Part shown: positions 1 to 64,000 of the stretch, piece after piece
Position numbering within the stretch: position 1 is the first letter of the stretch
How the letters are laid out: every line of letters starts with the position of its first letter
The notes under the pieces: model-generated
The model's database searches: none
Seen by the model: the letters and a program-made list of their open reading frames with translations, nothing else
Told to the model about the DNA's origin: nothing
Virus record (IMG/VR): IMGVR_UViG_3300045988_107529
Span: 1 to 64,000 of that record
Reading direction: 5' to 3' (one strand)
Source of the DNA: a virus
DNA: 64,000 nt
Translations under genes and position numbers: made by a program

Positions 1-423
1 ATTGGAATTGCTGGAATTATTAAAGCTGGCGTTGAATACATCAAAGAGCAAGTTAATTGGGAAGATGATAAGGCAACCAATACCGGAAATTATTCAGCAG
101 CAACCAATACCGGATATCATTCAGCGGCAACCAATACCGGAAATTATTCAGCAGCAACCAATACCGGATATCATTCAGCGGCAACCAATACAGGAGATCG
201 GTCAGCAGCAATTGTAGAAGGAAAAGAAAGTATTGCGTTAGCTACGGGAATTAAATCAAAAGCCAAAGGGAAAATTGGATGTTTTATTGTTCTGGCTGAA
301 TGGAAAGAAATTAATTGCGAATATCATCTTATAGATGTTAAATCAGCAAAAGTAGATGGCGAAAACATTAAAGAAGATACTTTCTATATGTTGAAAGAAG
401 GAAAATTTGTAGAAGTAGATTAA
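1..423 (+). CDS. Repeat-containing protein, C-terminal part (5' end outside window); Hep_Hag/YadA-head-like nonapeptide repeats
   Basis: Frame 1 is open from nt 1 to TAA 421-423: ..NWEDDK-(ATNTGNYSA/ATNTGYHSA)x2-ATNTGDRSA-AIVEGKESIALATGIKSKAKGKIGCFIVLAEW..EGKFVEVD*. It has no in-window start, so it is absent from the ORF track. Track ORF 2..217 is the off-frame reading of the same repeats. Confidence 0.7.
   Translation: MGIAGIIKAGVEYIKEQVNWEDDKATNTGNYSAATNTGYHSAATNTGNYSAATNTGYHSAATNTGDRSAAIVEGKESIALATGIKSKAKGKIGCFIVLAEWKEINCEYHLIDVKSAKVDGENIKEDTFYMLKEGKFVEVD
73..207 (+). repeat. Five tandem 27-nt coding repeats (two exact 54-nt double units plus a diverged fifth copy)
   Basis: gcaaccaataccggaaattattca / gcagcaaccaataccggatatcattca alternate at 73, 100, 127, 154 and 181. 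Confidence 0.9.
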
Positions 424-551
424 GTTGCCCTGGAAGGTGCGGTAACACCAACCAGGACGGTATCTAACTAAGAACGAGTTAGTTAAATACAGGATTATTA
501 TAACACAACCTCCTGTATTTGACAAACAAAAATATAACAGGAGGACTTTTT

Positions 552-686
552 ATGCAAAAAAATGGCGAAAATCAGCCGCTTTCCAGTGAAATCATTGCTG
601 ATCTGGAAGAAAAGCTGATGGCAAGAAATGTAATTATCGTTATTCTGGCAACTGCACTTGCAGTAACCACATCCAGAAGAAAGTGA
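552..686 (+). CDS. Small hydrophobic protein (44 aa)
   Basis: ATG 552 follows SD-like AGGAGGA. Protein MQKNGENQ..VIIVILATALAVTTSRRK*. Below the track size cut-off. Confidence 0.35.
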   Translation: MQKNGENQPLSSEIIADLEEKLMARNVIIVILATALAVTTSRRK

Positions 687-693
687 GGACAAA

Positions 694-870
694 ATGAAAG
701 AGGTGGTAAAGACAATAGGAGAAATATTTGTAGGAATAGGGATGTTTACAGTAATCTTCTCAATCACATGGATGTTTACATCATTTGATGCTATCGGGGT
801 GTTCTTTGTATCAACAGTCTTATTCTCAATGGTGTTTCTTCCTATTATATTAGAAATGGAGGAAAAGTAA
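694..870 (+). CDS. Small membrane protein (58 aa, two hydrophobic segments)
   Basis: ATG 694; IFVGIGMFTVIFSITWMF and VFFVSTVLFSMVFLPIIL; stop TAA 868-870 abuts ATG 871. Confidence 0.4.
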   Translation: MKEVVKTIGEIFVGIGMFTVIFSITWMFTSFDAIGVFFVSTVLFSMVFLPIILEMEEK

Positions 871-1488
871 ATGCAAAGATTAAATAAAGTAAGATTATCC
901 GGAAGAGCCGGGGAAATAGTATTCAGCCACGAGCATTACGGAAGATACTATTACAAATTCATGCTGACAGTCATTCGCAAAAGTGGTGCAGTAGATATGT
1001 TCCCAATCGTTATAGAAGATTCCATTGTACGTGATAACGATTATAACGGAAAAGAAGTTGCGGTAACAGGAGCAATCAGAAGCATGGACACTTCTAAAAA
1101 TCCAAATAAGCACCACAATGTTAATTATATCGCAGCTGATGAAGTAGAAATCCTGGATGAACAGGTTCCAGATGGCGATATAAACAAAGTAGAGTTTATT
1201 GCCAGAAGTTGCACGAAAGAGCCATATGCAAAACTTACATCAGTAACGCACAGAAAAGTTTCAAATCTTTTTGTAGCAATTCCAAGAGAGTATTCAGAAA
1301 GAGCGGATTTTATTCGCTGTACTTTATGGGGAAAAGGTGCTGATCTGGCGGTAGAGGTTAAAAGAAATGATTACATTAAAGTATCTGGCAGATTAATGAG
1401 CCGTGATGTTTATGTTAATGGGGAAGAAACGGAAACAGTATATGAGATTTCCGTAAAAGAAATGGAGAAATTGGAGGATGAAGAATAA
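871..1488 (+). CDS. SSB-like protein with two OB-fold-like halves
   Basis: 205 aa. N-half NKVRLSGRAGEIVFSHEHYGRYYYKFMLTVIRKSGAVDMFPIVI. C-half has the SSB-type motif ADFIRCTLWGKGADLAVEVKRNDYIKVSGRL. Acidic tail EDEE. Confidence 0.6.
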   Translation: MQRLNKVRLSGRAGEIVFSHEHYGRYYYKFMLTVIRKSGAVDMFPIVIEDSIVRDNDYNGKEVAVTGAIRSMDTSKNPNKHHNVNYIAADEVEILDEQVPDGDINKVEFIARSCTKEPYAKLTSVTHRKVSNLFVAIPREYSERADFIRCTLWGKGADLAVEVKRNDYIKVSGRLMSRDVYVNGEETETVYEISVKEMEKLEDEE

Positions 1489-2140
1489 TAAGAATGAAGT
1501 TCAGATATTTGGCGTAATAATGGATATTCAGCCAGGAACGTTTTTCAAGGACGGAGAAAAATTCGTAAGATTCTATATTGGTGCAAAGCGTACCAGCGGG
1601 AACGTAGATTTACTTCCGGTAATTGTTGAAGAAAAGCAGACGGAGGGCTTAAAGATTGGAAAATACGTCTACGTTGAAGGGAGATACAGTTCTTCAAACA
1701 AACATGAAAGTGGAAAGTCACATTTGATTCTTGAAATCAAAGCGGAAACAATCTGGTGTGGAGAAGGTGATGGGAGCACAGAAGGTGAAAACAAAATCAT
1801 TCTGGAAGGTTATCTTTGCAAACCGCCTGTGTACCGCAGAACACCAATAGGAAAAGAAATCTGTGATTTGATGATTGCTTGCAATGAATATGACTTGCGA
1901 AGAACAGATTATATCCCATGTATAGCATGGTGGAAAGAAGCCAGAGAAGCTGCTGATTTCAAGGTTGGAGATTTCGTAAAAATAATCGGAAGAATCCAGA
2001 GCCGAATTTATCGGAAAAAATTATCTGGTGATGAAATAGAGCTTAGAACTGCATACGAGGTATCAATAGGGAGGATAATCGAGCATGAAGGTGGAAGTGA
2101 AAAAGATTTCGTTGGAGAATTACAAGAAGTTTCCGAGTAA
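1478..2140 (+). CDS. SSB-like double-OB protein, paralog of 871..1488
   Basis: 220 aa with the same layout (..FYIGAKRTSGNVDLLPVIVEEK.. / TDYIPCIAWWKEAREAADFKVGDFVKIIGRIQSR). ATG overlaps the previous stop, SD GGAGG. Confidence 0.6.
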   Translation: MKNNKNEVQIFGVIMDIQPGTFFKDGEKFVRFYIGAKRTSGNVDLLPVIVEEKQTEGLKIGKYVYVEGRYSSSNKHESGKSHLILEIKAETIWCGEGDGSTEGENKIILEGYLCKPPVYRRTPIGKEICDLMIACNEYDLRRTDYIPCIAWWKEAREAADFKVGDFVKIIGRIQSRIYRKKLSGDEIELRTAYEVSIGRIIEHEGGSEKDFVGELQEVSE

Positions 2141-4106
2141 GTCTGTAGATTTGTTTCCAAGAACAGAGATTTCCGGCAGAAACAGAGAAGGAAAGTCCAC
2201 ATTGCAGGATGCATATTTGGACGTTTTGACAGGAAAGATGGCAAATGGTACAGAACCGACTTCTATTCGCAGAAAAGAAAATGGCGTGGAAGTGCCAAAG
2301 GTTGATGTTGTAAGAGAACTTACACTTGCGATTGATGGGAAAGAAAAAATGATCCGCAAAATCACAAAGCAGAAGTGGAGAAAACCAAGAGGACAGTCAG
2401 AAGAGGTATTCGATGGAAATGAAACTTCTTATGAAATTGACGGATTCCCGGCTAAATCAAAAGATTATACCGAGTTCATCCAGTCAATAGCAGAACCTTC
2501 AACGCTTCTGATGTGCAGTAATTCAAAAACTTTTCTTGATATTTTACAGAAATCCACTTCGGAAGCCAGAAAAAAGCTTGGGGAGATGGCAGGATTTGAC
2601 GTAAATAAATTTATTTTAGACAATCCTCAATATGTTTCTTTAAGCGAAATAACAAAAGGAAATTCTATAGAAAACACTCTGAAAAAATTAAGAAAAGATT
2701 TAAGAGATCAGAAAAAGAAATGCGATGAAAAAGACACGGAAATCAAGTATGAAACCAATAGAAGTGTTGAAGCGGAAGACACTTCCTCCCTAGAATCCAA
2801 AAAACAGGAGCTTAATGCGGAGCTTTCTAAACTGGAAGAACAGGAACAGATTCTTGAAGATTCGGCAAAAGGCTATGACAGCCTTTCATATGAAATCCGA
2901 GGACTGAAATCTTCCAGGGATGGACTTGTTAGCAAGGCGAATGAATGGTTAAGAGCCAGACAAAAATTCATTTCTGATACATTTTCCGAACTTAAGTTAA
3001 AAAAATCAGAAAAGGAATCAAGCATTCGTATTATTGGAATGGAACTGGATAACCACATAAGAGCTGGACAACAGGCAAAAGCCGACTTGGATAGAGCCAG
3101 ACAGGACTATCCAAGAATAAAAGAAATGGAGTGGGATGATTCTGGACTGAAAGCTATTGAAGTCGAAACATTCAATGATTCTGATACTATTTGCCCGACC
3201 TGTGGACAGGAACTGCCAGATGAACAGATTGCCGAATTGAGAGCTTCCTTTGAAGAAAAGAAGAAGACTAGAATTGAATCACAGTTGAAAGTAAAAGAAT
3301 CCTTTGAATTGGAGAAGCAGGAAAAGCTTAAATATGTCTGCGACCTTGGAAATACTTCCGCTGCAAAATTAAAGAAAACTAACGAGGAAATCAACAAATT
3401 ACAGTCGGAAATTAGCGTAGCACAGGATGAAGTTGCTGAACTCACTAAGCAGATTGAGGAAGAGCAGTCCAAATTTATGGAGCTTCCAGAATCTGTAGAT
3501 ATGACAAATGATGAAGAATATCTTGCGGTTACAGCGAGAATTGCAGAACTTGAAGAGAAACTGAAATCATTTGATGATGTTCCTGGAAAGAAACAGGAAT
3601 TAAGAATGCAGATCAGCAATGTTATGAAACAGATTTCCAATGTGGATGCAGACATTAAGATTGCACAGGCAGCAGTCACAGAGAAAGAAAAGCGAGTAGC
3701 CGAACTGAATAAGGAACTGAAAAGCATTGGACAGGTACAAGCTGATATTGAAAAGAACATTGATACCGTTCTTAACTTCTCAATTCAGAAAAACAAGGCA
3801 CTGGCAGAGAAAATCAATCCATACTTTAAGCATTTCCAGTTCAGTTTCCTTGATTACACGATTGATGGAAATCCAGTGGAAACTTGCAAGATGATCTGTA
3901 ATGGAATCGACTACAACAGCGGATTGAATCATTCCGACAAAATTCTTTGCGAGGTTGATTTACTGAATGGATTACAGGAAATGAATGGGCTAAATCTGCC
4001 GATTTGGATTGATGATTCGGAGAGCATTGACAAAAGTAGAATCCCTATGTTAGACAGGCAGATGATTGTGCTAAGAGTGACAGATGGAGATTTGAAAGTA
4101 ATTTGA
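2085..4106 (+). CDS. SMC/Rad50/RecF-like AAA ATPase with coiled coil
   Basis: 673 aa. Walker A GRNREGKST. Long Glu/Lys-rich coiled-coil middle with the zinc-hook-like CPTCGQELP. C-terminal LPIWIDDSESID (Walker B/D-loop like). Confidence 0.7.
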   Translation: MKVEVKKISLENYKKFPSKSVDLFPRTEISGRNREGKSTLQDAYLDVLTGKMANGTEPTSIRRKENGVEVPKVDVVRELTLAIDGKEKMIRKITKQKWRKPRGQSEEVFDGNETSYEIDGFPAKSKDYTEFIQSIAEPSTLLMCSNSKTFLDILQKSTSEARKKLGEMAGFDVNKFILDNPQYVSLSEITKGNSIENTLKKLRKDLRDQKKKCDEKDTEIKYETNRSVEAEDTSSLESKKQELNAELSKLEEQEQILEDSAKGYDSLSYEIRGLKSSRDGLVSKANEWLRARQKFISDTFSELKLKKSEKESSIRIIGMELDNHIRAGQQAKADLDRARQDYPRIKEMEWDDSGLKAIEVETFNDSDTICPTCGQELPDEQIAELRASFEEKKKTRIESQLKVKESFELEKQEKLKYVCDLGNTSAAKLKKTNEEINKLQSEISVAQDEVAELTKQIEEEQSKFMELPESVDMTNDEEYLAVTARIAELEEKLKSFDDVPGKKQELRMQISNVMKQISNVDADIKIAQAAVTEKEKRVAELNKELKSIGQVQADIEKNIDTVLNFSIQKNKALAEKINPYFKHFQFSFLDYTIDGNPVETCKMICNGIDYNSGLNHSDKILCEVDLLNGLQEMNGLNLPIWIDDSESIDKSRIPMLDRQMIVLRVTDGDLKVI

Positions 4107-4122
4107 TAAACAGGAGGGGAAA

Positions 4123-4569
4123 ATGCTAACAGCAACATGGGGAAAACATTTTTTCAAAGCGGATGCTACAAAATGTGCTTCTGAAATCATGGAAATTTGC
4201 GATCAGATGGAATCTGCTACACCACAGCAGATTCTTGAGAAAGCAAGGGACGAAAGTACAGAATTACATAAGTGCTTCACATGGGATGATTCCATAGCAG
4301 CTGAAAAATACAGAATCCACGAAGCCAGACAGATTGTTTGTCAGTTAAAAATCGTGGAACAGGATATTGACAACAAGTCAAAGCCGACAGCAATTCGAGT
4401 GTTTTACAAGACAGATGGCAAAAGCGGATATAAGCCAACACAGCTTATTTTGAAGCAGCCAGATGAATACGAAGCACTTTTAGAGCGTTGTCGGAATGAA
4501 CTTCTGTCAGTGAAACAGAAATACCAGAATATTTCCGAATACGAAGAAGTTTGGGAACTGATTAATTAA
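4123..4569 (+). CDS. Hypothetical protein (148 aa)
   Basis: SD GGAGGGG upstream of ATG 4123; motif CFTWDDSIAAEKYRIHEARQIV; family not recognised. Confidence 0.6.
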   Translation: MLTATWGKHFFKADATKCASEIMEICDQMESATPQQILEKARDESTELHKCFTWDDSIAAEKYRIHEARQIVCQLKIVEQDIDNKSKPTAIRVFYKTDGKSGYKPTQLILKQPDEYEALLERCRNELLSVKQKYQNISEYEEVWELIN

Positions 4570-4577
4570 ACATGAAT

Positions 4578-5489
4578 GCCGTTACTGTGCTGATATGCCT
4601 GCAAGAGTGGGAACATAATGCAGAACATGACATAACAGGGCACTACAGAACAAGACAGAAAAGAACGTTACACCTTATTCTTGCGGGCTTATGAGTGCAG
4701 TAGCGGCGAAATTCCTATGTTGATATGCCTGTAAAATCGACAGGAAAAATAAGATATAACATCAAAGTAAAGTACAGTACATCATAATTACCCATTTTAC
4801 AGGTTTATGAGCGTAGGAAACCACAGCATTTATCAGTCTGCATAAGCAGAAAGACAGGATAACTCACAACACAACAAAATAAAACAATTCAGTATAGTGC
4901 AGTACCTCTTTCCCTTGTGCAGAGTGATAAGTGTTGTGAACACTTACTATAGGATAAAAATTCTTACAACAGGAAATAATAGCACAGAATAATACACACA
5001 GCACTTAACGGATGGGCTGTTTTGTAGGCGGTATAAATCGTCAGGACAGAACACTACAGTACAACACAATACAAAACACAACATATGACTTTTATATCGT
5101 CTATAAAGCAGTCCTCCGAAATTGAATATTGGGTAGGTGACATGAAAAAATGTCGCAAAATATTAAAGCGCAGAAAAATATAACATAGAACAGAGTAGAA
5201 TAGCACAGCACAGCACAATTCATGTTGCCTACCGAGTGTTCAACTCAACCAGATGTATTTAGTTGGCAGTAGAAACTGTCATAATAGGAAACCATAAAAT
5301 CTTATATGTGAGAACAAAATAATACAGTAAACAATAGCACAACACAAGACAAGCTTTCTACTGCTTGCTAAGTACATTTGGAGTTTGTATGAAGATTCAA
5401 GCGGATTAGTTTCGCAAAACATTACAATATACGATATGACAAAATAGCATAAGACAGTATAAAACAAAACTAGCGTTACTAACCTGCTT
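4578..5489 (+). ncRNA. Array A: eight tandem long imperfect hairpins (candidate structured RNA family, + strand)
   Basis: Units 4578-4707, 4712-4819, 4822-4938, ~4961-5028, 5030-5098, 5132-5233, 5234-5398, 5399-5489. The closing helices differ in sequence but stay paired. Example: 5249-5275 with 5355-5381 gives 22 WC, 4 G.U and 1 mismatch. Loops are A/C-rich and share ATAGCAC-type motifs. No credible ORF. Confidence 0.6.
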
Positions 5490-5493
5490 GAAT

Positions 5494-5505
5494 GTTTGTA
5501 CAAAC
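5494..5505. promoter_or_regulatory. Perfect palindrome GTTTGTACAAAC between array A and gene 5547
   Basis: 12-nt palindrome followed by an A-rich tract and SD TAGGAGGA. Operator or small hairpin; function unknown. Confidence 0.3.
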
Positions 5506-5546
5506 AAAAATAATAAAAAATCATTTTATTTTAGGAGGAACGCAAC

Positions 5547-6224
5547 ATGGCAAAAAACATCACTATCGAACCTTTAAAGGAAACCACATTAAGAGTTGAG
5601 TTAATCGGGGACACAGACCTCATTCTTCACAAGAGAAGCCGTTACTATGAACAGGCTGAATGCTTCAAGCAGTCCAAGGACAAGGGCTTCAAAATGCCAG
5701 CTATTTACAATCAGCCAAAGAATGTTTGGGAGGGCTTAATTACTGGTATTCACTGGGAGAAACCTATTAATTTCCATGATGAAGATATTTCCCTTTACAC
5801 AGAGGAAGAGTGGAAAGATTACATGGAAAACAACAGACCTTGCATTCTTACACAGGCATTCAAGAAATCATTCACAGAAACATTTATTACTTTCTTCAAG
5901 GATTCCACAGGAAAGAAAGGAACAGATATCAAGCGTTCTCTTTCAATCGAAGGTTCTATTTGCCCGGTAAATTTTGAATCTGTTGAGGTGGTAAATAAGA
6001 TCGTTCCGACTTCTGGAATCAGTGCAAGCCCGGTTCTTTGTAGTAGTAACGTTTTCCATAACTGGAGAACCACTATTGAGGTATCTTGCCCGGACATTGT
6101 ATTTCCATATGAGACAGTATTGCAGCTGATTGAAACCAGTGGAAAGTACATCGGAATCGGAACACAGAGAGCAAACGGAAACGGCAGATATCACATCAAC
6201 CCGGACAATGTGACTATCATTTAA
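5547..6224 (+). CDS. Orphan protein (225 aa) flanked on both sides by the hairpin arrays
   Basis: Strong SD. No family recognised. Gly-rich C-terminal motif GKYIGIGTQRANGNGRYHI. Confidence 0.7.
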   Translation: MAKNITIEPLKETTLRVELIGDTDLILHKRSRYYEQAECFKQSKDKGFKMPAIYNQPKNVWEGLITGIHWEKPINFHDEDISLYTEEEWKDYMENNRPCILTQAFKKSFTETFITFFKDSTGKKGTDIKRSLSIEGSICPVNFESVEVVNKIVPTSGISASPVLCSSNVFHNWRTTIEVSCPDIVFPYETVLQLIETSGKYIGIGTQRANGNGRYHINPDNVTII

Positions 6225-6234
6225 TTTGGTAACT

Positions 6235-6603
6235 ATCGGTGGTATATGAATCCGGGTGAATGCCCGGAAAGTACAGTAAGAAAAATAACAGAATATCATA
6301 GCACGTGACACGACATTAAATTCATTCTGTTTCGTATGCCACCGATCATAACTCTTTGGTGCATTCACGGTGGATTGAAAATTTACAAATTATGTAAGCC
6401 AGAAGATAGAAAATAAAACAGAAGGGCAAAACATGATAGCCAAAAACATATTTTCAATCTACTGCGCGTGCACCCAAGAAAATAAATAAAACCTTAGGTG
6501 TATTCACGATGGGATAATATGACACATCGAAAATAGGACAGCACATATCATTATAGGAAACTACAGAACATTACATATTATCTCATTTTGAATGCACCTA
6601 AGG
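6235..6603 (+). ncRNA. Array B: three further hairpin units of the same family
   Basis: Units 6235-6346 (16-bp helix, 2 G.U), 6354-6478 (~28-bp helix) and 6492-6603 (30-bp helix: 26 WC, 3 G.U, 1 mismatch). Loops are A/C-rich with ATAGCAC/ATAGGAC motifs. Confidence 0.6.
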
Positions 6604-6626
6604 CAAAAAAGAAAAGGAGAATTAAT

Positions 6627-7736
6627 ATGGCAGAAACAACACAGGTAGCAAATTTTAACACACAGCTTTCCTACTACACAAATCGTTATGTCGATTTAAT
6701 GGAAAGAGATTTAACTTCAAGAGGAATGGAATTTGATTCCTACTCAAAGGATTGCGTAGTGGCAGCAATGGGATCTATTTTCCAGATGGTGCATGAGAGT
6801 GGAGTGAGTTTTGAAGCAATCAATGGTTCTAACCTTAAATTCATTCTGAGCAAAGTAGCAGCATTGAAGCTGAACGCAAATGCGCAGCCGAGAGAATGTT
6901 ATTTCCAGATCAGAAACGTAAATATAGCGGCGAAAGGGCAGAAACCTCAGTGGGAGAAGAAAATCGAATTTGCGATTGAGGGCGATGGAAATGACGCTCT
7001 TGTAAGTAGATATGGTGTCGATGTAGCTAAAGTATTCCCGTACTGGAAAGTCAGAGAAGGTGATAAGTATATCCCACCAAGACATAAAGGTGTGGAAATC
7101 ACACCGCCAGAATGGGAAGAATCTGGTGTAGGTAAGGTAGTCCGTATCGTATATCCGATTCAGTATAAGGACGGACATATTGAATATCTTTCTTGTGAAA
7201 GAGCAGATGTACTGAAGAATCTTGCAGCACACATCAAGAATAATCTCCAGAATGAAACATTTGGAATTTGTGCAGACAGATATAAAGCTACAGATGTGCA
7301 GAAAGCTCAAATTGAAGCAAAGAAAAAAGAAATCATGAAAAAGGTCGCTGACATTGGAGAAATGGAAGCAATCATTGACTGTGAGGAATTAAGACCGTAT
7401 ATTTCACCGTCTTATTATGAAACACAATCCAGAGAATCAATGATTATTCGTAAGATGCGAAACAACATTATGAAGTCTATTCCTAAGAGATGGGACAATC
7501 CAGTGCAGGCTTACGAATACAACATGATGGATGCCACATACAGAGAAGTACAGGAAGAAATCGAGCAGAACGCCAATTCAGAAGAATTTATCCCAGACGA
7601 GCCAGCGGAAATCGAAGAACAGCCTAAACATCCAACAGTCGCAGAAGTTGTAAAGACCGCCGAGAAAGAACAAGTTCCGGCAGCAGAGCCAGTGGAAACA
7701 GAAATTCCGTCATTTATGAGCCAGGAGGAAATGTAG
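6627..7736 (+). CDS. RecT-like single-strand annealing protein
   Basis: 369 aa from ATG 6627 (SD AAAGGAGA). The track start 6588 lies inside hairpin unit 11. Core ILSKVAALKLNANAQPRECYFQIRN .. IEGDGNDALVSRYG resembles RecT-family motifs. Acidic C-terminal tail. Confidence 0.55.
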   Translation: MAETTQVANFNTQLSYYTNRYVDLMERDLTSRGMEFDSYSKDCVVAAMGSIFQMVHESGVSFEAINGSNLKFILSKVAALKLNANAQPRECYFQIRNVNIAAKGQKPQWEKKIEFAIEGDGNDALVSRYGVDVAKVFPYWKVREGDKYIPPRHKGVEITPPEWEESGVGKVVRIVYPIQYKDGHIEYLSCERADVLKNLAAHIKNNLQNETFGICADRYKATDVQKAQIEAKKKEIMKKVADIGEMEAIIDCEELRPYISPSYYETQSRESMIIRKMRNNIMKSIPKRWDNPVQAYEYNMMDATYREVQEEIEQNANSEEFIPDEPAEIEEQPKHPTVAEVVKTAEKEQVPAAEPVETEIPSFMSQEEM

Positions 7737-7737
7737 G

Positions 7738-7899
7738 ATGGCAGCTCACACAATTGTGCTTATTATTTTACTTTCAATAGCACTTTTGGGATGGATAGTA
7801 ACTTTTATTCGAAAAAATGAATACAATCGAACCAATTTAATTATTCTTTTAAATGTTATTACATATGTGGTACTCATTATAATCCGACTTACAATGTAA
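7738..7899 (+). CDS. Small membrane protein (53 aa)
   Basis: ATG 7738 directly after the RecT-like stop. MAAHTIVLIILLSIALLGWIVTFI..LIILLNVITYVVLIIIRLTM*. Confidence 0.45.
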   Translation: MAAHTIVLIILLSIALLGWIVTFIRKNEYNRTNLIILLNVITYVVLIIIRLTM

Positions 7900-7912
7900 A
7901 AGGAGAGCCAAA

Positions 7913-8197
7913 ATGAAGCATAAATGTATTAAGACAGCAGTATTAATCACAGGGGTTACAGCAATCACAATGTTTAGCGGTTGTTCTTCCTGTAGTAGAT
8001 CATTGAAATCACTATCCAGTGATATTGACGGTGGTTTGAATCGTACCGTAACTGTTTACGATTACAACGGTGGTAAAATCAAGTCCTGGTCTGGAAAGTT
8101 TGATGTTTCCGAATCCGAGAACGAAGTTTACTTTGATGATTCGGACGGAAAGAGAGTTATTATCCACGGCGGTATTGTAGTGAATGAGGAAAACTGA
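7913..8197 (+). CDS. Lipoprotein (94 aa)
   Basis: Signal peptide plus lipobox ..AITMFSGC; SD AAGGAGAG. Confidence 0.7.
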   Translation: MKHKCIKTAVLITGVTAITMFSGCSSCSRSLKSLSSDIDGGLNRTVTVYDYNGGKIKSWSGKFDVSESENEVYFDDSDGKRVIIHGGIVVNEEN

Positions 8198-8232
8198 TTT
8201 AAAGGAATATTCGGAAAGCGAGGTGATGAAAA

Positions 8233-9003
8233 ATGTTCATGAGAGTAGTAAACACAGGGAGTACCAATGGAAACTGCTATGTTTTGAAATCCAACAGCGA
8301 AGAAATGCTTCTTCTGGACTGCGGATGCAGATACAAAGACATTCTGAAAGCTATTGATTATAGAACAAGTGATGTTTCTGGCGTATTGCTTAGTCATGAG
8401 CATGGAGATCACATCAAATCATTTCGGGAACTGATGAATGCTGGTATTCAGATTTACACCAATGATGAAACCGTGGAACATCTGCAAATAATCACTGGCG
8501 AATTGATGAAAGGAGTTCCAGAGAAAAGACCGTTCCGGGTTGGCTCGTTCACTGTAATACCATTTTATTTGCCACATACCACAAGAGATAAGGACACAGG
8601 GCAACTTATTCCTTGTTTCAATTATGGGTATATTGTAGAGCATGAAGAAATGGGAAAACTGTTGTACATGACTGACTTTGAATACTGCAAGTACAACTTC
8701 AAGGCAATGCGATTGAATCACTTGGTTATTGAGTGCAACTATTGTGGAGAATTGGTTGACAAAACAGCCGAAAATTACACGCACAGGCTTAAAGGGCATT
8801 GTTCCTTAGATACTTGCAAAAGCCTAGTAAATACAAACCATACGGCGGCATTACGGACGGTAACATTGGTGCATTTGAGTAATGAAGCAGCTGACCCGGA
8901 ACAGATTTTGAAAGAGATTAAAGAAGCGGTGGTTTGGGATGATGCGCTGGTTCAGATTGCAAGACCTGGACTGGAAATTAACTTGGACTTATGTCCGTTT
9001 TGA
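8233..9003 (+). CDS. Metallo-beta-lactamase-fold hydrolase (possible nuclease)
   Basis: 256 aa; HxHxDH motif LLSHEHGDHIKS. Confidence 0.75.
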   Translation: MFMRVVNTGSTNGNCYVLKSNSEEMLLLDCGCRYKDILKAIDYRTSDVSGVLLSHEHGDHIKSFRELMNAGIQIYTNDETVEHLQIITGELMKGVPEKRPFRVGSFTVIPFYLPHTTRDKDTGQLIPCFNYGYIVEHEEMGKLLYMTDFEYCKYNFKAMRLNHLVIECNYCGELVDKTAENYTHRLKGHCSLDTCKSLVNTNHTAALRTVTLVHLSNEAADPEQILKEIKEAVVWDDALVQIARPGLEINLDLCPF

Positions 9004-9016
9004 AAGGAGAAACTTA

Positions 9017-9352
9017 ATGAAACTGTATTTTTACATTCTGGGTACAGACAGAAAAACAGGAAAATGGAATCTTCGTCTTGAAGAATGTGAAGTAATAGAA
9101 AAGCCGAAGACATACAAACCAGTAACTAAATTCCCTGACGGAATCTACGGTTCGTTTATAAAAAAAGAATCAATAGGCAATTTCATTAGCGAATACGGCA
9201 AAGTGGTTGTACTAGATTCACCTGATTATGAAAAAGCAAAGGAAGTATTTTTTAAAAAATACGATAATGAATTAAACACGCTAAGAAAAAGAATTAATTT
9301 CTATGAGGAACTTAAATCTGCGGTTGAAGCAGGAGAGGAGAACTGTAAATGA
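9017..9352 (+). CDS. Hypothetical protein (111 aa)
   Basis: ATG 9017 after SD AAAGGAGA. The track ORF 8939 start lies inside the previous gene. Confidence 0.6.
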   Translation: MKLYFYILGTDRKTGKWNLRLEECEVIEKPKTYKPVTKFPDGIYGSFIKKESIGNFISEYGKVVVLDSPDYEKAKEVFFKKYDNELNTLRKRINFYEELKSAVEAGEENCK

Positions 9353-9672
9353 GCGTATTCAGTGTACCAGTAACAATTGGCATTAACGAGGAAGAAATTG
9401 CAAATGAAATCCGTAAAAATGTTGAGGACAGGGTAGTTGAGAAAATCACCAAGGAAATTAAAGAAGTTATCTACGAAAAATCTACATACGGTAGTAGAGA
9501 TACCAATGAGCCGTTGTGTAGGATGATACATTCTCATATTTCCGAGATACTAGAAGAGAATAAAAGCGTGATCGTACAGGAAGCGGCAAAAGCCTTGGCA
9601 GATAAGATGATTAAAACTAAGGCTGTGAAAGAAGCAATAAAAGAAACTGTCGAGAAAGTTAAGGAGGACTAG
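9349..9672 (+). CDS. Hypothetical protein (107 aa), Glu/Lys-rich
   Basis: ATGA overlap with the previous gene. Confidence 0.6.
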   Translation: MSVFSVPVTIGINEEEIANEIRKNVEDRVVEKITKEIKEVIYEKSTYGSRDTNEPLCRMIHSHISEILEENKSVIVQEAAKALADKMIKTKAVKEAIKETVEKVKED

Positions 9673-9674
9673 CT

Positions 9675-10106
9675 ATGGGAAACATGATGAGTTTAAATAT
9701 CAGTGACGATGTAATAAAAGCAGCAATACAGGAAGAAGTTCATGCTGGAATTGTAAAGGCATTAGGTGACCCATCCGTTATTGTTCGTGATGCGATAAAA
9801 GCAATGACGAATAGGTATGTTAATAAAGATGGAAAATTTTGTGAAAAAGGGAGTTGGAACGCAAAACCATATTTTGACTGGCTCGCAGAAGATATTGTAA
9901 AAACCACAGTAAAGGAGGAAATTGAAAAATATGTAAATGAAAACCGTGAGGAATTTGCGGAAGAGATACGAAAACAGTTAAAGAGTGCAGATTTCAGAAA
10001 GAGTATTTCCGCTTCTTTTTTACAGTCTATTGTTAAATGCACAGAATCAGACTGGAAAATGCCGATTAGTATTTCATTTGAAAAGCCAAAGGAGGATATT
10101 TATTAA
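9675..10106 (+). CDS. Hypothetical protein (143 aa)
   Basis: SD AAGGAGGA upstream of ATG 9675. Confidence 0.6.
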   Translation: MGNMMSLNISDDVIKAAIQEEVHAGIVKALGDPSVIVRDAIKAMTNRYVNKDGKFCEKGSWNAKPYFDWLAEDIVKTTVKEEIEKYVNENREEFAEEIRKQLKSADFRKSISASFLQSIVKCTESDWKMPISISFEKPKEDIY

Positions 10107-10462
10107 TGAAAATCTTCTTAAAAACACTTGACAAACTGAAAAAGCCAGAACCTTCCGAACAGGAATGCAAGTACGATAAAGGATGGAATGACGCAATCAA
10201 GAAAGTTGAAGAATTGATTTGTTCCTACAGTCCTGCGGATATGTGGTTTCCAACAGAAGTGAAGTTACCGCCAGAGCCAGATGTGAGAGAAAGCCCAGAA
10301 GATAAGATAAAATACAACGTTACCATAAAAGACGCCGAGTTACCAACAACCCTTACATATTTAGGCGGTGGAAGATGGGGCATGGTAGAAGAACACGGAA
10401 TTGCATATTACCCAGTCATTGCATGGCAACCAATGCCACCAGTATACAAACCAGGGAGGTAA
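10106..10462 (+). CDS. Hypothetical protein (118 aa)
   Basis: ATG overlaps the previous stop (TAATG). Confidence 0.6.
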   Translation: MKIFLKTLDKLKKPEPSEQECKYDKGWNDAIKKVEELICSYSPADMWFPTEVKLPPEPDVRESPEDKIKYNVTIKDAELPTTLTYLGGGRWGMVEEHGIAYYPVIAWQPMPPVYKPGR

Positions 10463-10467
10463 CACCA

Positions 10468-10656
10468 TTGGAAATAACAATCGGAATCGGCACAGATGAA
10501 ATTAAAGAAATCATCATGGAGCATATCAAAACAAAAGGATTCAACGTAACAGAAGATGATATTTCCTTTGTTATCGGGAAAGAAGAAACTGTAACAGGAA
10601 ATACAAAGAAAATCAAACACGCACTTATTAGATGCGACATTCAGATTGAGAGGTGA
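10468..10656 (+). CDS. Hypothetical protein (62 aa, TTG start)
   Basis: TTG 10468 lies 8 nt after GGGAGG. The upstream part of track ORF 10375 overlaps the previous gene. Confidence 0.4.
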   Translation: MEITIGIGTDEIKEIIMEHIKTKGFNVTEDDISFVIGKEETVTGNTKKIKHALIRCDIQIER

Positions 10657-10660
10657 TTGT

Positions 10661-11091
10661 ATGGGATTTAATGTAGTTGTATTATCCGGGCGGCTGACAG
10701 CTGACCCGGAAATACGAATGGGAACTAACGACACTAAGATTGCCAGATACACATTGGCGGTTGATAGAGAAAAAAGAAAGAACACAGAGCGTAAAGCCGA
10801 CTTTATACCATGCGTAGCACTTGGAAGAATGCAGAATTTGTTGAGAAATTTCTGAAAAAAGGAATGAAAATTAATATTAGAGGGAAATGGCAGACTGGAA
10901 GTTATACGAACCAAAATGGTGAAAAAATATACACAAATGACTGTTTTGTGGAATCACATGATTTTGCAGAAAACAAAGGTCAGACAGAGAATCCACAGAA
11001 ACCAGATACACGACCAGTACCGCCGCCGGAACCTAGTTTCATGGATGTGCCAGATTTAGGCAGTATGGAAGATGAATTTCCGTTTAGTTAG
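10661..11091 (+). pseudogene. ssb: Single-stranded DNA-binding protein, reading frame broken near 10820
   Basis: N-part MGFNVVVLSGRLTADPEIR..KADFIPCVA (frame of 10661) continues as WKNAEFVEKFLKKGMKINIRGKWQTGSY..MEDEFPFS (frame of 10810). The OB fold plus the acidic xFPF tail make a classical SSB. Two extra nt (ct, 10820-10821) separate the frames. Confidence 0.7.
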
Positions 11092-11101
11092 GAGTGATGA
11101 A

Positions 11102-11518
11102 ATGGTACAAACAGGACAGATTATTTATTTTAGCAATCAGAAAATGATGTGCTTTGATGTTGAATCCATTGAGGATATTACTGAACCACCAGAACAAATA
11201 GAAACTACATCGGTTTATGGCGAGACAAGAACGTATGCGCCGGCAATAATGAATCCAACAACTCTTTACGTTACTGGAAAGGAAATTGTAAAACTTGACC
11301 CAACAACCATGAAACGTATTGCCAGATACAATCTTGAAGAAGAGAATAAATCTCTTTTAGAAGAAATCGCAGAAAGAAAAAAGGTTATTGATGATCTTGA
11401 ACAGAAAGAACAGGTTTTGCGTGACAGGTTCAGAAAGGCAATAGCTGCATTCAAAGAAATCATGGAAAATGGTTACTATGATGAGGGCGAAGATGAATAC
11501 GAGAGTGAATGGGAGTGA
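11102..11518 (+). CDS. Hypothetical protein (138 aa)
   Basis: ATG 11102 after SD AGGAGTG; coiled-coil C-half. Confidence 0.6.
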   Translation: MVQTGQIIYFSNQKMMCFDVESIEDITEPPEQIETTSVYGETRTYAPAIMNPTTLYVTGKEIVKLDPTTMKRIARYNLEEENKSLLEEIAERKKVIDDLEQKEQVLRDRFRKAIAAFKEIMENGYYDEGEDEYESEWE

Positions 11519-11522
11519 TTAA

Positions 11523-11948
11523 ATGAAACCAGTTTTAGAAACAAAGTCTACATACAAAGGTTATCCATATGTGGTTCTGTTTATGCCAGGAGCATACAGA
11601 TGCGGATATGTTGGTATACCTTACAGCCATAAGTTAGCAAAGAAAAGTGTTGATGATTTAGGTTATCTTGACTGTCATGGTGGAGTTACTTATTCAGAAC
11701 CATTTCTACACGATTGTGACGATGATGATACATGGTGGATTGGATTTGACTGCGCTCATTGTTTCGATGGTTATGATATTGAGATAGCAGAACAGTATTT
11801 CGGGGAAGAACCAGACTTCAAAAAAATGCTTAAAATAATGGGAGATTACTGGCGAGAATTAAACAAAAATCCAGATTGCAAAATTCACTCACTTGCTTAT
11901 GTCAAAGCTGAGTGCAAAAAACTCATTGACCAGATTGAAAAGGAGTGA
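11523..11948 (+). CDS. Hypothetical protein (141 aa)
   Basis: Intact ORF; motif WWIGFDCAHCFDGYD. Confidence 0.6.
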   Translation: MKPVLETKSTYKGYPYVVLFMPGAYRCGYVGIPYSHKLAKKSVDDLGYLDCHGGVTYSEPFLHDCDDDDTWWIGFDCAHCFDGYDIEIAEQYFGEEPDFKKMLKIMGDYWRELNKNPDCKIHSLAYVKAECKKLIDQIEKE

Positions 11949-11954
11949 TTCTGG

Positions 11955-12545
11955 GTGGATTATAAAAAGCTTAGACAGGCAAAAGCTATTGAAACAACGA
12001 ATCGAAAAAGACTCATGAAGATCAATCCAAAGCTTGATGATGGGAGCGGAATATATTTTTTAACCAGAACTGATGAAAACGAAATCTCATACTTTTATAT
12101 AGGTCAGGCAGTACATATAATTCAGAGGATGTGCTCACACCTTACTGGGTATCAGCACATAGACCTATCAATTAAGAAAAGAGGATTTTACAGTGAAGAA
12201 AATCCTTTTGGGTGGAAAATAAATTTTATCCATTATCCTGTCGAACAGCTTGATAAAATGGAACAATACTGGATATTAGAGTATACCAAAAAAGGATATC
12301 AATGCAGATATAATAAAACCTCTGGGAGCCAAGGAGAAGGAAAAGAAAAAATCAATGAATTTCGCCCAGCAAAAGGTTATAGAGATGGACTTCAACAAGG
12401 CAAGAAAACCCTTGCAAGAGAATTAAAACACATCATTGATACTCACTTAAATGTATCAATCAGACCAGAAAAAGCAAATAACAAAGTATCTATTAAGGCG
12501 TTGGAAAAATTCAACGACTTACTCAATGAAGAAAACTATCACTGA
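11955..12545 (+). CDS. GIY-YIG domain nuclease
   Basis: GTG start after AAGGAGTG. GIYFLTR..YFYIGQAVHIIQRMCSH..W.ILEY. Confidence 0.6.
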   Translation: MDYKKLRQAKAIETTNRKRLMKINPKLDDGSGIYFLTRTDENEISYFYIGQAVHIIQRMCSHLTGYQHIDLSIKKRGFYSEENPFGWKINFIHYPVEQLDKMEQYWILEYTKKGYQCRYNKTSGSQGEGKEKINEFRPAKGYRDGLQQGKKTLARELKHIIDTHLNVSIRPEKANNKVSIKALEKFNDLLNEENYH

Positions 12546-12652
12546 TTCTAACACACCAGTAGTTCTACTGGCTAAATTCCAAAGATAAAAAATAAAAAAT
12601 GAAAGGAGCTTGCCTTCAGCTGACGTAAGGGTGCACCGGGCTTCTTTTAAAA

Positions 12653-14020
12653 ATGAATTATGAAGATTTTTTAAAGAGCAAACGATTTGTTCTTGAAAGC
12701 AGTGGGTTTGATATTGATAAATCGGAATTAAATCCAATGTTGTATGAATTTCAAAAAGACATTGTGAGATGGGCTTTAAAGAAAGGAAAAGCCTGCATAT
12801 TTGCTGATTGCGGTTTAGGAAAAACACCAATGCAACTTTCGTGGGCACATCAAGTTTGCACACACGCTGGTGGAATGGTTCTTATTCTTGCACCGTTGGC
12901 TGTGGCGGATCAAACGAAGCGTGAAGCTGAAAAATTTGGTTATACTGCAAAAGTTGTGGAAAGCCAATCTGAATGTATCAGCGGTATTAATATTACCAAT
13001 TATGAAAAAATGGATAAATTTGTTGCAAATGAATTTGTGGGAGTTGTACTTGACGAAAGTAGTATTCTTAAATCTTATTCTGGAAAAGTCAGAACAGCAA
13101 TTATTCAGAATTTTCATTCAGTTCCTTATAAGTTGGCTTGTACTGCAACACCAGCCCCCAATGACTATATGGAAATAGGAAATCACAGCGAATTTTGCGG
13201 CGTTATGACACGGTCGGAAATGTTATCAATGTTCTTTGTGCATGACGGTGGACAAACATCTAAATGGAGATTAAAGGGGCATGCAACAGATGTATTCTGG
13301 CAATGGCTGGCAACATTCAGTGTATTTGTAGATAACCCAGCAAATATCGGGTATCAAGTATCTGGCTACGATCTTCCGAAACTTAACATTAACGAAATTA
13401 TTGTAGACGGAAATGAGCCGATAAAAGAATCATTAACACTTACAGAACGAAGAGAAGCCAGAAAGGAAAGTCTTGAACTTAGATGTAAAAAAGCTGCGAA
13501 ACTTGTAAATAGTTCAAATGAGAAATGGCTTGTATGGTGTGATTTAAATGACGAATCAGCAAGATTAAGCGAACTGATATCTGAATCCGTGGAAGTAAAA
13601 GGCTCTGATAAATCAGAATATAAAAGCAACTCTATGTTGGCGTTTTCTGATGGAACGGTCAAATGCCTTATCACAAAGCCCAAAATTGCAGGGTTCGGCA
13701 TGAACTGGCAGAATTGCCACAATATGATATTTACTGGACTTTCAGATAGCTATGAGCAGTATTACCAAGCAGTCAGACGGTGTTGGCGGTTCGGGCAAGA
13801 GAAGCCTGTGAATGTTTACATTATTATTTCCGCGAAGGAAGGCTGCGTAAAGGAAAATATTGAAAGGAAGCAATGTGATTTCCAGAAAATGCAGTCTGAA
13901 ATGACAGAATTAACAAAGGAAATAACAAAAAAAGAGCTTAAAAGCACTTGCCGTATAAGTACGCCTTATGAGCCAACAAAAGAAATGAAATTGCCAGATT
14001 GGGAGGAATTTACAGCATGA
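12653..14020 (+). CDS. SNF2/DEAD-like helicase
   Basis: 455 aa. Motif I ADCGLGKTPMQL, motif II VVLDESSILK, C-terminal helicase motifs (..QAVRRCWRFGQ). Confidence 0.75.
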   Translation: MNYEDFLKSKRFVLESSGFDIDKSELNPMLYEFQKDIVRWALKKGKACIFADCGLGKTPMQLSWAHQVCTHAGGMVLILAPLAVADQTKREAEKFGYTAKVVESQSECISGINITNYEKMDKFVANEFVGVVLDESSILKSYSGKVRTAIIQNFHSVPYKLACTATPAPNDYMEIGNHSEFCGVMTRSEMLSMFFVHDGGQTSKWRLKGHATDVFWQWLATFSVFVDNPANIGYQVSGYDLPKLNINEIIVDGNEPIKESLTLTERREARKESLELRCKKAAKLVNSSNEKWLVWCDLNDESARLSELISESVEVKGSDKSEYKSNSMLAFSDGTVKCLITKPKIAGFGMNWQNCHNMIFTGLSDSYEQYYQAVRRCWRFGQEKPVNVYIIISAKEGCVKENIERKQCDFQKMQSEMTELTKEITKKELKSTCRISTPYEPTKEMKLPDWEEFTA

Positions 14021-14922
14021 ATGTTTTAGACCAGGTTGTTAAAGAAAAATACGCAATATACAACGGCGATTCTTGCGAAATCACAAAAGAAATCCCGGAC
14101 GAAAGTATTCATTATACAGTATTTTCACCACCATTTTCTAGCTTGTATACATACAGTAACAGTGACCGGGATATGGGGAATAGTAAGGGAGATGATGAAT
14201 TTTACAACCATTTTATCTATCTGGCAAAAGAACTGTATCGAATAACAATGCCCGGAAGATTACTTAGTTTTCATTGTATGGACTTGCCGCTTATGAAAGA
14301 GCGTGACGGCGTGATTGGCTTGAAAGACTTTCCAGCAATCATGCGACAGATTTTTGAAGATTGCGGATTTATTTACCATAGTAAGGTTACCATCTGGAAA
14401 AATCCAGTAACTGAAATGCAAAGAACAAAAGCATTGGGACTGCTGCATAAGCAGATTAGAAAAGATAGTGCAATGAACAGGCAGGGAATCCCGGATTATA
14501 TTGTCACAATGAGAAAGCCAGGAGAAAATCCAGAACGAATTTCGCATACACACGAGACTTTTCCTGTTGATGTGTGGCAAAACTACGCAAGTCCAGTATG
14601 GATGGACATTAGGCAGAGCGATACATTACAGAAAAAATCTGCACGAGAAGATAAGGACGAACGTCATATTTGCCCTTTGCAGCTGGAAGTTATTCAGCGC
14701 TGCATTGAATTATGGAGCAATCCAGGAGATATAATTTTTGACCCATTCGGTGGTATCGGTTCCACCCCATTTGTGTCTTTAACACTTGGAAGAAGAGCAA
14801 TCTCATGTGAACTTAAAGAAAGCTATTTTAAACAAATGAAAGCAAATGTAGAAGAAGCACTGAATGGAAATGTAATGGATTGCCCGGTAGGACAAATGAG
14901 TATTGAGGATTTTTTATCGTAA
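14017..14922 (+). CDS. DNA methyltransferase (N6-adenine/N4-cytosine type)
   Basis: ATGA overlap with the helicase. Catalytic SPPF then AdoMet motif DPFGGIGST. The track TTG 13999 extension is not needed. Confidence 0.75.
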   Translation: MNVLDQVVKEKYAIYNGDSCEITKEIPDESIHYTVFSPPFSSLYTYSNSDRDMGNSKGDDEFYNHFIYLAKELYRITMPGRLLSFHCMDLPLMKERDGVIGLKDFPAIMRQIFEDCGFIYHSKVTIWKNPVTEMQRTKALGLLHKQIRKDSAMNRQGIPDYIVTMRKPGENPERISHTHETFPVDVWQNYASPVWMDIRQSDTLQKKSAREDKDERHICPLQLEVIQRCIELWSNPGDIIFDPFGGIGSTPFVSLTLGRRAISCELKESYFKQMKANVEEALNGNVMDCPVGQMSIEDFLS

Positions 14923-14976
14923 AACAATGTTATCAGCAAATATCAATCTTTGATTATTTAAAAGGAGAGTGATTAC

Positions 14977-15270
14977 ATGGCAGAGAATACCAATGAATGT
15001 GTTATTGAGTGGATTCCCGGAAGAGATTATGTAGGGCTTACTGCCAAGAATGGAAGTGCCTGGAAGAACAGATGCGAGGAATTAGAAAAGGAATTTCCAG
15101 AAGATGTGAAAATTATTGCCAGAAATAACGATGGATCTATTTTCGCCCACTTGCCTTATTCCTACATTAAAATCAATCCACCAAGAAAATATTCCGACGA
15201 AACGAAAAAGAAAGCTGCGGAAAGATTAAATAAAATGCGTGAAGAGAAAAGTAATACTGCGGCAGAATAG
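14977..15270 (+). CDS. Hypothetical protein (97 aa)
   Basis: SD AAGGAGAG. Confidence 0.6.
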   Translation: MAENTNECVIEWIPGRDYVGLTAKNGSAWKNRCEELEKEFPEDVKIIARNNDGSIFAHLPYSYIKINPPRKYSDETKKKAAERLNKMREEKSNTAAE

Positions 15271-15281
15271 CCGTTTTGCGT

Positions 15282-15575
15282 ATGAATTACCGTCAGAGAA
15301 AATATAATGAGGGACAATCTGCCAGAAACGATATTTACAGATTTCTGGTGGAGTATTTTGAGAAACACGGATATATGCCTTCTTATGAAGAAATTATGGA
15401 TGGAACAGACCTTACAAAGTGTACCGTCCAGAGACATATGCGGCAATTGGAGATGGATTCTCTGATTGCCACAGAACATCCGGGAATATCGAGAGCATAC
15501 CGTTTGACGGAATACAGATACGAAAGGAAGAAACATGGGAAGCAAATTAAAGATGAAAGCGCCAAAGAAAAATAG
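15282..15575 (+). CDS. LexA-N-terminal-like winged-helix DNA-binding protein
   Basis: IYRFLVEYFEKHGYMPSYEEIMDGTDLTKCTVQRHMRQLE resembles the LexA DNA-binding domain. Confidence 0.5.
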   Translation: MNYRQRKYNEGQSARNDIYRFLVEYFEKHGYMPSYEEIMDGTDLTKCTVQRHMRQLEMDSLIATEHPGISRAYRLTEYRYERKKHGKQIKDESAKEK

Positions 15576-15921
15576 GGTGCTGGAATGCGATAATCAAATG
15601 TCACAGGCATTCGCCAGAGCCATGCAGAATTCACGTAAAGAGCTGGAAGTCATGCAAGATCAGGCTTACAACGATGGATTCAGCACTGGCGACGACTGGG
15701 CGAATACAATTAACACGGTAACAACCATGCTGGCATTACGGAAATTGCATGGCTTTTCCACTAAAAGACTTTTGGACGTAATTAATTGTGCAAATGAGTT
15801 TGTAGGCCAAGCGAACCGTGGAGAAAGAAGTTTTATGAGCATGGTTGAAGAGTTGGAATCCAAAACAGATGTACGGATTCTAGATTTGAATAAAGAATTG
15901 GTCAGAAGATTTGGAGCGTAA
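15535..15921 (+). CDS. Hypothetical protein (128 aa)
   Basis: Intact ORF overlapping the previous gene end. Confidence 0.55.
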   Translation: MGSKLKMKAPKKNRVLECDNQMSQAFARAMQNSRKELEVMQDQAYNDGFSTGDDWANTINTVTTMLALRKLHGFSTKRLLDVINCANEFVGQANRGERSFMSMVEELESKTDVRILDLNKELVRRFGA

Positions 15922-15926
15922 ATATT

Positions 15927-16403
15927 ATGGATTTAGAGCAAAAAGCAATTGAAAGAATCCGGCTTGCGTCTGATCTCTCGTTGAAACATTATAACAAACC
16001 ACTTGTATGTGAGTATTCCGGCGGAAAGGATTCAGATGTGCTTCTTGAACTATTCAGAATGTCTGGAATTCCGTTTGAAGTACATAACTCACATACCACT
16101 GTTGATGCACCGCAGACAGTAAGGCATATCAAGAATACGTTTTCTGAATTGACGGACAAAGGCATCAAATGCGAGATTGATTATCATGTGCAGGAAAACG
16201 GCAACCGTCTTACAATGTGGAATCTTATTCCAAGAAAACTAATGCCACCTACCAGAATTGTTCGGTATTGCTGTTCAGAACTGAAAGAAGGTGGGAATCC
16301 TAACAGAATGATTGCAACAGGCGTTAGATGGTCTGAAAGTAGCAAGAGAAGTAATAGAAGCCCATTTGAAGTATTAGGACAGACAGCAAGCAAATGTACA
16401 TGA
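15927..16403 (+). CDS. PAPS-reductase/PP-loop family protein, short (158 aa)
   Basis: PP-loop EYSGGKDS; RYCCSELKEGG; ends at TGA 16401-16403. Confidence 0.6.
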   Translation: MDLEQKAIERIRLASDLSLKHYNKPLVCEYSGGKDSDVLLELFRMSGIPFEVHNSHTTVDAPQTVRHIKNTFSELTDKGIKCEIDYHVQENGNRLTMWNLIPRKLMPPTRIVRYCCSELKEGGNPNRMIATGVRWSESSKRSNRSPFEVLGQTASKCT

Positions 16404-16472
16404 TTTCTGATGAGAAAATCAATGGATGGATTGAGAAAAAACAAGCGAGAGAAGCAGAAAGGATGGAAAAGA

Positions 16473-17594
16473 ATGAATAAGAAAGAAATCGCAGAAATTA
16501 AGAAGCAGTTTACACCGGCAAATTGTGCAATCACACGCATTTGCGGTTGTTATGTGGATGCAGAAAAGAACAAGAAAACTAAAATTAAAGAAGCATTCCT
16601 GTCTCTTCCAGAGGAAGAAATGTTTAAGTATTTTGACATTTTCAAGAAAACCATGTCTGGCAGACTTGGAAAAAATCTTATGAACCTTGAATTCCCATTA
16701 GCACAGGAAAAAGAGGGCGGAACACAGGAATTTCTTATGCGGATCAGAGCAAGTAAGCTTAAAAATGATGAGCTTTTGGACGAGTTCTACGACAAAGTGA
16801 TTGAAAATTACGATTATCACGAAAATTACTACATAGTCCTCATTCATGCAGTATATGACATTCCTGGAAAGGCTTCTGATGGAACCGAAATGCACGATGC
16901 TTCAGAAGAAATCTATGAACACATTCTGTGCAGCATTTGTCCGGTAAATCTTTCAAAGGCTGGGCTTAGCTATGATGTGGCTGAAAATAACATCAAAGGC
17001 AGAATTCGTGATTGGGTAGTCTCAAGACCAGAAACAGGATTCTTATTCCCTGTATTCAATGACAGAAGTACTGATATTCATGGAACTTTGTATTTCAACA
17101 AAAACATAAAGAATATTCATCCAGACTTCATCGAAAACGTTCTTGGCACACCAATTCCACGTATACCCGGCAATGAGATCAATGTCTTTTCAGATTTTAT
17201 CATGGACAATTTCGAAGGAAATACAACATTCAATTTCACTGAAAGCCTAATTGAATCTTTGCAGGAAGTAAGAGAACAGAAGAAAGACAGCCCGGAGATG
17301 ATAACTGTATCATGTGACGAAATGGAACAGATTTTTGAATATTGCGGAGTTCCAGGCGAGAAGTTATCAGATTTCAAGGAAAACTGGGAAACGTATTTCA
17401 GTAATGAGCCTGCTGCACTTGACAATATCCACAATTCAAAAACTGCAAAAATTGTAACACCAGATGCAACAATCTGCATCCAGCCGGATAAAATTGCTCT
17501 GATTGAATTGAAAGAAATAAACGGCGTTCCATCTCTTGTAATTCCGGTAAATGGAGAGCTGAAAATCAATGGAATTGAAGTTGAATTGAGATAA
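16473..17594 (+). CDS. DUF4317-like protein (373 aa)
   Basis: N-terminus MNKKEIAEIKKQFTPANCAITRICGCYVD matches my memory of DUF4317 proteins of Clostridia. The track ATG 16410 is an upstream in-frame extension. Confidence 0.55.
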   Translation: MNKKEIAEIKKQFTPANCAITRICGCYVDAEKNKKTKIKEAFLSLPEEEMFKYFDIFKKTMSGRLGKNLMNLEFPLAQEKEGGTQEFLMRIRASKLKNDELLDEFYDKVIENYDYHENYYIVLIHAVYDIPGKASDGTEMHDASEEIYEHILCSICPVNLSKAGLSYDVAENNIKGRIRDWVVSRPETGFLFPVFNDRSTDIHGTLYFNKNIKNIHPDFIENVLGTPIPRIPGNEINVFSDFIMDNFEGNTTFNFTESLIESLQEVREQKKDSPEMITVSCDEMEQIFEYCGVPGEKLSDFKENWETYFSNEPAALDNIHNSKTAKIVTPDATICIQPDKIALIELKEINGVPSLVIPVNGELKINGIEVELR

Positions 17595-17637
17595 ACACTT
17601 TTGAAAAATCCAGGAATTGGAGGAGGCAATTACATTA

Positions 17638-18546
17638 ATGGCTAAAGTAAGCTGGATTAAAATAGAGATTGAAATGTTTAGTAACCGAAAAATTAAGCAA
17701 ATAAGGAAAATGCCAGAGGGAAACAATATTGTTCTTATTTGGGTAATGCTTTTGACAATGGCTGGCAGATGCAATTCAAACGGAATTATTTTCCTCACTG
17801 AAAATATTCCATACACAACAAAAATGCTTGCAGATGAATTGGATTTTGAGGAAAGCATTATTCAATTAGCACTAACAGTTCTGGAAAAGTTCGGGATGAT
17901 TACCAGAGATTCTGAATTACTTTCTATTCCCGGCTGGGAAGAGCATCAAAGTGCAGACGAATTGGAGAAAATACGAGATCAAAACAGAAAAAGGGTCGCA
18001 GAATATCGTGAACGTCAAAAAAATAAGGCCGCATTGCTTTGCAAGAAAGACGATGTAACGTTACAGAAACGTTACAGTAACATTACTGTAACGGAACAGA
18101 ATAAGAATAAAGATAAAGATTTAGAATTAGATTTAGATACAGAATTAGATAAAGATAAAGAAAAAGATATAAATGATTTAATAGTATCTAAAGATACTAT
18201 TCGTCAGACTGACGTCCAACGAACCATTGATGAATGGAATACTCTGGAAGAATTCGGTATTACTCCTGTAAAAAGAATGACACCAAAACGAGAACAGGCA
18301 GTAAAAGCTAGAATCCGTCAGAACTGTGTTGAAGATATTCTGGAAGCGATTGAAAATATTCGACGCAGCACATTCCTACAAGGGCAAAATAAAAATGGCT
18401 GGATGGTTACGTTTGACTGGTTCTTAAAGCCTGGAAATTTCGCAAAAGTATTTGAAGGGCAATACGCAGACAAGTCTACGAATAGACCGTGCAGCTACAT
18501 GGAGAAAATTCAAAACAGGGTAAGCGAGGTGGATAATTGGGTATGA
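17638..18546 (+). CDS. Phage replisome organiser (N-terminal domain) / DnaD-like
   Basis: MAKVSWIKIEIEMFSNRKIKQIRKMPEGNNIVLIWVMLL.. is typical of the replisome-organiser N-domain; SD GGAGGAGG. Confidence 0.6.
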   Translation: MAKVSWIKIEIEMFSNRKIKQIRKMPEGNNIVLIWVMLLTMAGRCNSNGIIFLTENIPYTTKMLADELDFEESIIQLALTVLEKFGMITRDSELLSIPGWEEHQSADELEKIRDQNRKRVAEYRERQKNKAALLCKKDDVTLQKRYSNITVTEQNKNKDKDLELDLDTELDKDKEKDINDLIVSKDTIRQTDVQRTIDEWNTLEEFGITPVKRMTPKREQAVKARIRQNCVEDILEAIENIRRSTFLQGQNKNGWMVTFDWFLKPGNFAKVFEGQYADKSTNRPCSYMEKIQNRVSEVDNWV

Positions 18547-19097
18547 CAAGAGAAGAATGGGCGGTACTCGTAAAAGCAATGAAAGCTGTGTACACTTCTC
18601 CATCATTTCTGCCAGATCAATATGCTTTTGATACTTGGTATGGACTTTTGAAAGACCTAGATTACAAGCTTTTAAGTTTTGGATTAAAGAAATATATGCA
18701 GACTGAATGGAAAGAGCCATCAATAGCCGCATTAAGGCAATGCGCACAAAACATTGCGCCGCAGAAGGAAGAGTTGAACGAAACAGAAGCATGGGAAAAG
18801 GTATGCAAAGCTATTCAGAACTCTACATATAATGCAGAAGCAGAGTTTGATAAGCTTCCAAAAATCATTCAGAAAGCAGTATCAAGCCCGGCACAACTTA
18901 GAGAATGGGCGGTATCTGAAAATGTGGATGGTACATGGTGGAGTGTGGTTCAATCAAATTTCCAAAGGACATACCGGGCAGAAGTGCAAAGAGAACAAGA
19001 ACGAAGAAAACTAAGTCCAGACCTTTTAAAAATTATAGATACTGCCAGATTGGGAGGTGCGGAAAATTGCCAGATAGAAAACCATGGAGAGAATTAA
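18543..19097 (+). CDS. G39P-like helicase loader/inhibitor family protein
   Basis: ATGA overlap. MTREEWAVLVKAMKAVYTSPSFLPDQYAFDTWYGLLKDLDY pattern. No DnaB-like helicase follows. Confidence 0.45.
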   Translation: MTREEWAVLVKAMKAVYTSPSFLPDQYAFDTWYGLLKDLDYKLLSFGLKKYMQTEWKEPSIAALRQCAQNIAPQKEELNETEAWEKVCKAIQNSTYNAEAEFDKLPKIIQKAVSSPAQLREWAVSENVDGTWWSVVQSNFQRTYRAEVQREQERRKLSPDLLKIIDTARLGGAENCQIENHGEN

Positions 19098-19309
19098 AAA
19101 GCACTGAAATTATAGGCTTAAAGCGGAGACAATGCTCAAAATGCGACTATTACAGCAAGAGCGAAAATGCATGGAGTACAAATGCAACCTGTGATTATAT
19201 CTTGATCGAAGAACATAGCAGAGGATGTGATCCGAGGGATTGTGTTAAAACTGGTATCTTCAAGAAAAAATCGAGAGGAAAATCAAGAGTAAAGCGAGTG
19301 ATTTTATGA
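19067..19309 (+). CDS. Small Cys-rich protein (80 aa, TTG start)
   Basis: TTG 19067 lies 7 nt after GGGAGGTG. CSKCDY..CDY..GCDPRDC. Confidence 0.4.
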   Translation: MPDRKPWRELKSTEIIGLKRRQCSKCDYYSKSENAWSTNATCDYILIEEHSRGCDPRDCVKTGIFKKKSRGKSRVKRVIL

Positions 19310-19518
19310 GGAAGATTAGCGAAATGTATAAGCGGTCTGGCGGTACAGCTTATCAGTATATCTGTTCCGATTGCAGATTCTTCTATGGTGATAAGCATCC
19401 GCGGTGTTTACAATACGAACTGGAAATTGATTGGAACCCAGATTATATAGCTTGCAAATTTTACAATCTGGAAGAATCTCAGATTGATGGACAGGTCAAT
19501 ATATTTGATTTGTTGTGA
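19306..19518 (+). CDS. Small Cys-rich protein (70 aa)
   Basis: ATGA overlap; CSDCRFF..HPRC..ACKF. Confidence 0.55.
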   Translation: MRKISEMYKRSGGTAYQYICSDCRFFYGDKHPRCLQYELEIDWNPDYIACKFYNLEESQIDGQVNIFDLL

Positions 19519-19691
19519 AATATGATAATTGTTTTGACCAAAACGGCTAAAATTAATTTTTATGATATTCGTGAATATTGTTATGGTTAAAACAAAATAA
19601 GCGCTTAAAATCAAAAAAACAGGCTATCAATAGAAAGGAGGAACAGGAACCGCCGGCCGGCAAAAGGAATTCCCGGTTCCTCCTAAATTTT

Positions 19692-20888
19692 ATGGATGAA
19701 ATATTGAAATATGCTATTGAGAATGGTATTATAAATCCTGCACATGTACTTGAAGAAATACAAATGAAGAAAAATGAAGAAATATTAAAAAAATATAAAA
19801 TATGGCAGGGAAAAAACAATAATTGGTATACTTATATTTATACAGAAAAAAATTCTAGAAAGCTAGTGAAAAGAAGTAGCCGAAAGGGAATTGAAGATTA
19901 TATTATTGCTTTCGAGAAAGAAAAAACAGAAAAACCTAAAACATTTATGGATGTTTACGAGCATTGGATAGAAATTCAAAAAGAATTTGTGACGGATAAC
20001 ACTTTGTATAAGTATTCTACAGATAGAACACGTTATTTTGAAAAAAAAGAATTTACGGAAAAAGAAATTGAGAAAATGACAGAAGAAGATATAAAGGTAT
20101 TCATTGTCAGAACTGTAAAAGATCAAAAACTTTGCAAAAAAGCGTGTAAAACTTTGTTTGGATATATCAAAAACACAATAGATAGTGCAAGGTCACAACA
20201 TTTATTGAATTATGATCCTATGGAATTTCTTTCACCTAAAATATTTTATAAATACTGCACGGAGATAGAAAAGCCTTCAAGTCATAATACAATATCAGAC
20301 CATGAACTTAAACTAATTATTAATCGCTGCAAAAAGGATTTTGATGAACAGCCAGAATACATTCCCTCATACGCAGTATATTTTGCAAGTCTCACAGGGA
20401 TGAGAGTTGGAGAAATTTCGGCTTTAAAATGGGAAGATATAAATGAAAATTATATATCTATTAATAAATCAGAAAAATACAATAGAAATACAAAAGAATA
20501 CTATATAGGAAAAACAAAAAATCAAATGAACAGATGGTTTCCTATGACTGGCGAAATTCGAAAACTTTTAATGAAATTAAAATCAGCAGAAATCAGCAAT
20601 GGGTATATTAGTGAATGGTTGTTTTCAAACGAAAATGGAAGGGTTCATGCTCCTGTAATATCGTCATGCTTAAAAAACAAATGCAGGCAGGAAGGAATAG
20701 AAGAAAGAGGAATTCATGCATTTAGAAGAACAATAAATTCTAAACTAAGGTGCAATGGAGTATCTGCCACTGTTGCTGCATCGCTACTCGGGCATACCGA
20801 AGAAGTTAATGAAAAATATTATACATTTGATGTTAGCTCTTTGGAAGAAAAAAATAAAATTGTGTCAAAAGTGCAAAGGATTGGATGA
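19692..20888 (+). CDS. Tyrosine recombinase / phage integrase
   Basis: 398 aa from ATG 19692 (MDEILKYAIENGIINPAHVLEEIQMKK..KIWQGKNNNWYTY). C-terminal HAFRRT .. LLGH .. Y catalytic signature. Confidence 0.8.
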   Translation: MDEILKYAIENGIINPAHVLEEIQMKKNEEILKKYKIWQGKNNNWYTYIYTEKNSRKLVKRSSRKGIEDYIIAFEKEKTEKPKTFMDVYEHWIEIQKEFVTDNTLYKYSTDRTRYFEKKEFTEKEIEKMTEEDIKVFIVRTVKDQKLCKKACKTLFGYIKNTIDSARSQHLLNYDPMEFLSPKIFYKYCTEIEKPSSHNTISDHELKLIINRCKKDFDEQPEYIPSYAVYFASLTGMRVGEISALKWEDINENYISINKSEKYNRNTKEYYIGKTKNQMNRWFPMTGEIRKLLMKLKSAEISNGYISEWLFSNENGRVHAPVISSCLKNKCRQEGIEERGIHAFRRTINSKLRCNGVSATVAASLLGHTEEVNEKYYTFDVSSLEEKNKIVSKVQRIG

Positions 20889-20902
20889 ATAAGAACATAG
20901 GT

Positions 20903-21090
20903 TCTGATTACCTTTTTGGTTACCTTTGATTACCTCAAGTCTGGAAAGCCTTTAAAATCAAGGGTTTACGGATTAAAACGCGAGCCGTGAGGTCGCAGGT
21001 TCAAATCCTGTTGCCCCGATTTATGCAGTAAAATCAAGGGTTTGCGGACTTGGTATGAACGAGTGTTCTGATTACCTTTGATTACCTTTT
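20903..21090 (+). mobile_element. attP-like region: tRNA 3' fragment flanked by direct repeats and arm-type sites
   Basis: ~20973-21019 is a variable loop, T-arm (gcagg-ttcaaat-cctgt) and 3' acceptor strand tgccccg-a, with no matching 5' half. 19-nt direct repeats aaaatcaagggtttRcgga sit at 20954 and 21030. Five same-orientation G(A/G)TTACCT copies sit at 20906, 20918, 20928, 21070 and 21080. Confidence 0.6.
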
Positions 21091-21136
21091 ACAAAAAGTA
21101 CATATGAAAGGGAAAAGTACATGTGCAAAATAATAA

Positions 21137-21163
21137 AATCGCAGAGATGCGATTATTTTTTTT
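21137..21163 (+). terminator. Rho-independent terminator
   Basis: aatcgca-gaga-tgcgatt followed by a T8 run. Confidence 0.6.
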
Positions 21164-21211
21164 GCCTTTTTTCTGAAATTGTGTTATGTTCAAGAAAATG
21201 GAGGGCGAAAT

Positions 21212-21880
21212 ATGCAGATACACACAGCCTATGATGTAATGAAGGAGTTTCTAATAACTGATGCAGACCTTGAAGGCAAGTACGGAATCCCGAAAATTCC
21301 AAAGACTTTTATTCATCCAGGGAAAGATACTGTAGACTTTTCGGAGAGCTTCAGCAGAAAGATTAAGAACCATCGGGAACTTGATGTAAATTTCTATGTG
21401 GATGATGTACAGTTTCAAAGATTATGGAATCAGCCAGACAAGTATATGGAGCATTTAAAATGTTTTCATGCAGTCATTATGCCAGATTTCAGCATATCGG
21501 TTGGCAAGAATGGAATGCCGTTAGCTATGTGCCTGTGGAATAAATACCGCAATCATGCATTGTCTCACTACATGATCTTGAATGATATTCCAGTAATTCC
21601 GAACGTAAACATATTACCAGAATACTGTTGGGACTGGTGCTTTGATGGGCTACCAGAGGGAAGCACAGTTGCCTGTTGCACCAATGGAAGAGTAAAGAGC
21701 AAGGCAGCACGGTTGGAGTTTTGCGTTGGTTTCAAGGAAATGGAACGCAGATTGAAGCCGCTGCGAGTTATCATTGTTGGAAGAATCCCGGAAGAATTGG
21801 AAACAGACACGGAAATTATAAACTTTGAAACCAGGAATCAGAAGATTAACAAGGAGTGCGTGAATGGGAACAACGACTGA
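21212..21880 (+). CDS. DUF4417-like protein
   Basis: 222 aa from ATG 21212 (SD GGAGGG). ..VNFYVDDVQFQRLWNQPDKY..AVIMPDFS.. is as I recall for DUF4417. Confidence 0.5.
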   Translation: MQIHTAYDVMKEFLITDADLEGKYGIPKIPKTFIHPGKDTVDFSESFSRKIKNHRELDVNFYVDDVQFQRLWNQPDKYMEHLKCFHAVIMPDFSISVGKNGMPLAMCLWNKYRNHALSHYMILNDIPVIPNVNILPEYCWDWCFDGLPEGSTVACCTNGRVKSKAARLEFCVGFKEMERRLKPLRVIIVGRIPEELETDTEIINFETRNQKINKECVNGNND

Positions 21881-21998
21881 TAATTACCAGAGAAAGAAGA
21901 AACTTTCCAAGTCCCAAATGAAGAGGACGGAACGTTTAGAGAAATCATCCTACAGAAGATATGGAACACGGAAGAAAGAAGGATTAAACAAATTGTGA
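21864..21998 (+). CDS. Small basic protein (44 aa)
   Basis: ATG 7 nt after AAGGAG. MGTTTDNYQRKKKLSKSQMKRTERLEKSSYRRYGTRKKEGLNKL*. Confidence 0.4.
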   Translation: MGTTTDNYQRKKKLSKSQMKRTERLEKSSYRRYGTRKKEGLNKL

Positions 21999-22054
21999 AT
22001 TTTGAATTATTTGGAACTTTACGCTATAGAAATATTTGTGCAAAATTAAAATTT

Positions 22055-22102
22055 AAGTGGTAACTAGAAAATGCGAGATTTTTTCTGGTTGCCACTTTTT
22101 TC
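22055..22102 (+). terminator. Rho-independent terminator (17-bp stem with 2 G.U)
   Basis: aagtggtaactagaaaa / ttttctggttgccactt followed by a T-run. Confidence 0.7.
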
Positions 22103-22831
22103 TGGATTTCCTTGATTTTTTGTTGCCAAAATAATGTTAGAATTTAGGAATCATCCACAAGTTAGTTGCACTATTGAAGTTTTGAACAACTGCGGTTTTC
22201 CATTGCCACAAAATCAACCAGGGGCAGCACCGGGAGCCGATACCGCGCCAAGCTGATGAAGCCGTGACGATTCCGGGAATGATTGAATATCAACAAAGAC
22301 GACAGCCAGCCGTAGACCTGGCAGACCAGAACCAACCGCCCACAGATAATAGGCCATAGCAACAAGTAACATATAACGTGGCGTTAAAATACAATAATAC
22401 TCTTGCAAAATAAGCCTTAAATAGCTTGTAACGTATTTAGCCTATACTTTATTGACTACGATTATAAAACGCCTTAAAATGGCAAATACAGCGCCATACA
22501 ACAATAATTGATATATAGCCCGGACAGCTGCGACAGATCACCGGGAAGCCTGGACAAGTCACGCACATAAGCGGACAAAATGCACCAATTTACACGGTAC
22601 GCAAATAAAGCATAGCCGCACATAGCTATACAAGGCTATTATATACCTATAGCCGCAGACAGTCAATAAACCATGCAAGACAATAAAAAGCGTTTTAAAG
22701 GCTTATAAGCGGCTTAAAATGTAAATGCTGAAAAATCCCCATTAACAGAATAAAAAACGATTTACGGATAAAATAGCGCGTTAATTGATTGACTTATTAT
22801 ATTAACTTTGCAAGGTGCATCTGGCAGAATG
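22103..22831. other. Orphan non-coding tract bounded by convergent terminators; A/C-rich on + strand, iteron-like repeats
   Basis: Only short ORFs with no SD. GC(G/C)TTAAAAT-type motif at ~22380, 22413, 22470, 22690 and 22710. ATAGCCGCA x2 (22611, 22650). GGACA x3 (22521-22575). One DnaA-box-like TCATCCACA at 22151. Confidence 0.5.
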
Positions 22832-22887
22832 CCAAAAACCGCTTGCACGCCGTGAACGTGCCGCCGGACTGGAAACCGGGAAGCGGT
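22832..22887 (-). terminator. Branched terminator of the minus-strand operon
   Basis: On the - strand: accgctt..(gcacg/cgtgc and ccgg/ccgg sub-hairpins)..aagcggt followed by TTTTT. Confidence 0.55.
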
Positions 22888-22894
22888 GAAAAAA

Positions 22895-23098
22895 TCATTC
22901 GTTTATAACAATGTTGAAATCATCATCAATATAACCAATAAATTTTATATTATCCTGGTTATATTCGTTTTTATATGTTTTATATATGCGTACATGCTTA
23001 AAATTTCCATCATACCAAACATCTAAGCCCATAGCATGTATTTTTTCATTTACTTCAAGTTGCTTTCTTACATTTTCCTTAAAAGTTGAATTTTTCAT
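22895..23098 (-). CDS. Hypothetical protein (67 aa)
   Basis: Intact ORF, last gene of the minus-strand operon. Confidence 0.5.
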   Translation of the reverse strand: MKNSTFKENVRKQLEVNEKIHAMGLDVWYDGNFKHVRIYKTYKNEYNQDNIKFIGYIDDDFNIVINE

Positions 23099-23155
23099 GC
23101 TTTTATCTTTCTTCCCTTCACCCTGGGAGCCAGGATATAAAAAGACGCGCCCTTA

Positions 23156-23533
23156 TTATTTTAAAGTCATTTTTGTAACAGCCGGAAGACTGCGGAAAAA
23201 TTCCCGGCGGTCGTAATCATCATTAATTTTAAATTGTTTGTCACTTGTGGGGATGATCTCGCCGCCGATAAGCTCCATACAGGAGAGTTGCAAACAGTTC
23301 TCTTTTTTTGTTGATCTGTGCAGCGCATATCGCATCACAGACTTTTTACCATCCCGACGCTTTACCGGGGACATATCCCAATAAGCTAATTTAATAACGC
23401 CACCAGCAACAGCCTTAAAGATTTCCATTGCTTCCTTTTCAGCTTTTCTGTTGATTGTATCAACTGTTAAGAAATCGCCGCTTTTTATGGCGGCGATTGT
23501 CTGCGCTTGCGTGGCTTTCTTGATTGTTATCAT
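23156..23533 (-). CDS. Hypothetical protein (125 aa)
   Basis: ATG (rc 23531-23533) lies 7 nt after GGAGGG. The longer track ORF to 23698 overlaps the upstream gene. Confidence 0.55.
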   Translation of the reverse strand: MITIKKATQAQTIAAIKSGDFLTVDTINRKAEKEAMEIFKAVAGGVIKLAYWDMSPVKRRDGKKSVMRYALHRSTKKENCLQLSCMELIGGEIIPTSDKQFKINDDYDRREFFRSLPAVTKMTLK

Positions 23534-23534
23534 T

Positions 23535-23747
23535 TTAAAACCCTCCATAAGTTTTATTTGTCTTGTAACACTTGTTCCAGAAGTCAACAACGTTTTCAGC
23601 TTCTTTTTTCGTGCTGCAAATATTTGCGGAAGTAATGCCGGGGATTTGCAAAGAAAATAATAAATTGTCAGAGCTAGAGACCCGAAGAACAGACGCAAAG
23701 TTTTTATTGTTTGTGCGTGTTGAAATTGCTATGTAATGATATTTCAT
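23535..23747 (-). CDS. Hypothetical protein (70 aa)
   Basis: Intact ORF tightly packed between its neighbours. Confidence 0.5.
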   Translation of the reverse strand: MKYHYIAISTRTNNKNFASVLRVSSSDNLLFSLQIPGITSANICSTKKEAENVVDFWNKCYKTNKTYGGF

Positions 23748-23750
23748 GCT

Positions 23751-24137
23751 TTAGGCCTCCATTTCTTTATGTGCTTCGTCAAAATCTTCTTCGAGATCGT
23801 CCAGTACTTCAGAAATTGCGATCCCTAATAAGTAACAACGGATTGTTACGTCTGCCCATTCTGCGCCCTTTTCAATAACATTTATGTTATTCTGTCCGAA
23901 CTCGTCAAGGGCTTCTTCGAGCAAGTCCAAGTTGTGCGCTATACTTTCTTCTGCCTTGTAAGAATTGCAATAATAAGAGCCGCTTGCATTGCCTGTTACG
24001 CTGTCTTCTGTCCAAAGTTCATCATTCAATTTTTCTTCCAGTTCTTCCAAGCTGTCAAAGTCTGTGAAATTAATTTCACTATCAATATAATTTTTAACGT
24101 CTTCTTTTACTGCTTCCAGATAATTATATTTTGTCAT
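23751..24137 (-). CDS. Highly acidic protein (128 aa), possible DNA-mimic/anti-restriction type
   Basis: Asp/Glu-rich throughout (..FDSLEELEEKLNDELWTEDS..DDLEEDFDEAHKEMEA). First gene of the minus operon. The function is inference only. Confidence 0.35.
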   Translation of the reverse strand: MTKYNYLEAVKEDVKNYIDSEINFTDFDSLEELEEKLNDELWTEDSVTGNASGSYYCNSYKAEESIAHNLDLLEEALDEFGQNNINVIEKGAEWADVTIRCYLLGIAISEVLDDLEEDFDEAHKEMEA

Positions 24138-24344
24138 TGTTTTTTACCATCGCCCCTGTTATAATGGGGTTGCCTTTCTTTTTAGTTTGGTGCCCGGTTT
24201 GGTTTGGAAGTCGACCGGGCTTTTTTTATTTTGTCCAGGAACTAGAATTTTTCAATTAATCGTGATCCGTTTCTTATGTCCTCATTGTGTTGAGTGGTTC
24301 GGGCGGTTCCGGTTGTTTGTTTCTTTTGTTCCTTTGTTGATATT

Positions 24345-24436
24345 ATAATACCACTAATAATAGTGTATGTCAACACTAAAATTAGTGGTTTTTAAAAATA
24401 TTTTATATTGCTTTTTGGTACTAATCCTATTATAAT
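24345..24436. promoter_or_regulatory. Divergent sigma-A-like promoters sharing a palindromic operator
   Basis: + strand: TTGCTT (24408) - 17 nt - TATAAT (24431). - strand: TTGACA (rc 24368-24373) - 17 nt - TATTAT (rc 24345-24350). Palindrome ccactaat..agtgt..acact..attagtgg spans 24351-24388. Confidence 0.6.
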
Positions 24437-24465
24437 AATGATATAATTATTTGGGAGGTCACAAG

Positions 24466-24693
24466 ATGTTTAAATATAAAATAGATGTTATGAAATCATT
24501 ATCAGATCGCGGCTTTACATCTTCCAGAATGAGAAAAGAAAAGATTCTGAGTGAGGCAACAATGCAAAATTTAAGAAAAGGAAAAGGAATAACGACCGAC
24601 ACATTGAATACAATATGTATTATATTAAGATGTCAGCCGTCGGATGTTCTGGAAATAGTGCCAACAAATGAAGAAAAAATAAAGTATTTTTAA
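24466..24693 (+). CDS. XRE/Cro-type HTH regulator (75 aa)
   Basis: ATG 7 nt after GGGAGG. ..ILSEATMQNLRKGKGITTDTLNTICIILRCQPSDVLE. Confidence 0.65.
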   Translation: MFKYKIDVMKSLSDRGFTSSRMRKEKILSEATMQNLRKGKGITTDTLNTICIILRCQPSDVLEIVPTNEEKIKYF

Positions 24694-24711
24694 ACACTAA
24701 ATTTAGTGTTT
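24692..24711. promoter_or_regulatory. Second operator-like palindrome AAACACTAAATTTAGTGTTT
   Basis: Perfect 20-nt palindrome overlapping the stop codon. It shares the ACACTAAA/TTAGTG core with 24351-24388 and is followed by the extended -10 TGCTATACT (24729-24737). Confidence 0.5.
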
Positions 24712-24769
24712 ACTTATATATGAAAATGTGCTATACTGTAACTATAATCAAGAAAGGAGATATTACAGT

Positions 24770-25249
24770 ATGGCAAATTTAGAAGAGTTTCGTATTCCAC
24801 AATATGAAGGTTGCGGAATATATGCAATAGTTAATTCGAAAAAGATGAGCTGTTATATTGGCTCAAGCAAAAATATTAAGTTAAGAGCAATTAACCATAA
24901 GGCGCATTTGAAGAAAGGGAAACATCACAATAAACTACTACAAAAAGATTTTGAAAACGGAAATTCATTTCGTTTTATTATATTATGTAAATTAGATTCA
25001 AACATAGACAATGATTTGCTAATTGTATACGAAAAAATGTATATGATAGCAGCCATGGATAACTATTTTGAGCTCTATAATTTACTCCCGAAAACGCAAT
25101 GGAATAATCAAAGAAACTGGATAATTCAACACATAATTTATTATTTTATGAATAATTATAAAATATCAGAAAATCTCGTTTCTGCTTTTGAGGGAGAATA
25201 TGAAACTACTCCGGCATATATGCATAATAGAAAACCAGAGAATAGATAA
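24770..25249 (+). CDS. GIY-YIG domain protein (homing-endonuclease-like)
   Basis: GIYAIVN..CYIGSSKNIKLRAINH; SD AAAGGAGA. Confidence 0.6.
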   Translation: MANLEEFRIPQYEGCGIYAIVNSKKMSCYIGSSKNIKLRAINHKAHLKKGKHHNKLLQKDFENGNSFRFIILCKLDSNIDNDLLIVYEKMYMIAAMDNYFELYNLLPKTQWNNQRNWIIQHIIYYFMNNYKISENLVSAFEGEYETTPAYMHNRKPENR

Positions 25250-25331
25250 TTGATTTGTGATTGAATTTAGAAAACCAATACACAAGAAAAAGCCCTAGGA
25301 AATTAACCCGGGGCTTTTAAAATGCTTATTT

Positions 25332-25620
25332 ATGGCGGCTATGGACAGAGTACAGACCGCCGCCGAGCCTGTTAATATTTAAATAACACAGCTTCGCCCA
25401 GGTTGTCAAGAAAAATATTTTTAAAATACCGCTTGACATTTTTCTAAAACTTCTTTAGGCTATCAGATAACGAGAGCTGACGGAACTCAGGAAGGGCAGA
25501 GGCTGAAAGTACACAGAATCGTTAATTAAATAACACGCATAACAAGCCAGATCACGCCGGATAGAAACTCCTGGAAGGTCTGGCTTTTATTATGCAAATC
25601 TACGAAAATGTAGCCGCCAT
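25332..25620. repeat. Inverted repeat pair A (10 bp perfect)
   Basis: atggcggcta at 25332-25341; tagccgccat at 25611-25620. Confidence 0.8.
25433..25590 (+). ncRNA. Candidate sRNA unit 1 (promoter plus ~125-nt transcript plus terminator)
   Basis: TTGACA 25433 - 17 nt - TAGGCT - ATCAG. Terminator aagccaga/tctggctt (25544-25586) followed by a T-run. No ORF. Confidence 0.35.
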
Positions 25621-25660
25621 TATATTATATATAATTATATAATTATTCTCTGCCCTTCCT
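25489..25660. repeat. Inverted repeat pair B (13 bp perfect), interleaved with pair A
   Basis: aggaagggcagag at 25489-25501; ctctgcccttcct at 25648-25660. Confidence 0.8.
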
Positions 25661-25817
25661 AGATTCCTAAAGCTGGAGTTTATTAAAAGATATGCTATAC
25701 AGTACCGTATAATAATATATAAGATATAACTACAAATAAAGATTATAATATAATACCCCAATTATTATTTATTAATTATTAACAAAATAGATGGTTTTAT
25801 TTTATGCAAAATTAAAT

Positions 25818-25956
25818 TTGACAAGATATTAAAAACTGTGCTAAGGTATCAGCAACAAAGAAAACAGAATATTTTATTTTGAGTTTTAGAGAATGTACCC
25901 GAACACCCGGAAGCCTTCCGGGAATAAGCTTTACCCGGTGACATTCTCTTTTTTAT
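25818..25956 (+). ncRNA. Candidate sRNA unit 2 (similar promoter, ~105-nt transcript, branched terminator)
   Basis: TTGACA 25818 - 18 nt - TAAGGT - ATCAG. Stem gagaatgt/acattctc (25889-25949) encloses cccgga/tccggg and is followed by T6. Confidence 0.35.
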
Positions 25957-25989
25957 TTGCAAATTAACGTGTTAAAGTGAGGTGATAAC

Positions 25990-26580
25990 ATGAAAGATAA
26001 TGCAGTAAAAGCACAAGATATAGAAATCTATTTAGATAATATTAATATATATGCTGATGAATATATAAATACTGTATTATGTATATCACCAGATAACGAA
26101 AACTATAAGAAAGAAGTATCAGACAGCTTTGTAGATATGATTTTTTATATTGCAGATCATATACAAAAGCCAAGTAATGACAATATAGAGCTATTAGATA
26201 AAATGTTTAATACTTATGTGAGATTATGCAGTAAATATCATGTATTACCAACCCTAGAAGTATTTAGCTTTTTAGTTGGGATTAATCGTACAACGTTTAC
26301 TGACTGGATGAATGGAGTGTATAGAATAAACTCATCACATGGCGACACGGCTAAAAAATGGTTTGATATTTGCAAAAACTGTGCAATTAATAGACTGCAT
26401 AACCAGACCGGAACAAATGCGAATTTGATATTTGTTGCAAAAGCTGCATACGGCATGGCAGAAACTGCACCAGTGCAAGCCACGCAGCAGTACGGCGTAC
26501 CACAGCAAACCGCGCAGCAGATCGCAGAGAAGCACAAAGCCGCTTTGCAGCTTCCGGAGATGGAAAAGCCGGAGCTATAG
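25990..26580 (+). CDS. Terminase-small-subunit-like HTH protein
   Basis: 196 aa. ..LEVFSFLVGINRTTFTDWMNG.. and ..NANLIFVAKAAYGMAE resemble TerS families, but it lies 11 kb from the large terminase. Confidence 0.4.
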   Translation: MKDNAVKAQDIEIYLDNINIYADEYINTVLCISPDNENYKKEVSDSFVDMIFYIADHIQKPSNDNIELLDKMFNTYVRLCSKYHVLPTLEVFSFLVGINRTTFTDWMNGVYRINSSHGDTAKKWFDICKNCAINRLHNQTGTNANLIFVAKAAYGMAETAPVQATQQYGVPQQTAQQIAEKHKAALQLPEMEKPEL

Positions 26581-26919
26581 CACGGAAAACTATATCTTGC
26601 AGTTTAGCAATAGTACACACAATATATAGTATGTAGTGATGTTTATTTAGGGTACACCCTAAAAACACATTTCATAAAACACTGTTTTTTGTGCAATATT
26701 ACAATAGATTTTGTATAGCATTCCCTTGACCACTGCCGAAGGCCTACAATAAACAGCGACCAGGCAAGGGCAGCGGTTCCCATGGGGCGGCGGGCTGACT
26801 TGCCAGCGTCCGCACTGGATGACCGGGAGGGGGTATATATAAAACCCCATACAGGTTGAATGAGTAACCCGAATAAAGAACCTATTGTATTTTGTCCTAC
26901 ATATATAAGGAATGATGAT

Positions 26920-27075
26920 ATGACAAAAGGAAGGCCAACTACAGACCCAAAGGGAGATTCAATAAGAGTTCGAGTAAATAATGATATGAGAATGCTTCTT
27001 GAAAAGGAATCTCTTCGATCTGGAAAAAGTATTTCACAAATTATTAGAGATTTGATAATGAGTTATTTGATTTAG
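26920..27075 (+). CDS. Ribbon-helix-helix (CopG/Arc-like) protein
   Basis: MTKGRPTTDPKGDSIRVRVNNDMRMLLEKESLRSGKSISQIIRDLI. ATG 26920 after AAGGAA. An alternative upstream ATG exists at 26860. Confidence 0.55.
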   Translation: MTKGRPTTDPKGDSIRVRVNNDMRMLLEKESLRSGKSISQIIRDLIMSYLI

Positions 27076-27127
27076 AAATGGGGTCACACAGATAAGGAGG
27101 ACGTCCTAAACTGCAGCCTCCCATCAA

Positions 27128-27154
27128 AAAAGAGAACCATTAAGGCTCTCTTTT
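27128..27154. terminator. Bidirectional hairpin between convergent genes
   Basis: aaaagagaacc-attaa-ggctctctttt; overlaps the end of the minus-strand gene. Confidence 0.5.
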
Positions 27155-27373
27155 CAGATCATTGCTATTAAATTTTACTATGATATCTGGAAATGCTTCA
27201 ACAGAAATTTGACAACCAAGAAAGTCAAGGATGGCTATAAGCTCATATGCAGAAAGCGTTTCTCTGGAAAACTTGTTAGCTAGTGCTTGTGGTGAAGTTC
27301 CTAGATGTTCAGCAACTTGAATATTTGTAATTTTTTTCATTTTCATTATTTGCTTAATTTTTTGAGATACCAT
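27140..27373 (-). CDS. XRE-family HTH regulator (77 aa)
   Basis: KKITNIQVAEHLGTSPQALANKFSRETLSAYELIAILDFLG. Confidence 0.7.
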   Translation of the reverse strand: MVSQKIKQIMKMKKITNIQVAEHLGTSPQALANKFSRETLSAYELIAILDFLGCQISVEAFPDIIVKFNSNDLKREP

Positions 27374-27451
27374 ATAAACACCTCCTACTTACATAATAAA
27401 CGCAAATGTTATAAAAATCAATTAAAATTCACTTAAACGTGTGATTTACTA

Positions 27452-27480
27452 TTGAAAAAACACACATTATAGTGTATAAT
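27452..27480 (+). promoter_or_regulatory. Sigma-A-like promoter of the serine recombinase operon
   Basis: TTGAAA - 17 nt - TATAAT. Confidence 0.6.
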
Positions 27481-27510
27481 TGTTTTATAAAGAAACAGGA
27501 GTGTGTATAT

Positions 27511-28101
27511 ATGAAAGTAGGATATGTAAGAGTTTCAACAGTAGAACAAAATGAAGCGAGACAGATTGAAGCAATGAAAACAGATGGTGTTGAAAAAATT
27601 TATATGGATAAAAAATCTGGGAAAGACTTCAATCGTCCAGAGTATCAGAGAATGATTTCAGAGCTAACAAAAGACGATATATTGGTAATCCATTCAATTG
27701 ACCGTCTTGGAAGAAACTACAATGAAATTGTTGAACAGTGGAGATGTATCACAAAAGAAATCGGAGCCGATATTATCGTACAGGACATGCCACTTCTTAA
27801 CACATGCCAGGATAAAGACCTAACAGGAACCTTAATTACAGACATTGTATTGCAGCTTTTTTCATATGTAGCCCAAAGAGAGAGAGAAAACACTCGCCAA
27901 CGTCAAAAAGAAGGCATTGAAATAGCAAAGACGCAAGGCAAATATAAAGGCCGCGCCAAAAAAGAGATAGATAAGGAACTTTTCAAAGAAACCAAACGTA
28001 GCTGGCAAAGAGGGGAAATAACAAAGGTACAATTTGCCGAGATTATGGGAGTTTCAAGAAGCACGCTATATAAACTTTTAGAGGGGGATAAAGATGATTG
28101 A
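27511..28101 (+). CDS. Serine recombinase (resolvase/invertase family)
   Basis: MKVGYVRVSTVEQNEARQ..; C-terminal HTH GVSRSTLYKLL; 196 aa. Confidence 0.85.
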   Translation: MKVGYVRVSTVEQNEARQIEAMKTDGVEKIYMDKKSGKDFNRPEYQRMISELTKDDILVIHSIDRLGRNYNEIVEQWRCITKEIGADIIVQDMPLLNTCQDKDLTGTLITDIVLQLFSYVAQRERENTRQRQKEGIEIAKTQGKYKGRAKKEIDKELFKETKRSWQRGEITKVQFAEIMGVSRSTLYKLLEGDKDD

Positions 28102-28561
28102 TTTTACAAACAAATGCATTGTTACAGAAAACAATGTTGAATCAGAACAGTTGCTTAAAAAAGCAATAGCCCAAGGATTTAACTTGCCAAAAGGCGAAAA
28201 AGCAATGGAATCACATAGATACTTTCGTTTTATCGGGAGTCCGTATAAACATGTTGTGGCTCCTGTCCCGGTATGTACGAGTGATCTAAACAATGCAATC
28301 AGATACTCAGAGTTATTCGGTAATGAACTGGAAGAACTTGAAAAAATTACTGATTCAGCTGCACGTTGGTGCCGTACATACGGATATGAACATTTGAATG
28401 TATATGCAAATGAAGAATTCGAAAGTTATACTGGAAAGGCAATTGCAAAAACAGCAGATAACATCATACAGCGTGTTAATATTGAAATAAAGAAGCCACG
28501 TAAACTGACTGTTTCAGAGTTAGAAGCATACTTAGGATATCCAATTGAAATTGTAAGTTGA
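28094..28561 (+). CDS. Hypothetical protein (155 aa)
   Basis: ATG overlaps the recombinase stop; SD GAGGGGGA. Confidence 0.6.
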   Translation: MIDFTNKCIVTENNVESEQLLKKAIAQGFNLPKGEKAMESHRYFRFIGSPYKHVVAPVPVCTSDLNNAIRYSELFGNELEELEKITDSAARWCRTYGYEHLNVYANEEFESYTGKAIAKTADNIIQRVNIEIKKPRKLTVSELEAYLGYPIEIVS

Positions 28562-28572
28562 GGTAAATGCTC

Positions 28573-28728
28573 ATGAAACCAAACTCACAATCCGAATCCA
28601 TCCGCATCCGATTTTCCGAAAAACAGAAAAAAAGACTCCTGGAAGAGAAGAACCGGACGGACAGGAGTGTATCGGATATCGTAAGACAGGCAGTTGATGA
28701 ATATTTTGGTAGGAAAAGACGTGCTTAA
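28573..28728 (+). CDS. Ribbon-helix-helix protein (51 aa)
   Basis: MKPNSQSESIRIRFSEKQKKRLLEEKNRTDRSVSDIVRQAVDEYFGRKRRA*; SD GAGGT. Below the track cut-off. Confidence 0.55.
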   Translation: MKPNSQSESIRIRFSEKQKKRLLEEKNRTDRSVSDIVRQAVDEYFGRKRRA

Positions 28729-29170
28729 ATTTTTCTCAAAAAATAAAAAAGGTGTTTCTGAATCCCAAGGCTTTAGTTCAGAAGAAATAGCGCATGGCGT
28801 GTTCAGAGTTGAAAAGAAAACAAATTATTTTCATAAAAAAGCAATTTGTAAAGATGGAAAGTTATACAACACCGAAACAGCAATAAAAGTTATCGAACTT
28901 GATAAAGAAAAAGTGAATTGGTTTGGTTCATACCAGATGAGAACGTATTTTATAACGGCTAAAGGAAACTGGTTTTCTTGCTACACGCTTGTTGAAGCCG
29001 GAATACGTGAGCATATGAAACAAGTAGGCGACATTGATGTAAAAGTCGTGGAAACAGATGTTTCCTATTTAGATTTGGAATTGGAAAGCATTCAAGAAGT
29101 AAAGGAAAAATTAGGTTTTGCCGATATCGACCTTTACAAGAAATATTTCGGGGAGGTGGAAGAAGGATGA
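28694..29170 (+). CDS. Hypothetical protein (start uncertain, possibly GTG 28721)
   Basis: Track ORF; its 5' end overlaps the RHH gene. Confidence 0.5.
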   Translation: MMNILVGKDVLKFFSKNKKGVSESQGFSSEEIAHGVFRVEKKTNYFHKKAICKDGKLYNTETAIKVIELDKEKVNWFGSYQMRTYFITAKGNWFSCYTLVEAGIREHMKQVGDIDVKVVETDVSYLDLELESIQEVKEKLGFADIDLYKKYFGEVEEG

Positions 29171-29583
29171 ATTGTTTTTTATACATAATTGGGAATGATA
29201 TTTGTAAATGTGAAAAAGAAGAAGATATTCCAAGAGAAGCTATTAGAACACTTAAATTGCAAAACGGAGAATTATTTTCAAATGGAAACGGAGAATGGAA
29301 AAAGTTATTCATGCCGGATGCACCAATAAGTGATAACAAGGATAGTCTTCCCGAATCCCCCATTGATGTAGCCTCTATGCTTATCAATGCCACAGTAACT
29401 TGCGAACTACCAAATGAAGGCATTCCACTTTCCCCACTATTGGAACAAAAAACATGGGAAATTCCAAAATACAACATTCTGCAGTTGGAAGAGATTGCGA
29501 AACACCTTCTTCTCTACTGTGAAACTAAAAGAAAGGGGTACGAAGATGCCGATAGTGAAGATCACAAACCCCAACCCCTATGA
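29167..29583 (+). CDS. Hypothetical protein (138 aa)
   Basis: ATGA overlap. Confidence 0.55.
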   Translation: MNCFLYIIGNDICKCEKEEDIPREAIRTLKLQNGELFSNGNGEWKKLFMPDAPISDNKDSLPESPIDVASMLINATVTCELPNEGIPLSPLLEQKTWEIPKYNILQLEEIAKHLLLYCETKRKGYEDADSEDHKPQPL

Positions 29584-29944
29584 TTGGCGTGGAACAAAAT
29601 GTTTTATTGATGGGAATAAAGTTCCGAATGTACGATCAGTTGATTTCCATGTGGCAGTATATGGAATACCCGTGGTTAAATTTGAAATGATGGAAGTTCC
29701 AGATATTGAAATGGAGTGCCTAGCACAAATTAGTGTCACTTCTCAATCAATTACTGATGCAATTTCAGTTTTAAGGCACGAATTACTACAACATGGAGAA
29801 ATTTACAATGGATTCAAATCAAGCCTAAAATCGGCTTTAGAATCCTACAATTACTGTGGAATGCCATTTGAGCCAGAGGAAGAGATTGCAGAAAAAATTC
29901 TGAACTTCTTAATTGGGGAGGAAAAAGAAAATGAATGCACTTAA
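29546..29944 (+). CDS. Hypothetical protein (132 aa)
   Basis: ATG 29546 after AAAGGGG; MPIVKITNPNPYDWRG... Confidence 0.55.
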   Translation: MPIVKITNPNPYDWRGTKCFIDGNKVPNVRSVDFHVAVYGIPVVKFEMMEVPDIEMECLAQISVTSQSITDAISVLRHELLQHGEIYNGFKSSLKSALESYNYCGMPFEPEEEIAEKILNFLIGEEKENECT

Positions 29945-30107
29945 TGTAATTGGGACAGCTGTAAATCTTGTATTTTTCGTTCTGGTTCTTGCTGGAACTT
30001 TAGCCATACTGGACGAAGAAGGAAAGACAAACGTAATACAGATTTTATTCTGCATTTGTTTAGAAATATGTTTCGCACTTAATATTTTTTTAATCTGCAC
30101 GAGGTGA
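29931..30107 (+). CDS. Small membrane protein (58 aa)
   Basis: ATG after GGGGAGG; two hydrophobic segments. Confidence 0.5.
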   Translation: MNALNVIGTAVNLVFFVLVLAGTLAILDEEGKTNVIQILFCICLEICFALNIFLICTR

Positions 30108-30405
30108 CAAATGTATTTACCGATTCCAATTGGAATTATCCCGATTGAGTTAATCGAAAGGGTTAAATTCATAAAAGCGCCGCTTCGACTTAATCCATGT
30201 AGGTTCGGGAAAGCCTATGAAAGTGATAAGTCGAGGCATCCAGAGTAGCGTAAGCTCTTATTGATGAATACGCCAGGAATTATTGAATATTTAGAAAAAG
30301 AAAATTTCCCTCCTGGAAAAGAGTAATCAGTAAGAGCGGAAAGTTTATATACTTGTTTAGCTTAATATCACGACTTCCCCGGTTTTAATGGTGCGCCGGG
30401 GTTGA

Positions 30406-30478
30406 TGGGCTATCGCCAAACGGTTAAGGCACAGCACTTTGACTGCTATATTTGCTGGTTCGAATCCAGTTAGCCCAG
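30406..30478 (+). tRNA. tRNA-Gln (anticodon UUG)
   Basis: Cloverleaf by hand. Acceptor tgggcta/tagccca (U1-A72), D gcc/ggc, anticodon loop ctTTGac, T-arm gctgg-ttcgaat-ccagt. No encoded CCA. Confidence 0.75.
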
Positions 30479-30628
30479 TTTGCGGTTTTGCTAACGCCGC
30501 AAGTTCATTTTATAACACTCTTTTCTGAAATCTAAAAGCGTTTCAGAAAACCTTTGTTGCGGTTGGTGGTCAAGAACTGCAACAGTGCCGGATTGTTTGT
30601 CATGGCGGTCAAATAATTCGGTATCTTA

Positions 30629-30701
30629 GGAAGCTTAGTTCAGCGGTAAGAGCAACGGCCTCATAAGCCGTAAGTCCTGGGTTCGAATCCCAGAGCTTCC
30701 A
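30629..30701 (+). tRNA. tRNA with CAU anticodon (Met or Ile2)
   Basis: Acceptor ggaagct/agcttcc, anticodon arm acggc-ctCATaa-gccgt, T-arm ctggg-ttcgaat-cccag. Confidence 0.85.
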
Positions 30702-31222
30702 TTTCTTCTAAATGCCATTCATCCGTAATATGGGTGGAAAAAACTTCCAGTTGAGCGTGTGGATTAGGTAAATTTATAGGTGCGATACGGCGTAGCCTAA
30801 ATGGATCTGATTTCCCGGCTGGTATATCTCGGAGTTAAAAACATTAACGCAGCGCACGTTAATAAAAGGAGTTTTCAAGAGATGCCGTTCAAAGACGCAT
30901 AAAAATATCCAGTGAATCTACAGCACTAAAACTTGTAGATAGTGGAAAGCATAACACGATAAACCTATTGCTAACCCGGAAGAACCGGGTTATTCGGAAA
31001 GTGCAAGTAACTGGGAACGGGCTAGTCGACTAGGTCTTGATGGTTCGAATCCATCCTTTCCGATTGTTTGGAGACTGAAAGTTTGGTGGTAGGAAAAGCA
31101 CAGAGCAGTGCGTAGGAATGTATAACCGAGTTCCGAATACGTACTGTTTATCGGTGATATAGTGACTTCCTCTAGTAGTCAATAAGTGAACGTGCTGAAA
31201 TGGTTCTTCCAAACATGTACAT
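30702..31222 (+). ncRNA. Densely structured non-coding spacer inside the tRNA cluster (candidate large ornate RNA or processed spacers)
   Basis: Hairpins at 30715-30737, 30843-30863, 30916-30940, 30973-30991 and 31106-31146. Possible long-range pairing tgtttgga (31066) with tccaaaca (31207). No credible ORF. Confidence 0.4.
30995..31063 (+). ncRNA. tRNA-like element 1 (acceptor stem plus T-arm, no canonical D or anticodon arm)
   Basis: Acceptor cggaaag/ctttccg, T-arm gatgg-ttcgaat-ccatc. The centre is the hairpin ctag-tcga-ctag with a 4-nt loop. Only 69 nt. Confidence 0.45.
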
Positions 31223-31294
31223 AGCAGGATAGAGAAGCGGAATCTCGCATGGCTCATATCCATGAAAACGGCGGTTCGAATCCGTCTCCTGCTA
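31223..31294 (+). tRNA. tRNA with CAU anticodon (second copy; Met/Ile2)
   Basis: Acceptor agcagga/tcctgct, D gaga/tctc, anticodon arm catgg-ctCATat-ccatg, T-arm ggcgg-ttcgaat-ccgtc. Confidence 0.8.
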
Positions 31295-31353
31295 TTCCAT
31301 CTACCAAGTGTAGATAGGAAATATGACTTTAGCATAGCTATTGTTGGTTTTTA

Positions 31354-31467
31354 GACGAGGCAGCTCAATTGGACAGAGCAATGAGAATATTAGTCATGTT
31401 TGTGACTATAACAGCAATTTACTCCATTACAAGGCATAGGTTGGTGGTTCGAATCCATCCCTCGTCA
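31354..31467 (+). ncRNA. tRNA-like element 2 (114 nt; canonical acceptor, D and T arms, expanded centre)
   Basis: Acceptor gacgagg/cctcgtc, D-arm gctc-aattggaca-gagc, T-arm ggtgg-ttcgaat-ccatc. About 60 nt of extra sequence includes the hairpin agtca-TGTTTG-tgact. Confidence 0.45.
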
Positions 31468-31468
31468 C

Positions 31469-31559
31469 TGCCCCGGTTATCGGTTACGGAAAACCGATTA
31501 GAACATGTTTGTGTTCTTCACTGCAAATAATTTTATAGGTTCAAATCCTGTCGGGGCAA
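31469..31559 (+). ncRNA. tRNA-like element 3 (91 nt; acceptor plus T-arm, two non-canonical hairpins)
   Basis: Acceptor tgccccg/cggggca, T-arm atagg-ttcaaat-cctgt, hairpins atcggtt/aaccgat and agaaca-TGTTTG-tgttct. Shares CATGTTTGTG with element 2 (31395 and 31504). Confidence 0.45.
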
Positions 31560-31653
31560 TTATGTGATGCTTACAGCAATCATTTTGGACATAACTGCTA
31601 AATTATGAAACCCAAAAGCATCATGAAATTTATGGGACGCTTACAGCAACTCA
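31560..31653 (+). repeat. Two ~23-nt direct repeats TTATGKGAYGCTTACAGCAAYYCA upstream of the vWA gene
   Basis: 31560-31582 and 31630-31653, 70 nt apart; followed by an AT-rich -10-like region. Confidence 0.6.
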
Positions 31654-31712
31654 CTTAAATAAAATCTAATTCGTATATTTTATATTTTTTGTGTCCTGAA
31701 AGGAGAAGAAAC

Positions 31713-33164
31713 ATGGATTTTGCAAATGCAATGAAGGAAGAAAGCAAGTTTACAAGAACTGAAAACGGAGCAGTTGCGCTGAATACTACAAGTGATGCAA
31801 GACTTGACCTGTTCGGAACTATTGGTGCATTGAGAGAAGCTGATGAAAATAGAATCACCACTTTATTCTCAGAAGCATTTGCACAGGATAAACTTTTTGC
31901 CACAAAGATTGCTTTTTATGCAAGAGATATTCGTTGTGGGCTTGGAGAGAGAAAAACTTTCCGAACCATTATCCGCTACATGGCTGAACATCATCCAGAA
32001 GCACTCAGACCGAATCTTGATTTAATTGGAGTATTCGGGAGATACGATGATCTGTATGAACTGATTGAAACACCACTTGAAGATGACATGTGGAAATCTA
32101 TGAAGAAACAATTTGAGGAAGATTTGAAAAATCTCAATGATGGAAAAGCAATTTCTTTACTTGCTAAATGGATTAAGACTGCTGATGCAAGTAGCAGAGA
32201 AACTAGGAAGTTAGGAATCTTGACTGCACAGAAGTTGGGTTATCCAGTCTACAACTTTAAGAGAATTGTTCGTAGCATGAGAAAACAGATCGGTGTTGTT
32301 GAAAGCCTTATGTCTGCCGGTAAATGGAATGAGATTAAATATCCAGAAGTTCCGAGCCGTGCAATGATGATTTATCGCAAGGCCTTTGCAAAACATGATC
32401 CAGATGGATTTAATGATTTTATTAATAAGGCTGATAAAGGAGAAGTTAAAATCAACGCTTCAACTTTGTATCCTTATGACATCGTGGAAAAAATCCTTTA
32501 CGGAAGAGAAAACAACAAAGTTCTTGAAGCACAGTGGAAAGCACTTCCAGATTATGTTGAACAGGGAACAAACGCACTCATAATGGCGGACGTATCTGGC
32601 TCAATGTATGGAAGACCAATGGCAACATCAATTGGACTAGCTATATATTTTGCCGAGAGAAACACAGGCGCATATCATAATCTTTTTATGACTTTCTCGG
32701 CAAATCCACAGATTGTTACTTTGAAAGGAGAAACACTTTTTCAAAAGGTGAGAAATGTTAATAAGGCAGACTGGGGAATGAATACAAACCTCAAAGCAGC
32801 ATTCGAGAAAGTTCTTGATATTGCTGAAAAGAACAATATTTCACAAGAACAAATGCCAAAAGCTATCGTTGTAATTTCCGATATGGAAATTGATCGTTGC
32901 GGAAATAAGGACTGGTCTTTTTATGACAAAATGGAAAGTAAGTTTCGCAAAGCCGGATATGTTATTCCAAACATTATTTTCTGGAATGTCGAAAGCAGAC
33001 ATGATGTATTCCACGCGGACTCTACAAGGAAAGGCGTACAGCTTGCAAGTGGTCAGTCGGTGACAGTGTTCAAACAGGTGTTACAGAATCTTGGATACAA
33101 TCCAATTGAAGCTATGGAGAACACGATCAATTCGGAAAGATACAATTGTATTACTGTCGAATGA
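31713..33164 (+). CDS. DUF2828-like helical domain plus vWA/MIDAS domain protein (Ro60-like architecture)
   Basis: 483 aa from ATG 31713 (SD AAAGGAG). N-terminal FTRTENGAVALNTTSDARLDLF resembles the DUF2828 start as I recall it. C-terminal IMADVSGSM .. VVISDMEID is MIDAS-like. Confidence 0.55.
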   Translation: MDFANAMKEESKFTRTENGAVALNTTSDARLDLFGTIGALREADENRITTLFSEAFAQDKLFATKIAFYARDIRCGLGERKTFRTIIRYMAEHHPEALRPNLDLIGVFGRYDDLYELIETPLEDDMWKSMKKQFEEDLKNLNDGKAISLLAKWIKTADASSRETRKLGILTAQKLGYPVYNFKRIVRSMRKQIGVVESLMSAGKWNEIKYPEVPSRAMMIYRKAFAKHDPDGFNDFINKADKGEVKINASTLYPYDIVEKILYGRENNKVLEAQWKALPDYVEQGTNALIMADVSGSMYGRPMATSIGLAIYFAERNTGAYHNLFMTFSANPQIVTLKGETLFQKVRNVNKADWGMNTNLKAAFEKVLDIAEKNNISQEQMPKAIVVISDMEIDRCGNKDWSFYDKMESKFRKAGYVIPNIIFWNVESRHDVFHADSTRKGVQLASGQSVTVFKQVLQNLGYNPIEAMENTINSERYNCITVE

Positions 33165-33224
33165 AACAAAAGTGAAAACCATCTCAGTTCCTTTGAAAAG
33201 AACTGTCCGTGACAGGCGGCAATA

Positions 33225-33296
33225 TGAAACATAGCTCAGTGGTAGAGCAATGATACTCAATATCATGTGACACAGGTTCGATTCCTGTTGTTTCTA
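33225..33296 (+). tRNA. tRNA with UCA anticodon (opal-suppressor/Trp-UGA type), atypical C33 and U1.U72
   Basis: Acceptor tgaaaca/tgtttct, D gctc-agtggta-gagc, anticodon arm atgat-acTCAat-atcat, T-arm acagg-ttcgatt-cctgt. Confidence 0.55.
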
Positions 33297-33414
33297 TCTG
33301 GCAAATTGCCATTGCCAGAAGTTGCATTTTCCCCCTTAAAGTTCCAGTGTTTCTCGTTGGGAGATTCATGCCGTTCAAGTCGGCACACTGGATTTTTCTA
33401 AATCGAGGTAATTT

Positions 33415-33564
33415 ATGAAAGAAAAATGTTGCAAGAATTGCAGAAGACATGATGACTTCACATGGGTTTGTTTCAATGGTGATAGCGAATATTGCGCAGA
33501 CTTTACGGAGCCAGAGTGTTATTGTGAGTTTTGGGAGAGAAAAGAAGATGGAGATATGTGGTAA
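33415..33564 (+). CDS. Small Cys-rich protein (49 aa)
   Basis: ATG after GAGGT. MKEKCCKNCRRHDDFTWVCFNGDSEYCADFTEPECYCEFWERKEDGDMW*. Preferred over the overlapping 5' part of track ORF 33449. Confidence 0.5.
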   Translation: MKEKCCKNCRRHDDFTWVCFNGDSEYCADFTEPECYCEFWERKEDGDMW

Positions 33565-33715
33565 AGAAATAAAAGACGAATGTTCAAACTGCGGAAATAT
33601 CCTTGAATGCGAATTGTTCCGTCAAGGGCATGGAATAAAACAGGAACGTGAAAACATAGCTAAAATGATTGCCTGTCAGATGAAGCACAGGGAGAGAAGG
33701 GAATTTGAATGCTAA
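33548..33715 (+). CDS. Small Cys-rich protein (55 aa)
   Basis: MEICGKEIKDECSNCGNILECELF... Confidence 0.45.
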   Translation: MEICGKEIKDECSNCGNILECELFRQGHGIKQERENIAKMIACQMKHRERREFEC

Positions 33716-33984
33716 ATTTACTTGATAAACGCAATTGCCCTGTTTGCGGTGGAATATTGAAATGTGAAAATGCCGATTTCACAAACCCTTTTATAGAAAA
33801 AGGACTCTTTTTAAATGTGACATGGCAATGCACCAATTGCGGCGCTGAATATACTGCAAAACTTGAATTAACCCCAAACGGATATGAGTTGCAAGACCGT
33901 GAAGCACATATTGATGTAGAGGATAATTTTTCAGCCGAAAAATTTATGCTTGGAAGAGACAATTTTCGAAGACAGAGGTGGTAA
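33709..33984 (+). CDS. Zinc-ribbon protein (91 aa)
   Basis: CPVCGG ... CTNCG. Confidence 0.55.
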   Translation: MLNLLDKRNCPVCGGILKCENADFTNPFIEKGLFLNVTWQCTNCGAEYTAKLELTPNGYELQDREAHIDVEDNFSAEKFMLGRDNFRRQRW

Positions 33985-33986
33985 AT

Positions 33987-34310
33987 ATGAAATTTGAGGA
34001 TATGGCAAACTGGACAGAGGAACAGCTAAAAAAAGAGGTTGTGAGACTATCTGAAGAATGTGAGAAGAAGCAGCATATAATCCTGGACTATGAAGCTTTA
34101 TCGGAGACAATTAACCAAAAGCTTCTTGAAAATGATAACTGGAAGATTCCGATTGATGGAATTGAAAATGTAGATACTGGTCATCCATCTATAGAATGGT
34201 ATGAACAACGCCACCAGGATGACTGTATTAGAATCAACGAGTTAACTGTTACTGTTGACACTCTGGTTGACCGATATGCTAATTTAAGGAAAAATAAAGG
34301 AATGTGCTGA
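33987..34310 (+). CDS. Hypothetical protein (107 aa)
   Basis: ATG after GAGGTGG. Confidence 0.55.
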   Translation: MKFEDMANWTEEQLKKEVVRLSEECEKKQHIILDYEALSETINQKLLENDNWKIPIDGIENVDTGHPSIEWYEQRHQDDCIRINELTVTVDTLVDRYANLRKNKGMC

Positions 34311-34311
34311 T

Positions 34312-34608
34312 ATGGGTGAAAAGGACAAGTTAAGACGCTTATTTATAGGAGATGGGGAAACAGCCATATCGGGAATACCAGAATTTCCAGGAGATTTAAT
34401 TGCTTATGCATTACAGACTTTTGAGACACAAGATAATTCTGTTATCTTCGCAGGAAAATCACTTGAATTTGAAACCGAATTTAAACTCACTAAAGAAAAC
34501 GCTTTGCTCTTTGCTTTTCCAGAACGAATAAATCAGAATAATTTCCGAAAAATGCATGGCATTCCAAAGCGGAGGAAAATTAATGGTACCAGGAAACGCA
34601 GATTATGA
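34312..34608 (+). CDS. Hypothetical protein (98 aa)
   Basis: Intact ORF. Confidence 0.55.
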   Translation: MGEKDKLRRLFIGDGETAISGIPEFPGDLIAYALQTFETQDNSVIFAGKSLEFETEFKLTKENALLFAFPERINQNNFRKMHGIPKRRKINGTRKRRL

Positions 34609-34834
34609 CCTTGACGGAGCTTTATTGCGTGATGAAGCCGTATATCTAAAGAAACTACATTCAGAGTATCTAGTATGCGATGATTTAAAGATTGGAAATA
34701 TTGAACCAATATCAAAAGAAGTGTTGAACAATATAGAAATCACACAAAACAAAAAGATTGTTTATGGAACTTTTGGAACATTTTCCATTAATGATTTGCC
34801 AAAGCAATTGAGGGAGAAAATTAATGAGTATTAA
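34583..34834 (+). CDS. Hypothetical protein (83 aa)
   Basis: ATG after GGAGGAAAA. Confidence 0.5.
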   Translation: MVPGNADYDLDGALLRDEAVYLKKLHSEYLVCDDLKIGNIEPISKEVLNNIEITQNKKIVYGTFGTFSINDLPKQLREKINEY

Positions 34835-35057
34835 GTCAGCATTAGAATCCGAAGGAATAGATTTTTCTGAATACATGAACCCACCAGAACCATGGAATGG
34901 ACAGGCATTAATACGGAATATCAATGGAACGAAATACGCCTGTTGTCCTTTTTGCCAGAAGAAAGCGCTTCTGATTAGCCCAAACACGAAGATTCAGCAC
35001 TTGAAACTGAAATGTAAGGGTAGTAATTGCAAGAAAGAGTTTGAGGTGAATGTATGA
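34824..35057 (+). CDS. Zinc-ribbon protein (77 aa)
   Basis: CCPFC ... CKGSNC. Confidence 0.55.
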   Translation: MSIKSALESEGIDFSEYMNPPEPWNGQALIRNINGTKYACCPFCQKKALLISPNTKIQHLKLKCKGSNCKKEFEVNV

Positions 35058-35233
35058 ACACAAAACGGATTAAATGTATTTTGACAGGTGGATGCAAGTT
35101 CAAAAGTTCGGATACAGAATCGAAATGCAATGATAAAGAAAAGACTTGCACCATTACAGAAACTTGCTACAAATGTGGGAAGAAGTACACTGCCGTATTT
35201 ACCTACAAACAATTAGGGATTCCAGTGAGGTGA
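35054..35233 (+). CDS. Small Cys-rich protein (59 aa)
   Basis: ATGA overlap; SD GAGGTG. Junction GAGGTGAATGTATGAA is repeated at the next gene start. Below the track cut-off. Confidence 0.5.
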   Translation: MNTKRIKCILTGGCKFKSSDTESKCNDKEKTCTITETCYKCGKKYTAVFTYKQLGIPVR

Positions 35234-35237
35234 ATGT

Positions 35238-35519
35238 ATGAATTGGTTTAAAGAAAAATGTTCCCACCTATATGAGGAAATTGGGAAATGCTATGACAGA
35301 ATAGATTACGGAAATGGTACTCATATAAATGCTTATATTGTAAAAAAATGCAAAATATGCGGAAATATTACAGCCAAGACTGTATATTCAAATGAATTTA
35401 CAAAGTATACATCTCCTGTAAGAGTTGATGATTGTGTAAAAAAACTGATAGCTAAAGGATATGTTGACAAGGTTGATTTCTTTTTGGAACACGAAAATGA
35501 TAATATACCGTGGAAATAA
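35238..35519 (+). CDS. Hypothetical protein (93 aa) with CKICG motif
   Basis: Same GAGGTGAATGTATGAA junction. Confidence 0.55.
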   Translation: MNWFKEKCSHLYEEIGKCYDRIDYGNGTHINAYIVKKCKICGNITAKTVYSNEFTKYTSPVRVDDCVKKLIAKGYVDKVDFFLEHENDNIPWK

Positions 35520-35534
35520 ATGGAGGTCTATTGA

Positions 35535-35729
35535 GTGAAGAAGGCAAGAAAAATATGTTGGATAATTGCGAATTTCATAATATTCAAATGGGCAGCAGAT
35601 TATTTGATAGCCACAATTCAAATGATGGTTGAAAATAATTGGGGATTTTCGGCAGTACCATTACTGTTTATGGCAGTATTCGCAGAATGGAAAGTAATTG
35701 AAAATATTTTTACGGAATTAAGAAGATGA
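35535..35729 (+). CDS. Small membrane protein (64 aa, GTG start)
   Basis: SD GGAGG; two hydrophobic segments. Confidence 0.5.
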   Translation: MKKARKICWIIANFIIFKWAADYLIATIQMMVENNWGFSAVPLLFMAVFAEWKVIENIFTELRR

Positions 35730-35750
35730 TTTTATCAAGAAAGGATATGT

Positions 35751-35954
35751 ATGACAAAACAAGAAGCCGTAGTAGTTGAAACCTACACAGGAATTTGTAT
35801 GCTTGTAGGAGATGATCGCCGACTTGCATATGAATATGCAGAAAAACTTTTAGGTCATCCGATATATACGCATGAATTCCCAAAGTATGTCGACGAGTTA
35901 AAAAAACTTAGCAAGCCAGATTTTATTGAAATTTGCAAAAAGTTAAGCGATTAA
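35751..35954 (+). CDS. Hypothetical protein (67 aa)
   Basis: Intact ORF. Confidence 0.55.
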   Translation: MTKQEAVVVETYTGICMLVGDDRRLAYEYAEKLLGHPIYTHEFPKYVDELKKLSKPDFIEICKKLSD

Positions 35955-36116
35955 ATGGTATGGTGCGAATTAAGAAACATTCCGTGCATACATCCAGAAC
36001 CAGATGGATTAGAAAATTGCAGATATTGTGAAAAATATAGTTTTGAAAAATATTTAGAATACAAAAAATCAAAAAGAAAAGTCAAGAGAGCCAAAAAGGA
36101 GCGCCATTATGAGTGA
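35955..36116 (+). CDS. Small Cys-rich basic protein (53 aa), tentative
   Basis: MVWCELRNIPCIHPEPDGLENCRYCEKY..; weak SD; overlaps the rtcB start. Confidence 0.3.
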   Translation: MVWCELRNIPCIHPEPDGLENCRYCEKYSFEKYLEYKKSKRKVKRAKKERHYE

Positions 36117-37311
36117 TTTGAAGATATTTACAGAAAAAATCGAGCAAGAAGCATTAAATCAAATTTATACACTAATAAAACAGCCTGCATTTTCTGAATG
36201 TAAAGTACGAATCATGCCAGATGTTCACGCAGGGGCAGGATGTGTAATTGGCTTTACAGCTGATCTTGGAGATAAAGTAATTCCGAACATTGTTGGAGTA
36301 GACATTGGATGCGGAATGCTCACAACACAAATTCCTACTGATGTGGGAACAATAGATTTTAAAATCCTTGACGAAGTGATAAGAAATAATGTTCCGGCAG
36401 GAAGAAATGTACGTGACGAAATCATAAATTTTAAAGAATTAGAAGAACTTCACTGCTTTTCACTGCTTAAAAATGTTGAATGGATTCGCAGGAGTCTTGG
36501 TACACTTGGGGGAGGAAATCATTTTATTGAAGTTGACACCGATTCAAAAGGCATAAACTACCTTGTAATTCACACTGGAAGTCGTAACCTTGGAAAACAG
36601 GTAGCTGAAATATATCAAAAAATTGCCATAGAAGATATGCAGGGTACAGATAAGCTCGAAACTGAAATACAGAAATTAGTAAAAGAATACAAGTGCTCTG
36701 GCAGGCATAAGGAAATTCAAAATAGTATTGATGAATTAAAACGAAAATGGAAGCCAGACAAACTTGGAATTCCGAAAGAACTATGTTATTTGACAGGTGA
36801 GCATAGAAGACAATATCTGCATGATATGAAAATCTGTCAAGAATTTGCAAGAATAAACAGAAGATGCATACAGTCAGCTATATTCTACACTATGAATTGG
36901 ACACTTCAAAGAAACACATGGTTTGACACAATTCATAATTATATTGACCACGATACAAATATTGTTCGGAAAGGTGCGATATCAGCTAAACATGGTGAAA
37001 AAGTTCTTATCCCTATGAATATGCGAGATGGATGTATTATTGCAATTGGAAAAGGAAATGAGGATTGGAACTGTTCAGCCCCGCATGGCGCAGGGCGTAT
37101 TATGAGCCGATCAAAAGCAAAAGAAAACATTTCGTTAGAAGAATTTAAGGAGTCTATGAATGGGATATATACAACATCCGTTCAGAAATCTACAATTGAC
37201 GAAAGCCCTATGGCTTACAAACCGCCGCAAGAAATTATTGATAAAATCAAAGATACCGTAGATATAGTTGATATTATTAAACCTGTATATAATTTCAAAG
37301 CAAGTGAATAA
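36109..37311 (+). CDS. rtcB: RtcB RNA 3'-phosphate ligase
   Basis: 400 aa with the RtcB signatures PDVHAGAG, DIGCGM, GGGNHFIEVD, HTGSRNLG and APHGAGR. Confidence 0.9.
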   Translation: MSDLKIFTEKIEQEALNQIYTLIKQPAFSECKVRIMPDVHAGAGCVIGFTADLGDKVIPNIVGVDIGCGMLTTQIPTDVGTIDFKILDEVIRNNVPAGRNVRDEIINFKELEELHCFSLLKNVEWIRRSLGTLGGGNHFIEVDTDSKGINYLVIHTGSRNLGKQVAEIYQKIAIEDMQGTDKLETEIQKLVKEYKCSGRHKEIQNSIDELKRKWKPDKLGIPKELCYLTGEHRRQYLHDMKICQEFARINRRCIQSAIFYTMNWTLQRNTWFDTIHNYIDHDTNIVRKGAISAKHGEKVLIPMNMRDGCIIAIGKGNEDWNCSAPHGAGRIMSRSKAKENISLEEFKESMNGIYTTSVQKSTIDESPMAYKPPQEIIDKIKDTVDIVDIIKPVYNFKASE

Positions 37312-37331
37312 TCAGTCAAGAGAGCCACATG

Positions 37332-37378
37332 AGAGCCAGACTAAATCCTAAAAAGAAAGGAGGTCTGGCTCTATTTTT
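37332..37378 (+). terminator. Hairpin plus T-run between rtcB and the large terminase; SD sits in its loop
   Basis: agagccagac / gtctggctct (10 bp), 21-nt loop ending in AAGGAGG, then ATTTTT-ATG (37379). Confidence 0.5.
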
Positions 37379-39130
37379 ATGTCAAAAATTACAGAAGGTT
37401 CGCTCGAATGGTATCGGGCAGTGCTGAATCAAATTATCAGTAGTGATATGACAATCTATCAGAACCAAAAAGATTGCCTTGATTTGCTCTTGAACATGAA
37501 TATTGACCTTCCTTTCGACAAGAACCAAGAAGCACGGAAAATGGCCATGAAAGTAAGCCAATACTCACATAACATAGCAGAGAAGTGTGCTGCATTAACT
37601 GGCAGTGGCGATTTTGATGATATCTACTGGCAGTATTTGTTACTGGAAGCACCACATTTGCTGGATTCCTATGCCATGTATATAGAAAAAGATAGAAAAC
37701 CAGAAGAACGGTTCTATTTGCCAAGACGCAGAACATTGAAAAAAGTAGTAGATAAATTACAAGCACTTGAAGAAGATGAACTTGACGAATTGTTTCTGCA
37801 TCAGCCAGCCAGAACTGGTAAATCACAAATTATTACTGTCGGAACCGCATGGCATTGTGCAAGAAATTCAGAGATAAGCAACCTCTATGTTACATATAAA
37901 GAAGGACTTGGCGGTGCATTCCTAGATGGAGTTACGGAAATATGGACTGACCCAACATATTGCCATGAAGATGTATTTCATTCAAAAATAGCCAGAACAG
38001 ATGCAAAGAACCACAAAGTAGACCTTGAAAGAAAGAAAAAATATGCGACATTATCTGGAAAAGGTTTGGAATCTGGTTTGAACGGTGAGTATGACGCATA
38101 TGGTTGGCTGATTCTCGATGATATCCTGGAAGGTATTCAAGATGTATTAAATCCAGATATTCTCAGAAGAAAGCAAATTGTGTTTGACAACAATGTAATG
38201 TCACGAAAGAAAGAACAATGTAAATTGATTCTAAATGGTACTATCTGGTCATTGCATGATTTGTATATGGACAGACTATCATTTCTTCAGAATAATCCAG
38301 AAGCAAAACACATTAGATATGATGTTCTTAAAATTCCAGCTCTTGACCCGGAAACTGATGAGAGTAATTTTGACTACGATTACGGAGTTGGATTCAGTAC
38401 AAAATATTATCGCACTATTCGTTCTAAATTTGAAGAAAACGATGATATGGCAGGATGGTTAGCCCAGTATCAGCAGGAACCTATTGAAAGAGATGGTGCT
38501 TTATTTAATGCGCAACATATGAACTTTTATAATGGACAATTGCCAGATGAAGAACCATTGAAAGTAGTTTCAGCTTGCGATGTGGCTCTTGGCGGTAGTG
38601 ATTATCTTGCAATGCCAGTAGCATATGTATATGAAGATGGTTCCGTATATATACACGAAGTAGTATTTGATAATTCTGAAAAGAAATTTACTATGCCAAA
38701 AGTCGTATCAGCAATTGTCAATAATAAAGTTACGAATGCTTTTTTTGAAGCCAATGCAGGCGGCGAAGGGTATAAAGATGAAGTAGAAGGAAAGTTAAAG
38801 GAGCAAGGGTATCAAACTAATCTTACTTCTAAATATGCGCAACAAATGATTTTGAATAATGGTGGACACGCACCTAAATCGGCAGTGAGAAAAGAACAGA
38901 GAATTTGGGATAATGCTGAAAACATTAGAAAATTTTATTTTCTTGATACTGGATATCAAAACGCAGAGTATAGAAAATTTATGAATAATGTCTATTCATT
39001 CACAATGACAGGAAAAAATAAGCACGATGACGCACCGGATTCACTCGCTAGTTTAGCAGTATTCTTAAAAAATGGAAGCGGAGTTGGAACCGCAACAGCA
39101 ACACAGAATCCACTTTGGGGAAGGAGATAG
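37379..39130 (+). CDS. Terminase large subunit
   Basis: 583 aa. Walker A-like QPARTGKS, Walker B-like WLILDD. Position immediately before the portal. Confidence 0.8.
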   Translation: MSKITEGSLEWYRAVLNQIISSDMTIYQNQKDCLDLLLNMNIDLPFDKNQEARKMAMKVSQYSHNIAEKCAALTGSGDFDDIYWQYLLLEAPHLLDSYAMYIEKDRKPEERFYLPRRRTLKKVVDKLQALEEDELDELFLHQPARTGKSQIITVGTAWHCARNSEISNLYVTYKEGLGGAFLDGVTEIWTDPTYCHEDVFHSKIARTDAKNHKVDLERKKKYATLSGKGLESGLNGEYDAYGWLILDDILEGIQDVLNPDILRRKQIVFDNNVMSRKKEQCKLILNGTIWSLHDLYMDRLSFLQNNPEAKHIRYDVLKIPALDPETDESNFDYDYGVGFSTKYYRTIRSKFEENDDMAGWLAQYQQEPIERDGALFNAQHMNFYNGQLPDEEPLKVVSACDVALGGSDYLAMPVAYVYEDGSVYIHEVVFDNSEKKFTMPKVVSAIVNNKVTNAFFEANAGGEGYKDEVEGKLKEQGYQTNLTSKYAQQMILNNGGHAPKSAVRKEQRIWDNAENIRKFYFLDTGYQNAEYRKFMNNVYSFTMTGKNKHDDAPDSLASLAVFLKNGSGVGTATATQNPLWGRR

Positions 39131-39133
39131 AAT

Positions 39134-39556
39134 ATGATGACTGCAACTCAATATTTACGCCAGATTGAAAATTATGATAACAGAATCAAAAATAAGCTTA
39201 TTGAAGAAGAACAGCTCAGTTCTCTTTCCACAAGCGTATCTGCAATTCCTGTTGGAGAAAAGGTACAAACTTCTGTGAAACGTGATCCGATGGGAGATAT
39301 GATTGCGAAGATATTTGACCTGCGAGAAGAGATTTCAGAAATGATATCTGAATTTTTACAAAAAAGACAAGAAATAGTCCGAACTATAGAACAGGTTGAA
39401 GATCCATTACTATATGACATATTATTTAAGCACTATGTTGAGTACAAATCTTTGGTTCGCATTGCAGATGAGATGGGTTATTCAGAGATTCACATTAAAA
39501 AAAAGCATTTAAAAGCCATAGCAGAAATAAAAAAGATAAAAGGTTTTGAAAGATGA
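39134..39556 (+). CDS. Sigma-70 region-4-like / RinA-ArpU-type late regulator (140 aa)
   Basis: YLRQIENYDNRIKNKLIEEEQL .. YKSLVRIADEMGYSEIHIKKKHLKAIAEI (C-terminal HTH). Family assignment is from memory only. Confidence 0.45.
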   Translation: MMTATQYLRQIENYDNRIKNKLIEEEQLSSLSTSVSAIPVGEKVQTSVKRDPMGDMIAKIFDLREEISEMISEFLQKRQEIVRTIEQVEDPLLYDILFKHYVEYKSLVRIADEMGYSEIHIKKKHLKAIAEIKKIKGFER

Positions 39557-39579
39557 TACCGAAGTATACTGAATGATAC
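39549..39579 (+). promoter_or_regulatory. Conserved 31-nt promoter-like motif, copy 1
   Basis: AAAGATGATACCGAAGTATACTGAATGATAC: GATAC(C) half-sites 20 nt apart around the -10-like TATACT. 26/31 identical to 52574-52604. Confidence 0.5.
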
Positions 39580-39606
39580 CGCCAATATGTGTAAAATATA
39601 AAGTAG

Positions 39607-39641
39607 AGCATTGGATTAAAATATCCAGTGCTTTTTATTTT
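39607..39641 (+). terminator. Rho-independent terminator ~30 nt downstream of motif copy 1
   Basis: agcattggat-taaaat-atccagtgct followed by TTTTATTTT. Confidence 0.7.
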
Positions 39642-39674
39642 GCAGAAAGGATGGTTCGACTTGTGAGAAATACA

Positions 39675-41147
39675 ATGAATTTTGTAGATTTATGCCGAGG
39701 TGAGTTCGGGCGAAAAGTAGCCTACACAGGCGTTGACCGAATCACTCCACAAAATGTAGTAAAAGTAGTTTCAGATACAATTGGCATACATAATAGAAAC
39801 CGAACATTGATTGATTACTTGTATCGGTACATGAAAGGCGATCAGCCGATATTATACCGAAACAAAATAGTCCGTCCAGAAGTTAATAACAGAGTGGTTG
39901 AAAATCACGCATTTGAAACTGTAAAATTTAAAGCTGGACAGATTTGTGGGGAACCAATCCAATATGTATGCAAAAAGAAAAAAGCAGATAAAAAAATAAA
40001 TGAGCAAGTTGACCTTCTGAATGATTATCTGGATGAAGCCAATGCAGATGCAAGAAACATCCAAAGGGCAATATACCAAAGTGCAACAGGAACTTCTTAT
40101 AAGGCTATTCTGAAAGAAGAGGACTGGACAAAAAACGGAGATTTACCACCGTTTAGAATCTTCATTCCGTATCCAGGTGATTGTTACATTGTATACTCAC
40201 AGAGAAATGGGAAACCAATGCTTTCCGTGCAGATTTTAAAAGATGAAGATGAACAGCAATATTATTTATGTTATTCAAAGAACCAGTTTTTTGAAATCAA
40301 GAATGGAAAAGTAACTAACTACGGCATCAATGGTTTTGGCGGGATTCCAATTGTTGAATGTCCAAATAATCACGACAGACTTTCAGATGTTGAAATTGCA
40401 ATCACCTTATTTGATGCAATTAACAAATACCAGTCCGATAGATTAAATGGCGTGGAACAGTTTGTGCAAGCCTTTATGAAGTTTAAGAACTGTGAGGTAG
40501 ACGAAAACGAGTTTTTGAAAATGGTAAAACTTGGTGCTATCTCTGTTAAAGATACTGGAAATGGCTGTCAGTCGGATGTTGAACTGATGACCGCTGAACT
40601 GAATCAATCAGAGAGCCAGGTTGCAAAGGATGATATCTACAATAATATGCTGATTGTGGAAGCAATGCCAAACCGCCAAAGCAATAGCGGAGGTGATACA
40701 GGAAATGCCGTATACCTTCGTAATGGATGGGACTTCGCAGAAAGAGATGCGAAATTGGTAGAAGCATTCACCAAGGAAGCCGAAAAGGAATCTGCTAGAA
40801 TTATTCTGAATATTATCCGTGGCACGTCAAATGATGTTAATATCTCAACCCGAGATTTTGATGTAAAGATAACCAGAAACCCAACAGACAATATGCTTGT
40901 AAAAGCACAGGCACTTGATTATCTGTTTAAAAATAAAATTCATCCGCTTATTGCATTGATTACTTGTGGGCTTTTCAGTGATCCGCAGAAAGTCTACGAA
41001 ATGAGTTTACCGTATCTGGGAACTATTTACCCGGAACTGGCAGACCCGGAAGCGGAAATGCAGAAAGCACAGCAATTACTTGACGGAAAGTTTCAAAATC
41101 CGTCCAAAACAGAACCAATGGCAAATTCTCCATCTAACGAAGAATGA
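39675..41147 (+). CDS. Portal protein (SPP1 gp6-like)
   Basis: About 490 aa. Follows the terminase. ..DYLYRYMKGDQPILYR.. N-terminal pattern. Start uncertain (39651, GTG 39663 or 39675). Confidence 0.7.
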   Translation: MNFVDLCRGEFGRKVAYTGVDRITPQNVVKVVSDTIGIHNRNRTLIDYLYRYMKGDQPILYRNKIVRPEVNNRVVENHAFETVKFKAGQICGEPIQYVCKKKKADKKINEQVDLLNDYLDEANADARNIQRAIYQSATGTSYKAILKEEDWTKNGDLPPFRIFIPYPGDCYIVYSQRNGKPMLSVQILKDEDEQQYYLCYSKNQFFEIKNGKVTNYGINGFGGIPIVECPNNHDRLSDVEIAITLFDAINKYQSDRLNGVEQFVQAFMKFKNCEVDENEFLKMVKLGAISVKDTGNGCQSDVELMTAELNQSESQVAKDDIYNNMLIVEAMPNRQSNSGGDTGNAVYLRNGWDFAERDAKLVEAFTKEAEKESARIILNIIRGTSNDVNISTRDFDVKITRNPTDNMLVKAQALDYLFKNKIHPLIALITCGLFSDPQKVYEMSLPYLGTIYPELADPEAEMQKAQQLLDGKFQNPSKTEPMANSPSNEE

Positions 41148-41312
41148 ACCAAATTTCGATTATTTAAGGAGTTTTAGAGAAATCTAAGGCTTCTTTTTTA
41201 ATACCCAAAATCAAATAAATTGCAACAGCCCGTGAGCGTAAATCGGGTACAGATCATGTGCGGAGCGAACCGTGTTGAAAAAGCGTATTGGACTGGAAGA
41301 AAGGAGATTTCA

Positions 41313-41960
41313 ATGACAAGAGAACAGGCAAAACAGGCACTTATCGGTATGGGAGTTGCAGAACCTTCCGAGGAACAGGTTTCTAAGCTTCTTGATTCTA
41401 TTTCTGCTGAAACTAAGAAAGAGAAAGACAAAAATGTTTCTCTGAAGGAAAAAGCTGAAAAAGCAGATTCCCTGGAAAAAGAGTTGGAAGAGTTGAAAAA
41501 GCAGAACATGACCGAAGCAGAACGGCTAGAAGCTGAACGCAAGAAAGAAAAGGAAGCAGTGGATAAGGAGTTAGCTGATTTGAAAGCTGCGCTTGCAGAA
41601 TCCAACAAAAAAGCCCTTACCAGTGAAATTACTTCTATGTTCGCAAATGCAGGGCTTTCAACCGAAACATACGCGAGTGCTATTAAAGCATACGCATCTG
41701 CACCGTATGAGAAACCAGAAGATGCAATGAAAGAAGTCGAAACTTTTGTTAAGGGAGTTTCCGAAGCAAATAAAACAGCACTTGATACCGCAAAAGCAGC
41801 TTGGGAGAAGGAAGCATTGGAAAACACTCCGAATCCGGGCGGCGGTAGTGGCAGCAAAGCTACAGTAAAAAGCGATGCTGCTGAATTTGCAAAAGCTTAC
41901 TCAGCAAAAATGAACCAGGAAACTAAATCAGCGGACGATAACGCCCCTGTAAATATTTAA
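41313..41960 (+). CDS. Scaffolding protein
   Basis: 215 aa, Glu/Lys/Ala-rich coiled coil, between portal and capsid. ATG after AAAGGAG. Confidence 0.65.
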   Translation: MTREQAKQALIGMGVAEPSEEQVSKLLDSISAETKKEKDKNVSLKEKAEKADSLEKELEELKKQNMTEAERLEAERKKEKEAVDKELADLKAALAESNKKALTSEITSMFANAGLSTETYASAIKAYASAPYEKPEDAMKEVETFVKGVSEANKTALDTAKAAWEKEALENTPNPGGGSGSKATVKSDAAEFAKAYSAKMNQETKSADDNAPVNI

Positions 41961-41977
41961 GTAAAGGAGATATAAAA

Positions 41978-42322
41978 ATGGCTTTTATGAAAACAGAGCA
42001 GTATGAGTCCACTCCAAATATTCTCGAATCCGAGGTTGGACTTGTACTTAAAACCTACACAGCAGACCAGACAAATGCTGAAACAGTTGGAACTAAGAAA
42101 ATTATCAAAGCAGGTTCCGTATATCCAACAAATGCGACAGGTGCAATCGGCATTGTATTTGAAGATGTTGATATGACAGATGATACCAAGAGACCAATTT
42201 CCGTGATTGTCGCAGGACGTGTTCTCGAAAAGAGACTTCCAGTAACAGTTGACACTACTGCAAAAACAGAGCTTGAAAAAGCAGGAATTGTTTTTGTAGT
42301 CACAGAAGACCCAGTATTTTAA
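41978..42322 (+). CDS. Head decoration-like protein
   Basis: 114 aa directly upstream of the capsid gene. ..AIGIVFEDVDMTDD..VIVAGRV pattern. Confidence 0.45.
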   Translation: MAFMKTEQYESTPNILESEVGLVLKTYTADQTNAETVGTKKIIKAGSVYPTNATGAIGIVFEDVDMTDDTKRPISVIVAGRVLEKRLPVTVDTTAKTELEKAGIVFVVTEDPVF

Positions 42323-42335
42323 GGAGGTATGACAA

Positions 42336-43373
42336 ATGCCATTTAATGTATTAGAAACAATCACAGAGGAAGAGAGACTTAATTTCTCCCAGAGTTTTGA
42401 TGTAAAAAGACCTGGCATCCTCGGCACCATTTTCCCGGATACAAAGACCCAGTATCTGAAAGCAGAGTATTACAGACTTATGGCTGGACAGCGACTGCCA
42501 GAGGTAGCTTTTGTCCATGCACTTGATACCGAAGCAGAAATCGGTTCCAGACCTGGTTTCGAAAAGGTACTGACCGAGAAACTTTTCATCAAGAGAAAAA
42601 TCAATCAGTCTGAGCGATTACAGCAAGCAATCGAAAATGGTGTTCCAGATGACAATAATCTCAAAAAATTTGTATTTGACGATGCGGCCAATCTTTTCGA
42701 GGGTGTAGTCGCAAGGGCGAATGTAATGAAAGGCCAGTTCCTTTCCACTGGTATTGTAAAAATTAAGGAAAATCATGTGGATATGAGCATTGATTACGGC
42801 GTTACATCTGATGCAAAAGTAACACTTACAGATTGGTCTAAGCCAGACGCAGATATCATGGGCGATATCTCAAAAATGGTAGCCATTGCAGAAGATAACG
42901 GATATGTGATAAACAAAGCTCTTAGTTCTCTCAAGATGATTAATTACATGCGGAACAATACTGCAATGCAGACCGCAGTTCTTGGATCTGCAAACAAACG
43001 TCTTCTGACAAAACAGGAGCTTACAAATCTGCTTATGCAGGAGTACGGATTCACAATTGATCGTTGTGATGAAAAATATCGTTACAGAAAAGCAGACGGA
43101 ACTCTGAAAACAGGAAGATACTTCAAAGAAGATGTGTTTACTCTGTATGAAGCAAATGCGAATGGCTCATTTGGCTCTGGCCTTTGGGGTGTAACACCGG
43201 AAGAGCTTGAATACAGACAGTTCATTCAGGAAGAGAACCGTTCTTTCGTAACCCTTTCCATGTGGGCTACACAGGATCCAGTTGCAGTATGGACAAAAGC
43301 ATCCGGTATGTTCGTCCCGGTTGTACCCAAAGCCAACGGCGGTATCGTGATCGGTACCAAGGCGGGGGAATAA
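42336..43373 (+). CDS. Major capsid protein (lambda gpE-like family)
   Basis: 345 aa. Position, size and N-terminal pattern ..LGTIFPDTKTQYLKAEYYR... Confidence 0.7.
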   Translation: MPFNVLETITEEERLNFSQSFDVKRPGILGTIFPDTKTQYLKAEYYRLMAGQRLPEVAFVHALDTEAEIGSRPGFEKVLTEKLFIKRKINQSERLQQAIENGVPDDNNLKKFVFDDAANLFEGVVARANVMKGQFLSTGIVKIKENHVDMSIDYGVTSDAKVTLTDWSKPDADIMGDISKMVAIAEDNGYVINKALSSLKMINYMRNNTAMQTAVLGSANKRLLTKQELTNLLMQEYGFTIDRCDEKYRYRKADGTLKTGRYFKEDVFTLYEANANGSFGSGLWGVTPEELEYRQFIQEENRSFVTLSMWATQDPVAVWTKASGMFVPVVPKANGGIVIGTKAGE

Positions 43374-43468
43374 CCGGGCATAGTCTCGATGAAAACAGCC
43401 AGTCACCATCTGTAGCAAGTGATTATGATGAATCAAAACATAAGCATACAGAAAGCGAGTTGTCTAAT

Positions 43469-43573
43469 ATGACTGTATCTCAGTTAAGACAACTTGCAAG
43501 TGATAACGGCTATGCCCTGGCAGCAACTAATAAGGCTGGAATAATATCAGAGATTTTATCTCAGCAAAGGTAG
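43469..43573 (+). CDS. HeH/SAP-like mini-ORF (34 aa) or -1-frame extension of the capsid gene
   Basis: MTVSQLRQLASDNGYALAATNKAGIISEILSQQR*. The frame is open back to 43262, overlapping the capsid 3' end. Confidence 0.3.
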   Translation: MTVSQLRQLASDNGYALAATNKAGIISEILSQQR

Positions 43574-43581
43574 GTGATTAA

Positions 43582-43902
43582 ATGGACGAACAGCTTATAG
43601 AGGACTTGACAAATTATCTTGAAGATGATGAAGAAACTGCGAGGATGATTCCTCTTTCGGCAAAGAGGGCTATTCGTTCATTTAAGAAGAAAAGGAATTA
43701 TCCTTCATCTTACAGCGATGAGAAAATAAATTCCGATATGGAAAATTGCTATGATTGCATATTTGATTTGGCTCTTTTCTTTCTGGTGAAACAAGGAGCT
43801 GAATTCCAAGGATCACATTCTGAATCTTCTGTAAACAGAAATTGGAATTCCGAAACTGAAATCTATGTAAATCATGGCGTTTTTCCATATATCGGATTCT
43901 AA
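43582..43902 (+). CDS. Head-tail connector (gp6-like) protein
   Basis: 106 aa; position after the capsid; acidic N-terminus. Confidence 0.45.
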   Translation: MDEQLIEDLTNYLEDDEETARMIPLSAKRAIRSFKKKRNYPSSYSDEKINSDMENCYDCIFDLALFFLVKQGAEFQGSHSESSVNRNWNSETEIYVNHGVFPYIGF

Positions 43903-44010
43903 GATGGTGTGTGCGTGATGCGTCAATCCTCCCACGTATCGCAGGGGTGCTTCAAATTAGGTGGGTAGAAGCAATATCTTAAAAAATGGGAGTGATGGAA
44001 AGGAATAGCG

Positions 44011-44322
44011 ATGGGATGTGAGCACGAGTGTATTAACGAACACCGCTTGAAAGAATTGGAAAGCGCCGTCCATGAGATGAAAGAAAAGCATTCCAAAAGG
44101 GATGGAGTTTTTTTCGATCGTATCAATGCGCTGGAACAGAAAATTGCTTTATACAACAATGACTTGGGACACATTAAGGATACAGTTGACGAAATGAACG
44201 ACAATTTAAAATCACTCATGGAAAAGCCAGGAAAGTTACAGGACAAAATAATTGCTTATGTCATAACTGGCATAATTGGTATTGTTTTAGGCTTTGCCCT
44301 AAAAGGCATTTTCCCGGTGTAA
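44011..44322 (+). CDS. XhlA-like coiled-coil membrane protein
   Basis: 103 aa: coiled coil plus C-terminal TM IIAYVITGIIGIVLGFALKGIF. Confidence 0.45.
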   Translation: MGCEHECINEHRLKELESAVHEMKEKHSKRDGVFFDRINALEQKIALYNNDLGHIKDTVDEMNDNLKSLMEKPGKLQDKIIAYVITGIIGIVLGFALKGIFPV

Positions 44323-44353
44323 ATATTGATTCCACTACAGGGAGGACAGTGGA

Positions 44354-44593
44354 ATGGATGATTATAAAGACTTTTCGGAAGATGAAAGAATCTTCTATTT
44401 GCGTGAAGCTGGATTTGATTCCAGAGAAAAGGAGTTATTCCGATTGCGTGTTTATGAAGAAAAAACGCTTGCAGAAGCTTCAGAAATCATGGGCTACAGC
44501 ACGAGAACCGTAGACCGCATAAACAGAAAATTAAAGAAGAAAATTATGAAAGTTGCCCCGATGTATTGTCGGGGCTTTTCTTTGTATTCATAA
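44354..44593 (+). CDS. Small sigma-70 region-4-type HTH protein (79 aa)
   Basis: ..EKTLAEASEIMGYSTRTVDRINRKLKKKI. Confidence 0.55.
   Translation: MDDYKDFSEDERIFYLREAGFDSREKELFRLRVYEEKTLAEASEIMGYSTRTVDRINRKLKKKIMKVAPMYCRGFSLYS
44555..44584 (+). terminator. Rho-independent terminator overlapping the gene end
   Basis: gccccga-tgtattg-tcggggc followed by TTTTCTTT. Confidence 0.65.
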
Positions 44594-44597
44594 AATG

Positions 44598-44625
44598 TGG
44601 CGTATTTATGGCGTTATCATGGCGT
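44598..44625 (+). promoter_or_regulatory. Three TGGCGT repeats at exact 11-nt spacing upstream of the moron-like cluster
   Basis: 44598, 44609 and 44620; followed by the -10-like TATAGT (44653). Confidence 0.45.
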
Positions 44626-44683
44626 GTTAATCAACCTCTTATTATTGTAAAATATAGTTATAAAAACAAGGGAGGTTTGAGAT

Positions 44684-45181
44684 ATGCAGTATGGTAATCC
44701 GTATTTTGCGCAACCATTTCAACAAATACAGCCGTATCAAGATAGATTAGCACAATTGCAGAATAGTTATCAGCAGGCAATGCCATACGGACAGGCACAG
44801 ATTCAGCAACCAATACAACAAATGCCACAAGTACCACAAATCCCCATGTTGCAAGGACAGATGGTTGATGGCATTGATACTGTAAAGGCAAAAGATGTAG
44901 ATATGTCCGGTAATCCTGTTTATTATCCAAAAACAGATGGAACAGAAATATATAGAAAACAATTACAGGCAGATGGAAGAAGTAGAATTTTTGTTTATCG
45001 ACTTATAAATCCGGAAGAACAACAGCAACCAAAGGCAGAAGAAAAACCGATTGACATAGAAGCTATGTTTAATCAGCTTCGGAACGATGTTTGTTCTGAG
45101 ATTTCCGAAATAAAGAGTATGTTCCCGACATTTATATCGGGAACACCGGAGCCCAAGCAGAATGGAGGTAAACAGAGATGA
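44684..45181 (+). CDS. Gln/Pro-rich protein (165 aa)
   Basis: SD GGGAGG; MQYGNPYFAQPFQQIQPYQ..QQPIQQMPQVPQIPMLQGQ. Confidence 0.6.
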   Translation: MQYGNPYFAQPFQQIQPYQDRLAQLQNSYQQAMPYGQAQIQQPIQQMPQVPQIPMLQGQMVDGIDTVKAKDVDMSGNPVYYPKTDGTEIYRKQLQADGRSRIFVYRLINPEEQQQPKAEEKPIDIEAMFNQLRNDVCSEISEIKSMFPTFISGTPEPKQNGGKQR

Positions 45182-45417
45182 TGAATCCAATGCAACTTAT
45201 GCAGATGATACGTGGTGGAGGGAATCCTCAACAAGCCATAATCAATATGATGAAACAACAGTCTGGAAATAATCCTGTAATTGACAATGCAATTAACATG
45301 ATGGAAAAAGGTGATAATGCAGGAATTGAAAAACTTGCAAGAAATCTTTGTAAAGAAAGAAATATTAATCCAGACGATATACTGTCGCAGGTTAAGAACC
45401 AGTTTGGAATAAAATAA
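45178..45417 (+). CDS. Hypothetical protein (79 aa), Met/Asn/Gln-rich
   Basis: ATGA overlap. Confidence 0.55.
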   Translation: MMNPMQLMQMIRGGGNPQQAIINMMKQQSGNNPVIDNAINMMEKGDNAGIEKLARNLCKERNINPDDILSQVKNQFGIK

Positions 45418-45494
45418 ATTCGCTACAATAATTAAAAGAGCCGCGGTCTTTTGATTTTGTATAAATTACAAAAATCAATAAGGAGGTAATCGCT

Positions 45495-46295
45495 ATGATG
45501 AATGGTGGATTATCAGCAAGCGATGTCGCTGTATTAAGCGGCTCTAATAACCGTGCAGATGAAGGCTATGGCTTTGGCGGTGGCTGGGCATGGTGGATTA
45601 TAATATTGCTTATCTTTGGCTGGGGCGGTTTCGGCGGCTTTGGCGGCTGGGGTGGCAATGGTGGAAACGGTACAAATGGTGCAGGTTTCCAAGGATGGGC
45701 TACCCGTTCAGATATTAATGAGGAATTCGCCCTTAATGATATTCAGAATGGTATCAGAGGTATTCAGCAGGGTATCTGTGACAGCACATATTCTCTTAAC
45801 AATACCATGCAGAGTGGCTTTAATGGTATGAATGTCGGAATGCTTCAAGGCTTCAACGGCGTTCAGCAGGCAATCAATGCTGATACTGTAGCCGGTATGC
45901 AGAATACCAACGCATTACAGTCTCAGTTAGCAAACTGTTGCTGTGAAACAAGAGAAGCAATCCAAGGTATCAACTACAACCTTGCTACCAACACTTGTGC
46001 TCTCCAGAACACAATGAATAACAACACCAGAGACCTTCTGGAAAACCAGAACAGCAACACAAGAGCAATCCTTGACTTCCTGACTAACGATAAGATTGCA
46101 ACATTACAGGCAGAGAACTCTGATCTGAAACGTGCTGCATCCCAGGATCGCCAGTCTGCATTGCTTACAACAGAGATGTACGCACAGGCTCAGAGATTAA
46201 TCAATGCAATCAACCCGGCTCCGATTCCTGCATTCCAGGTTCCAGCTCCATATGCATACGCAGGATGTAATACATATGGTAACGGTTGTTGCTAA
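45495..46295 (+). CDS. Gly/Trp-rich membrane-anchored protein with Asn/Gln-rich repeats and Cys-rich C-terminus
   Basis: 266 aa; GFGGGWAWWIIILLIFGWGGFGGFGGWGGNGGNG; ends ..YGNGCC; SD AAGGAGG. Confidence 0.6.
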   Translation: MMNGGLSASDVAVLSGSNNRADEGYGFGGGWAWWIIILLIFGWGGFGGFGGWGGNGGNGTNGAGFQGWATRSDINEEFALNDIQNGIRGIQQGICDSTYSLNNTMQSGFNGMNVGMLQGFNGVQQAINADTVAGMQNTNALQSQLANCCCETREAIQGINYNLATNTCALQNTMNNNTRDLLENQNSNTRAILDFLTNDKIATLQAENSDLKRAASQDRQSALLTTEMYAQAQRLINAINPAPIPAFQVPAPYAYAGCNTYGNGCC

Positions 46296-46325
46296 GTAAC
46301 TCACCCTTAGAGGTTGACTAAATTC

Positions 46326-46358
46326 TAAGAGGTGGGTTGCGGCTCACCTCTTATTTTG
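46326..46358 (+). terminator. Rho-independent terminator
   Basis: taagaggtg / cacctctta followed by TTTT. Confidence 0.65.
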
Positions 46359-46374
46359 ATTGAGAGGTAGAAAT

Positions 46375-46800
46375 ATGAGTTGTAAAAATGTTTGTAAGCT
46401 CTGCAACCGTCTTGTAATAAGCCAAGCTGTTGCGTTTACAGGAGGTAATCTTGTAATCACGCTCCCAGAAGGCAGTTACAACAATGGAGAGAAATATTGT
46501 ATTGTTGTTGCACAAAGTATACCAGAAGCCACTACAATTACTGCTCCGGTAATGATTCAGATAGGAACAGGAACAACTTTGTATCCGCTAGAAAATCGTT
46601 GCTGTGCACAGATTACGGCTTGTGGAATAAGAACCAGAACGAAGTACGCAACCAGAGTAGCTACAAGTGCAACTGGCGGAGTATTCAAGATGTTAGGAAA
46701 TCCGGCTTGTAGTCCGAGCAACAACTTGAAAGCAATTAATGGTACAGCCCCAACGACAGAAGCACCTGTTACGCAGGCTGTTAGAAAGGGGGCACTGTAA
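46375..46800 (+). CDS. Cys-rich beta-rich protein (141 aa)
   Basis: MSCKNVCKLCNRLVISQAVAFTGGNLVITLPEGSY..CCAQITACGIRTRTKY. Family seen in Clostridia but unnamed from memory. Confidence 0.55.
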   Translation: MSCKNVCKLCNRLVISQAVAFTGGNLVITLPEGSYNNGEKYCIVVAQSIPEATTITAPVMIQIGTGTTLYPLENRCCAQITACGIRTRTKYATRVATSATGGVFKMLGNPACSPSNNLKAINGTAPTTEAPVTQAVRKGAL

Positions 46801-47432
46801 TGCATAAAGTTGCAATGGAAATGGGAAAATGGGCTATGGAAAAAGCCAAAACACATGGCTTTGATAATCTTAGTGCTCAAGACTGGGACGATTTGAAAGA
46901 CTGCATGGAAGCAGTAAAATGTGCGATTTGCGCTGATAAAGATTATCGTATTGTGGAAGCTATGGATGAATGCGAACAGGAAGAAAAGTATCTTGGACGC
47001 ATGGGATATGACCGTTACCGCTATTCAAATGGGCGTTTCGCTCCAAAAGGTAGGGGAACCAGAAAAGGCTATAGACCGTATCTGTATATGCAGGATGATG
47101 ACTGGATGGATGAGTATTTAAACAATCCAGAATTTGAGCGCAATATGTACCGCATGGGATATCATCCAGATCGTAGTGATATGGAAAATGATGGTATGAA
47201 TATGAATTGGAAGAAGTCCAGATACGGAGAATCTTATGATAAATACGATGAGAATCGTAGGCACTATCATGATTCCAAAGACACGGAATCTAAAAGAAAA
47301 ATGGATGATTCCATGAAGGAGTACACATCTGATATTATCCGTAATCTCACGGAAATGTGGTCTGATGCAGATGCAACGCTCAGACAGTCAATGAAAACTG
47401 ACCTGACCAGACTTGTACAGCAGATGAACTAG
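46800..47432 (+). CDS. Hypothetical charged Tyr/Arg/Asp/Met-rich protein (210 aa)
   Basis: ATG overlaps the previous stop. Confidence 0.55.
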   Translation: MHKVAMEMGKWAMEKAKTHGFDNLSAQDWDDLKDCMEAVKCAICADKDYRIVEAMDECEQEEKYLGRMGYDRYRYSNGRFAPKGRGTRKGYRPYLYMQDDDWMDEYLNNPEFERNMYRMGYHPDRSDMENDGMNMNWKKSRYGESYDKYDENRRHYHDSKDTESKRKMDDSMKEYTSDIIRNLTEMWSDADATLRQSMKTDLTRLVQQMN

Positions 47433-47447
47433 AGCAATAAATGAATT

Positions 47448-47485
47448 AAGCCCTTGTCGCAAATTAATGCGGCAGGGGCTTTTTC
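47448..47485 (+). terminator. Rho-independent terminator (13-bp stem, 2 G.U)
   Basis: aagcccttgtcgc / gcggcaggggctt followed by TTT. Confidence 0.65.
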
Positions 47486-47507
47486 GTAGAAAGGATGGTG
47501 ATAAACC

Positions 47508-47891
47508 ATGCTACGACAATTCTACATGAATGGAGATATATGGAGAGTGCAGTTTGTTCCATCACAAGATGATGTTTTAATTGACCGCACAGGAAACAGA
47601 ACACTTGGAGTATCGGATTATTCCACCCATATTATTTCGATTGCGAACAACCTACATGGAGAACTTTTGAACCGTGTATTTATCCATGAATTAGGACATT
47701 GCGTAATGTTCAGCTATGGTTTACTGTCAGAGCTTCACCGTATGGTTAAGAAACGATATTGGGTGGATGCAGAGGAATGGTGTTGCAATTTCATCTCAGA
47801 TTATTCTGGAATAATCATAGTTACATCAAAAGATATTTTGGGAAATAGTTTTTCCCTAGTCATGCCACGAACTTTTGAATTAATTGCATGA
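47508..47891 (+). CDS. Zn-metalloprotease-like protein (HExxH; ImmA/IrrE- or SprT-like)
   Basis: 127 aa; FIHELGHCVMF. Confidence 0.55.
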   Translation: MLRQFYMNGDIWRVQFVPSQDDVLIDRTGNRTLGVSDYSTHIISIANNLHGELLNRVFIHELGHCVMFSYGLLSELHRMVKKRYWVDAEEWCCNFISDYSGIIIVTSKDILGNSFSLVMPRTFELIA

Positions 47892-48095
47892 TTTTTCCTT
47901 GAATACAATCTGATATCCAATAATATCCAGAATTTCCTCTACTTCATTATAAGTAAAAGTTTCCTTCCTGAAACGATTACTAAAATTTTGAAAAGACAAA
48001 TTTGTTCCATGTCTGCGGTTTAATTCGTTATTGACTTGACTCATAGTAAACCCTTGTGCAACTATAAGCCCCTTTAATTTATATTTAAAGCTCAT
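47880..48095 (-). CDS. XRE-type HTH protein (71 aa)
   Basis: ..GFTMSQVNNELNRRHGTNLSFQNFSNRF..; convergent with the metalloprotease gene, 12-nt overlap. Confidence 0.6.
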   Translation of the reverse strand: MSFKYKLKGLIVAQGFTMSQVNNELNRRHGTNLSFQNFSNRFRKETFTYNEVEEILDIIGYQIVFKEKSCN

Positions 48096-48238
48096 TGTTT
48101 AATGCTCCTTTATTTATAAATAAATTATATCATTTTAATCGTAAACTGTAAAGTTTAAATATATGTTGAAAAATATAACAAATAAATGTATAATTAAATT
48201 ATAAGATTTAATTCATGTGATTAACGGAGGCAATGAAA

Positions 48239-49066
48239 ATGAATTTAGAAGGGCAACGTTTTGGTAAACTTGTTGTTATAAAAAAGGGAGAAACGCGTGT
48301 AACTAAAGGCGGGTGCAAGACAAGAACTTGGATATGCCGGTGCGATTGCGGAAGAGAGTTAATCATTCCCACAGGACATTTGAGATCAGGAAATACAAAA
48401 AGTTGTGGATGTTTGAGAGGAATAGATATTACAGGACAAAAATTTGGAAAGCTTACGGCAATAAAGAGAACTAAAAAAAGGGACAAAACTGGAAATATAT
48501 ATTGGTATTGCGAATGCGAATGCGGAGGAAATATCATAACGCAAGGCAGAAATCTTAGAAAAGGACTTGTTTCTTCTTGCGGTTGCGTTCAAAAAGAAAA
48601 TGCAAGAAAAATGAATTTTAAACATGGCATGTCGAGGGGAAGAATATATGAAATTTTATGTGCTATGAAATCGAGATGCTATTGTAAAAATGACGAGAAT
48701 TATAAAAGATACGGAGAAAGAGGAATTGAAATATGTGATGAATGGAGAAATGAAAATGGATTTAAAAATTTTTACGAATGGTCAATAGCAAATGGGTATC
48801 AGAATAATTTAACTATTGATAGAATAGATGTAGACGGTAATTATTGCCCAGAAAATTGCCGATGGGTAACACAGAAACAGCAAATGCAAAACACAAGGAG
48901 AAACAGATACATAAATTATGAAGGAAAAATATATTCTATTTCAGAGCTTTCTGAGAAACTAAATCTGACTTATATGCAAACATGGCACAAATTTAGAAAT
49001 GTAAGTTTTGGAATGGATGAATTAAGTGAGAAAGAAAGAAGAAATCATGCAAAAGATAATAAATAA
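48239..49066 (+). CDS. Zinc-ribbon-repeat DNA-binding / homing-endonuclease-like protein
   Basis: Two G(Q)(R/K)FGKL..W.C.C.CG...SCGC repeats and TIDRIDVDGNYCPENCRWVTQKQQ. ATG 48239 has better SD spacing than 48233. Confidence 0.5.
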   Translation: MNLEGQRFGKLVVIKKGETRVTKGGCKTRTWICRCDCGRELIIPTGHLRSGNTKSCGCLRGIDITGQKFGKLTAIKRTKKRDKTGNIYWYCECECGGNIITQGRNLRKGLVSSCGCVQKENARKMNFKHGMSRGRIYEILCAMKSRCYCKNDENYKRYGERGIEICDEWRNENGFKNFYEWSIANGYQNNLTIDRIDVDGNYCPENCRWVTQKQQMQNTRRNRYINYEGKIYSISELSEKLNLTYMQTWHKFRNVSFGMDELSEKERRNHAKDNK

Positions 49067-49102
49067 ATATGTAGCCCCTGTTGGAGCAGAAAGGATGATT
49101 GC

Positions 49103-49420
49103 ATGAGAGTATTAAGATTTATTGTAAATAATCAAAGAATTTATCCAGATCCCAAGTGTGATTTCTCTGGGCTGGTAAAGGGCACGACTGGATATCTTAA
49201 AGCATTGTTTATCTTTTCTCAAGAGTGGAACGGATGTAAAATAGCTGCTTCATTTTGGAGAATGGAAAAAGAATACCCAGTAATACTAAAAAACAATCAA
49301 TGTGAAATTCCGAAGGAAGCCTTAACTTGGGATTATTTTTCTGTATCTGCGACTGGCGTAAAAGATAACGGAAAATACATTATAACTACTGGTAAAACTA
49401 AAGTATCACAGAGGGGGTAG
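49103..49420 (+). CDS. Hypothetical virion-associated protein (105 aa)
   Basis: Precedes the fibre-like gene. Confidence 0.5.
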   Translation: MRVLRFIVNNQRIYPDPKCDFSGLVKGTTGYLKALFIFSQEWNGCKIAASFWRMEKEYPVILKNNQCEIPKEALTWDYFSVSATGVKDNGKYIITTGKTKVSQRG

Positions 49421-49423
49421 AAC

Positions 49424-51622
49424 ATGGCAACAGCACTTGATTTACTTATGAGCACAAAAGAAGATGTTAATTTGCTTTCTGAAGAATCCGATATATGCAC
49501 AATTGACGCTAAGACAAGGGCTATTTTCGTGCCCTCTACAATCGTAGTTGGTGGGGTACAATCTGACAAGAATGCAGAACGTATTAAATTTTCATGTCCC
49601 AAAATTGTAGGAGATAATCTTGATTTATCCAAATTTTCAGTCAGAATTAACTTTGAAAACGTAAGCAGTGTGGATTTTAATGTTTCTATCAAAGACCAAT
49701 ACATTTGTGATGATGTAGCTGTAGATGGCGAAAATGTAACTTTTTCTTGGTTGATTGGAAGAAATGCAGCAAGGTATATGGGAACGGTACGTTTTATTGT
49801 TTGTGCTGTTAAAACGGATTCCGATTCAAATATTAGTGTTGAATGGAATACCGCAATAGCGGAAGTACCAGTGCTAGAGGGTATCGAGATTGATCAACCA
49901 CAGATAGGCGAGCAAGAAAAAGATATTATAAATCAGCTTTTGGAGCTTACTAAAAACACATCTGCGGAAGCTGTTCAAAATGTAAATTCCGCAAAAGAAC
50001 AAGCTATTAAGGACATCCAGAGTGTATCACAGCCAGACACTACATTGACTATAGAAGGTGGGCTTGCAGAAGCAAAAGCAACGGGAGACGCTATTGGTTC
50101 GCTAAAGGAAGATTTAAGTGATTACTCAGTAGACGTTATAGGTGCAGAAAACAATATTATTCCTTATCCATATAAAAGTACAATAGTATCAGAATCTATT
50201 CTCATTCAATCAAGTGGTAGAAATATCACTGCGGTAGGAACAGCAACTAGAAAGTCTACTTTTACTATATTTGGCTCATGGGGAAACACCACAGATATGT
50301 TTTGCGTTGCTGGAGAAACCTATATGGTATGCGGTATTGATATATTTACACGAATTGTATTCTTTAACGCATCAGGAAACGAAGTTTTAACGGTAATAGG
50401 AAATGGTGAACCACAAATATTTACAGTTCCACAAAGTGCGGTTGGATGTAATATGTATTGGCAAGCTAATATCAATGTTAAAACAGAGTATGATGAATCA
50501 ATAAGACCAAGAATATATAATATCAATGAAACAATTCTAAAAAAATTTGAAACTTTACACTCTACTATTACATCTGAACAAAAAACAATAACTGACACTA
50601 TCAACAGCTATGTGAAGAATAGAGTTGTCGGCAATATTGAACTTGGTACAGTAGCAAACATAGACACATCAAATAAAACTATACAGTTTGGTGCGTTATC
50701 ATATTTATGCGTTGGAAGTACAAGATATAATATTTCAAGCAAAACTTATGACCTAACAGGTTTGTTTGGTGCATTTTGTTTTTATGACCCATCAAATGAT
50801 AAATTTGTTGGTTCTTTTTCAAGCGGTTTTGTTTATATGGGTGCTATGTGGACGGATGCTTATATCACAGATTGGCACATTCCAAAAGAAAAGCTTACCA
50901 TTAACGGAATGCCATATTTGCTTGCAAATCATAAAGGGGAAAAAATAAACTGTATTGGAGATTCAATGACATTTGGAGTAAATGCATCGAAACCATATTA
51001 TTCATGGTTTAAGCAGTTTTTTAATTTCGCAACTGTAAATGTATATGGAGTAAGTGGTTCAAGTATTGCACCTAAAGTAGACACATATCCAGAATGGGAA
51101 CAAGGAATACAATCATTTTATGAAAGATATTCTGCTATGAATAATGATGCAGACTACATTACCATCTTCGGTGGAGTTAATGATTGGGTTACTGGTAGAG
51201 AATTAGGAACACTTACAGATAGAGTATCAACAACATTCTGTGGCGCATTCAGATTGATGATTGAGGGATTGATTGCAAAATACCCACATCAGAGGATTTT
51301 TGTATTTACAAGTCCTCAGAATGACTATATCAACAGACCAGCAAATATGAACGGAAGTAATCCATATTACGGCAATACAGAAGGTAAAAACAGACTTGGA
51401 TATACACAGAAACAGTATATGGACGCAATGATTTCTATATGCAAGGATTACGCAATTACTTGCTATGATATGTACAGTAATCTTATTTACGGATTAAGTG
51501 GTGTTCTTGGAGATAATCATGGAACAAGTGGCTTGTATGGCTCTGACGGACTTCACCCGAATAACGAACTTCATAAGAGAATTGCAAAGATTATGGCTGA
51601 AACTATTATTGCAAACAGTTAA
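49424..51622 (+). CDS. Fibre/receptor-binding-type protein with BppU-like N-domain and C-terminal SGNH/GDSL esterase
   Basis: 732 aa; GDS block INCIGDSMTFG; GGxND block FGGVNDW; DxxH block SDGLHPN. Confidence 0.6.
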   Translation: MATALDLLMSTKEDVNLLSEESDICTIDAKTRAIFVPSTIVVGGVQSDKNAERIKFSCPKIVGDNLDLSKFSVRINFENVSSVDFNVSIKDQYICDDVAVDGENVTFSWLIGRNAARYMGTVRFIVCAVKTDSDSNISVEWNTAIAEVPVLEGIEIDQPQIGEQEKDIINQLLELTKNTSAEAVQNVNSAKEQAIKDIQSVSQPDTTLTIEGGLAEAKATGDAIGSLKEDLSDYSVDVIGAENNIIPYPYKSTIVSESILIQSSGRNITAVGTATRKSTFTIFGSWGNTTDMFCVAGETYMVCGIDIFTRIVFFNASGNEVLTVIGNGEPQIFTVPQSAVGCNMYWQANINVKTEYDESIRPRIYNINETILKKFETLHSTITSEQKTITDTINSYVKNRVVGNIELGTVANIDTSNKTIQFGALSYLCVGSTRYNISSKTYDLTGLFGAFCFYDPSNDKFVGSFSSGFVYMGAMWTDAYITDWHIPKEKLTINGMPYLLANHKGEKINCIGDSMTFGVNASKPYYSWFKQFFNFATVNVYGVSGSSIAPKVDTYPEWEQGIQSFYERYSAMNNDADYITIFGGVNDWVTGRELGTLTDRVSTTFCGAFRLMIEGLIAKYPHQRIFVFTSPQNDYINRPANMNGSNPYYGNTEGKNRLGYTQKQYMDAMISICKDYAITCYDMYSNLIYGLSGVLGDNHGTSGLYGSDGLHPNNELHKRIAKIMAETIIANS

Positions 51623-51670
51623 CTAAAGAGGGCTTTAGTTAAGCAACCAAATTTAAGAAAGAGAGGAAAT

Positions 51671-52063
51671 ATGAGAGGATTAGTCCGTCAAAAGCAAAAA
51701 GTATATTGGTCACGAATAACAGAAAAAACAGAAGGATTAGACCGTATTAAAGTTTATGAGAAACCAGTTCTGTTCTCTTTTTCTGTATCATCTACAGCCG
51801 GAACGCCAGAAGAAATCGCAGCCGGAATAGTGCCAGATTATGATAGGTACATTACAAGCTTTAATCGAAATTTTCATCCACAGGAAGCGGACATATTTTG
51901 GGTAGACAGAATCCCACAAATAAGCGAGGATGGAAGCCTTATTTTGGACGAAAATGGAGAACCCACAGTATTGCCAGACTACACACTAAAGAAGATTTTA
52001 GACACACAAAAAGGCAATATTGCCACATACGGAATTTCTAAAAGAGGAAACGAAGATGGGTAA
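51671..52063 (+). CDS. Head-tail joining-type protein (130 aa)
   Basis: Position only. Confidence 0.4.
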   Translation: MRGLVRQKQKVYWSRITEKTEGLDRIKVYEKPVLFSFSVSSTAGTPEEIAAGIVPDYDRYITSFNRNFHPQEADIFWVDRIPQISEDGSLILDENGEPTVLPDYTLKKILDTQKGNIATYGISKRGNEDG

Positions 52064-52574
52064 GACAATAAAATGCGACTTATCCACGAAATCTATTCAA
52101 AATGCCATCAACAAATTAAAAGTTTACCAAAATGAGCTACAGAGGAAAAATGAGATTTTTGTAAAACGATTGGCTGAAATCGGGTTGGATGTTATTCAAA
52201 CGACCATGGAGTCAATCCCGGATGAAGAAAAAGGTTCTTACTATACAGAAATCATCAACGATCAAAACGGAAATATCGTCGGGGCTTCTGTTAGACTATC
52301 TGGTGAAAAAGTGTTGTTCATTGAATTTTCAGCAGGAATAACATACGGTACAAATGATTATCCTTTATCTAGTGGAAATTCTTACGGAATGGGAACATAT
52401 CCTTCCAAAAAAGAAAAATCAGACTGGGACAATCCAAACGGATGGTGGTACACAGATGAAAGTGGACGTCCGCACCATTCATATGGAAATAGAGCGTATA
52501 TGCCTATGTATCACGCAGAACAAGCCATTATTATTGCCGTTCGTAAAATTGCCAAAGAGGTGTTCTCTTCTTAA
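52056..52574 (+). CDS. HK97 gp10-like tail-component protein
   Basis: 172 aa from ATG 52056 (MGKTIKCDLSTKSIQNAINKL..). Family assignment is by pattern memory. Confidence 0.45.
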   Translation: MGKTIKCDLSTKSIQNAINKLKVYQNELQRKNEIFVKRLAEIGLDVIQTTMESIPDEEKGSYYTEIINDQNGNIVGASVRLSGEKVLFIEFSAGITYGTNDYPLSSGNSYGMGTYPSKKEKSDWDNPNGWWYTDESGRPHHSYGNRAYMPMYHAEQAIIIAVRKIAKEVFSS

Positions 52575-52604
52575 AGAAGATACCATAATATACTGAATGA
52601 TACT
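52574..52604 (+). promoter_or_regulatory. Conserved 31-nt promoter-like motif, copy 2
   Basis: AAAGAAGATACCATAATATACTGAATGATAC; starts at the stop codon of the upstream gene, like copy 1. Confidence 0.5.
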
Positions 52605-52650
52605 AAACAATTATGTTATCATTACAGTGTTAAATTGTAGCATAACATGC

Positions 52651-52686
52651 AATGCGTTCACTATAAAGGTGAGTGCATTTTTTTAT
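52651..52686 (+). terminator. Rho-independent terminator downstream of motif copy 2
   Basis: aatgcgttcac-tataaag-gtgagtgcatt (2 G.U) followed by T7. Confidence 0.7.
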
Positions 52687-52701
52687 TGTGAGGTGACAGA
52701 T

Positions 52702-53106
52702 ATGCCAGACACAATAGAATCTCCTGTATTAGAAGTTTTTTCAAGATGGGGAGCGGCTGTTTCTAAGATTACTGGCGCAGACAATTATTCCATGGATGGC
52801 AGTGAAACAAATGCTTCCGGTAAAAAAGCATATGCACAGCTTTATATGCTCGGGAATCCAATTACAAGAGGTGACCTTGAAGGGGATGAATGCGCAACAA
52901 TGCCATCATTTCAAGTAAATTGCTTCACCTCTGGGAGCAAAGCACTAACCAGAGTGTATGAATTAGATAAGATAAGTCACAAAGCTATGGTGAGCATGGG
53001 GTTCCATCGCACATACGGACCGGAGCCTATGTTTTTTGGTGACAGTGGAATCAAAAAGCTTGTGAGCCGATACAGCCGAATATATACAGGAACTTTATTA
53101 GATTAG
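52702..53106 (+). CDS. Tail-completion-type protein (134 aa)
   Basis: ATG after GAGGTG. The track start 52597 lies in the leader. Confidence 0.45.
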   Translation: MPDTIESPVLEVFSRWGAAVSKITGADNYSMDGSETNASGKKAYAQLYMLGNPITRGDLEGDECATMPSFQVNCFTSGSKALTRVYELDKISHKAMVSMGFHRTYGPEPMFFGDSGIKKLVSRYSRIYTGTLLD

Positions 53107-53158
53107 GAGCAGAAATGCTTCTATTTTTTTATCCAAAAATATGAAAGGAGAATGCCGA

Positions 53159-53371
53159 ATGAAAGCAGATAAATTACTTTGGCTGAAAGCAGCAGGAATT
53201 AGAGCTGTAAAAACAGTCGCACAAACAGCAATAGCAACCATCGGAACCGCAACTGTAATTGGCAGTGTTGACTGGAAAATGGTTTTATCCGCGTCTTTAC
53301 TTTCCGGCTTTTTATCACTGCTTACATCTGTAGCAGGATTACCAGAACTGAAAACAGACAAAGAAGAGTAG
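53159..53371 (+). CDS. Holin-like small membrane protein (70 aa)
   Basis: ATG after AAGGAG; ..IRAVKTVAQTAIATIGTATVIGSVDWKMVLSASLLSGFLSLLTSVAG. Confidence 0.45.
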   Translation: MKADKLLWLKAAGIRAVKTVAQTAIATIGTATVIGSVDWKMVLSASLLSGFLSLLTSVAGLPELKTDKEE

Positions 53372-53446
53372 AAAGGCGGTGATCCGCTATCTCCCGGCAC
53401 AGGGTTACGTGCATAAAACTTGAATTAAAGAAAGGAGCCTATCAAA

Positions 53447-53977
53447 ATGGCAGATTTAACAACACTTGGCGTAACTTTTCATTACGGTGTTGAAACCGCT
53501 AAAGGAACAAAGCCAACTGCATTTACCTGGTTAAAAAGATGTAGTTCCATTGGTGGAATTTCCCTTGACACAGAGCAGATTGACGTATCAGCTCTTGAAG
53601 ACTTCATTGCACAGTATGCGTCCGGTAGACAGGATACTGGTGGTACTTGGGATGTAACCTTCAATCTTAACGCTGATGTTATCACAGCATTAAAGAAGCT
53701 TATGACTGATGCGGCAACAGGAAAGCCAAAAGGATTTAGAGTTTGGTTTGAAGTTGTATTTCCAGACCTCGCTGATGCATTTTTTGTTATCGCAGACCCT
53801 GGAAAAAATATTCCATTGTCTGATATTGGACAGAATGAAGCAGCAACAATTCCGCTGTCTCTCATTATTCAGGAATATAAAGGTCTTGATACAAAAGTTG
53901 TTTCCGAAGAGCTTACACAGGCTTTAGACACCGCAAAAGCAGTAGCAGATTCCACAGGCGCAATGGCACTTAGCTAA
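53447..53977 (+). CDS. Major tail protein
   Basis: 176 aa; position upstream of the chaperone pair and the tape measure. Confidence 0.6.
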   Translation: MADLTTLGVTFHYGVETAKGTKPTAFTWLKRCSSIGGISLDTEQIDVSALEDFIAQYASGRQDTGGTWDVTFNLNADVITALKKLMTDAATGKPKGFRVWFEVVFPDLADAFFVIADPGKNIPLSDIGQNEAATIPLSLIIQEYKGLDTKVVSEELTQALDTAKAVADSTGAMALS

Positions 53978-54002
53978 CAAAATATATCGGGAGGATTATA
54001 AA

Positions 54003-54431
54003 ATGGTAACTTTCAATGTACATGGAAAAGAGTATAAGGTTGTATTTGGATATGGACTTCTTACAAAAACAGATGTGCTGGACAAGGTACAGGGGATTAC
54101 AGATGGAAAAGAGAGAAGCCTTCAGAAGATGATTTCTCTTCTCCCGGAACTGCTTCTTGCCGGACTTCAAAAGAAACACAAGGAAGAGTTTGGGTATGAA
54201 AGTGATTCTGAAAAAGAAGCTGTTCTTAATAAAGTCTGTGACCTTTTGGATGATTACGAAGATGAAGGGACTGAGGAAAATCCGAAAAGCGGATTTGATT
54301 TATACCAACTTCTCGACAAAGAATTGGAGAAAAATGGTTTTTTATCCGGTCTGCTGAATGCAGTAGCAGAAGCACAGGCAGTGGAGAAGAATGCAACGAA
54401 GCTTCCACAGGATCACAAAAAGAAAAATTAA
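54003..54431 (+). CDS. Tail assembly chaperone (G-like)
   Basis: 142 aa, acidic; followed by an overlapping -1 frame. Confidence 0.65.
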   Translation: MVTFNVHGKEYKVVFGYGLLTKTDVLDKVQGITDGKERSLQKMISLLPELLLAGLQKKHKEEFGYESDSEKEAVLNKVCDLLDDYEDEGTEENPKSGFDLYQLLDKELEKNGFLSGLLNAVAEAQAVEKNATKLPQDHKKKN

Positions 54432-54826
54432 CTTTTCGAGAAGTTGTTTACCAAGAGATTCTTCCTTTATACCTCTCTATCGGTGTATCTAAAGAAGAAT
54501 TTATGGATTCTACTCCGGCTGAGTTAAAACCTTATCTCGAAGCTGAAAAGATACGGCAAAAGAGAAAAGACACTGAGCTTTGGCAAGCGGGCATTTATGA
54601 AACATCAGCCACATTCACAGCTGTTGCAAATGCTTTAATTGGAAAAAAATCCAAGGCAGAGTATTTGAAGAAACCTTTGCTCGAATCAGCAGAGGAAGAA
54701 AAGCGTAAACAGGAAGGTATATTTTCCGAAGAAGAAAAGAAAAAACAGAGAAACGCACTTTTGGCAAGCTTGCAACTCATGCAGGCGAACTTTGAACTTA
54801 ACCATGAAAAGGGCAGGCAGGATTAA
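54003..54826 (+). CDS. Tail assembly chaperone G-T-like fusion via -1 frameshift
   Basis: The -1 frame is open from before 54401 through 54826. Shift at C-AAA-AAG (54416-54422) gives ..PQDHK/KEKLTFREVVYQE.. Confidence 0.5.
54416..54428 (+). promoter_or_regulatory. Candidate -1 slippery site CAAAAAGAAAAAT
   Basis: Lys codons AAA-AAG in the zero frame, immediately before stop 54429-54431. Confidence 0.5.
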
Positions 54827-54852
54827 CACTCTTGTCTGCCCTTTATTTTTTT
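54809..54852 (+). terminator. Hairpin plus T7 between the chaperone and tape-measure genes
   Basis: aagggcaggc / gtctgccctt followed by TATTTTTTT. Confidence 0.55.
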
Positions 54853-54875
54853 GTAAAAAAGGAGGGACAAATAAA

Positions 54876-57800
54876 ATGGCTGACAATACCATTGATACCC
54901 TTGATATACAAATTAGCAGTAGTACAGAAAAAGCAGTACGCGCGCTGACTAATCTTTCAAACAAACTCACAGAAGTTAATTCCGCATTAAGCGGAGTTAA
55001 TACAAATGGGCTACGTAGTTGTGTAAGGGAACTTGGAAAACTAAAAGAACTTGATATAGGGAAAATGACAAGCATTGCTGATGGAATTGGAAAATTCTCA
55101 AATTCCATAAAGACAATGGGTGAAGTAGATTATAAAGGTTCTGGACTGAATGCAGTTATCAACTCAATCAACAGACTTAGCCAGGTTGATGCTAGTGGAT
55201 TTGATTCTGGAAAACTTGGAGAAATAATCCATCAATTAAGCAATTTGACAGAGATTCCAGATGTATCTACCAGTGTTAATCGTTTTGTCAATTCAATGGC
55301 TAGATTAGCCAATTCCGGTGAATATATTGCAAATGTATCCGCTGAATTACCTGGGCTTGGAAGAAATCTTAAATCAATCGTAGAGAGCTTTACGAGCGTT
55401 GGCGATATATCTGAACCTGTAAATAGGTTAGTTCAGTCTATTGCACAATTGGCAAGTTCTGGAAATAGAATCGGACAAACGTCAAGCCAGCTTGGAACAC
55501 TAGCAAAGGAAGTATTGTCTTTCTTCGATGTAATGAAAACTGCACCTAAAATCAGTGAGAACACCATCCGCATGACGGAAGCACTGGCAAAGTTGGCTAA
55601 TGCAGGGGGAAAGGTAAATTCCGCTACAAATTCTATATCCAGTGCGTTTTCTAAATTATCATCTGCAACATCTAGCCTTGGTAATATTGTTAGTAAAACT
55701 TCTTCTATAATTGGAACCGGGGTAAAAGGCATTATTGGATGGTTTCAACGCCTTGGAAATGGTAGCTCTGGAATTAAAACTGCTTCTTTTAATCTCGGAA
55801 ATTTGCTTAAAACTGCTATCGGTTTTAAGGCTATTCGTGGTCTGGCAAATTTAGGAAAAAGTGCAATTGGTTTTGGCTCTGCTATTACAGAAATCGAAAA
55901 TGTTGTAGATGTTTCCTTTGGAAGCATGGCAGATGAAGCCTACAAATTTGCTTCTACGGCTAAAGAACAATTTGGATTATCCGAATTGGCAGCAAAGCAA
56001 TATTCTGGAACCATGATGGCAATGATGAAATCATCTGGTGTTGCGCAAGATGCAGCTTCTAAAATGTCAATTTCTCTTGCTGGATTAGCCGGGGATATTG
56101 CATCATTTTACAACATTGATACCGATACTGCTTTTCAGAAAATACGCGCTGGAATTTCCGGGGAAATTGAGCCTTTAAGACAATTGGGTATTAATTTATC
56201 CGTTGCAAACATGGAAGCTTACGCCCTTTCAAGGGGAATTACAACATCTTATAATGCAATGTCCCAAGCTGAAAAAGTTGCTCTTCGATACAACTATTTA
56301 ATGTCAGTTACAGGAGATGTGCAAGGGGATTTCGCCAGGACAAGCGGCACCTGGGCGAACCAGGTTCGTTTACTCACTCTGAACTTCCAGTCACTTTCCG
56401 CAGTAATCGGGCAAGGTTTGATTGCTGGCATTCTTCCTGCTATTCAAGCTCTCAATGCGCTTATGTCAAAACTTATGCAAGCTGCGAATGTGTTCCGTAA
56501 CTTCATGTATGTATTGATGGGAAAGAAGCTGAAAGGATCACAGGGTGGAGTTAGCGATATTGTATCTAACTTAGGGGGTATAGAAACAGCCGGTGATGAT
56601 GCTTCTTCCGGGCTTGATGACGCTACATCATCTGCAAAGAAGCTGAAAAAGGCACTTTCTGTATTACCATTCGACCAATTAAATCAGCTTGCTGATAACT
56701 CAAACGATTCCGGGACTGCATCTAAAAGCCTTGGTTCTGGACTTGGCGATTTGGCTGATAGCTTTGCAGGAATACAAGATTCCTTGGACGAAGTTTTGAC
56801 TGTCGATGAAACACCTATTAACAAATGGGCTTCCAAAATTAGAAAAGCATTCCTGGCGAAAGACTGGGAGGGTGTAGGAACTACTATTGCCGATATGCTT
56901 AATCTCGGAATGAGCAAGGTGTATGAGGTTATTAACTGGAAAAATGTTGCCCCGAAAATAACTGAGTTTACAGACGCATTTACAAGAGCATTCAATTCAT
57001 TAAATACCAGACTTGATTTTGACTTGCTTGGAAGAACTATCGGGACGGGAATCAACACAGCTGTAAATACTCTTAATCAGCTTATTGGTGATGGCGGTAT
57101 TGATTTTGGATTAATCGGCAGAAATATTGGTGATGGGTTAATCGGCGCACTGGATGAAATCAACTGGACTAATCTGGGTGAATTGCTTGGAAATAAGTTT
57201 ATGATTTCCTGGAAAATGCTATCTGGATTTGTAAAACGTATGTCAGAAGAGGACGGTGCTGGTGTAACTGGTTGGGATAAGCTTGGTAGTTCACTTGGAA
57301 AAGCTTTAAATGGCGCTGTGTCCAAAATTTCCATGAAGGATATTGCAGATTCTTTATCTGGAATTTTAAATGGAGCGTTTAGAAGCTTGGCTGCGTTTAC
57401 CAAAACTGTAAACTGGGATGAACTTACTAATAATATCACAGAGGGAATTTCTACTTTCTTGAAAAAAACAAACTGGAAAGAAAATGGACAAGCACTTGGA
57501 GATTTCATATCTCACCTGTGTACGGCGTTGAAAAATACGCTTACAAAAGACACTTTCTATGAATTTGGACAAGGAGTTGGAACATTCCTTGGTGAATTAC
57601 CATGGGGTGAAATCCTTAGTACCGCAGCTGATCTGCTATTAACTGGTCTTACCAGTGCATTAAACGGATTATTCGATGGATTAGAGGAAAAGCACCCGAT
57701 AGCCGGACATATTGCAGAATGGCTTACAAAAGCATTTATTGCAGTAAAAATAGCAAATATTACAGGTATTGGAACTCTTGTTGGTTCACTTGTGGGACAT

Positions 57801-59540
57801 ATTGCAGGAAAAATAGCTGAAAAGAAAAATGCAGAACTAATTGCAGATAAACTTGCAACTGTTTTAGGAGATGGAACAAGTGGAGCAAAAGAAGCAATAA
57901 AAGATTTAGGGGATGAAGCAGAAGCAGCAGGAAATGGCGGGTTTACTACACTTGCAGAAAAGATAAAAAATCTCGGTGATGTCGCACAAACAGCTGGTGG
58001 ACAATTCCAAGGATTTTGGGGATACGCAACCAATTTGGGTGCGACTGCATTTGTCGTGGAAGGTCTTGGACAGGTAAAAAAAGCTATGGACTTTAAAGAT
58101 TCCACAGCTGACGCATTCAACGATTTTGAAGTTGTTAGAAAAGCATTGAAAATCATCGAAGACCAAACTGGAATCTCTGGTGATAAACTTATCGGACTTG
58201 GCGGTGATTTAAAAAATGTGAAAGACAATGCATTTGATTTTGATGGACAGCTCCAAACTGTAGAAACATCACTTGAAAATCTCGGAATTTCTTCTGATAC
58301 ATTTAAGCAAGCATTAAAACAAGCAATGGAGGAATCTGATACCTCTACAAATTCTCATGTAAGCAATATTAATGAATATATCGGTACGATGGGGACAGAA
58401 TTTGATAATGCGAAATCTGCACTGGAAAGACTTTCAGATCAAGCAGTAATCACTCCAACGCAGTTTGATGAATTAAGTACTGTCCTTCAACAGCAAGAAT
58501 CATCTGGTGCAACAGCTAGAGCTGCATTCCAAGCATTGATGGATAAAATGGCAGAGATGGGAATTGACACAAGAAAAGTTATAAAAGCTTTTTCAGAAGA
58601 TGTTCCGAAAGCTTCATCAACAATGAGCAAATCAGTTGCAACAGCATCCGAATCCGTATCATCCAAGACAAAAACTGGCTTTGGTCTCGCCAATACCGCC
58701 GTAAGTACGGCAATGGCTGGGATGAAAAAAAGCACAGAAAGCACAATGCCTTCTATTTGGTCGAAGATAAAGAACACGAATGATGATGTTGAAACCAACT
58801 CTAAAACCAACTGGGAAAATTCTGCAAGTGCTGTATCGACAGCCCTCGGAACCATGGACACCGATACAAAAGATGTAATGGGTAAAGTTATGACAACCAT
58901 CCAAAGTTATTGGTCTTCCGTTCTTATCAATACAAACCAGATTTGGGAAAAGGCTTCTGGAAAAGTTGACACGGAAACTGGAAAAATGAAAACCTACACA
59001 GAATCTAATTTGTCGGGGATTTCGGATAAAATTAAAAGACTATTTAATGTTAATCTTACATCAATTGGTCGGGAAACGGCTCAATCATTTGCCGATGGCA
59101 TGAAACAAGTGCACTTGCCAACTCTGACTTATTATATTTCAGAGTGGAGAAAACATGATCTTGGTGGTGGAAGAACCAGTTCTACACCAGTTTACAAGCC
59201 TAATTGGTACGCCAAAGGTGGTCTTTTCAACGGCGCACAGGTAATCGGTATCGGTGAAGCCGGTTCCGAAGCCGTTCTTCCTCTGGAAAATCCACGAACC
59301 ATGAAGAAGATCGCAGACAGCATTGTTTCTAGTTCGGACGGAAGCATGGGACTTACAAAAGAAGAAATGGCAAAAGCAGTAGCACAGGGCGTTGCAATGG
59401 CAATGAGTATGAACAGCGGAAATAACAATCCGCAGTACATTATGAATAGCATTATTCTGGACGGAAGCGAGATTGCAAAAGCAGTAACAAAAGCCCAAAA
59501 TGATACAGATAGCCGTTTCAAACCGTCCCCGGCATATTGA
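54876..59540 (+). CDS. Tail tape measure protein
   Basis: 1554 aa from ATG 54876 (SD GGAGGG). Long Ala/Gly/Ser/Leu-rich helical protein after the chaperones. Confidence 0.85.
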   Translation: MADNTIDTLDIQISSSTEKAVRALTNLSNKLTEVNSALSGVNTNGLRSCVRELGKLKELDIGKMTSIADGIGKFSNSIKTMGEVDYKGSGLNAVINSINRLSQVDASGFDSGKLGEIIHQLSNLTEIPDVSTSVNRFVNSMARLANSGEYIANVSAELPGLGRNLKSIVESFTSVGDISEPVNRLVQSIAQLASSGNRIGQTSSQLGTLAKEVLSFFDVMKTAPKISENTIRMTEALAKLANAGGKVNSATNSISSAFSKLSSATSSLGNIVSKTSSIIGTGVKGIIGWFQRLGNGSSGIKTASFNLGNLLKTAIGFKAIRGLANLGKSAIGFGSAITEIENVVDVSFGSMADEAYKFASTAKEQFGLSELAAKQYSGTMMAMMKSSGVAQDAASKMSISLAGLAGDIASFYNIDTDTAFQKIRAGISGEIEPLRQLGINLSVANMEAYALSRGITTSYNAMSQAEKVALRYNYLMSVTGDVQGDFARTSGTWANQVRLLTLNFQSLSAVIGQGLIAGILPAIQALNALMSKLMQAANVFRNFMYVLMGKKLKGSQGGVSDIVSNLGGIETAGDDASSGLDDATSSAKKLKKALSVLPFDQLNQLADNSNDSGTASKSLGSGLGDLADSFAGIQDSLDEVLTVDETPINKWASKIRKAFLAKDWEGVGTTIADMLNLGMSKVYEVINWKNVAPKITEFTDAFTRAFNSLNTRLDFDLLGRTIGTGINTAVNTLNQLIGDGGIDFGLIGRNIGDGLIGALDEINWTNLGELLGNKFMISWKMLSGFVKRMSEEDGAGVTGWDKLGSSLGKALNGAVSKISMKDIADSLSGILNGAFRSLAAFTKTVNWDELTNNITEGISTFLKKTNWKENGQALGDFISHLCTALKNTLTKDTFYEFGQGVGTFLGELPWGEILSTAADLLLTGLTSALNGLFDGLEEKHPIAGHIAEWLTKAFIAVKIANITGIGTLVGSLVGHIAGKIAEKKNAELIADKLATVLGDGTSGAKEAIKDLGDEAEAAGNGGFTTLAEKIKNLGDVAQTAGGQFQGFWGYATNLGATAFVVEGLGQVKKAMDFKDSTADAFNDFEVVRKALKIIEDQTGISGDKLIGLGGDLKNVKDNAFDFDGQLQTVETSLENLGISSDTFKQALKQAMEESDTSTNSHVSNINEYIGTMGTEFDNAKSALERLSDQAVITPTQFDELSTVLQQQESSGATARAAFQALMDKMAEMGIDTRKVIKAFSEDVPKASSTMSKSVATASESVSSKTKTGFGLANTAVSTAMAGMKKSTESTMPSIWSKIKNTNDDVETNSKTNWENSASAVSTALGTMDTDTKDVMGKVMTTIQSYWSSVLINTNQIWEKASGKVDTETGKMKTYTESNLSGISDKIKRLFNVNLTSIGRETAQSFADGMKQVHLPTLTYYISEWRKHDLGGGRTSSTPVYKPNWYAKGGLFNGAQVIGIGEAGSEAVLPLENPRTMKKIADSIVSSSDGSMGLTKEEMAKAVAQGVAMAMSMNSGNNNPQYIMNSIILDGSEIAKAVTKAQNDTDSRFKPSPAY

Positions 59541-59801
59541 TTTTTGACTGATTGTGTGGTATGATTTCTTTAATGAAGAAGTACACACGGTTTTGATTTT
59601 TGAGCCGCTAAGAAGAAATTAATATTTCTCGATTTTGAGGAATTTTTATCTTACTTGGCGGCTCTTTTTTATTTTAACCGTTAATTTTGGTAAAACCAAC
59701 AGGCTAGACCGATCATCGAAAAGCGGAAATGCCTTGCCGCCTGCCTGTTGATTTACATACAGTTCAAGGCACTCTTTTATACGAAAGGCAGGTATCAATC
59801 T

Positions 59802-60170
59802 ATGGCAAAGAGTTTTAATTATCGGAAGTATTACAAAGAATACTATGGAATTGAGTTTGACAGCAGTTATGTAATTCACCATATAGACTTTGATAGAAGC
59901 AATAATGACATAAATAACTTGCTGCTGCTTCCAGGAAAACTGCATAGCAGATATCATTTTTTACTAAATGGATTTGATCTCGGAAAAGAACAAAAGAAAG
60001 GAACTGTAAGCCTAGATTTCAAAATCGTTTCTGAATGCGGGCATATTCCTATGTTTGGAATTAATATGATGAAAAATCTTTGCGAAACAATGGAAGAGAT
60101 TGATAAATGGGTAAGAATAAAATCCGACATGGATAGGGCAAAATACAATAAAGAAGTATATGGTATTTAA
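59802..60170 (+). CDS. HNH endonuclease
   Basis: VIHHIDFDRSNNDINNLLLLPGKLHSRYH. Confidence 0.7.
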   Translation: MAKSFNYRKYYKEYYGIEFDSSYVIHHIDFDRSNNDINNLLLLPGKLHSRYHFLLNGFDLGKEQKKGTVSLDFKIVSECGHIPMFGINMMKNLCETMEEIDKWVRIKSDMDRAKYNKEVYGI

Positions 60171-60282
60171 TAATTGGTAAAATCAGTGGGCTAGGGTAGC
60201 TCCCGAAAGTCTCACCTCCGAGAGATTGCCTACTGTTTTTATATTATCGGAGAAGTTTTTAGATATACGGAGGTTATCTAGC

Positions 60283-61359
60283 ATGAGAAAAGAACAGTTT
60301 GTTTCCGAAAGAAGAGAAAGAGATTTCACGGGGGTATTTATACCGTCAAAATTATATCTTACAAATAAATTCAGCCCAAGAGAAAAATTTTTATTAGTGG
60401 AAATACATAGTCTTCGCAAAAGAGATAAAAGCGGTGATTGTTTTGCGAGCAATCGGCATTTTGCTGATTTTATTGGTGTGTCCGAACGTACTATTCAGTC
60501 AATGCTAAATGGGTTAAAACAGAATGGTTATATAACTTCATGGTATGAATATGAAAAAGATAATCCAAAAGTAATAAAGCATAGACACCTTATTCTCACA
60601 GAAAAATTTTATGAAGAATTTATAAATGAGCATGAGCAAAAAGATCAGCCCGAACGTGGTGAGAAAAAACGCATGGGGGATGGTGAGAAAAACTGCACCT
60701 TCCGTGGTGAGGAAAACTGCGTGGATAAGTATAACAGTGAAATAAGTATAACAGATATAGATAAGAAAACAGAACCAGACTTTATTGATAATAAAGAAAA
60801 AAAGACTTTATCTTATACAGATAAAGATAATCAGACTTCTGCTCCTAATAATTATAATAAATTAAATATATATAATATACCTCCTAGAACCAAGGAGCAG
60901 AAAGCCAACCGCTATAATTCAAGGAACCAATCATCTATCTTAGATTATAAAGACGAAGATGTTGAGAAATTGGTAACTGAAATATACGAAAGCATTTACG
61001 GAACAAAAGAGAATATTTTTGAAGACCATGACATTTGCTTATCTATATTCTTGATTACAGAGTTTTTCAAGAAATATCAAAAATACCGTGAAAAGAAACA
61101 TCCGATGGTTACGCCAAACCAAGCCGAAAATATTCTGAAAATGGTACGCAATCCAGACACAGATATGGCAAAAGATGATTTGGTTGACGATAAAGAGGAA
61201 CCACTGTTCTATCTTGACATGATGGAGGAACATTTTAAGACAAAGTGGGGAAAAAGAAATGGCGGAGATTTTGATTATAGAATCATGTTATTTTTTAAGG
61301 ACACCACACAAAATATGCTATATCAAAGAGTGAAACAAAAAAGGGAGGACACACTATGA
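60283..61359 (+). CDS. Winged-helix/HTH protein (replication-initiator- or DnaD-like N-domain)
   Basis: 358 aa from ATG 60283 (SD GGAGG). ..REKFLLVEIHSL..CFASNRHFADFIGVSERTIQSMLNGLKQNGYI. Confidence 0.5.
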   Translation: MRKEQFVSERRERDFTGVFIPSKLYLTNKFSPREKFLLVEIHSLRKRDKSGDCFASNRHFADFIGVSERTIQSMLNGLKQNGYITSWYEYEKDNPKVIKHRHLILTEKFYEEFINEHEQKDQPERGEKKRMGDGEKNCTFRGEENCVDKYNSEISITDIDKKTEPDFIDNKEKKTLSYTDKDNQTSAPNNYNKLNIYNIPPRTKEQKANRYNSRNQSSILDYKDEDVEKLVTEIYESIYGTKENIFEDHDICLSIFLITEFFKKYQKYREKKHPMVTPNQAENILKMVRNPDTDMAKDDLVDDKEEPLFYLDMMEEHFKTKWGKRNGGDFDYRIMLFFKDTTQNMLYQRVKQKREDTL

Positions 61360-61988
61360 AAAGAATCAAAGCACTACTGGCAACTATTATCTGTATCTGC
61401 ACTATCACATGGCTAACAGGCTGTGCAGCGAATGACGATTACATGAATGACGTGAAAGGAAATCTTTCTGGAAACAGCTACACAATCTATACCTACGATA
61501 ACTACGGCAAAAAGGTTATGACCACCACTGGGGACAAGATTAATATTTCCGGGAATAAAACGAAATCTAAGGGCTACGATAGCGAGGGTAACGAAACAAC
61601 CAGCTATGATGTATCTTCCGTCATTACAATTCTGATAGACGGTAAAGAAATTGAAAGTTGTGGTGATACTTGTATTTTTGAGCAAAAAGGATTGAAGCCG
61701 GAGGTTGATTTTACCCAGGAAGATATTACCAGCCATTCAACCGGGAAGATTTCAGAGAATGCATACATAGCCGGGATTGTGAATTATTATAAAAATTATT
61801 TTGGGAAATCTAGGGTTGTAGTAATTAAATCCCAACTTGGACAACCAATAGCCGCATATTCTGGTGACGAGGTGTTCTGGAAAATCCCGGACGATCTACC
61901 TAAAATGACAAAGTTAATGATTGACGGAAAAGCTCTTTATATCCACAGGGCAAATTTCCAGATTATTGATAAAGAATTACTGAGATAA
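61356..61988 (+). CDS. Lipoprotein (210 aa)
   Basis: Signal peptide plus lipobox WLTGC. Confidence 0.7.
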   Translation: MKRIKALLATIICICTITWLTGCAANDDYMNDVKGNLSGNSYTIYTYDNYGKKVMTTTGDKINISGNKTKSKGYDSEGNETTSYDVSSVITILIDGKEIESCGDTCIFEQKGLKPEVDFTQEDITSHSTGKISENAYIAGIVNYYKNYFGKSRVVVIKSQLGQPIAAYSGDEVFWKIPDDLPKMTKLMIDGKALYIHRANFQIIDKELLR

Positions 61989-62095
61989 AATAATCAAATC
62001 CGTTTCAAAATCTCTCACCAGATAAAATATAGGAATAAGCCAAGAAAATTGAAATTTGAACAAAGAAATTAATTAATTGTGGAGAATTAAAACAT

Positions 62096-62428
62096 ATGAG
62101 TCAAATAGGAACAGAACTTCCGACAGAATATTCAGACCGTTTCGATGAATTACGCCAGAATAGGGTTGAGGTAAGTTTTTACAAATATGGTACAGCAAAG
62201 GATAACTTCGGGGAGAAGTTGGTAAACGCCTTGGAATCCCACGATATGTGCATCAAAAAGTATCGTGAGACAGGAAACACAGAATATCTTTGCGATGCAG
62301 CTAATTATTTGATGTTTGAGTTTATGTATCCTCAAATTCCGGGTGCATACTTCAAGACAACAGACAGCGGAGAAAGTGCCGGAGTTGCCGGAACACCGAT
62401 TAATCAGCTGAAAGAGAAGTGGTATTAA
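62096..62428 (+). CDS. Hypothetical protein (110 aa)
   Basis: Intact ORF; ..NTEYLCDAANYLMFEF... Confidence 0.55.
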   Translation: MSQIGTELPTEYSDRFDELRQNRVEVSFYKYGTAKDNFGEKLVNALESHDMCIKKYRETGNTEYLCDAANYLMFEFMYPQIPGAYFKTTDSGESAGVAGTPINQLKEKWY

Positions 62429-62451
62429 CGAAAAGGAGATATGAAAACATA

Positions 62452-62739
62452 ATGAACAGACCATTATTTGAGCCAGGAGACATTGTACAGCACTTTAAGA
62501 GAGAAACCATCAAGGAGCCACGCAACAACGAGTATTTGTATAAGTTTATCGGATATGCCAGACATACAGAAACAGGGGAAGATTTGGTAGTATACAGAGC
62601 TTTGTATGGCGGTAAGGAACTATTTGCCAGGCCAACAAAGATGTTTTATAGCAAGGTAGATTGGAACAAATACCCAGAAATAAAGCAAGAGCATAGGTTC
62701 GAGAAATATCATGGGGTTCTTTACGCTGATGGACTTTAA
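62452..62739 (+). CDS. DUF1653-like protein
   Basis: ..YKFIGYARHTETGEDLVVYRALYG..LFARPTKMF. Confidence 0.55.
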   Translation: MNRPLFEPGDIVQHFKRETIKEPRNNEYLYKFIGYARHTETGEDLVVYRALYGGKELFARPTKMFYSKVDWNKYPEIKQEHRFEKYHGVLYADGL

Positions 62740-62944
62740 ACAGACTTACTTTTCCATCTGGCAAGATATATGGAATCTCCACAAGAAGTATGCTTTTATC
62801 TCAAAAGACGATATTCCACAGTGGGAAAATCTCACCATGGAAGCAAAGCAGATTCACGATAAATACACTGATTCGGTTGGTGCGAAATTTGCCGAAGCTC
62901 TTTTGTTTGCCGTAACTGCGGAAATTGATAGAAAAGCGAAATAG
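62711..62944 (+). CDS. Hypothetical protein (77 aa)
   Basis: Intact ORF overlapping the previous gene end. Confidence 0.5.
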   Translation: MGFFTLMDFKQTYFSIWQDIWNLHKKYAFISKDDIPQWENLTMEAKQIHDKYTDSVGAKFAEALLFAVTAEIDRKAK

Positions 62945-63007
62945 GACTTCCAGAATACGTCCCAAGGTGGTAAAATATGGGTATCAAATATTGGGAGGTA
63001 CGTATGT

Positions 63008-64000
63008 ATGAAGAAAGCGAAAAAGTTACTATCAGTTTTGGCAGTCATGCTATTGATTGTCTGTATGGCAGTTCCAGTATCGGCAGAAAAATATTACAAT
63101 ACTGGCTATACTCAATATGGCGATTTTGTAGTCGGGAATGGAAGCCTACAGGAATTTAGCGGAAGAACAGTTGATGGAAACCTGTACGTTGTAAATGGTG
63201 GTTCTTATACGTTTTATGGAACCCTTACCGTAAATGGCAACATATATGTTTTTGGAGATTTCTACAACCATGGAACTATTAATGTTAGCGGAACTCTGTT
63301 TTGCTTAAATTATTACTACGGAGGAATACTTTTAAACTCTGCAACAAAAACAGAGAATGGTGTTACAACAGGATTTTCTTACGGAAATTTCTGGAATAAC
63401 GGAAAAATTAATGGAAATTTAAAAGTTGATGCGCAAATAAATAATATTGAACCACCAGCGGTTCACGTTCATACACCTGGCGCAGAGCCTACTTGCACAC
63501 AAGACCAAGTTTGTACGACTTGCGGAGCTGTCCTAAAGAAAGCAACAGGGCACACCCCAGGAGCATATGCGACATGTACAATGCCACAGAAATGTACTAA
63601 GTGTGGAATTATACTAAGAAACGCCAAAGGACATGTACCTGGCGCAGAAGCCACTTGCACAAAAGAACAGACCTGTACGGTTTGTGGTGCAGTATTGTCA
63701 AGCAAGACACCACATACACCAGGCCCAAAGGCAACATGTGTTGATGACCAAATTTGCGTAGAATGTGGTGCAGTGATTAAAAATGCATTAGGTCACAGCC
63801 CTGGTAAACCTGCAACATGTACTGAATCACAATATTGTACAAGGTGCGGAAAAGTTCTTGCAGAACCAACAGGTCATAATTGGTCTGAATGGAAAGAAGA
63901 GAAAGCAGCCACATATTATAGTTCATCTGAAATTGTTAGAAGATGTTCTAAATGTGGAGAAAAGGAAATGAGGTATGGTGACGCTGTTCGCCCGACCGGA
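63008..64000 (+). CDS. Secreted protein with beta-helix-like N-region and tandem Cys-rich repeats (3' end outside window)
   Basis: ATG 63008 lies 9 nt after GGGAGG. Signal peptide MKKAKKLLSVLAVMLLIVCMAVPVSA. Five H-x-PG-x-x-ATC-x-x-x-Q-x-C-x-x-CG repeats from ~63470. Open to the window end, so absent from the ORF track. Confidence 0.75.
   Translation, partial: MKKAKKLLSVLAVMLLIVCMAVPVSAEKYYNTGYTQYGDFVVGNGSLQEFSGRTVDGNLYVVNGGSYTFYGTLTVNGNIYVFGDFYNHGTINVSGTLFCLNYYYGGILLNSATKTENGVTTGFSYGNFWNNGKINGNLKVDAQINNIEPPAVHVHTPGAEPTCTQDQVCTTCGAVLKKATGHTPGAYATCTMPQKCTKCGIILRNAKGHVPGAEATCTKEQTCTVCGAVLSSKTPHTPGPKATCVDDQICVECGAVIKNALGHSPGKPATCTESQYCTRCGKVLAEPTGHNWSEWKEEKAATYYSSSEIVRRCSKCGEKEMRYGDAVRPTG

What the first reader, a model, noticed from the sequence alone, without database searches (positions are those of the whole stretch)
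4578..5489. Eight tandem long hairpins with strand-specific G.U covariation fill a 0.98-kb gap that has no ORF
The gap between genes 4123-4569 and 5547-6224 resolves into eight consecutive stem-loops. Their closing helices have unrelated sequences but stay paired. Unit 1 pairs gccgttactg with cagtagcggc, then gcctgcaaga with tcttgcgggc. Unit 3 pairs cacagcatttat with ataagtgttgtg. Unit 6 pairs ggtaggtgacatg with catgttgcctacc. Unit 7 pairs 5249-5275 with 5355-5381 (22 WC, 4 G.U, 1 mismatch). Nearly all non-WC positions are G.U on the + strand and would be A.C on the - strand. This points to a + strand RNA, or + strand ssDNA with G.T. The enclosed 45-75 nt loops are G/T-poor and A/C-rich. They are homologous to each other, with recurring AAAATA, ACAG and ATAGCAC(A) blocks. 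Conserved loops on diverged, compensated stems is the reverse of a CRISPR or type III toxin-antitoxin array, and I do not recognise it as a described RNA class. Units 4 and 5 (about 68-69 nt) have much weaker stems. Possible roles are a multi-copy sRNA or protein-sponge family, RNase III-type processing modules, a transcribed origin/primer RNA, or RNA partners of the embedded protein.
Basis: partly seen in the sequence, partly recalled or inferred. Interest (0 to 1): 0.85.

Follow-up and report, generated by a model that had tools for sequence, protein, structure and literature searches.

The report
Phage VIPR guide-RNA array, ACA-type
The hairpins are an array of eleven guide RNAs for the small Cas7-like protein encoded among them: a phage 'VIPR' system, a class first described in 2026, that reads other phages' genes two bases out of every three, here in a variant with a different fixed RNA motif and a hairpin around each guide.

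Summary
The hairpins are real and strand-specific. The + strand folds at -291 kcal/mol (z -16) and the - strand at -234 (z -4). In 263 distinct stems, G.U outnumbers A.C 1054 to 175.

Each 42-72 nt loop is a run of 9-15 in-phase pentamers A-Y-A-N-N; CA recurs 2.8x at lags 5/10/15/20 and 0.1x at lags 4/6. Such tracts occur nowhere else in the 64 kb.

The embedded 225-aa protein (5547-6224) has a Cas7/Csm3 RAMP fold with the G-loop GIGTQRANGNG. It is a remote homologue of the SUSP1 Vipr protein. This matches VIPR systems (bioRxiv 10.64898/2026.04.26.720920): one protomer per pentamer, with NN pairing to DNA and one target base skipped.

Only the 1-nt-skip rule finds targets:
- U7: family A DNA polymerase genes (28/30).
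- U4: a phrog_2513 gene (21/22).
- U10 and U11: alternative RecT alleles of sibling phages.
All targets are in frame, with the skipped base at the wobble position.

It differs from the published text in three ways: the fixed triplet is AYA rather than GGY, each guide sits inside a ~29-bp stem, and the arrays hold 10-11 guides.

The parts
4123..4569 (+). p148, a candidate accessory (Vap-like) gene of unknown fold that lies upstream of the array
   Evidence: A homologue lies upstream on the same strand, separated from vipr by the array, in all 61 loci of this clade where both genes could be mapped. The same holds in 79 of 80 loci of a second Vipr clade, including 50 non-sibling phages at 35-49% identity. 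It matches phrog_15946 but no Pfam family. The AF2 model has pLDDT 70 and no PDB fold match. It shows no similarity to SUSP1 vap1.
4578..4707 (+). vrRNA module U1: a 32-bp stem around a pentamer tract at about 4615-4679. Guide NN = AT GA TG TA GG CT GA AG GA GA TT (CC).
   Evidence: The stem is conserved in 31 orthologues while the loop is swapped. No target was found.
4712..4819 (+). vrRNA module U2: a 25-bp stem around a tract at 4744-4803
   Evidence: It is a paralogue of U1 in its stem (direct repeats D3 and D6).
4822..4938 (+). vrRNA module U3: stem plus a tract at 4849-4908
4939..5009 (+). vrRNA module U4: a tract at 4944-4998 with no stem of its own, which can pair 4997-5009 with the U3 3' arm (4926-4938). 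Guide NN = CT GG AA TC CA GG TA GC GA AT CA.
   Evidence: Pentamer tract. Alternative stem. Natural targets match 21/22, in frame, in a phrog_2513 gene of six IMG/VR phages, L227 and L229-L233.
5009..5118 (+). vrRNA module U5: a 32-bp stem and the cleanest ACA-NN tract (about 5041-5090)
5122..5243 (+). vrRNA module U6: a 24-bp stem around a tract at 5140-5224
5249..5381 (+). vrRNA module U7: a 31-bp stem around a tract at 5269-5353. Guide NN = TA GG CC AA TT TG GA AA AT GT CA GC AC AG AG.
   Evidence: The core 12-NN string (GG...AC) parsed from the loop is identical in 15 loci, carried on 4 different loop sequences. Targets lie in family A DNA polymerase genes: 28/30, 28/30 and 26/30 in L224-L226, and 26-28/30 in four Clostridia genome contigs.
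5383..5505 (+). vrRNA module U8: a 29-bp stem around a tract at 5414-5473
   Evidence: The 18-base core has no IMG/VR match.
5547..6224 (+). vipr-like gene (p225): a stand-alone Cas7-family RAMP with the G-loop G203-I-G-T-Q-R-A-N-G-N-G213
   Evidence: AF2 model pLDDT 89.1. The top 50 Foldseek PDB hits are all Csm3/Cmr4/Cas7 subunits, E 7e-7 to 3e-4. The G-loop is invariant across the family. hhalign against SUSP1 Vipr gives E 1.9e-5. Proteins found with its profile are phmmer E 1e-36 matches to SUSP1 Vipr.
6235..6346 (+). vrRNA module U9: stem plus a tract at 6268-6322
6353..6479 (+). vrRNA module U10: a 27-bp stem. Guide NN = AT GT CC AG GA TA CA GG AA TG GC AA.
   Evidence: It matches 21/24, in frame, in the alternative RecT allele (phrog_561) of L024 and L036.
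6492..6603 (+). vrRNA module U11: a 29-bp stem. Guide NN = AT AA GG GC TA TT GG CT GA TT. Its 3' arm overlaps the first possible start codon of recT (TTG at 6588).
   Evidence: It matches 19/20, in frame, in the alternative RecT allele (phrog_148) of L011-L014, L019, L026, L046 and L056.

Best explanation
The region 4123-6603 is a VIPR (Viral Interference Programmable Repeat) locus. It consists of a candidate accessory gene (p148), seven or eight guide-RNA modules, the vipr gene (p225, a stand-alone Cas7-like RAMP), and three more guide modules.

Proposed mechanism:
- Transcription of the + strand, together with the flanking recombination genes, gives an RNA in which each module is a ~29-bp hairpin.
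- The loop of each hairpin is 9-15 in-phase pentamers A-Y-A-N-N.
- By homology with the SUSP1/P. fulva systems, one Vipr protomer binds each pentamer. It sequesters the fixed triplet and presents the two variable bases.
- The filament then reads double-stranded DNA by pairing NN with two target bases and skipping the third (NNx)n. The skipped base falls on codon wobble positions.
- The guides are aimed at essential or regulatory genes of competing phages: family A DNA polymerase, a phrog_2513 protein, and rival RecT alleles of sibling phages. Binding presumably silences these genes.

Shown here: the RAMP fold and Vipr homology, the pentamer code, the exclusivity of the 1-nt-skip rule, in-frame natural targets for 4 of 11 guides, and no self-targets.

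Inferred from the preprints or from sequence alone: that the RNAs are made and processed, that p225 binds them, that the outcome is repression, that the stem serves as a processing or capping element (possibly cut by RNase III), that p148 is an accessory factor, and that the change from GGY to AYA is caused by the G-loop change DWR to TQR.
For: (1) Pentamer code.
- CA autocorrelation is 2.8x at lags 5/10/15/20 and about 0.1x at lags 4/6/9/11 over 261 distinct loops; shuffled loops give about 1.0.
- The phase logo is A 74%, C/T 76%, A 90%, N, N.
- Tracts with at least 6 of 9 in-phase A[CT]A pentamers occur at 10 sites in the 64 kb. All are in these loops on the + strand and none on the - strand; 0.05 are expected from shuffles.

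(2) Protein.
- AF2 model pLDDT 89. All top 50 Foldseek hits are Cas7-family subunits.
- The G-loop GxGxxxxxGxG is invariant.
- hhalign against SUSP1 Vipr gives E 1.9e-5 and 77% probability.
- Transitive phmmer link of E 1e-36.

(3) The bona fide SUSP1 locus that I retrieved has the same layout: guide tracts on both sides of a ~195-aa vipr gene.

(4) Targeting rule. 229 guides (at least 9 NN, one per distinct loop) were tested against 577 kb of related loci. Only skip = 1 beats the shuffled-NN controls (match >=0.85: 12 vs 2; >=0.9: 6 vs 0). Skip 0 and skip 2 show no excess.

(5) Natural targets.
- The 18-base core of U7 gives 3 IMG/VR hits, all extending to 26-28 of 30.
- In genome contigs the U7 core gives 19 hits. 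Fifteen are at the chance level (1-5 of 12 outside the core). Four score 8-10 of 12, and all four are PolA genes in Clostridia.
- U4: 6 of 7 hits reach 21/22.
- U10 and U11 hit alternative RecT alleles.
- Every target is in frame with the skipped base at codon position 3, and the skipped bases differ synonymously between target phages.
- Negative control: U1 core hits in metagenomes do not extend.

(6) No window guide matches the window itself better than the controls do.

(7) The fixed triplet co-varies with the G-loop. Relatives with GxG-DWR carry GGC/GGT-NN tracts in 68 of 80 loci. Clades with GIG-TQR or GIG-SGR carry ACA/ATA-NN. D177/W178/R179 are the GGY-reading residues in the cryo-EM preprint.
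Against: - There is no expression, processing or binding data for this locus.
- The fixed triplet (AYA) is not among those listed in the preprint: YNNGG, NNNGG, YNNNG, NNNNG.
- There is no 3' tail or pseudoknot. Instead each tract is closed into a loop by a long stem, which is hard to reconcile with the extended helical filament seen by cryo-EM unless the stem is cut or opened.
- Direct sequence similarity to SUSP1 Vipr is limited to the C-terminal ~96 residues, at 77% hhalign probability.
- Seven of the eleven window guides have no identified target. Exact-pattern scans found nothing for U1 and U8; U2, U3, U5, U6 and U9 were checked only by mismatch-tolerant searches of the sequence held locally, not by scans of public collections.
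- Taken alone, the 19/20 match of U11 has a chance expectation of about 0.4 over all guides tested. Its weight comes from the codon phase, its location and the control comparison.
- p148 has no recognisable DNA-binding fold.
Confidence: 0.88

Rival explanations
1. The array is a DNA-level element of the replication/recombination module. The hairpins extrude on single-stranded + strand DNA as an origin, primosome or single-strand initiation sites, or as loading sites. The periodic A-Y-A loops are bound by the phage SSB-like or RecT proteins, with about 5 nt per protomer.
For: The array sits between two SSB-like genes, an SbcC/Rad50-like gene and RecT. G.T wobble is also tolerated in DNA hairpins. 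A 5-nt period would fit a filament- or ring-forming ssDNA-binding protein (from my own knowledge, not tested).
Against: - The array always travels with the RAMP gene and p148. RecT is replaced by unrelated alleles, and in other phages the SbcC and RecT neighbours are absent altogether.
- The variable NN strings match coding sequences of foreign phages in frame. An origin has no reason to do this.
- The homologous SUSP1 elements are RNAs bound by Vipr.
Confidence: 0.04
2. The hairpins are chiefly RNase III processing or stability modules of the polycistronic early transcript, or a decoy/sponge for a host RNA-binding protein or for an ACA-specific toxin. On this view the loop periodicity is unrelated to guiding.
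For: Stems of ~29 bp are classical RNase III substrates (established knowledge). The modules lie between cistrons. The loops are unstructured and A-rich with repeated ACA.
Against: This does not explain the strict single-phase pentamer register. It also does not explain the co-variation of the fixed triplet with the RAMP G-loop, the wholesale replacement of loops between phages whose flanking genes are 94-100% identical at the nucleotide level, or the skip-1 matches to foreign genes. Processing by RNase III is compatible with the main explanation and is probably part of it.
Confidence: 0.05
3. It is a RAMP-guided system of VIPR ancestry that acts on RNA or cleaves its target, rather than repressing DNA transcription.
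For: The closest solved structures are Csm3/Cmr4, the RNA-targeting backbone subunits of type III complexes. The outcome of binding was not tested here.
Against: In all seven independent natural targets the guide has the same sense as the coding strand. It therefore cannot pair with the mRNA and must pair with the template DNA strand. No nuclease gene is adjacent, and p148 has no nuclease fold match.
Confidence: 0.03

Closest known systems
VIPR systems, type II exemplars of Escherichia phage SUSP1 and a Pseudomonas fulva prophage (bioRxiv 10.64898/2026.04.26.720920; structures in 10.64898/2026.04.26.720927)
   Same: - Phage-encoded.
- A small stand-alone RAMP (Vipr) flanked on both sides by intergenic guide RNAs.
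- Guides made of 9-16 tandem pentamers with three fixed and two variable bases.
- The 1-nt-skip target rule, with the skipped base on codon wobble positions.
- Targets in competing phages and in relatives' own loci, and no self-targets.
- A C-terminal G-loop and detectable sequence homology.
   Different: - The fixed triplet is A-Y-A (mostly ACA or ATA) instead of GGY. The G-loop residues that read GGY (D177, W178, R179) are T206, Q207, R208 here.
- Each tract is the loop of a ~29-bp hairpin, instead of being followed by a conserved 3' tail with a pseudoknot.
- There are 10-11 guides per locus, against 4 in SUSP1.
- The neighbouring small gene (p148) is unrelated to vap1.
- All targets found lie on the sense strand.
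- The host is a gut Bacillota/Clostridia-type organism, inferred from target-bearing genomes and from strong Shine-Dalgarno sites.
Class 1 CRISPR-Cas backbone (Cas7/Csm3/Cmr4 filaments on crRNA)
   Same: The RAMP fold of the RNA-binding subunit. One protomer binds per fixed-length RNA segment, and bases are displaced periodically (6-nt period in class 1; established knowledge).
   Different: There is no repeat-spacer array, no cas1/cas2 and no other cas genes, and Rfam finds no CRISPR repeat. The period is 5 with only 2 of 5 bases pairing. The guides are hard-wired in the phage genome rather than acquired.
TRAP (trp RNA-binding attenuation protein) binding site: 11 (G/U)AG triplets separated by 2-3 nt
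   Same: An RNA made of a triplet plus a 2-nt spacer, repeated about 11 times and read by an oligomer with one subunit per repeat. This was my first analogy, from memory, before the literature search.
   Different: TRAP is a ring of a different fold. Its spacers carry no information, and it regulates its own operon. Here the 'spacers' are the information.
   Same: Tandem non-coding RNA modules next to a protein gene in a mobile element.
   Different: There are no identical direct repeats and no endoribonuclease toxin gene. The repeated unit is 5 nt within each module, and the modules differ in stem sequence.

Membership tests
VIPR system | A Vipr protein: a stand-alone RAMP (RRM core, glycine-rich loop, thumb) that is not part of a CRISPR-Cas locus | tested here: met
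   - The top 50 Foldseek hits are all Cas7-family subunits.
- The G-loop G-I-G-x5-G-x-G is invariant.
- hhalign against SUSP1 Vipr gives E 1.9e-5; the transitive phmmer link is E 1e-36.
- No CRISPR repeats or cas genes were seen around it.
- The thumb was not inspected residue by residue.
VIPR system | vrRNAs in the intergenic regions flanking vipr, each made of about 9-16 tandem pentamers with conserved and variable positions | tested here: met
   Eleven tracts of 9-17 in-phase pentamers lie on both sides of the gene.
VIPR system | The conserved positions are GGY or one of the listed variants (YNNGG, NNNGG, YNNNG, NNNNG) | tested here: not met
   The fixed triplet is A (74%), C/T (76%), A (90%), and G is rare at these positions. 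The same holds in a second clade of 80 loci. The preprint's list is; its figure S17 could not be seen.
VIPR system | A conserved structured 3' tail (pseudoknot in the SUSP1 clade) capping the repeat tract | tested here: not met
   Instead, a ~29-bp stem formed by both flanks encloses each tract. This is also so in the second ACA clade: median 27 enclosing pairs, and 72 of 89 tracts have at least 15.
VIPR system | Non-contiguous target recognition: NN pairs with the target and one target base is skipped | tested here: met
   Only skip = 1 is enriched over shuffled controls. In-frame natural targets were found for U4, U7, U10 and U11 and for three sibling guides. This evidence is bioinformatic only.
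VIPR system | An accessory vap gene next to vipr | tested here: inconclusive
   p148 is syntenic in all 61 loci of this clade where both genes could be mapped and in 79 of 80 loci of the second clade. It has no similarity to vap1, no Pfam family and no fold match.
VIPR system | vrRNAs are expressed, co-purify with Vipr, and repress matching DNA targets | not testable with these tools
   This needs sRNA-seq, pull-down and reporter assays.
CRISPR-Cas | A repeat-spacer array with near-identical direct repeats, plus an adaptation module (cas1/cas2) | tested here: not met
   There are no such repeats in 4400-6700 and no Rfam CRISPR family in the window. The neighbouring genes are SSB, SbcC-like, RecT and an MBL hydrolase.
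Phage replication origin or single-strand initiation site | Iterons or hairpins that act at the DNA level and carry no foreign sequence information | tested here: not met
   The loops carry strings that match foreign coding sequences in frame. The array co-segregates with the RAMP gene, not with replication genes.

The most novel reading that the evidence does not exclude
This is a VIPR lineage that the two preprints do not describe. It is widespread in human-gut and other phages of Bacillota. The protein-read triplet of the pentamer code has switched from GGY to AYA, together with a G-loop change from DWR to TQR/SGR, which shows that the scaffold half of the code is evolvable and that orthogonal VIPR systems can coexist.

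In this lineage each guide is a self-contained hairpin cassette. Its conserved arms may serve for processing and, at the DNA level, as homology arms for swapping guides between phages. The arrays of 10-11 guides include guides that exclude sibling phages carrying a different RecT allele.
Probability: 0.5. Interest if true: 0.8.

Novelty: new variant of a known kind. Interest (0 to 1): 0.72.

Why it matters
VIPR is a newly reported way of recognising DNA with RNA. It uses a single ~20-25 kDa protein and a guide in which only 2 of every 5 bases carry information. This locus adds four points:
- The principle is not tied to the GGY scaffold. A large clade uses ACA/ATA, with matching changes in the residues that read the scaffold. 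That bears on how the code evolved, and it would give orthogonal protein/scaffold pairs for engineering.
- Guides can be packaged as hairpin cassettes in long arrays.
- Its natural targets read like a map of phage-phage competition in the gut: a conserved DNA polymerase motif hit regardless of synonymous variation, and rival RecT alleles of otherwise near-identical phages.
- For annotation, long 'empty' intergenic regions next to small unannotated genes in phage recombination modules can be recognised by a simple lag-5 periodicity test.

Tried and rejected
- **Rfam.** At gathering threshold it finds only four tRNAs and int-alpA elsewhere in the window. At E<=10 the region gives only weak eukaryotic miRNA-precursor hits, meaning generic long hairpins.
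- **INPHARED.** blastn of 4100-6700 against the phage collection: no match.
- **Hidden ORF under a recoded stop.** I considered this because a UGA-suppressor-like tRNA is present. No convincing + strand frame appears.
- **Protein-binding ring or sponge (TRAP-, Hfq-, Rho-, RecT- or SSB-like) and MazF decoy.** These were my working ideas once the 5-nt period appeared. I dropped them when the RAMP fold and the foreign targets emerged.
- **Sibling guides against this window.** No excess for skip 0-2. The skip-3 excess came from orthologous loops matching themselves.
- **Guides against the 7-27 kb region of 80 sibling genomes.** No excess.
- **Cores of U1 and U8 in IMG/VR.** No hits.
- **Core of U1 in metagenomes.** Four hits that do not extend beyond chance and are mostly out of frame. 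These are useful as a negative control.
- **p148.** No Pfam family, no PDB fold match, no similarity to vap1.
- **Integron attC-like or Chi-site readings of the stems.** Considered from memory and not pursued. There is no shared core motif among the stems.
Full report
**1. What is in the sequence**

The interval between the genes at 4123-4569 and 5547-6224 has no ORF longer than 83 codons in the standard bacterial code. Recoding a single stop codon does not open a plausible + strand gene.

The + strand folds into seven long hairpins at 4578-4707, 4712-4819, 4822-4938, 5009-5118, 5122-5243, 5249-5381 and 5383-5505. Three more follow the 225-codon gene at 6235-6346, 6353-6479 and 6492-6603. The stems have 24-32 pairs interrupted by single mismatches, and the loops are 42-72 nt.

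Folding energy is strongly strand-asymmetric: -291.2 kcal/mol (z -16.4) for the + strand against -233.8 (z -4.0) for the - strand. Over 263 distinct stems collected from this phage and 61 relatives there are 1054 G.U pairs against 175 A.C mismatches.

**2.

The loops are not merely A-rich. They are tandem degenerate pentamers held in a single register across the whole loop.

- In 261 distinct loops (median 62 nt), the dinucleotide CA recurs 2.8-fold more often than expected at lags 5, 10, 15 and 20, and about 0.1-fold at lags 4, 6, 9 and 11. Shuffled loops give about 1.0.
- The phased logo is A (74%), C/T (76%), A (90%), N, N.
- Tracts with at least 6 of 9 in-phase A[CT]A pentamers occur at ten places in the 64-kb window. 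All ten are in these loops on the + strand and none on the - strand, with 0.05 expected from shuffles.
- The 'weak' unit at 4939-5008 carries such a tract. It has no stem of its own but can pair 4997-5009 with the 3' arm of the preceding unit.

**3. Comparison with relatives**

The 225-aa protein retrieves 62 IMG/VR loci in three identity tiers: ~100%, ~89% and ~69%. All of them have arrays of 5-7 hairpins upstream of the gene, and most have 1-3 downstream.

The intergenic DNA is only 76-89% identical to the window even where the flanking genes are 94-100% identical. Unit-by-unit alignments show why: orthologous stems are almost invariant, and their changes are mostly G-C/G-U or A-U/G-U. The enclosed loops are replaced in both sequence and length.

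For unit 1, 98.6% of cells are paired, against 30-54% when the partners are slid. Only 4 of 29 pairs show double changes. This is the reverse of 'conserved loops on diverged stems'; that description holds only between paralogous units within one genome.

Among closely related loops, pentamer position 3 (the 90% A) is nearly immutable, at 0.65% differences against 2.5-10% at the other positions.

**4. The embedded protein**

p225 has no Pfam family, and all its database homologues are 'hypothetical'.

- Its family alignment has an invariant C-terminal motif, GKYIGIGTQRxNGxGRY. This is the G-hydrophobic-G-x5-G-x-G glycine-rich loop typical of RAMPs.
- An AlphaFold model (pLDDT 89.1, pTM 0.82) gives Foldseek hits to the PDB in which the top 50 are all Cas7-family backbone subunits. 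These are Csm3 of several type III-A complexes, Cmr4, type VII Cas7 and Cas7-11, with E 7e-7 to 3e-4 and probability 1.00.

**5. Literature**

[quoted passage not shown] A follow-up search on 'vrRNA' and 'VIPR' found its structural companion (10.64898/2026.04.26.720927).

They describe VIPR systems as follows:

- Phage-encoded ~20-kDa RAMP proteins (Vipr), usually with one accessory gene (vap).
- These genes are flanked by intergenic ~100-nt vrRNAs made of 9-16 tandem pentamers, with a conserved GGY and hypervariable NN, plus a structured 3' tail.
- One protomer binds each pentamer and sequesters GGY.
- The NN dinucleotides pair with double-stranded DNA while every third target base is skipped, usually a codon wobble base.
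- Natural targets are competing phages, satellites and other VIPR loci.
- Seven types are reported. The repeat variants named in the text are YNNGG, NNNGG, YNNNG and NNNNG.

**6. Test of homology to a bona fide Vipr**

I retrieved phage SUSP1 (KT454805). My repeat scan found the published architecture on its - strand: one YNNGG tract upstream of a 195-aa gene, a 146-aa gene, then three tracts.

- A profile of the p225 family aligns to SUSP1 Vipr over the C-terminal ~96 residues, including an F..W motif and the G-loop (hhalign E 1.9e-5, probability 77%).
- The same profile, searched against 1.84 billion representative proteins, finds 203 proteins at E<=1e-3. Several of them (P0191, P0244, P0229, P0255) are phmmer E 1e-36 to 1e-32 matches to SUSP1 Vipr.

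p225 therefore belongs to the Vipr superfamily by fold, by motif and by transitive sequence similarity.

**7. Test of the targeting rule**

I took the NN dinucleotides of each loop in its A-Y-A register (229 guides with at least 9 NN, one per distinct loop). I searched them against 577 kb of related loci plus the window, with the detected hairpin units masked, allowing 0-3 skipped bases. The controls had the order of the dinucleotides shuffled.

- Only the 1-nt-skip model exceeds the control: 12 against 2 at >=85% match, and 6 against 0 at >=90%.
- Skip 0 and skip 2 show nothing.
- The skip-3 excess is an artefact of arrays that were not masked.

The hits are coherent:

- The guide of window unit U11 (AT AA GG GC TA TT GG CT GA TT) matches 19 of 20 positions in ATgAAgGGcGCtTAtTTgGGcTTgGAtTT. 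This site lies inside a different RecT-like allele (phrog_148) that replaces the window's RecT (phrog_2185) in eight sibling phages.
- U10 matches 21 of 24 positions in a third RecT allele (phrog_561).
- Guides from other siblings hit these alleles as well.

All of these sites are on the coding strand and in frame, so the skipped base is codon position 3.

**8. Targets outside the family**

*U7.* An exact scan of IMG/VR with the central nine dinucleotides of U7 (18 specified bases) returned three contigs.

- In all three the match extends over the whole 15-dinucleotide guide: 28/30, 28/30 and 26/30.
- The skipped positions differ between targets as synonymous changes, and the encoded peptide is YGPK[F/L]CENIVQA[I/L][S/A]R.
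- The gene is a family A DNA polymerase (PF00476 at 8.7e-23; phrog_17 at 2e-153).
- The window has no homologue of this gene.

The same pattern in one genome per prokaryotic species gave 19 hits with a bimodal extension:

- Fifteen are at the chance level, with 1-5 of the 12 outside positions matching.
- Four score 8-10 of 12. All four are PolA genes in Bacillota/Clostridia assemblies: Ruminococcus, Christensenellales, Clostridiales and a Bacillota bacterium.

*U4.* The core of U4, the unit without its own stem, gave seven IMG/VR hits. Six extend to 21/22, in frame, near the C-terminus of a ~215-aa phrog_2513 protein of unknown function.

*Controls.*

- The cores of U1 and U8 gave no IMG/VR hits.
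- The four metagenome hits of the U1 core do not extend and are mostly out of frame.
- No window guide matches the window itself better than shuffled controls do.

**9. How general the variant is**

- A second Vipr clade has about 29% identity to p225 and the G-loop GFGIGIGSGRSSGYGRYHV (alignment A4). It was fetched as 80 loci out of 238 confirmed IMG/VR matches.
- In that clade, 73 of the 80 loci carry period-5 tracts, and the recurring triplet is again ACA.
- These tracts are also enclosed by long stems: median 27 enclosing pairs, with 72 of 89 tracts having at least 15.
- In 29 of these loci the phage is a sibling of the window phage. There p148 is mostly 98-99% identical while vipr is swapped for the 29%-identity allele.
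- A p148 homologue lies upstream, on the same strand and across the array, in 79 of the 80 loci. Fifty of these are non-sibling phages at 35-49% identity. p148-array-vipr is therefore a conserved module.
- p148 itself has no Pfam family, no PDB fold match and no similarity to vap1.

As a positive control and a contrast, 80 loci of Vipr relatives whose G-loop reads GxG-DWR carry GGC/GGT-NN tracts in 68 cases.

In the cryo-EM preprint, D177, W178 and R179 of that loop read the GGY bases. The aligned residues of p225 are T206, Q207 and R208. The correlation is shown here. That these residues cause the change of triplet is my inference.

**10. Mechanism, and what remains inferred**

I conclude that 4123-6603 is a VIPR locus in which eleven hairpin-enclosed pentamer tracts are guide RNAs for p225. 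The steps taken from the preprints and not tested here are:

- transcription and processing of the guides;
- assembly of one protomer per pentamer;
- pairing to the template DNA strand with one base skipped;
- transcriptional silencing as the outcome.

The role of the stems is open. They may be RNase III processing sites that release individual guides from the operon transcript. They may act as a cap equivalent to the 3' pseudoknot of type II vrRNAs. Because they are more conserved than the flanking genes while the loops are swapped, they may also serve as homology arms for exchanging guide cassettes.

A closed loop is difficult to reconcile with the extended helical filament seen by cryo-EM, so the stem is probably cut or opened.

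All seven independent targets found are sense-strand. This rules out mRNA pairing. It differs from the both-strand usage reported for type II, but the sample is small.

**11. Verdict**

The class became known in 2026.

The locus fails two of the features described for published VIPRs: the GGY-type scaffold and the 3' tail. It meets the protein, the architecture and the targeting-rule features. I therefore file it as a new variant of a known kind, with one reservation: I could not see figure S17 of the preprint, which shows the repeat logos of the other six types.

Noticed in passing
window 30406-33296: A cluster of four tRNA genes: Gln-TTG, two Met-CAT, and one with anticodon TCA that ARAGORN labels SeC. 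The last would read UGA, so it may be a suppressor and hint at stop-codon recoding in part of this phage.
   Followed up: partly
window 59697-59769 (+): A match to Rfam family int-alpA RNA (RF02996) at 45.4 bits, above the gathering score of 35.8. It lies just upstream of the ORF at 59748-60170.
   Followed up: no
window 6588-7736, and L011:4952-5785, L024:4987-5799, L006:5042-6028: The RecT-like annealing-protein gene is an allelic cassette. Sibling phages whose flanking genes are 85-100% identical carry at least three other RecT-like versions (phrog_2185 here; two phrog_148 versions of 277 and 328 aa, and phrog_561, elsewhere). The guides just upstream target the alleles the phage does not itself carry.
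   Followed up: yes
L089, L098-L114 and others, compared with window 4123-6224: The vipr gene is itself swapped between sibling phages. In most of 29 such loci, p148, SbcC-like and RecT are 83-99% identical to the window, but the RAMP gene is only 29% identical to p225.
   Followed up: partly
window 871-1488 and 1478-2140: Two adjacent, overlapping paralogous genes encode SSB-like proteins. Each has an N-terminal extension of about 100 residues ahead of the OB fold (phrog_26861 / PF00436).
   Followed up: no
window 6588 (TTG) against 6492-6603: The first possible start codon of recT lies inside the 3' arm of hairpin U11. tblastn alignments to relatives begin at residues 5-23, so the true start is probably further downstream.
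   Followed up: no
window 33164-36109: A stretch of about 3 kb following the tRNA cluster has no ORF of 120 codons or more on either strand. It holds no A-Y-A pentamer tract.
   Followed up: no
L262:3786-4083, L271:1863-2338: In GGY-type relatives, some tracts run for 300-475 nt with the pentamer register shifting by one base every 10-14 repeats. These look like the 'staggered arrays with overlapping vrRNAs' mentioned in the preprint.
   Followed up: no
window 4697-4701 (in the 3' arm of U1): The pentamer AGCGG (the Bacillus subtilis Chi sequence, from memory) is invariant in all 31 orthologues of unit 1. This is probably coincidental.
   Followed up: no

Follow-up and report, generated by a model that had tools for sequence, protein, structure and literature searches.

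Small RNAs beside a Ro60-like DUF2828 gene in phages and bacteria, some with tRNA-like bodies, as candidate analogues of Y RNAs

The window analysed here, a stretch of 64,000 nt (positions 1 to 64,000 of IMG/VR virus record IMGVR_UViG_3300045988_107529), contains a gut-phage tRNA cluster in which tRNA genes are mixed with sequences that resemble tRNAs at their ends but not at their centres, and the question raised by this locus is what such RNAs are and what they might do. A first-pass annotation had described Gln-UUG and two CAU tRNAs, all canonical, together with three non-canonical elements that resemble tRNAs, here termed E1, E2 and E3. The canonical tRNAs were confirmed by ARAGORN and Rfam and the three other elements were found where they had been placed (Table 1). 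This inventory of six was correct but overlooked two further RNAs, H4 and H5, between E3 and the next gene, the Ro60-like nature of that gene, and a tRNA(UCA) beyond it.

Table 1. Positions of the RNA elements and associated genes in the window
Feature	Position	Strand	Evidence or composition
tRNA-Gln(UUG), canonical	30406..30478	+	ARAGORN; Rfam tRNA, 58.2 bits
tRNA(CAU), canonical	30629..30701	+	ARAGORN; Rfam tRNA, 71.5 bits
E1, tRNA-like RNA, 69 nt	30995..31063	+	Rfam tRNA, 27.1 bits
tRNA(CAU), canonical	31222..31295	+	ARAGORN; Rfam tRNA, 60.7 bits
E2, tRNA-like candidate Y RNA analogue, 114 nt	31354..31467	+	R2 model, 96.1 bits
E2 module	31391..31417	+	Helix UAGUCAU/GUGACUA, loop GUUU, then UA and ACAGCAA (31411-31417)
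E3, tRNA-like RNA, 91 nt	31469..31559	+	R2 model, 33.7 bits; fold
E3 module	31500..31526	+	Helix AGAACAU/GUGUUCU, loop GUUU, then UC and ACUGCAA (31520-31526)
H4, stand-alone module RNA	31564..31625	+	GUGAUGCUU then ACAGCAA … AAGCAUCAU then G; inner hairpin
H5, stand-alone module RNA or 5' leader	31634..31698	+	GGGACGC then UU ACAGCAA … GUGUCC then UG
Ro60-like protein, DUF2828 helical ring and DUF7788/vWA	31713..33164	+	Pfam, 3.9e-41 and 5e-43
tRNA(UCA)	33225..33296	+	ARAGORN and Rfam
Terminator-like hairpin directly 3' of tRNA(UCA)	33297-33319		Terminator scan
RtcB RNA ligase	36109..37311	+	Pfam RtcB, 1.2e-62; PHROG 1075 'tRNA splicing ligase'

E1, E2 and E3 share with canonical tRNAs (RF00005) a 7-bp acceptor stem, a discriminator base and a GGTTCRAATCC T arm with a loop of the GTTCRANYC form, and differ from them in that a 5-bp anticodon stem and 7-nt loop with a conserved anticodon are absent from all three. 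At default settings ARAGORN called none of them as a tRNA. E2 and E3 had no Rfam tRNA match at E<=10, and the score of E1 fell below the 29-bit threshold. An encoded CCA is absent from these elements and from the neighbouring true tRNAs alike. ARAGORN found no tmRNA, and that identity was dropped.

The anatomy of E2 and E3, as described in the first-pass annotation, was borne out by the sequence. E2 consists of an acceptor stem, a normal D arm (GCTC…GAGC) and a T arm, with a long irregular arm in place of the anticodon arm, while in E3, which starts one base past the end of E2, a 7-bp hairpin replaces the D arm between acceptor stem and T arm and is followed by the same module that E2 bears on its irregular arm. 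The minimum-free-energy fold of E3 was exactly the structure proposed (z = -3.8) and the folding z-score of E2 was -2.8. The module, within which CATGTTTGTG begins at 31395 in E2 and at 31504 in E3, is a 7-bp GUG…CAU helix followed by single-stranded (U)UACAGCAA and occupies the place of an anticodon arm; GUG…CAU at the outer end of the helix is a feature of the phage group to which the window belongs. The same helix is made by the two ends of the RNA in H4 (GUGAUGC…GCAUCAU-G) and H5 (GGGACGC…GUGUCC-UG), and is capped by a loop and carried on a tRNA body in E2 and E3. The earlier description had noticed a CAGCAA linker shared by E2 and E3 without recognising it as the core conserved motif. ACAGCAA is also found at 4129, 4387 and 16383 of the window, in coding or unrelated sequence.

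Conservation of the elements was evident from a comparison of 82 loci, comprising 80 related phage contigs and two GenBank fragments. E2 was present in 75 of these loci and E3 in 54, and H4 and H5 were each present in 80. Compensatory changes were noted in the acceptor stem, the T stem and the central hairpin of the elements, and the stem pairs of E3 were maintained through G-C/G-U and A-U/G-C changes; because the MAFFT alignment of E3 shifted the acceptor stem by one column, the pair counts for that stem were meaningless, and direct reading, used instead, gave a G-C to A-U change at pair 7. The 9-bp stem of H4 was paired in all cases, with two double compensatory changes in its inner hairpin, and the stem of H5 was likewise 100% paired, with a G-U to A-U change.

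Among 36 diverse E2-type RNAs, the module helix was 98% paired with compensatory changes in five of six pairs, and the covariation score was 0.58, whereas shuffled controls scored 0.18 and slid controls no higher than 0.13. Pairing of the acceptor and T stems, which was 100% in this set, had been a selection criterion and is not independent evidence. A lower 'stem II' of the E2 central arm was tried and rejected, as it paired well within subtypes but was only 53% paired in fixed register. In a scan with the R2 model, tRNA-like copies occurred in arrays of two to five. Covariation and conservation extended over hosts as far apart as Lachnospiraceae, Erysipelotrichaceae, Treponema, Listeria, Escherichia and Mycobacterium phages. 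The earlier inference that E2 and E3 are paralogs with a common functional hairpin and linker was correct.

The gene downstream of the array encodes a protein with Pfam matches to DUF2828, DUF7788 and VWA only; no TROVE match was found, and a phmmer search of PDB returned no Ro60. The relationship of the protein to Ro60 is visible only by fold comparison. An AlphaFold run on the single sequence gave a pLDDT of 41, and an AF2 model built on an alignment (pLDDT 92.4) was used instead. With this model the top nine Foldseek matches in PDB were all Ro60/TROVE structures (about 550 columns, E 3e-7 to 1e-5, TM 0.5-0.6), and the next matches were to vWA domains alone at E>=1e-2. The HEAT-repeat ring and C-terminal vWA domain typical of Ro60/TROVE proteins are present, and the DxSxS…T…D MIDAS motif is intact, with D293, S295, S297, T358 and D390 invariant. 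The PHROG 850 match of the protein is annotated 'RNA-binding protein' and its mycobacteriophage homologues carry the annotation 'Ro-like RNA binding protein'. As judged from the predicted fold, the protein is a full-length structural homologue of Ro60, of a paralogous, DUF2828 type. The DUF2828 family comprises 6,714 cluster representatives at 50% identity. Among GenBank phage genomes, 711 contain a member, and Felix O1-like phages, Listeria A511/P100-like phages and cluster L mycobacteriophages are among these.

E2, E3, H4 and H5 lie 15-360 nt upstream of the Ro60-like gene on the same strand, and association of the module with this gene was noted in both directions of search. In the direction from protein to RNA, the 500 nt upstream of DUF2828 genes were examined at 78 diverse bacterial and phage loci, the proteins of which were only 37-81% identical. 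ACAGCAA occurred 106 times on the coding strand, against about 5.5 expected (19-fold enrichment, Poisson 1e-94), and not once on the other strand, and was found in 62 of the 78 loci. In the direction from RNA to protein, a pattern of stem, ACAGCAA and stem, defined by RNA features only, matched at least 120 viral stretches. Among the 80 that were examined, a DUF2828 gene was present in 45, always on the same strand, and lay no more than 800 nt downstream of the match in 29. For the remaining 35 or so, the available stretch contained no DUF2828 gene; many of these matches belong to large phages and sit in their tRNA clusters, with the gene perhaps located elsewhere, and a few are fortuitous occurrences in coding sequence. 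A home-made classifier of helix type was so permissive (161 of 237 random control positions were called 'H') that it was used only for listing examples. E2, E3, H4 and H5 belong to a widespread, previously undescribed family of small RNAs found beside a Ro60-like gene.

A gene for RtcB RNA ligase is located 3 kb downstream of the DUF2828 gene in the window. At diverse genome loci, RtcB lay within 3 kb of DUF2828 on the same strand in only 16 of 80 cases (about 20%, within the flanks covered), a 17th match being partial and on the opposite strand, and in Erysipelotrichaceae and others the two genes are directly adjacent. This layout mirrors the rsr-yrlA-rtcB arrangement, in which the bacterial and phage Y RNAs YrlA and YrlB (Rfam RF02553) are encoded alongside Rsr (Ro60) and RtcB (Chen et al., 2014, PMC4201824; Hughes et al., 2020, PMC7790460). 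The resemblance extends to several further features. Like YrlA, the RNAs described here are small, and their genes lie no more than a few hundred bases from that for a Ro60-fold protein, on the same strand and often with RtcB; a short conserved motif is located on or beside the 5' strand of their basal helix; a tRNA-like domain is included, with a T arm, a D arm and an acceptor-like stem of 7 bp; and several paralogous RNAs occur per locus, including short forms that lack a full tRNA domain, as does YrlB. They also lie within the distance of about 4 kb from a Ro60 orthologue, on the same strand, that is expected of YrlA, with a DUF2828-type, non-TROVE protein in the place of the orthologue.

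Differences from YrlA were also noted. The partner gene in the window encodes a DUF2828-type paralogue without a Pfam TROVE match, and the conserved motif is ACAGCAA rather than the GNCGAAN0-1G motif that Ro60-bound YrlA carries close to its 5' end (Chen et al., 2014, PMC4201824; Hughes et al., 2020, PMC7790460). The order of parts also differs, YrlA, whose ends lie in the basal helix, presenting a T arm, an acceptor-like hairpin and a D arm as opposed to the acceptor-D-module-T-acceptor order of E2. The ends of the RNA lie at the acceptor stem in E2 and E3, in which the helix of the putative protein-binding type is internal, so that E2, whose module helix is closed by a loop and set into a tRNA body, is a circular permutation of the YrlA layout. 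In mycobacteriophage Faith1, the middle one of three module RNAs bears a T-AS-D tRNA-like domain in YrlA order (21.7 bits against Rfam YrlA, threshold 69). When opened in the loop of its module, E2 was collinear with this Faith1 RNA, and cuts at 42-51 were the best of 114 possible. E2, E3, H4 and H5 themselves had no match to Rfam YrlA or Y_RNA at E<=10.

From these comparisons it appears rather likely that E2, E3, H4 and H5 are non-coding RNA partners of the phage Ro60-like DUF2828-vWA protein, acting as functional analogues of YrlA and YrlB together with RtcB in RNA repair. Among the roles proposed in the first-pass annotation, that of a Y-RNA-like scaffold is the one supported by position upstream of a Ro60 homologue, by the nearby RtcB gene and by linkage in both directions of search. 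By analogy with Ro60 systems and from genomic linkage, we infer the following scheme. The module that the four RNAs share, a short helix whose 5' strand runs straight into (U)UACAGCAA, would be the recognition module. The array would be co-transcribed with both the tRNA cluster and the gene for the Ro60-like protein, no terminator-like site having been found between array and gene. Through the tRNA bodies, RNase P, 3'-end processing and CCA-adding enzyme may cut the array into stable units, the modules of which would be bound by the Ro60-like ring. During infection, the resulting particle could act with RtcB to survey or repair RNA that is damaged, probably tRNA, and the position of H5 at the Shine-Dalgarno sequence suggests that the Ro60-like protein may also repress its own translation. 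M. smegmatis YrlA is cleaved by RNase P and has CCA added to it (Chen et al., 2014, PMC4201824; Hughes et al., 2020, PMC7790460).

The spacing of only 1-4 nt between units suggests that the elements may also serve as processing signals, another role proposed earlier, although as a secondary function only. The tRNA cluster of phage T4 likewise contains stable small non-tRNA species, RNAs C and D (species 1 and 2), which are released by tRNA-processing enzymes; T4 is not known to encode a DUF2828 protein.

Ro60 and its Y RNAs form a classic but still poorly understood system of RNA surveillance, and the present findings would define a second, much larger Ro-like system. For the DUF2828 family, likely RNA partners, a recognition module and three architectures (stand-alone, tRNA-grafted and YrlA-like permuted) can now be put forward, and tractable model phages are available for experiments on these RNAs. 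A concrete reason is also offered for the presence of 'tRNA-like junk' in phage tRNA clusters.

An action of the RNAs in cis only is an unlikely alternative for which the position of the array gives some grounds. The RNAs would then be operator or leader elements that control translation or mRNA stability of the Ro60-like gene, through its own product or another factor, with the tRNA-like RNAs as punctuation that sets the 5' end of the mRNA, and no trans-acting partner RNAs would exist. In the window and at many Lachnospiraceae-type loci, the 3' end of a module RNA lies 13-29 nt upstream of the start codon and abuts the Shine-Dalgarno sequence (H5 ending 1 nt before this sequence), and the terminator scan found no terminator-like site between the array from E2 to H5 and the DUF2828 gene. 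However, module RNAs lie downstream of the gene in Felix-O1-like phage wV8 and in Faith1, many large phages carry module RNAs in tRNA clusters without a DUF2828 gene nearby, and the two to five tRNA-like copies per array exceed the needs of a leader.

It is quite improbable that the E2-type elements are real tRNA genes in which the module is a conserved intron-like insert, RtcB joining the exons to give decoding tRNAs and the excised module RNA perhaps being a product in its own right. The locus is linked to RtcB, which is a tRNA-splicing ligase, E2-like elements of two loci (L137 and L138) scored 50-51 bits against Rfam tRNA with an insert of about 40 nt, the same insert was found in several different tRNA bodies, both Leu-like and class I, and ARAGORN in intron-tolerant mode called a tRNA plus intron in 34 of 37 A4 records. 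These 34 calls, however, were 34 different solutions of anticodon, intron position and intron length, with the canonical position 38 in only three, which shows that these elements are no ordinary intron-containing tRNAs. E2 of the window was called only at a relaxed threshold, as a 'tRNA-Stop(UUA)' whose stem is mismatched and whose intron is placed at position 32/33. Moreover, no anticodon loop is conserved between the two E2 subtypes, no bulge-helix-bulge motif was seen in the sequences, no splicing endonuclease was found among the neighbouring ORFs scanned, and E3, H4 and H5 carry the module without a decodable tRNA. The first-pass annotation had allowed that tRNA-finding programs might fold the elements as ordinary tRNAs, and such a reading was not upheld by these inconsistent ARAGORN calls. 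An origin of E2 from tRNA-Tyr, prompted by a GAUUGUAAG stretch, was also considered and rejected; the D arms differ and the stretch is missing from the subtype found in the window.

The decoy role proposed earlier has no direct support, and it is very unlikely that the elements are decoys or sponges for host tRNA-targeting nucleases or tRNA-sensing defence, acting independently of the Ro60-like protein. The acceptor, T and (in E2) D arms are intact in the absence of an anticodon, as might suit a decoy, and the elements lie in a phage tRNA cluster beside an RNA-repair ligase, but the anticodon loop, the target of anticodon nucleases, is exactly the part that is missing, and the ACAGCAA module, the existence of H4 and H5 without tRNA bodies and the two-way linkage to DUF2828 across phyla are left unexplained. 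Finally, that the elements are decaying, functionless tRNA pseudogenes is extremely improbable and for E2, E3, H4 and H5 already contradicted, for although default tRNA finders call none of E1, E2 and E3, and although tRNA-Tyr takes the slot of E2 in some relatives and E3 is missing from about a third, covariation and conservation extend across distant hosts from Lachnospiraceae to Mycobacterium phages and the region from E2 to H5 is more conserved than the neighbouring protein gene (window compared with MT838485), in agreement with the earlier view that random decay does not account for E2 and E3.

The stand-alone RNAs that carry the module also bear a striking resemblance to a class of eukaryotic RNAs. 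Dictyostelid Class I RNAs (Rfam RF01414; Aspegren, 2004; Avesson, 2011; Kjellin, 2021, PMC7919456) are abundant, developmentally regulated and reported to be unique to Dictyostelia; a DUSE promoter of their own lies about 60 nt upstream of their genes, which are scattered through the genome (Kjellin, 2021, PMC7919456). Like H4 and H5, they are about 50-65 nt long, with a motif (C)CUUACAGCAA directly past the 5' strand, a variable loop and a 3' end consisting of stem and UG. The stem that joins the ends of Class I RNAs, which starts with G and is followed by a UG(U) tail, is found in H4 and H5, and E2 and E3 carry a loop-closed, permuted version of it. The 11-nt Class I motif CCUUACAGCAA beside the 5' strand, in which U3, C6, C9, A10 and A11 are near-invariant, has its counterparts in GCUUACAGCAA of H4 and H5, UAUAACAGCAA of E2 and UUCACUGCAAA of E3, and the ACUGCAA variant of E3 also occurs among dictyostelid Class I RNAs (D. 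fasciculatum). Occasional members of both Class I and the phage and bacterial family have a T-arm-like hairpin.

Searches with covariance models gave corresponding results. H5 scored 22.8 bits with the Rfam Dicty_Class_I_RNA model, compared with a gathering threshold of 41.5 bits. In an Rfam scan at E<=10 over 67 kb of distant loci, Class I matches were lost because of the larger search space, and a covariance model built from 37 dictyostelid Class I RNAs alone (R1) was used instead. With R1, H4 scored 19.0 and H5 22.3 bits, the top 20 matches all lay just upstream of DUF2828 genes, and matches were also noted beside the DUF2828 gene in three cultured phages (Listeria, Felix-O1-like and mycobacterial). 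In contrast with Class I genes, the phage and bacterial elements lie outside Dictyostelia and the DUSE promoter is not applicable to them. The known direct binder of Class I RNA is the RRM protein Rnp1A/CIBP and no link of these RNAs to a Ro60-like protein has been reported; the protein DDB_G0281243 was pulled down with DdR-21, one of the Class I RNAs (Kjellin, 2021, PMC7919456). We suggest tentatively, and with somewhat less than even confidence, that Class I RNAs are eukaryotic members of the H4/H5 class and thus the 'Y RNAs' of a DUF2828-type Ro60 paralogue, that DDB_G0281243 is this paralogue, and that phages, bacteria and some eukaryotes have an ancient Ro-like ribonucleoprotein in common, of which E2 and E3 exemplify the tRNA-grafted forms found in phages. 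If true, this link would provide a testable mechanism for eukaryotic non-coding RNAs that have been an orphan class for 20 years.

E1 is a separate tRNA-like RNA outside the ACAGCAA family, and its earlier grouping with E2 and E3 is not retained. As had been described, the normal D and anticodon arms are replaced, the D stem being absent and the central hairpin having a 4-nt loop between the 7-bp acceptor stem and the T arm. E1 lacks the ACAGCAA motif, its full-length copies were found in only seven related loci among the 82 compared, and the slot that it occupies is filled by tRNA-Tyr in other phages. E1 may possibly be a functionless, decaying pseudogene. In a variant of E1 at three of the loci (L022, L051 and L082), the loop is 7 nt long and a G-C pair of the T stem is replaced, in a compensatory change, by A-U.

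The window, which comes from a siphovirus-type phage or prophage of approximately 38% G+C, carries the features listed in the table. ARAGORN and Rfam agreed on the three canonical tRNAs within the span of the first-pass annotation (Gln-UUG and two with CAU), and the coordinates reported for three non-canonical tRNA-like elements (E1, E2 and E3) proved exact. The overall observation was confirmed, as was a hairpin shared by E2 and E3 (CATGTTTGTG, starting at 31395 and 31504). No tRNA was called at E1, E2 or E3 by ARAGORN or Rfam; E1 scored 27.1 bits against the Rfam tRNA model (threshold 29), and E2 and E3 had no Rfam match at E ≤ 10. The minimum-free-energy fold of E3 was the proposed structure (z = -3.8), and z for the E2 fold was -2.8.

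Positions of the features considered, in order along the window
Feature	Position	Description
Integrase	19578	
Resolvase	27472	
tRNA Gln-UUG	30406-30478	canonical; ARAGORN and Rfam
tRNA CAU	30629-30701	canonical; ARAGORN and Rfam
E1	30995-31063	tRNA-like, non-canonical
tRNA CAU	31222-31295	canonical; ARAGORN and Rfam
E2	31354-31467	tRNA-like, non-canonical
E3	31469-31559	tRNA-like, non-canonical
H4	31564-31625	GUGAUGCUU-ACAGCAA…AAGCAUCAU-G
H5	31634-31698	GGGACGC-UU-ACAGCAA…GUGUCC-UG
Ro60-like protein	31713-33164	DUF2828 and vWA
tRNA(UCA)	33225-33296	fourth tRNA, outside the span first reported; ARAGORN and Rfam
RtcB	36109-37311	RNA ligase
Terminase	37379	
Portal	39573	
Major capsid protein	42336	

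Two further structured RNAs, H4 and H5, overlooked in the first-pass annotation, were noted between E3 and the next gene, the 3' end of H5 falling one base short of the Shine-Dalgarno sequence of the Ro60-like gene. One module was common to E2, E3, H4 and H5, namely a helix of 7 bp and, after it, single-stranded ACAGCAA (E3 has ACUGCAA), the motif previously recorded as a CAGCAA linker in E2 and E3. The outer pairs of the helix were G·U, U-A and G-C in E2, E3 and H4, and H5 started with GGG. Both ends of the RNA formed this helix in H4 and H5; in E2 (UAGUCAU-GUUU-GUGACUA-UA-ACAGCAA) and E3 (AGAACAU-GUUU-GUGUUCU-UC-ACUGCAA) it was closed by a loop and occupied the position of the tRNA anticodon arm.

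The Ro60-like protein matched Pfam DUF2828 (3.9e-41) and DUF7788/vWA (5e-43) but not Pfam TROVE. An AlphaFold model based on 46 diverse aligned homologues had a pLDDT of 92.4 and a pTM of 0.90, and its nine best Foldseek matches in the PDB were all Ro60/TROVE (entries 1yvr, 9kop, 2i91, 1yvp, 9nfa, 9nep and 9nf8; E 3e-7 to 1e-5, TM 0.5-0.6, approximately 550 columns), the remaining matches being vWA-only with E ≥ 1e-2. The MIDAS residues DxSxS…T…D were invariant in the protein alignment. The family is labeled 'RNA-binding protein' in PHROGs, and homologues in mycobacteriophages carry the annotation 'Ro-like RNA binding protein'. Given the Ro60/TROVE fold, these annotations and the presence of RtcB, the locus is the equivalent, in a phage, of the rsr-yrlA-rtcB arrangement of bacteria.

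Linkage of the module to this protein was evident over long evolutionary distances. When the protein alignment was used to search genomes, one per species, 80 loci were recovered whose proteins were 37-81% identical; among their sources were Lachnospiraceae, Erysipelotrichaceae, Treponema, Fusibacter and Asgard bins. Across 78 loci, the 500 nt upstream of DUF2828 contained 106 copies of ACAGCAA on the coding strand (expected number, 5.5; P ~1e-94) and none on the opposite strand. At least one copy was present in 62 of the 78, located in a stand-alone stem (…GAYGC-NN-ACAGCAA…GCRUC-YUG) or in a tRNA-grafted unit of a tandem array. RtcB lay within 3 kb of DUF2828 on the same strand, often directly adjacent, at 16 of the 80 loci; a 17th match was partial and on the opposite strand. 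In the reverse direction, the RNA-only pattern GACGCNNACAGCAAN{20,50}GCGTCYTG matched at least 120 viral stretches; among 80 examined, a DUF2828 gene was present in 45, on the same strand every time, and within 800 nt downstream in 29. Most matches without DUF2828 fell within large-phage tRNA clusters, and a few were chance occurrences in coding sequence. A covariance model of the E2 type (R2) identified approximately 90 more full-size copies at 45 bits or above in the pattern-found loci. Among 36 diverse E2-type RNAs, the module helix was 98% paired with compensatory changes in 5 of 6 pairs, and whole-structure covariation scored 0.58, shuffles giving 0.18 and slid controls no more than 0.13; the perfect acceptor and T stems of this set carry no weight as evidence, because the RNAs were selected for them.

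A third topology was seen in three Erysipelotrichaceae bins (L122, L128 and L134), approximately 200-320 nt upstream of a DUF2828 gene with RtcB directly downstream of it; here the module helix stands in for the acceptor stem, and the arms within it (D-like, anticodon-like and T) follow one another as in a normal tRNA. Two contigs binned as Promethearchaeota (Asgard; L150 and L151) carried DUF2828 homologues of 40% identity with upstream stem-plus-ACAGCAA RNAs.

Among 82 close-relative loci (80 IMG/VR contigs with proteins 82-95% identical to that of the window, and two GenBank phage fragments), H4 and H5 were present in 80, E2 in 75 and E3 in 54, a class II tRNA-Tyr(GUA) standing in place of E2 in some. 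Compensatory changes between subtypes affected the T stems, the acceptor stem of E2 (GACGAGG/CCUCGUC replaced by GGCAAGG/CCUUGCC), the H4 inner hairpin (CAUAA/UUAUG to UAUGA/UCAUA), pair 7 of the E3 acceptor (G-C to A-U) and E3 hairpin 1. Full-length E1, which has an acceptor stem and T arm but neither D stem nor module, was found in only 7 of the 82. Three relatives had a variant with a 5-bp stem whose loop is 7 nt long (UCAUAGA) and with a T stem altered in a compensatory way, and in other relatives the slot held tRNA-Tyr; E1 is probably a functional tRNA-derived RNA. Directly before E1 (30944-30994) lies a conserved element of approximately 50 nt with a GC hairpin, GGAAAGCATAACACGATAAACNTATTGCTAACCCGG…CCGGGTTATT, which also precedes tRNA-Tyr(GUA) in three relatives (L024, L031 and L032) and could be a processing or termination signal.

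That E2-type elements are ordinary tRNAs with an intron, a reading raised in the first-pass annotation, agrees with acceptance of the tRNA bodies by intron-tolerant ARAGORN. The 34 homologues, however, gave 34 different anticodon/intron solutions, and E2 of the window was called at a relaxed threshold only, the prediction being 'tRNA-Stop(UUA)' with the intron at a non-canonical position. Such discordance argues against ordinary intron-containing tRNAs, although not conclusively because RtcB is linked.

YrlA, the bacterial Y RNA, has a basal helix whose short 5' motif is GNCGAAN0-1G and a tRNA-like domain ordered T arm, acceptor-like hairpin, D arm, and its gene adjoins that of Ro60 (Chen et al., PMC4201824). 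Three module RNAs were present in mycobacteriophage Faith1 (L283, JF744988; 3964-4222), just downstream of the gene labeled 'Ro-like RNA binding protein'. The second of the three (4024-4148) had the YrlA layout (T arm, 7-bp hairpin, D arm) with UACAGCAA as its 5' motif, and scored 21.7 bits against Rfam YrlA, with a weak match to Dicty_Class_I_RNA as well. Read as a circle, E2 shows an identical succession of parts (module strand with its motif, variable region, T arm, 7-bp acceptor, D arm, A-rich linker, module strand), and among its 114 circular permutations the best alignment to the Faith1 RNA came from cuts at 42-51, in the module loop (score 82; unpermuted, 54). These correspondences in sequence and layout point to E2 as a YrlA-type RNA retaining true tRNA termini. 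Such termini would be consistent with RNase P processing and CCA addition; CCA is not encoded in E2, as in the neighboring tRNAs. By motif, topology and model score the window RNAs fall outside YrlA, and by analogy the system would work like Rsr-YrlA-RtcB, with presumed steps of binding, processing and repair.

The sole Rfam family touching H5 was Dicty_Class_I_RNA (22.8 bits). Class I RNAs, held by the authors to be unique to Dictyostelia, have a 6-bp stem that joins both ends and starts with G, an 11-nt motif (CCUUACAGCAA) directly 3' of the 5' strand, a variable loop and a 3' -UG tail (Kjellin 2021, PMC7919456); some have ACUGCAA, as does E3. A covariance model trained on 37 dictyostelid RNAs only was searched against both strands of bacterial and phage loci totaling 571,580 bases. 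The top 20 matches without exception, and 22 of 31 overall, were on the coding strand within approximately 650 nt upstream of the DUF2828 start, a region comprising about 5% of the search space; H5 scored 22.3 bits and H4 19.0 bits. Matches also lay beside the DUF2828 gene in three cultured phages (AG20, wV8 and Faith1), the best in AG20 at 27.0 bits (E 4e-5). In Listeria phage vB_LmoM_AG20 (L285, NC_020871; 2120-2420), three stand-alone RNAs (GGAAUC-UA-ACAGCAA…GAUUCC-UG) follow a sigma-70-like promoter and lie in a gap of 395 nt upstream of the gene for the DUF2828 'RNA-binding protein', with RtcB 1.2 kb downstream. This A511/P100-group locus is a good experimental system. In Escherichia phage wV8 (L284, EU877232), stem-plus-ACAGCAA RNAs, unannotated in the record, were located at 4217-4282 and 4383-4440, just downstream of the DUF2828 gene and between annotated tRNAs (Glu/Met; Met/Asn) of a Felix-O1-type cluster. 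The Class I RNAs asu_can_20, ppa_can_99 and DpuR-22 have T-arm-like hairpins (GGUUCGAnnCC) in the variable loop (Kjellin 2021, supplementary file 48), which parallel the bacterial module RNAs enclosing tRNA-like parts (L122, L128 and L134). Pull-down with DdR-21, one of the Class I RNAs, recovered Rnp1A/CIBP, GuaB, NdkC and the functionally uncharacterized protein DDB_G0281243; a literature search found no paper linking Class I RNAs to Ro60.

A purely cis-regulatory role, suggested by the abutment of H5 on the Shine-Dalgarno sequence, does not fit wV8 and Faith1, where the gene precedes the RNAs, or the RNAs that have no DUF2828 gene close by. Decoys or pseudogenes, both raised in the first-pass annotation, explain neither the module nor its linkage to the DUF2828 protein. 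For E2 and E3, the results support the Y-RNA-like scaffold that it also proposed, a reading that takes in H4 and H5 as well.

The tRNA right after the Ro60-like gene has UCA, an anticodon of the opal-suppressor type, together with a mismatch at U1·U72 and C, not U, at position 33; 7 of 13 long ORFs of the phage itself end in TGA, and related phages have tRNA(ACA), tRNA(UGU) or tRNA-Ser(GCU) in this slot. An Rfam match to int-alpA RNA was noted at 59697-59769 (45.4 bits; gathering threshold 35.8).
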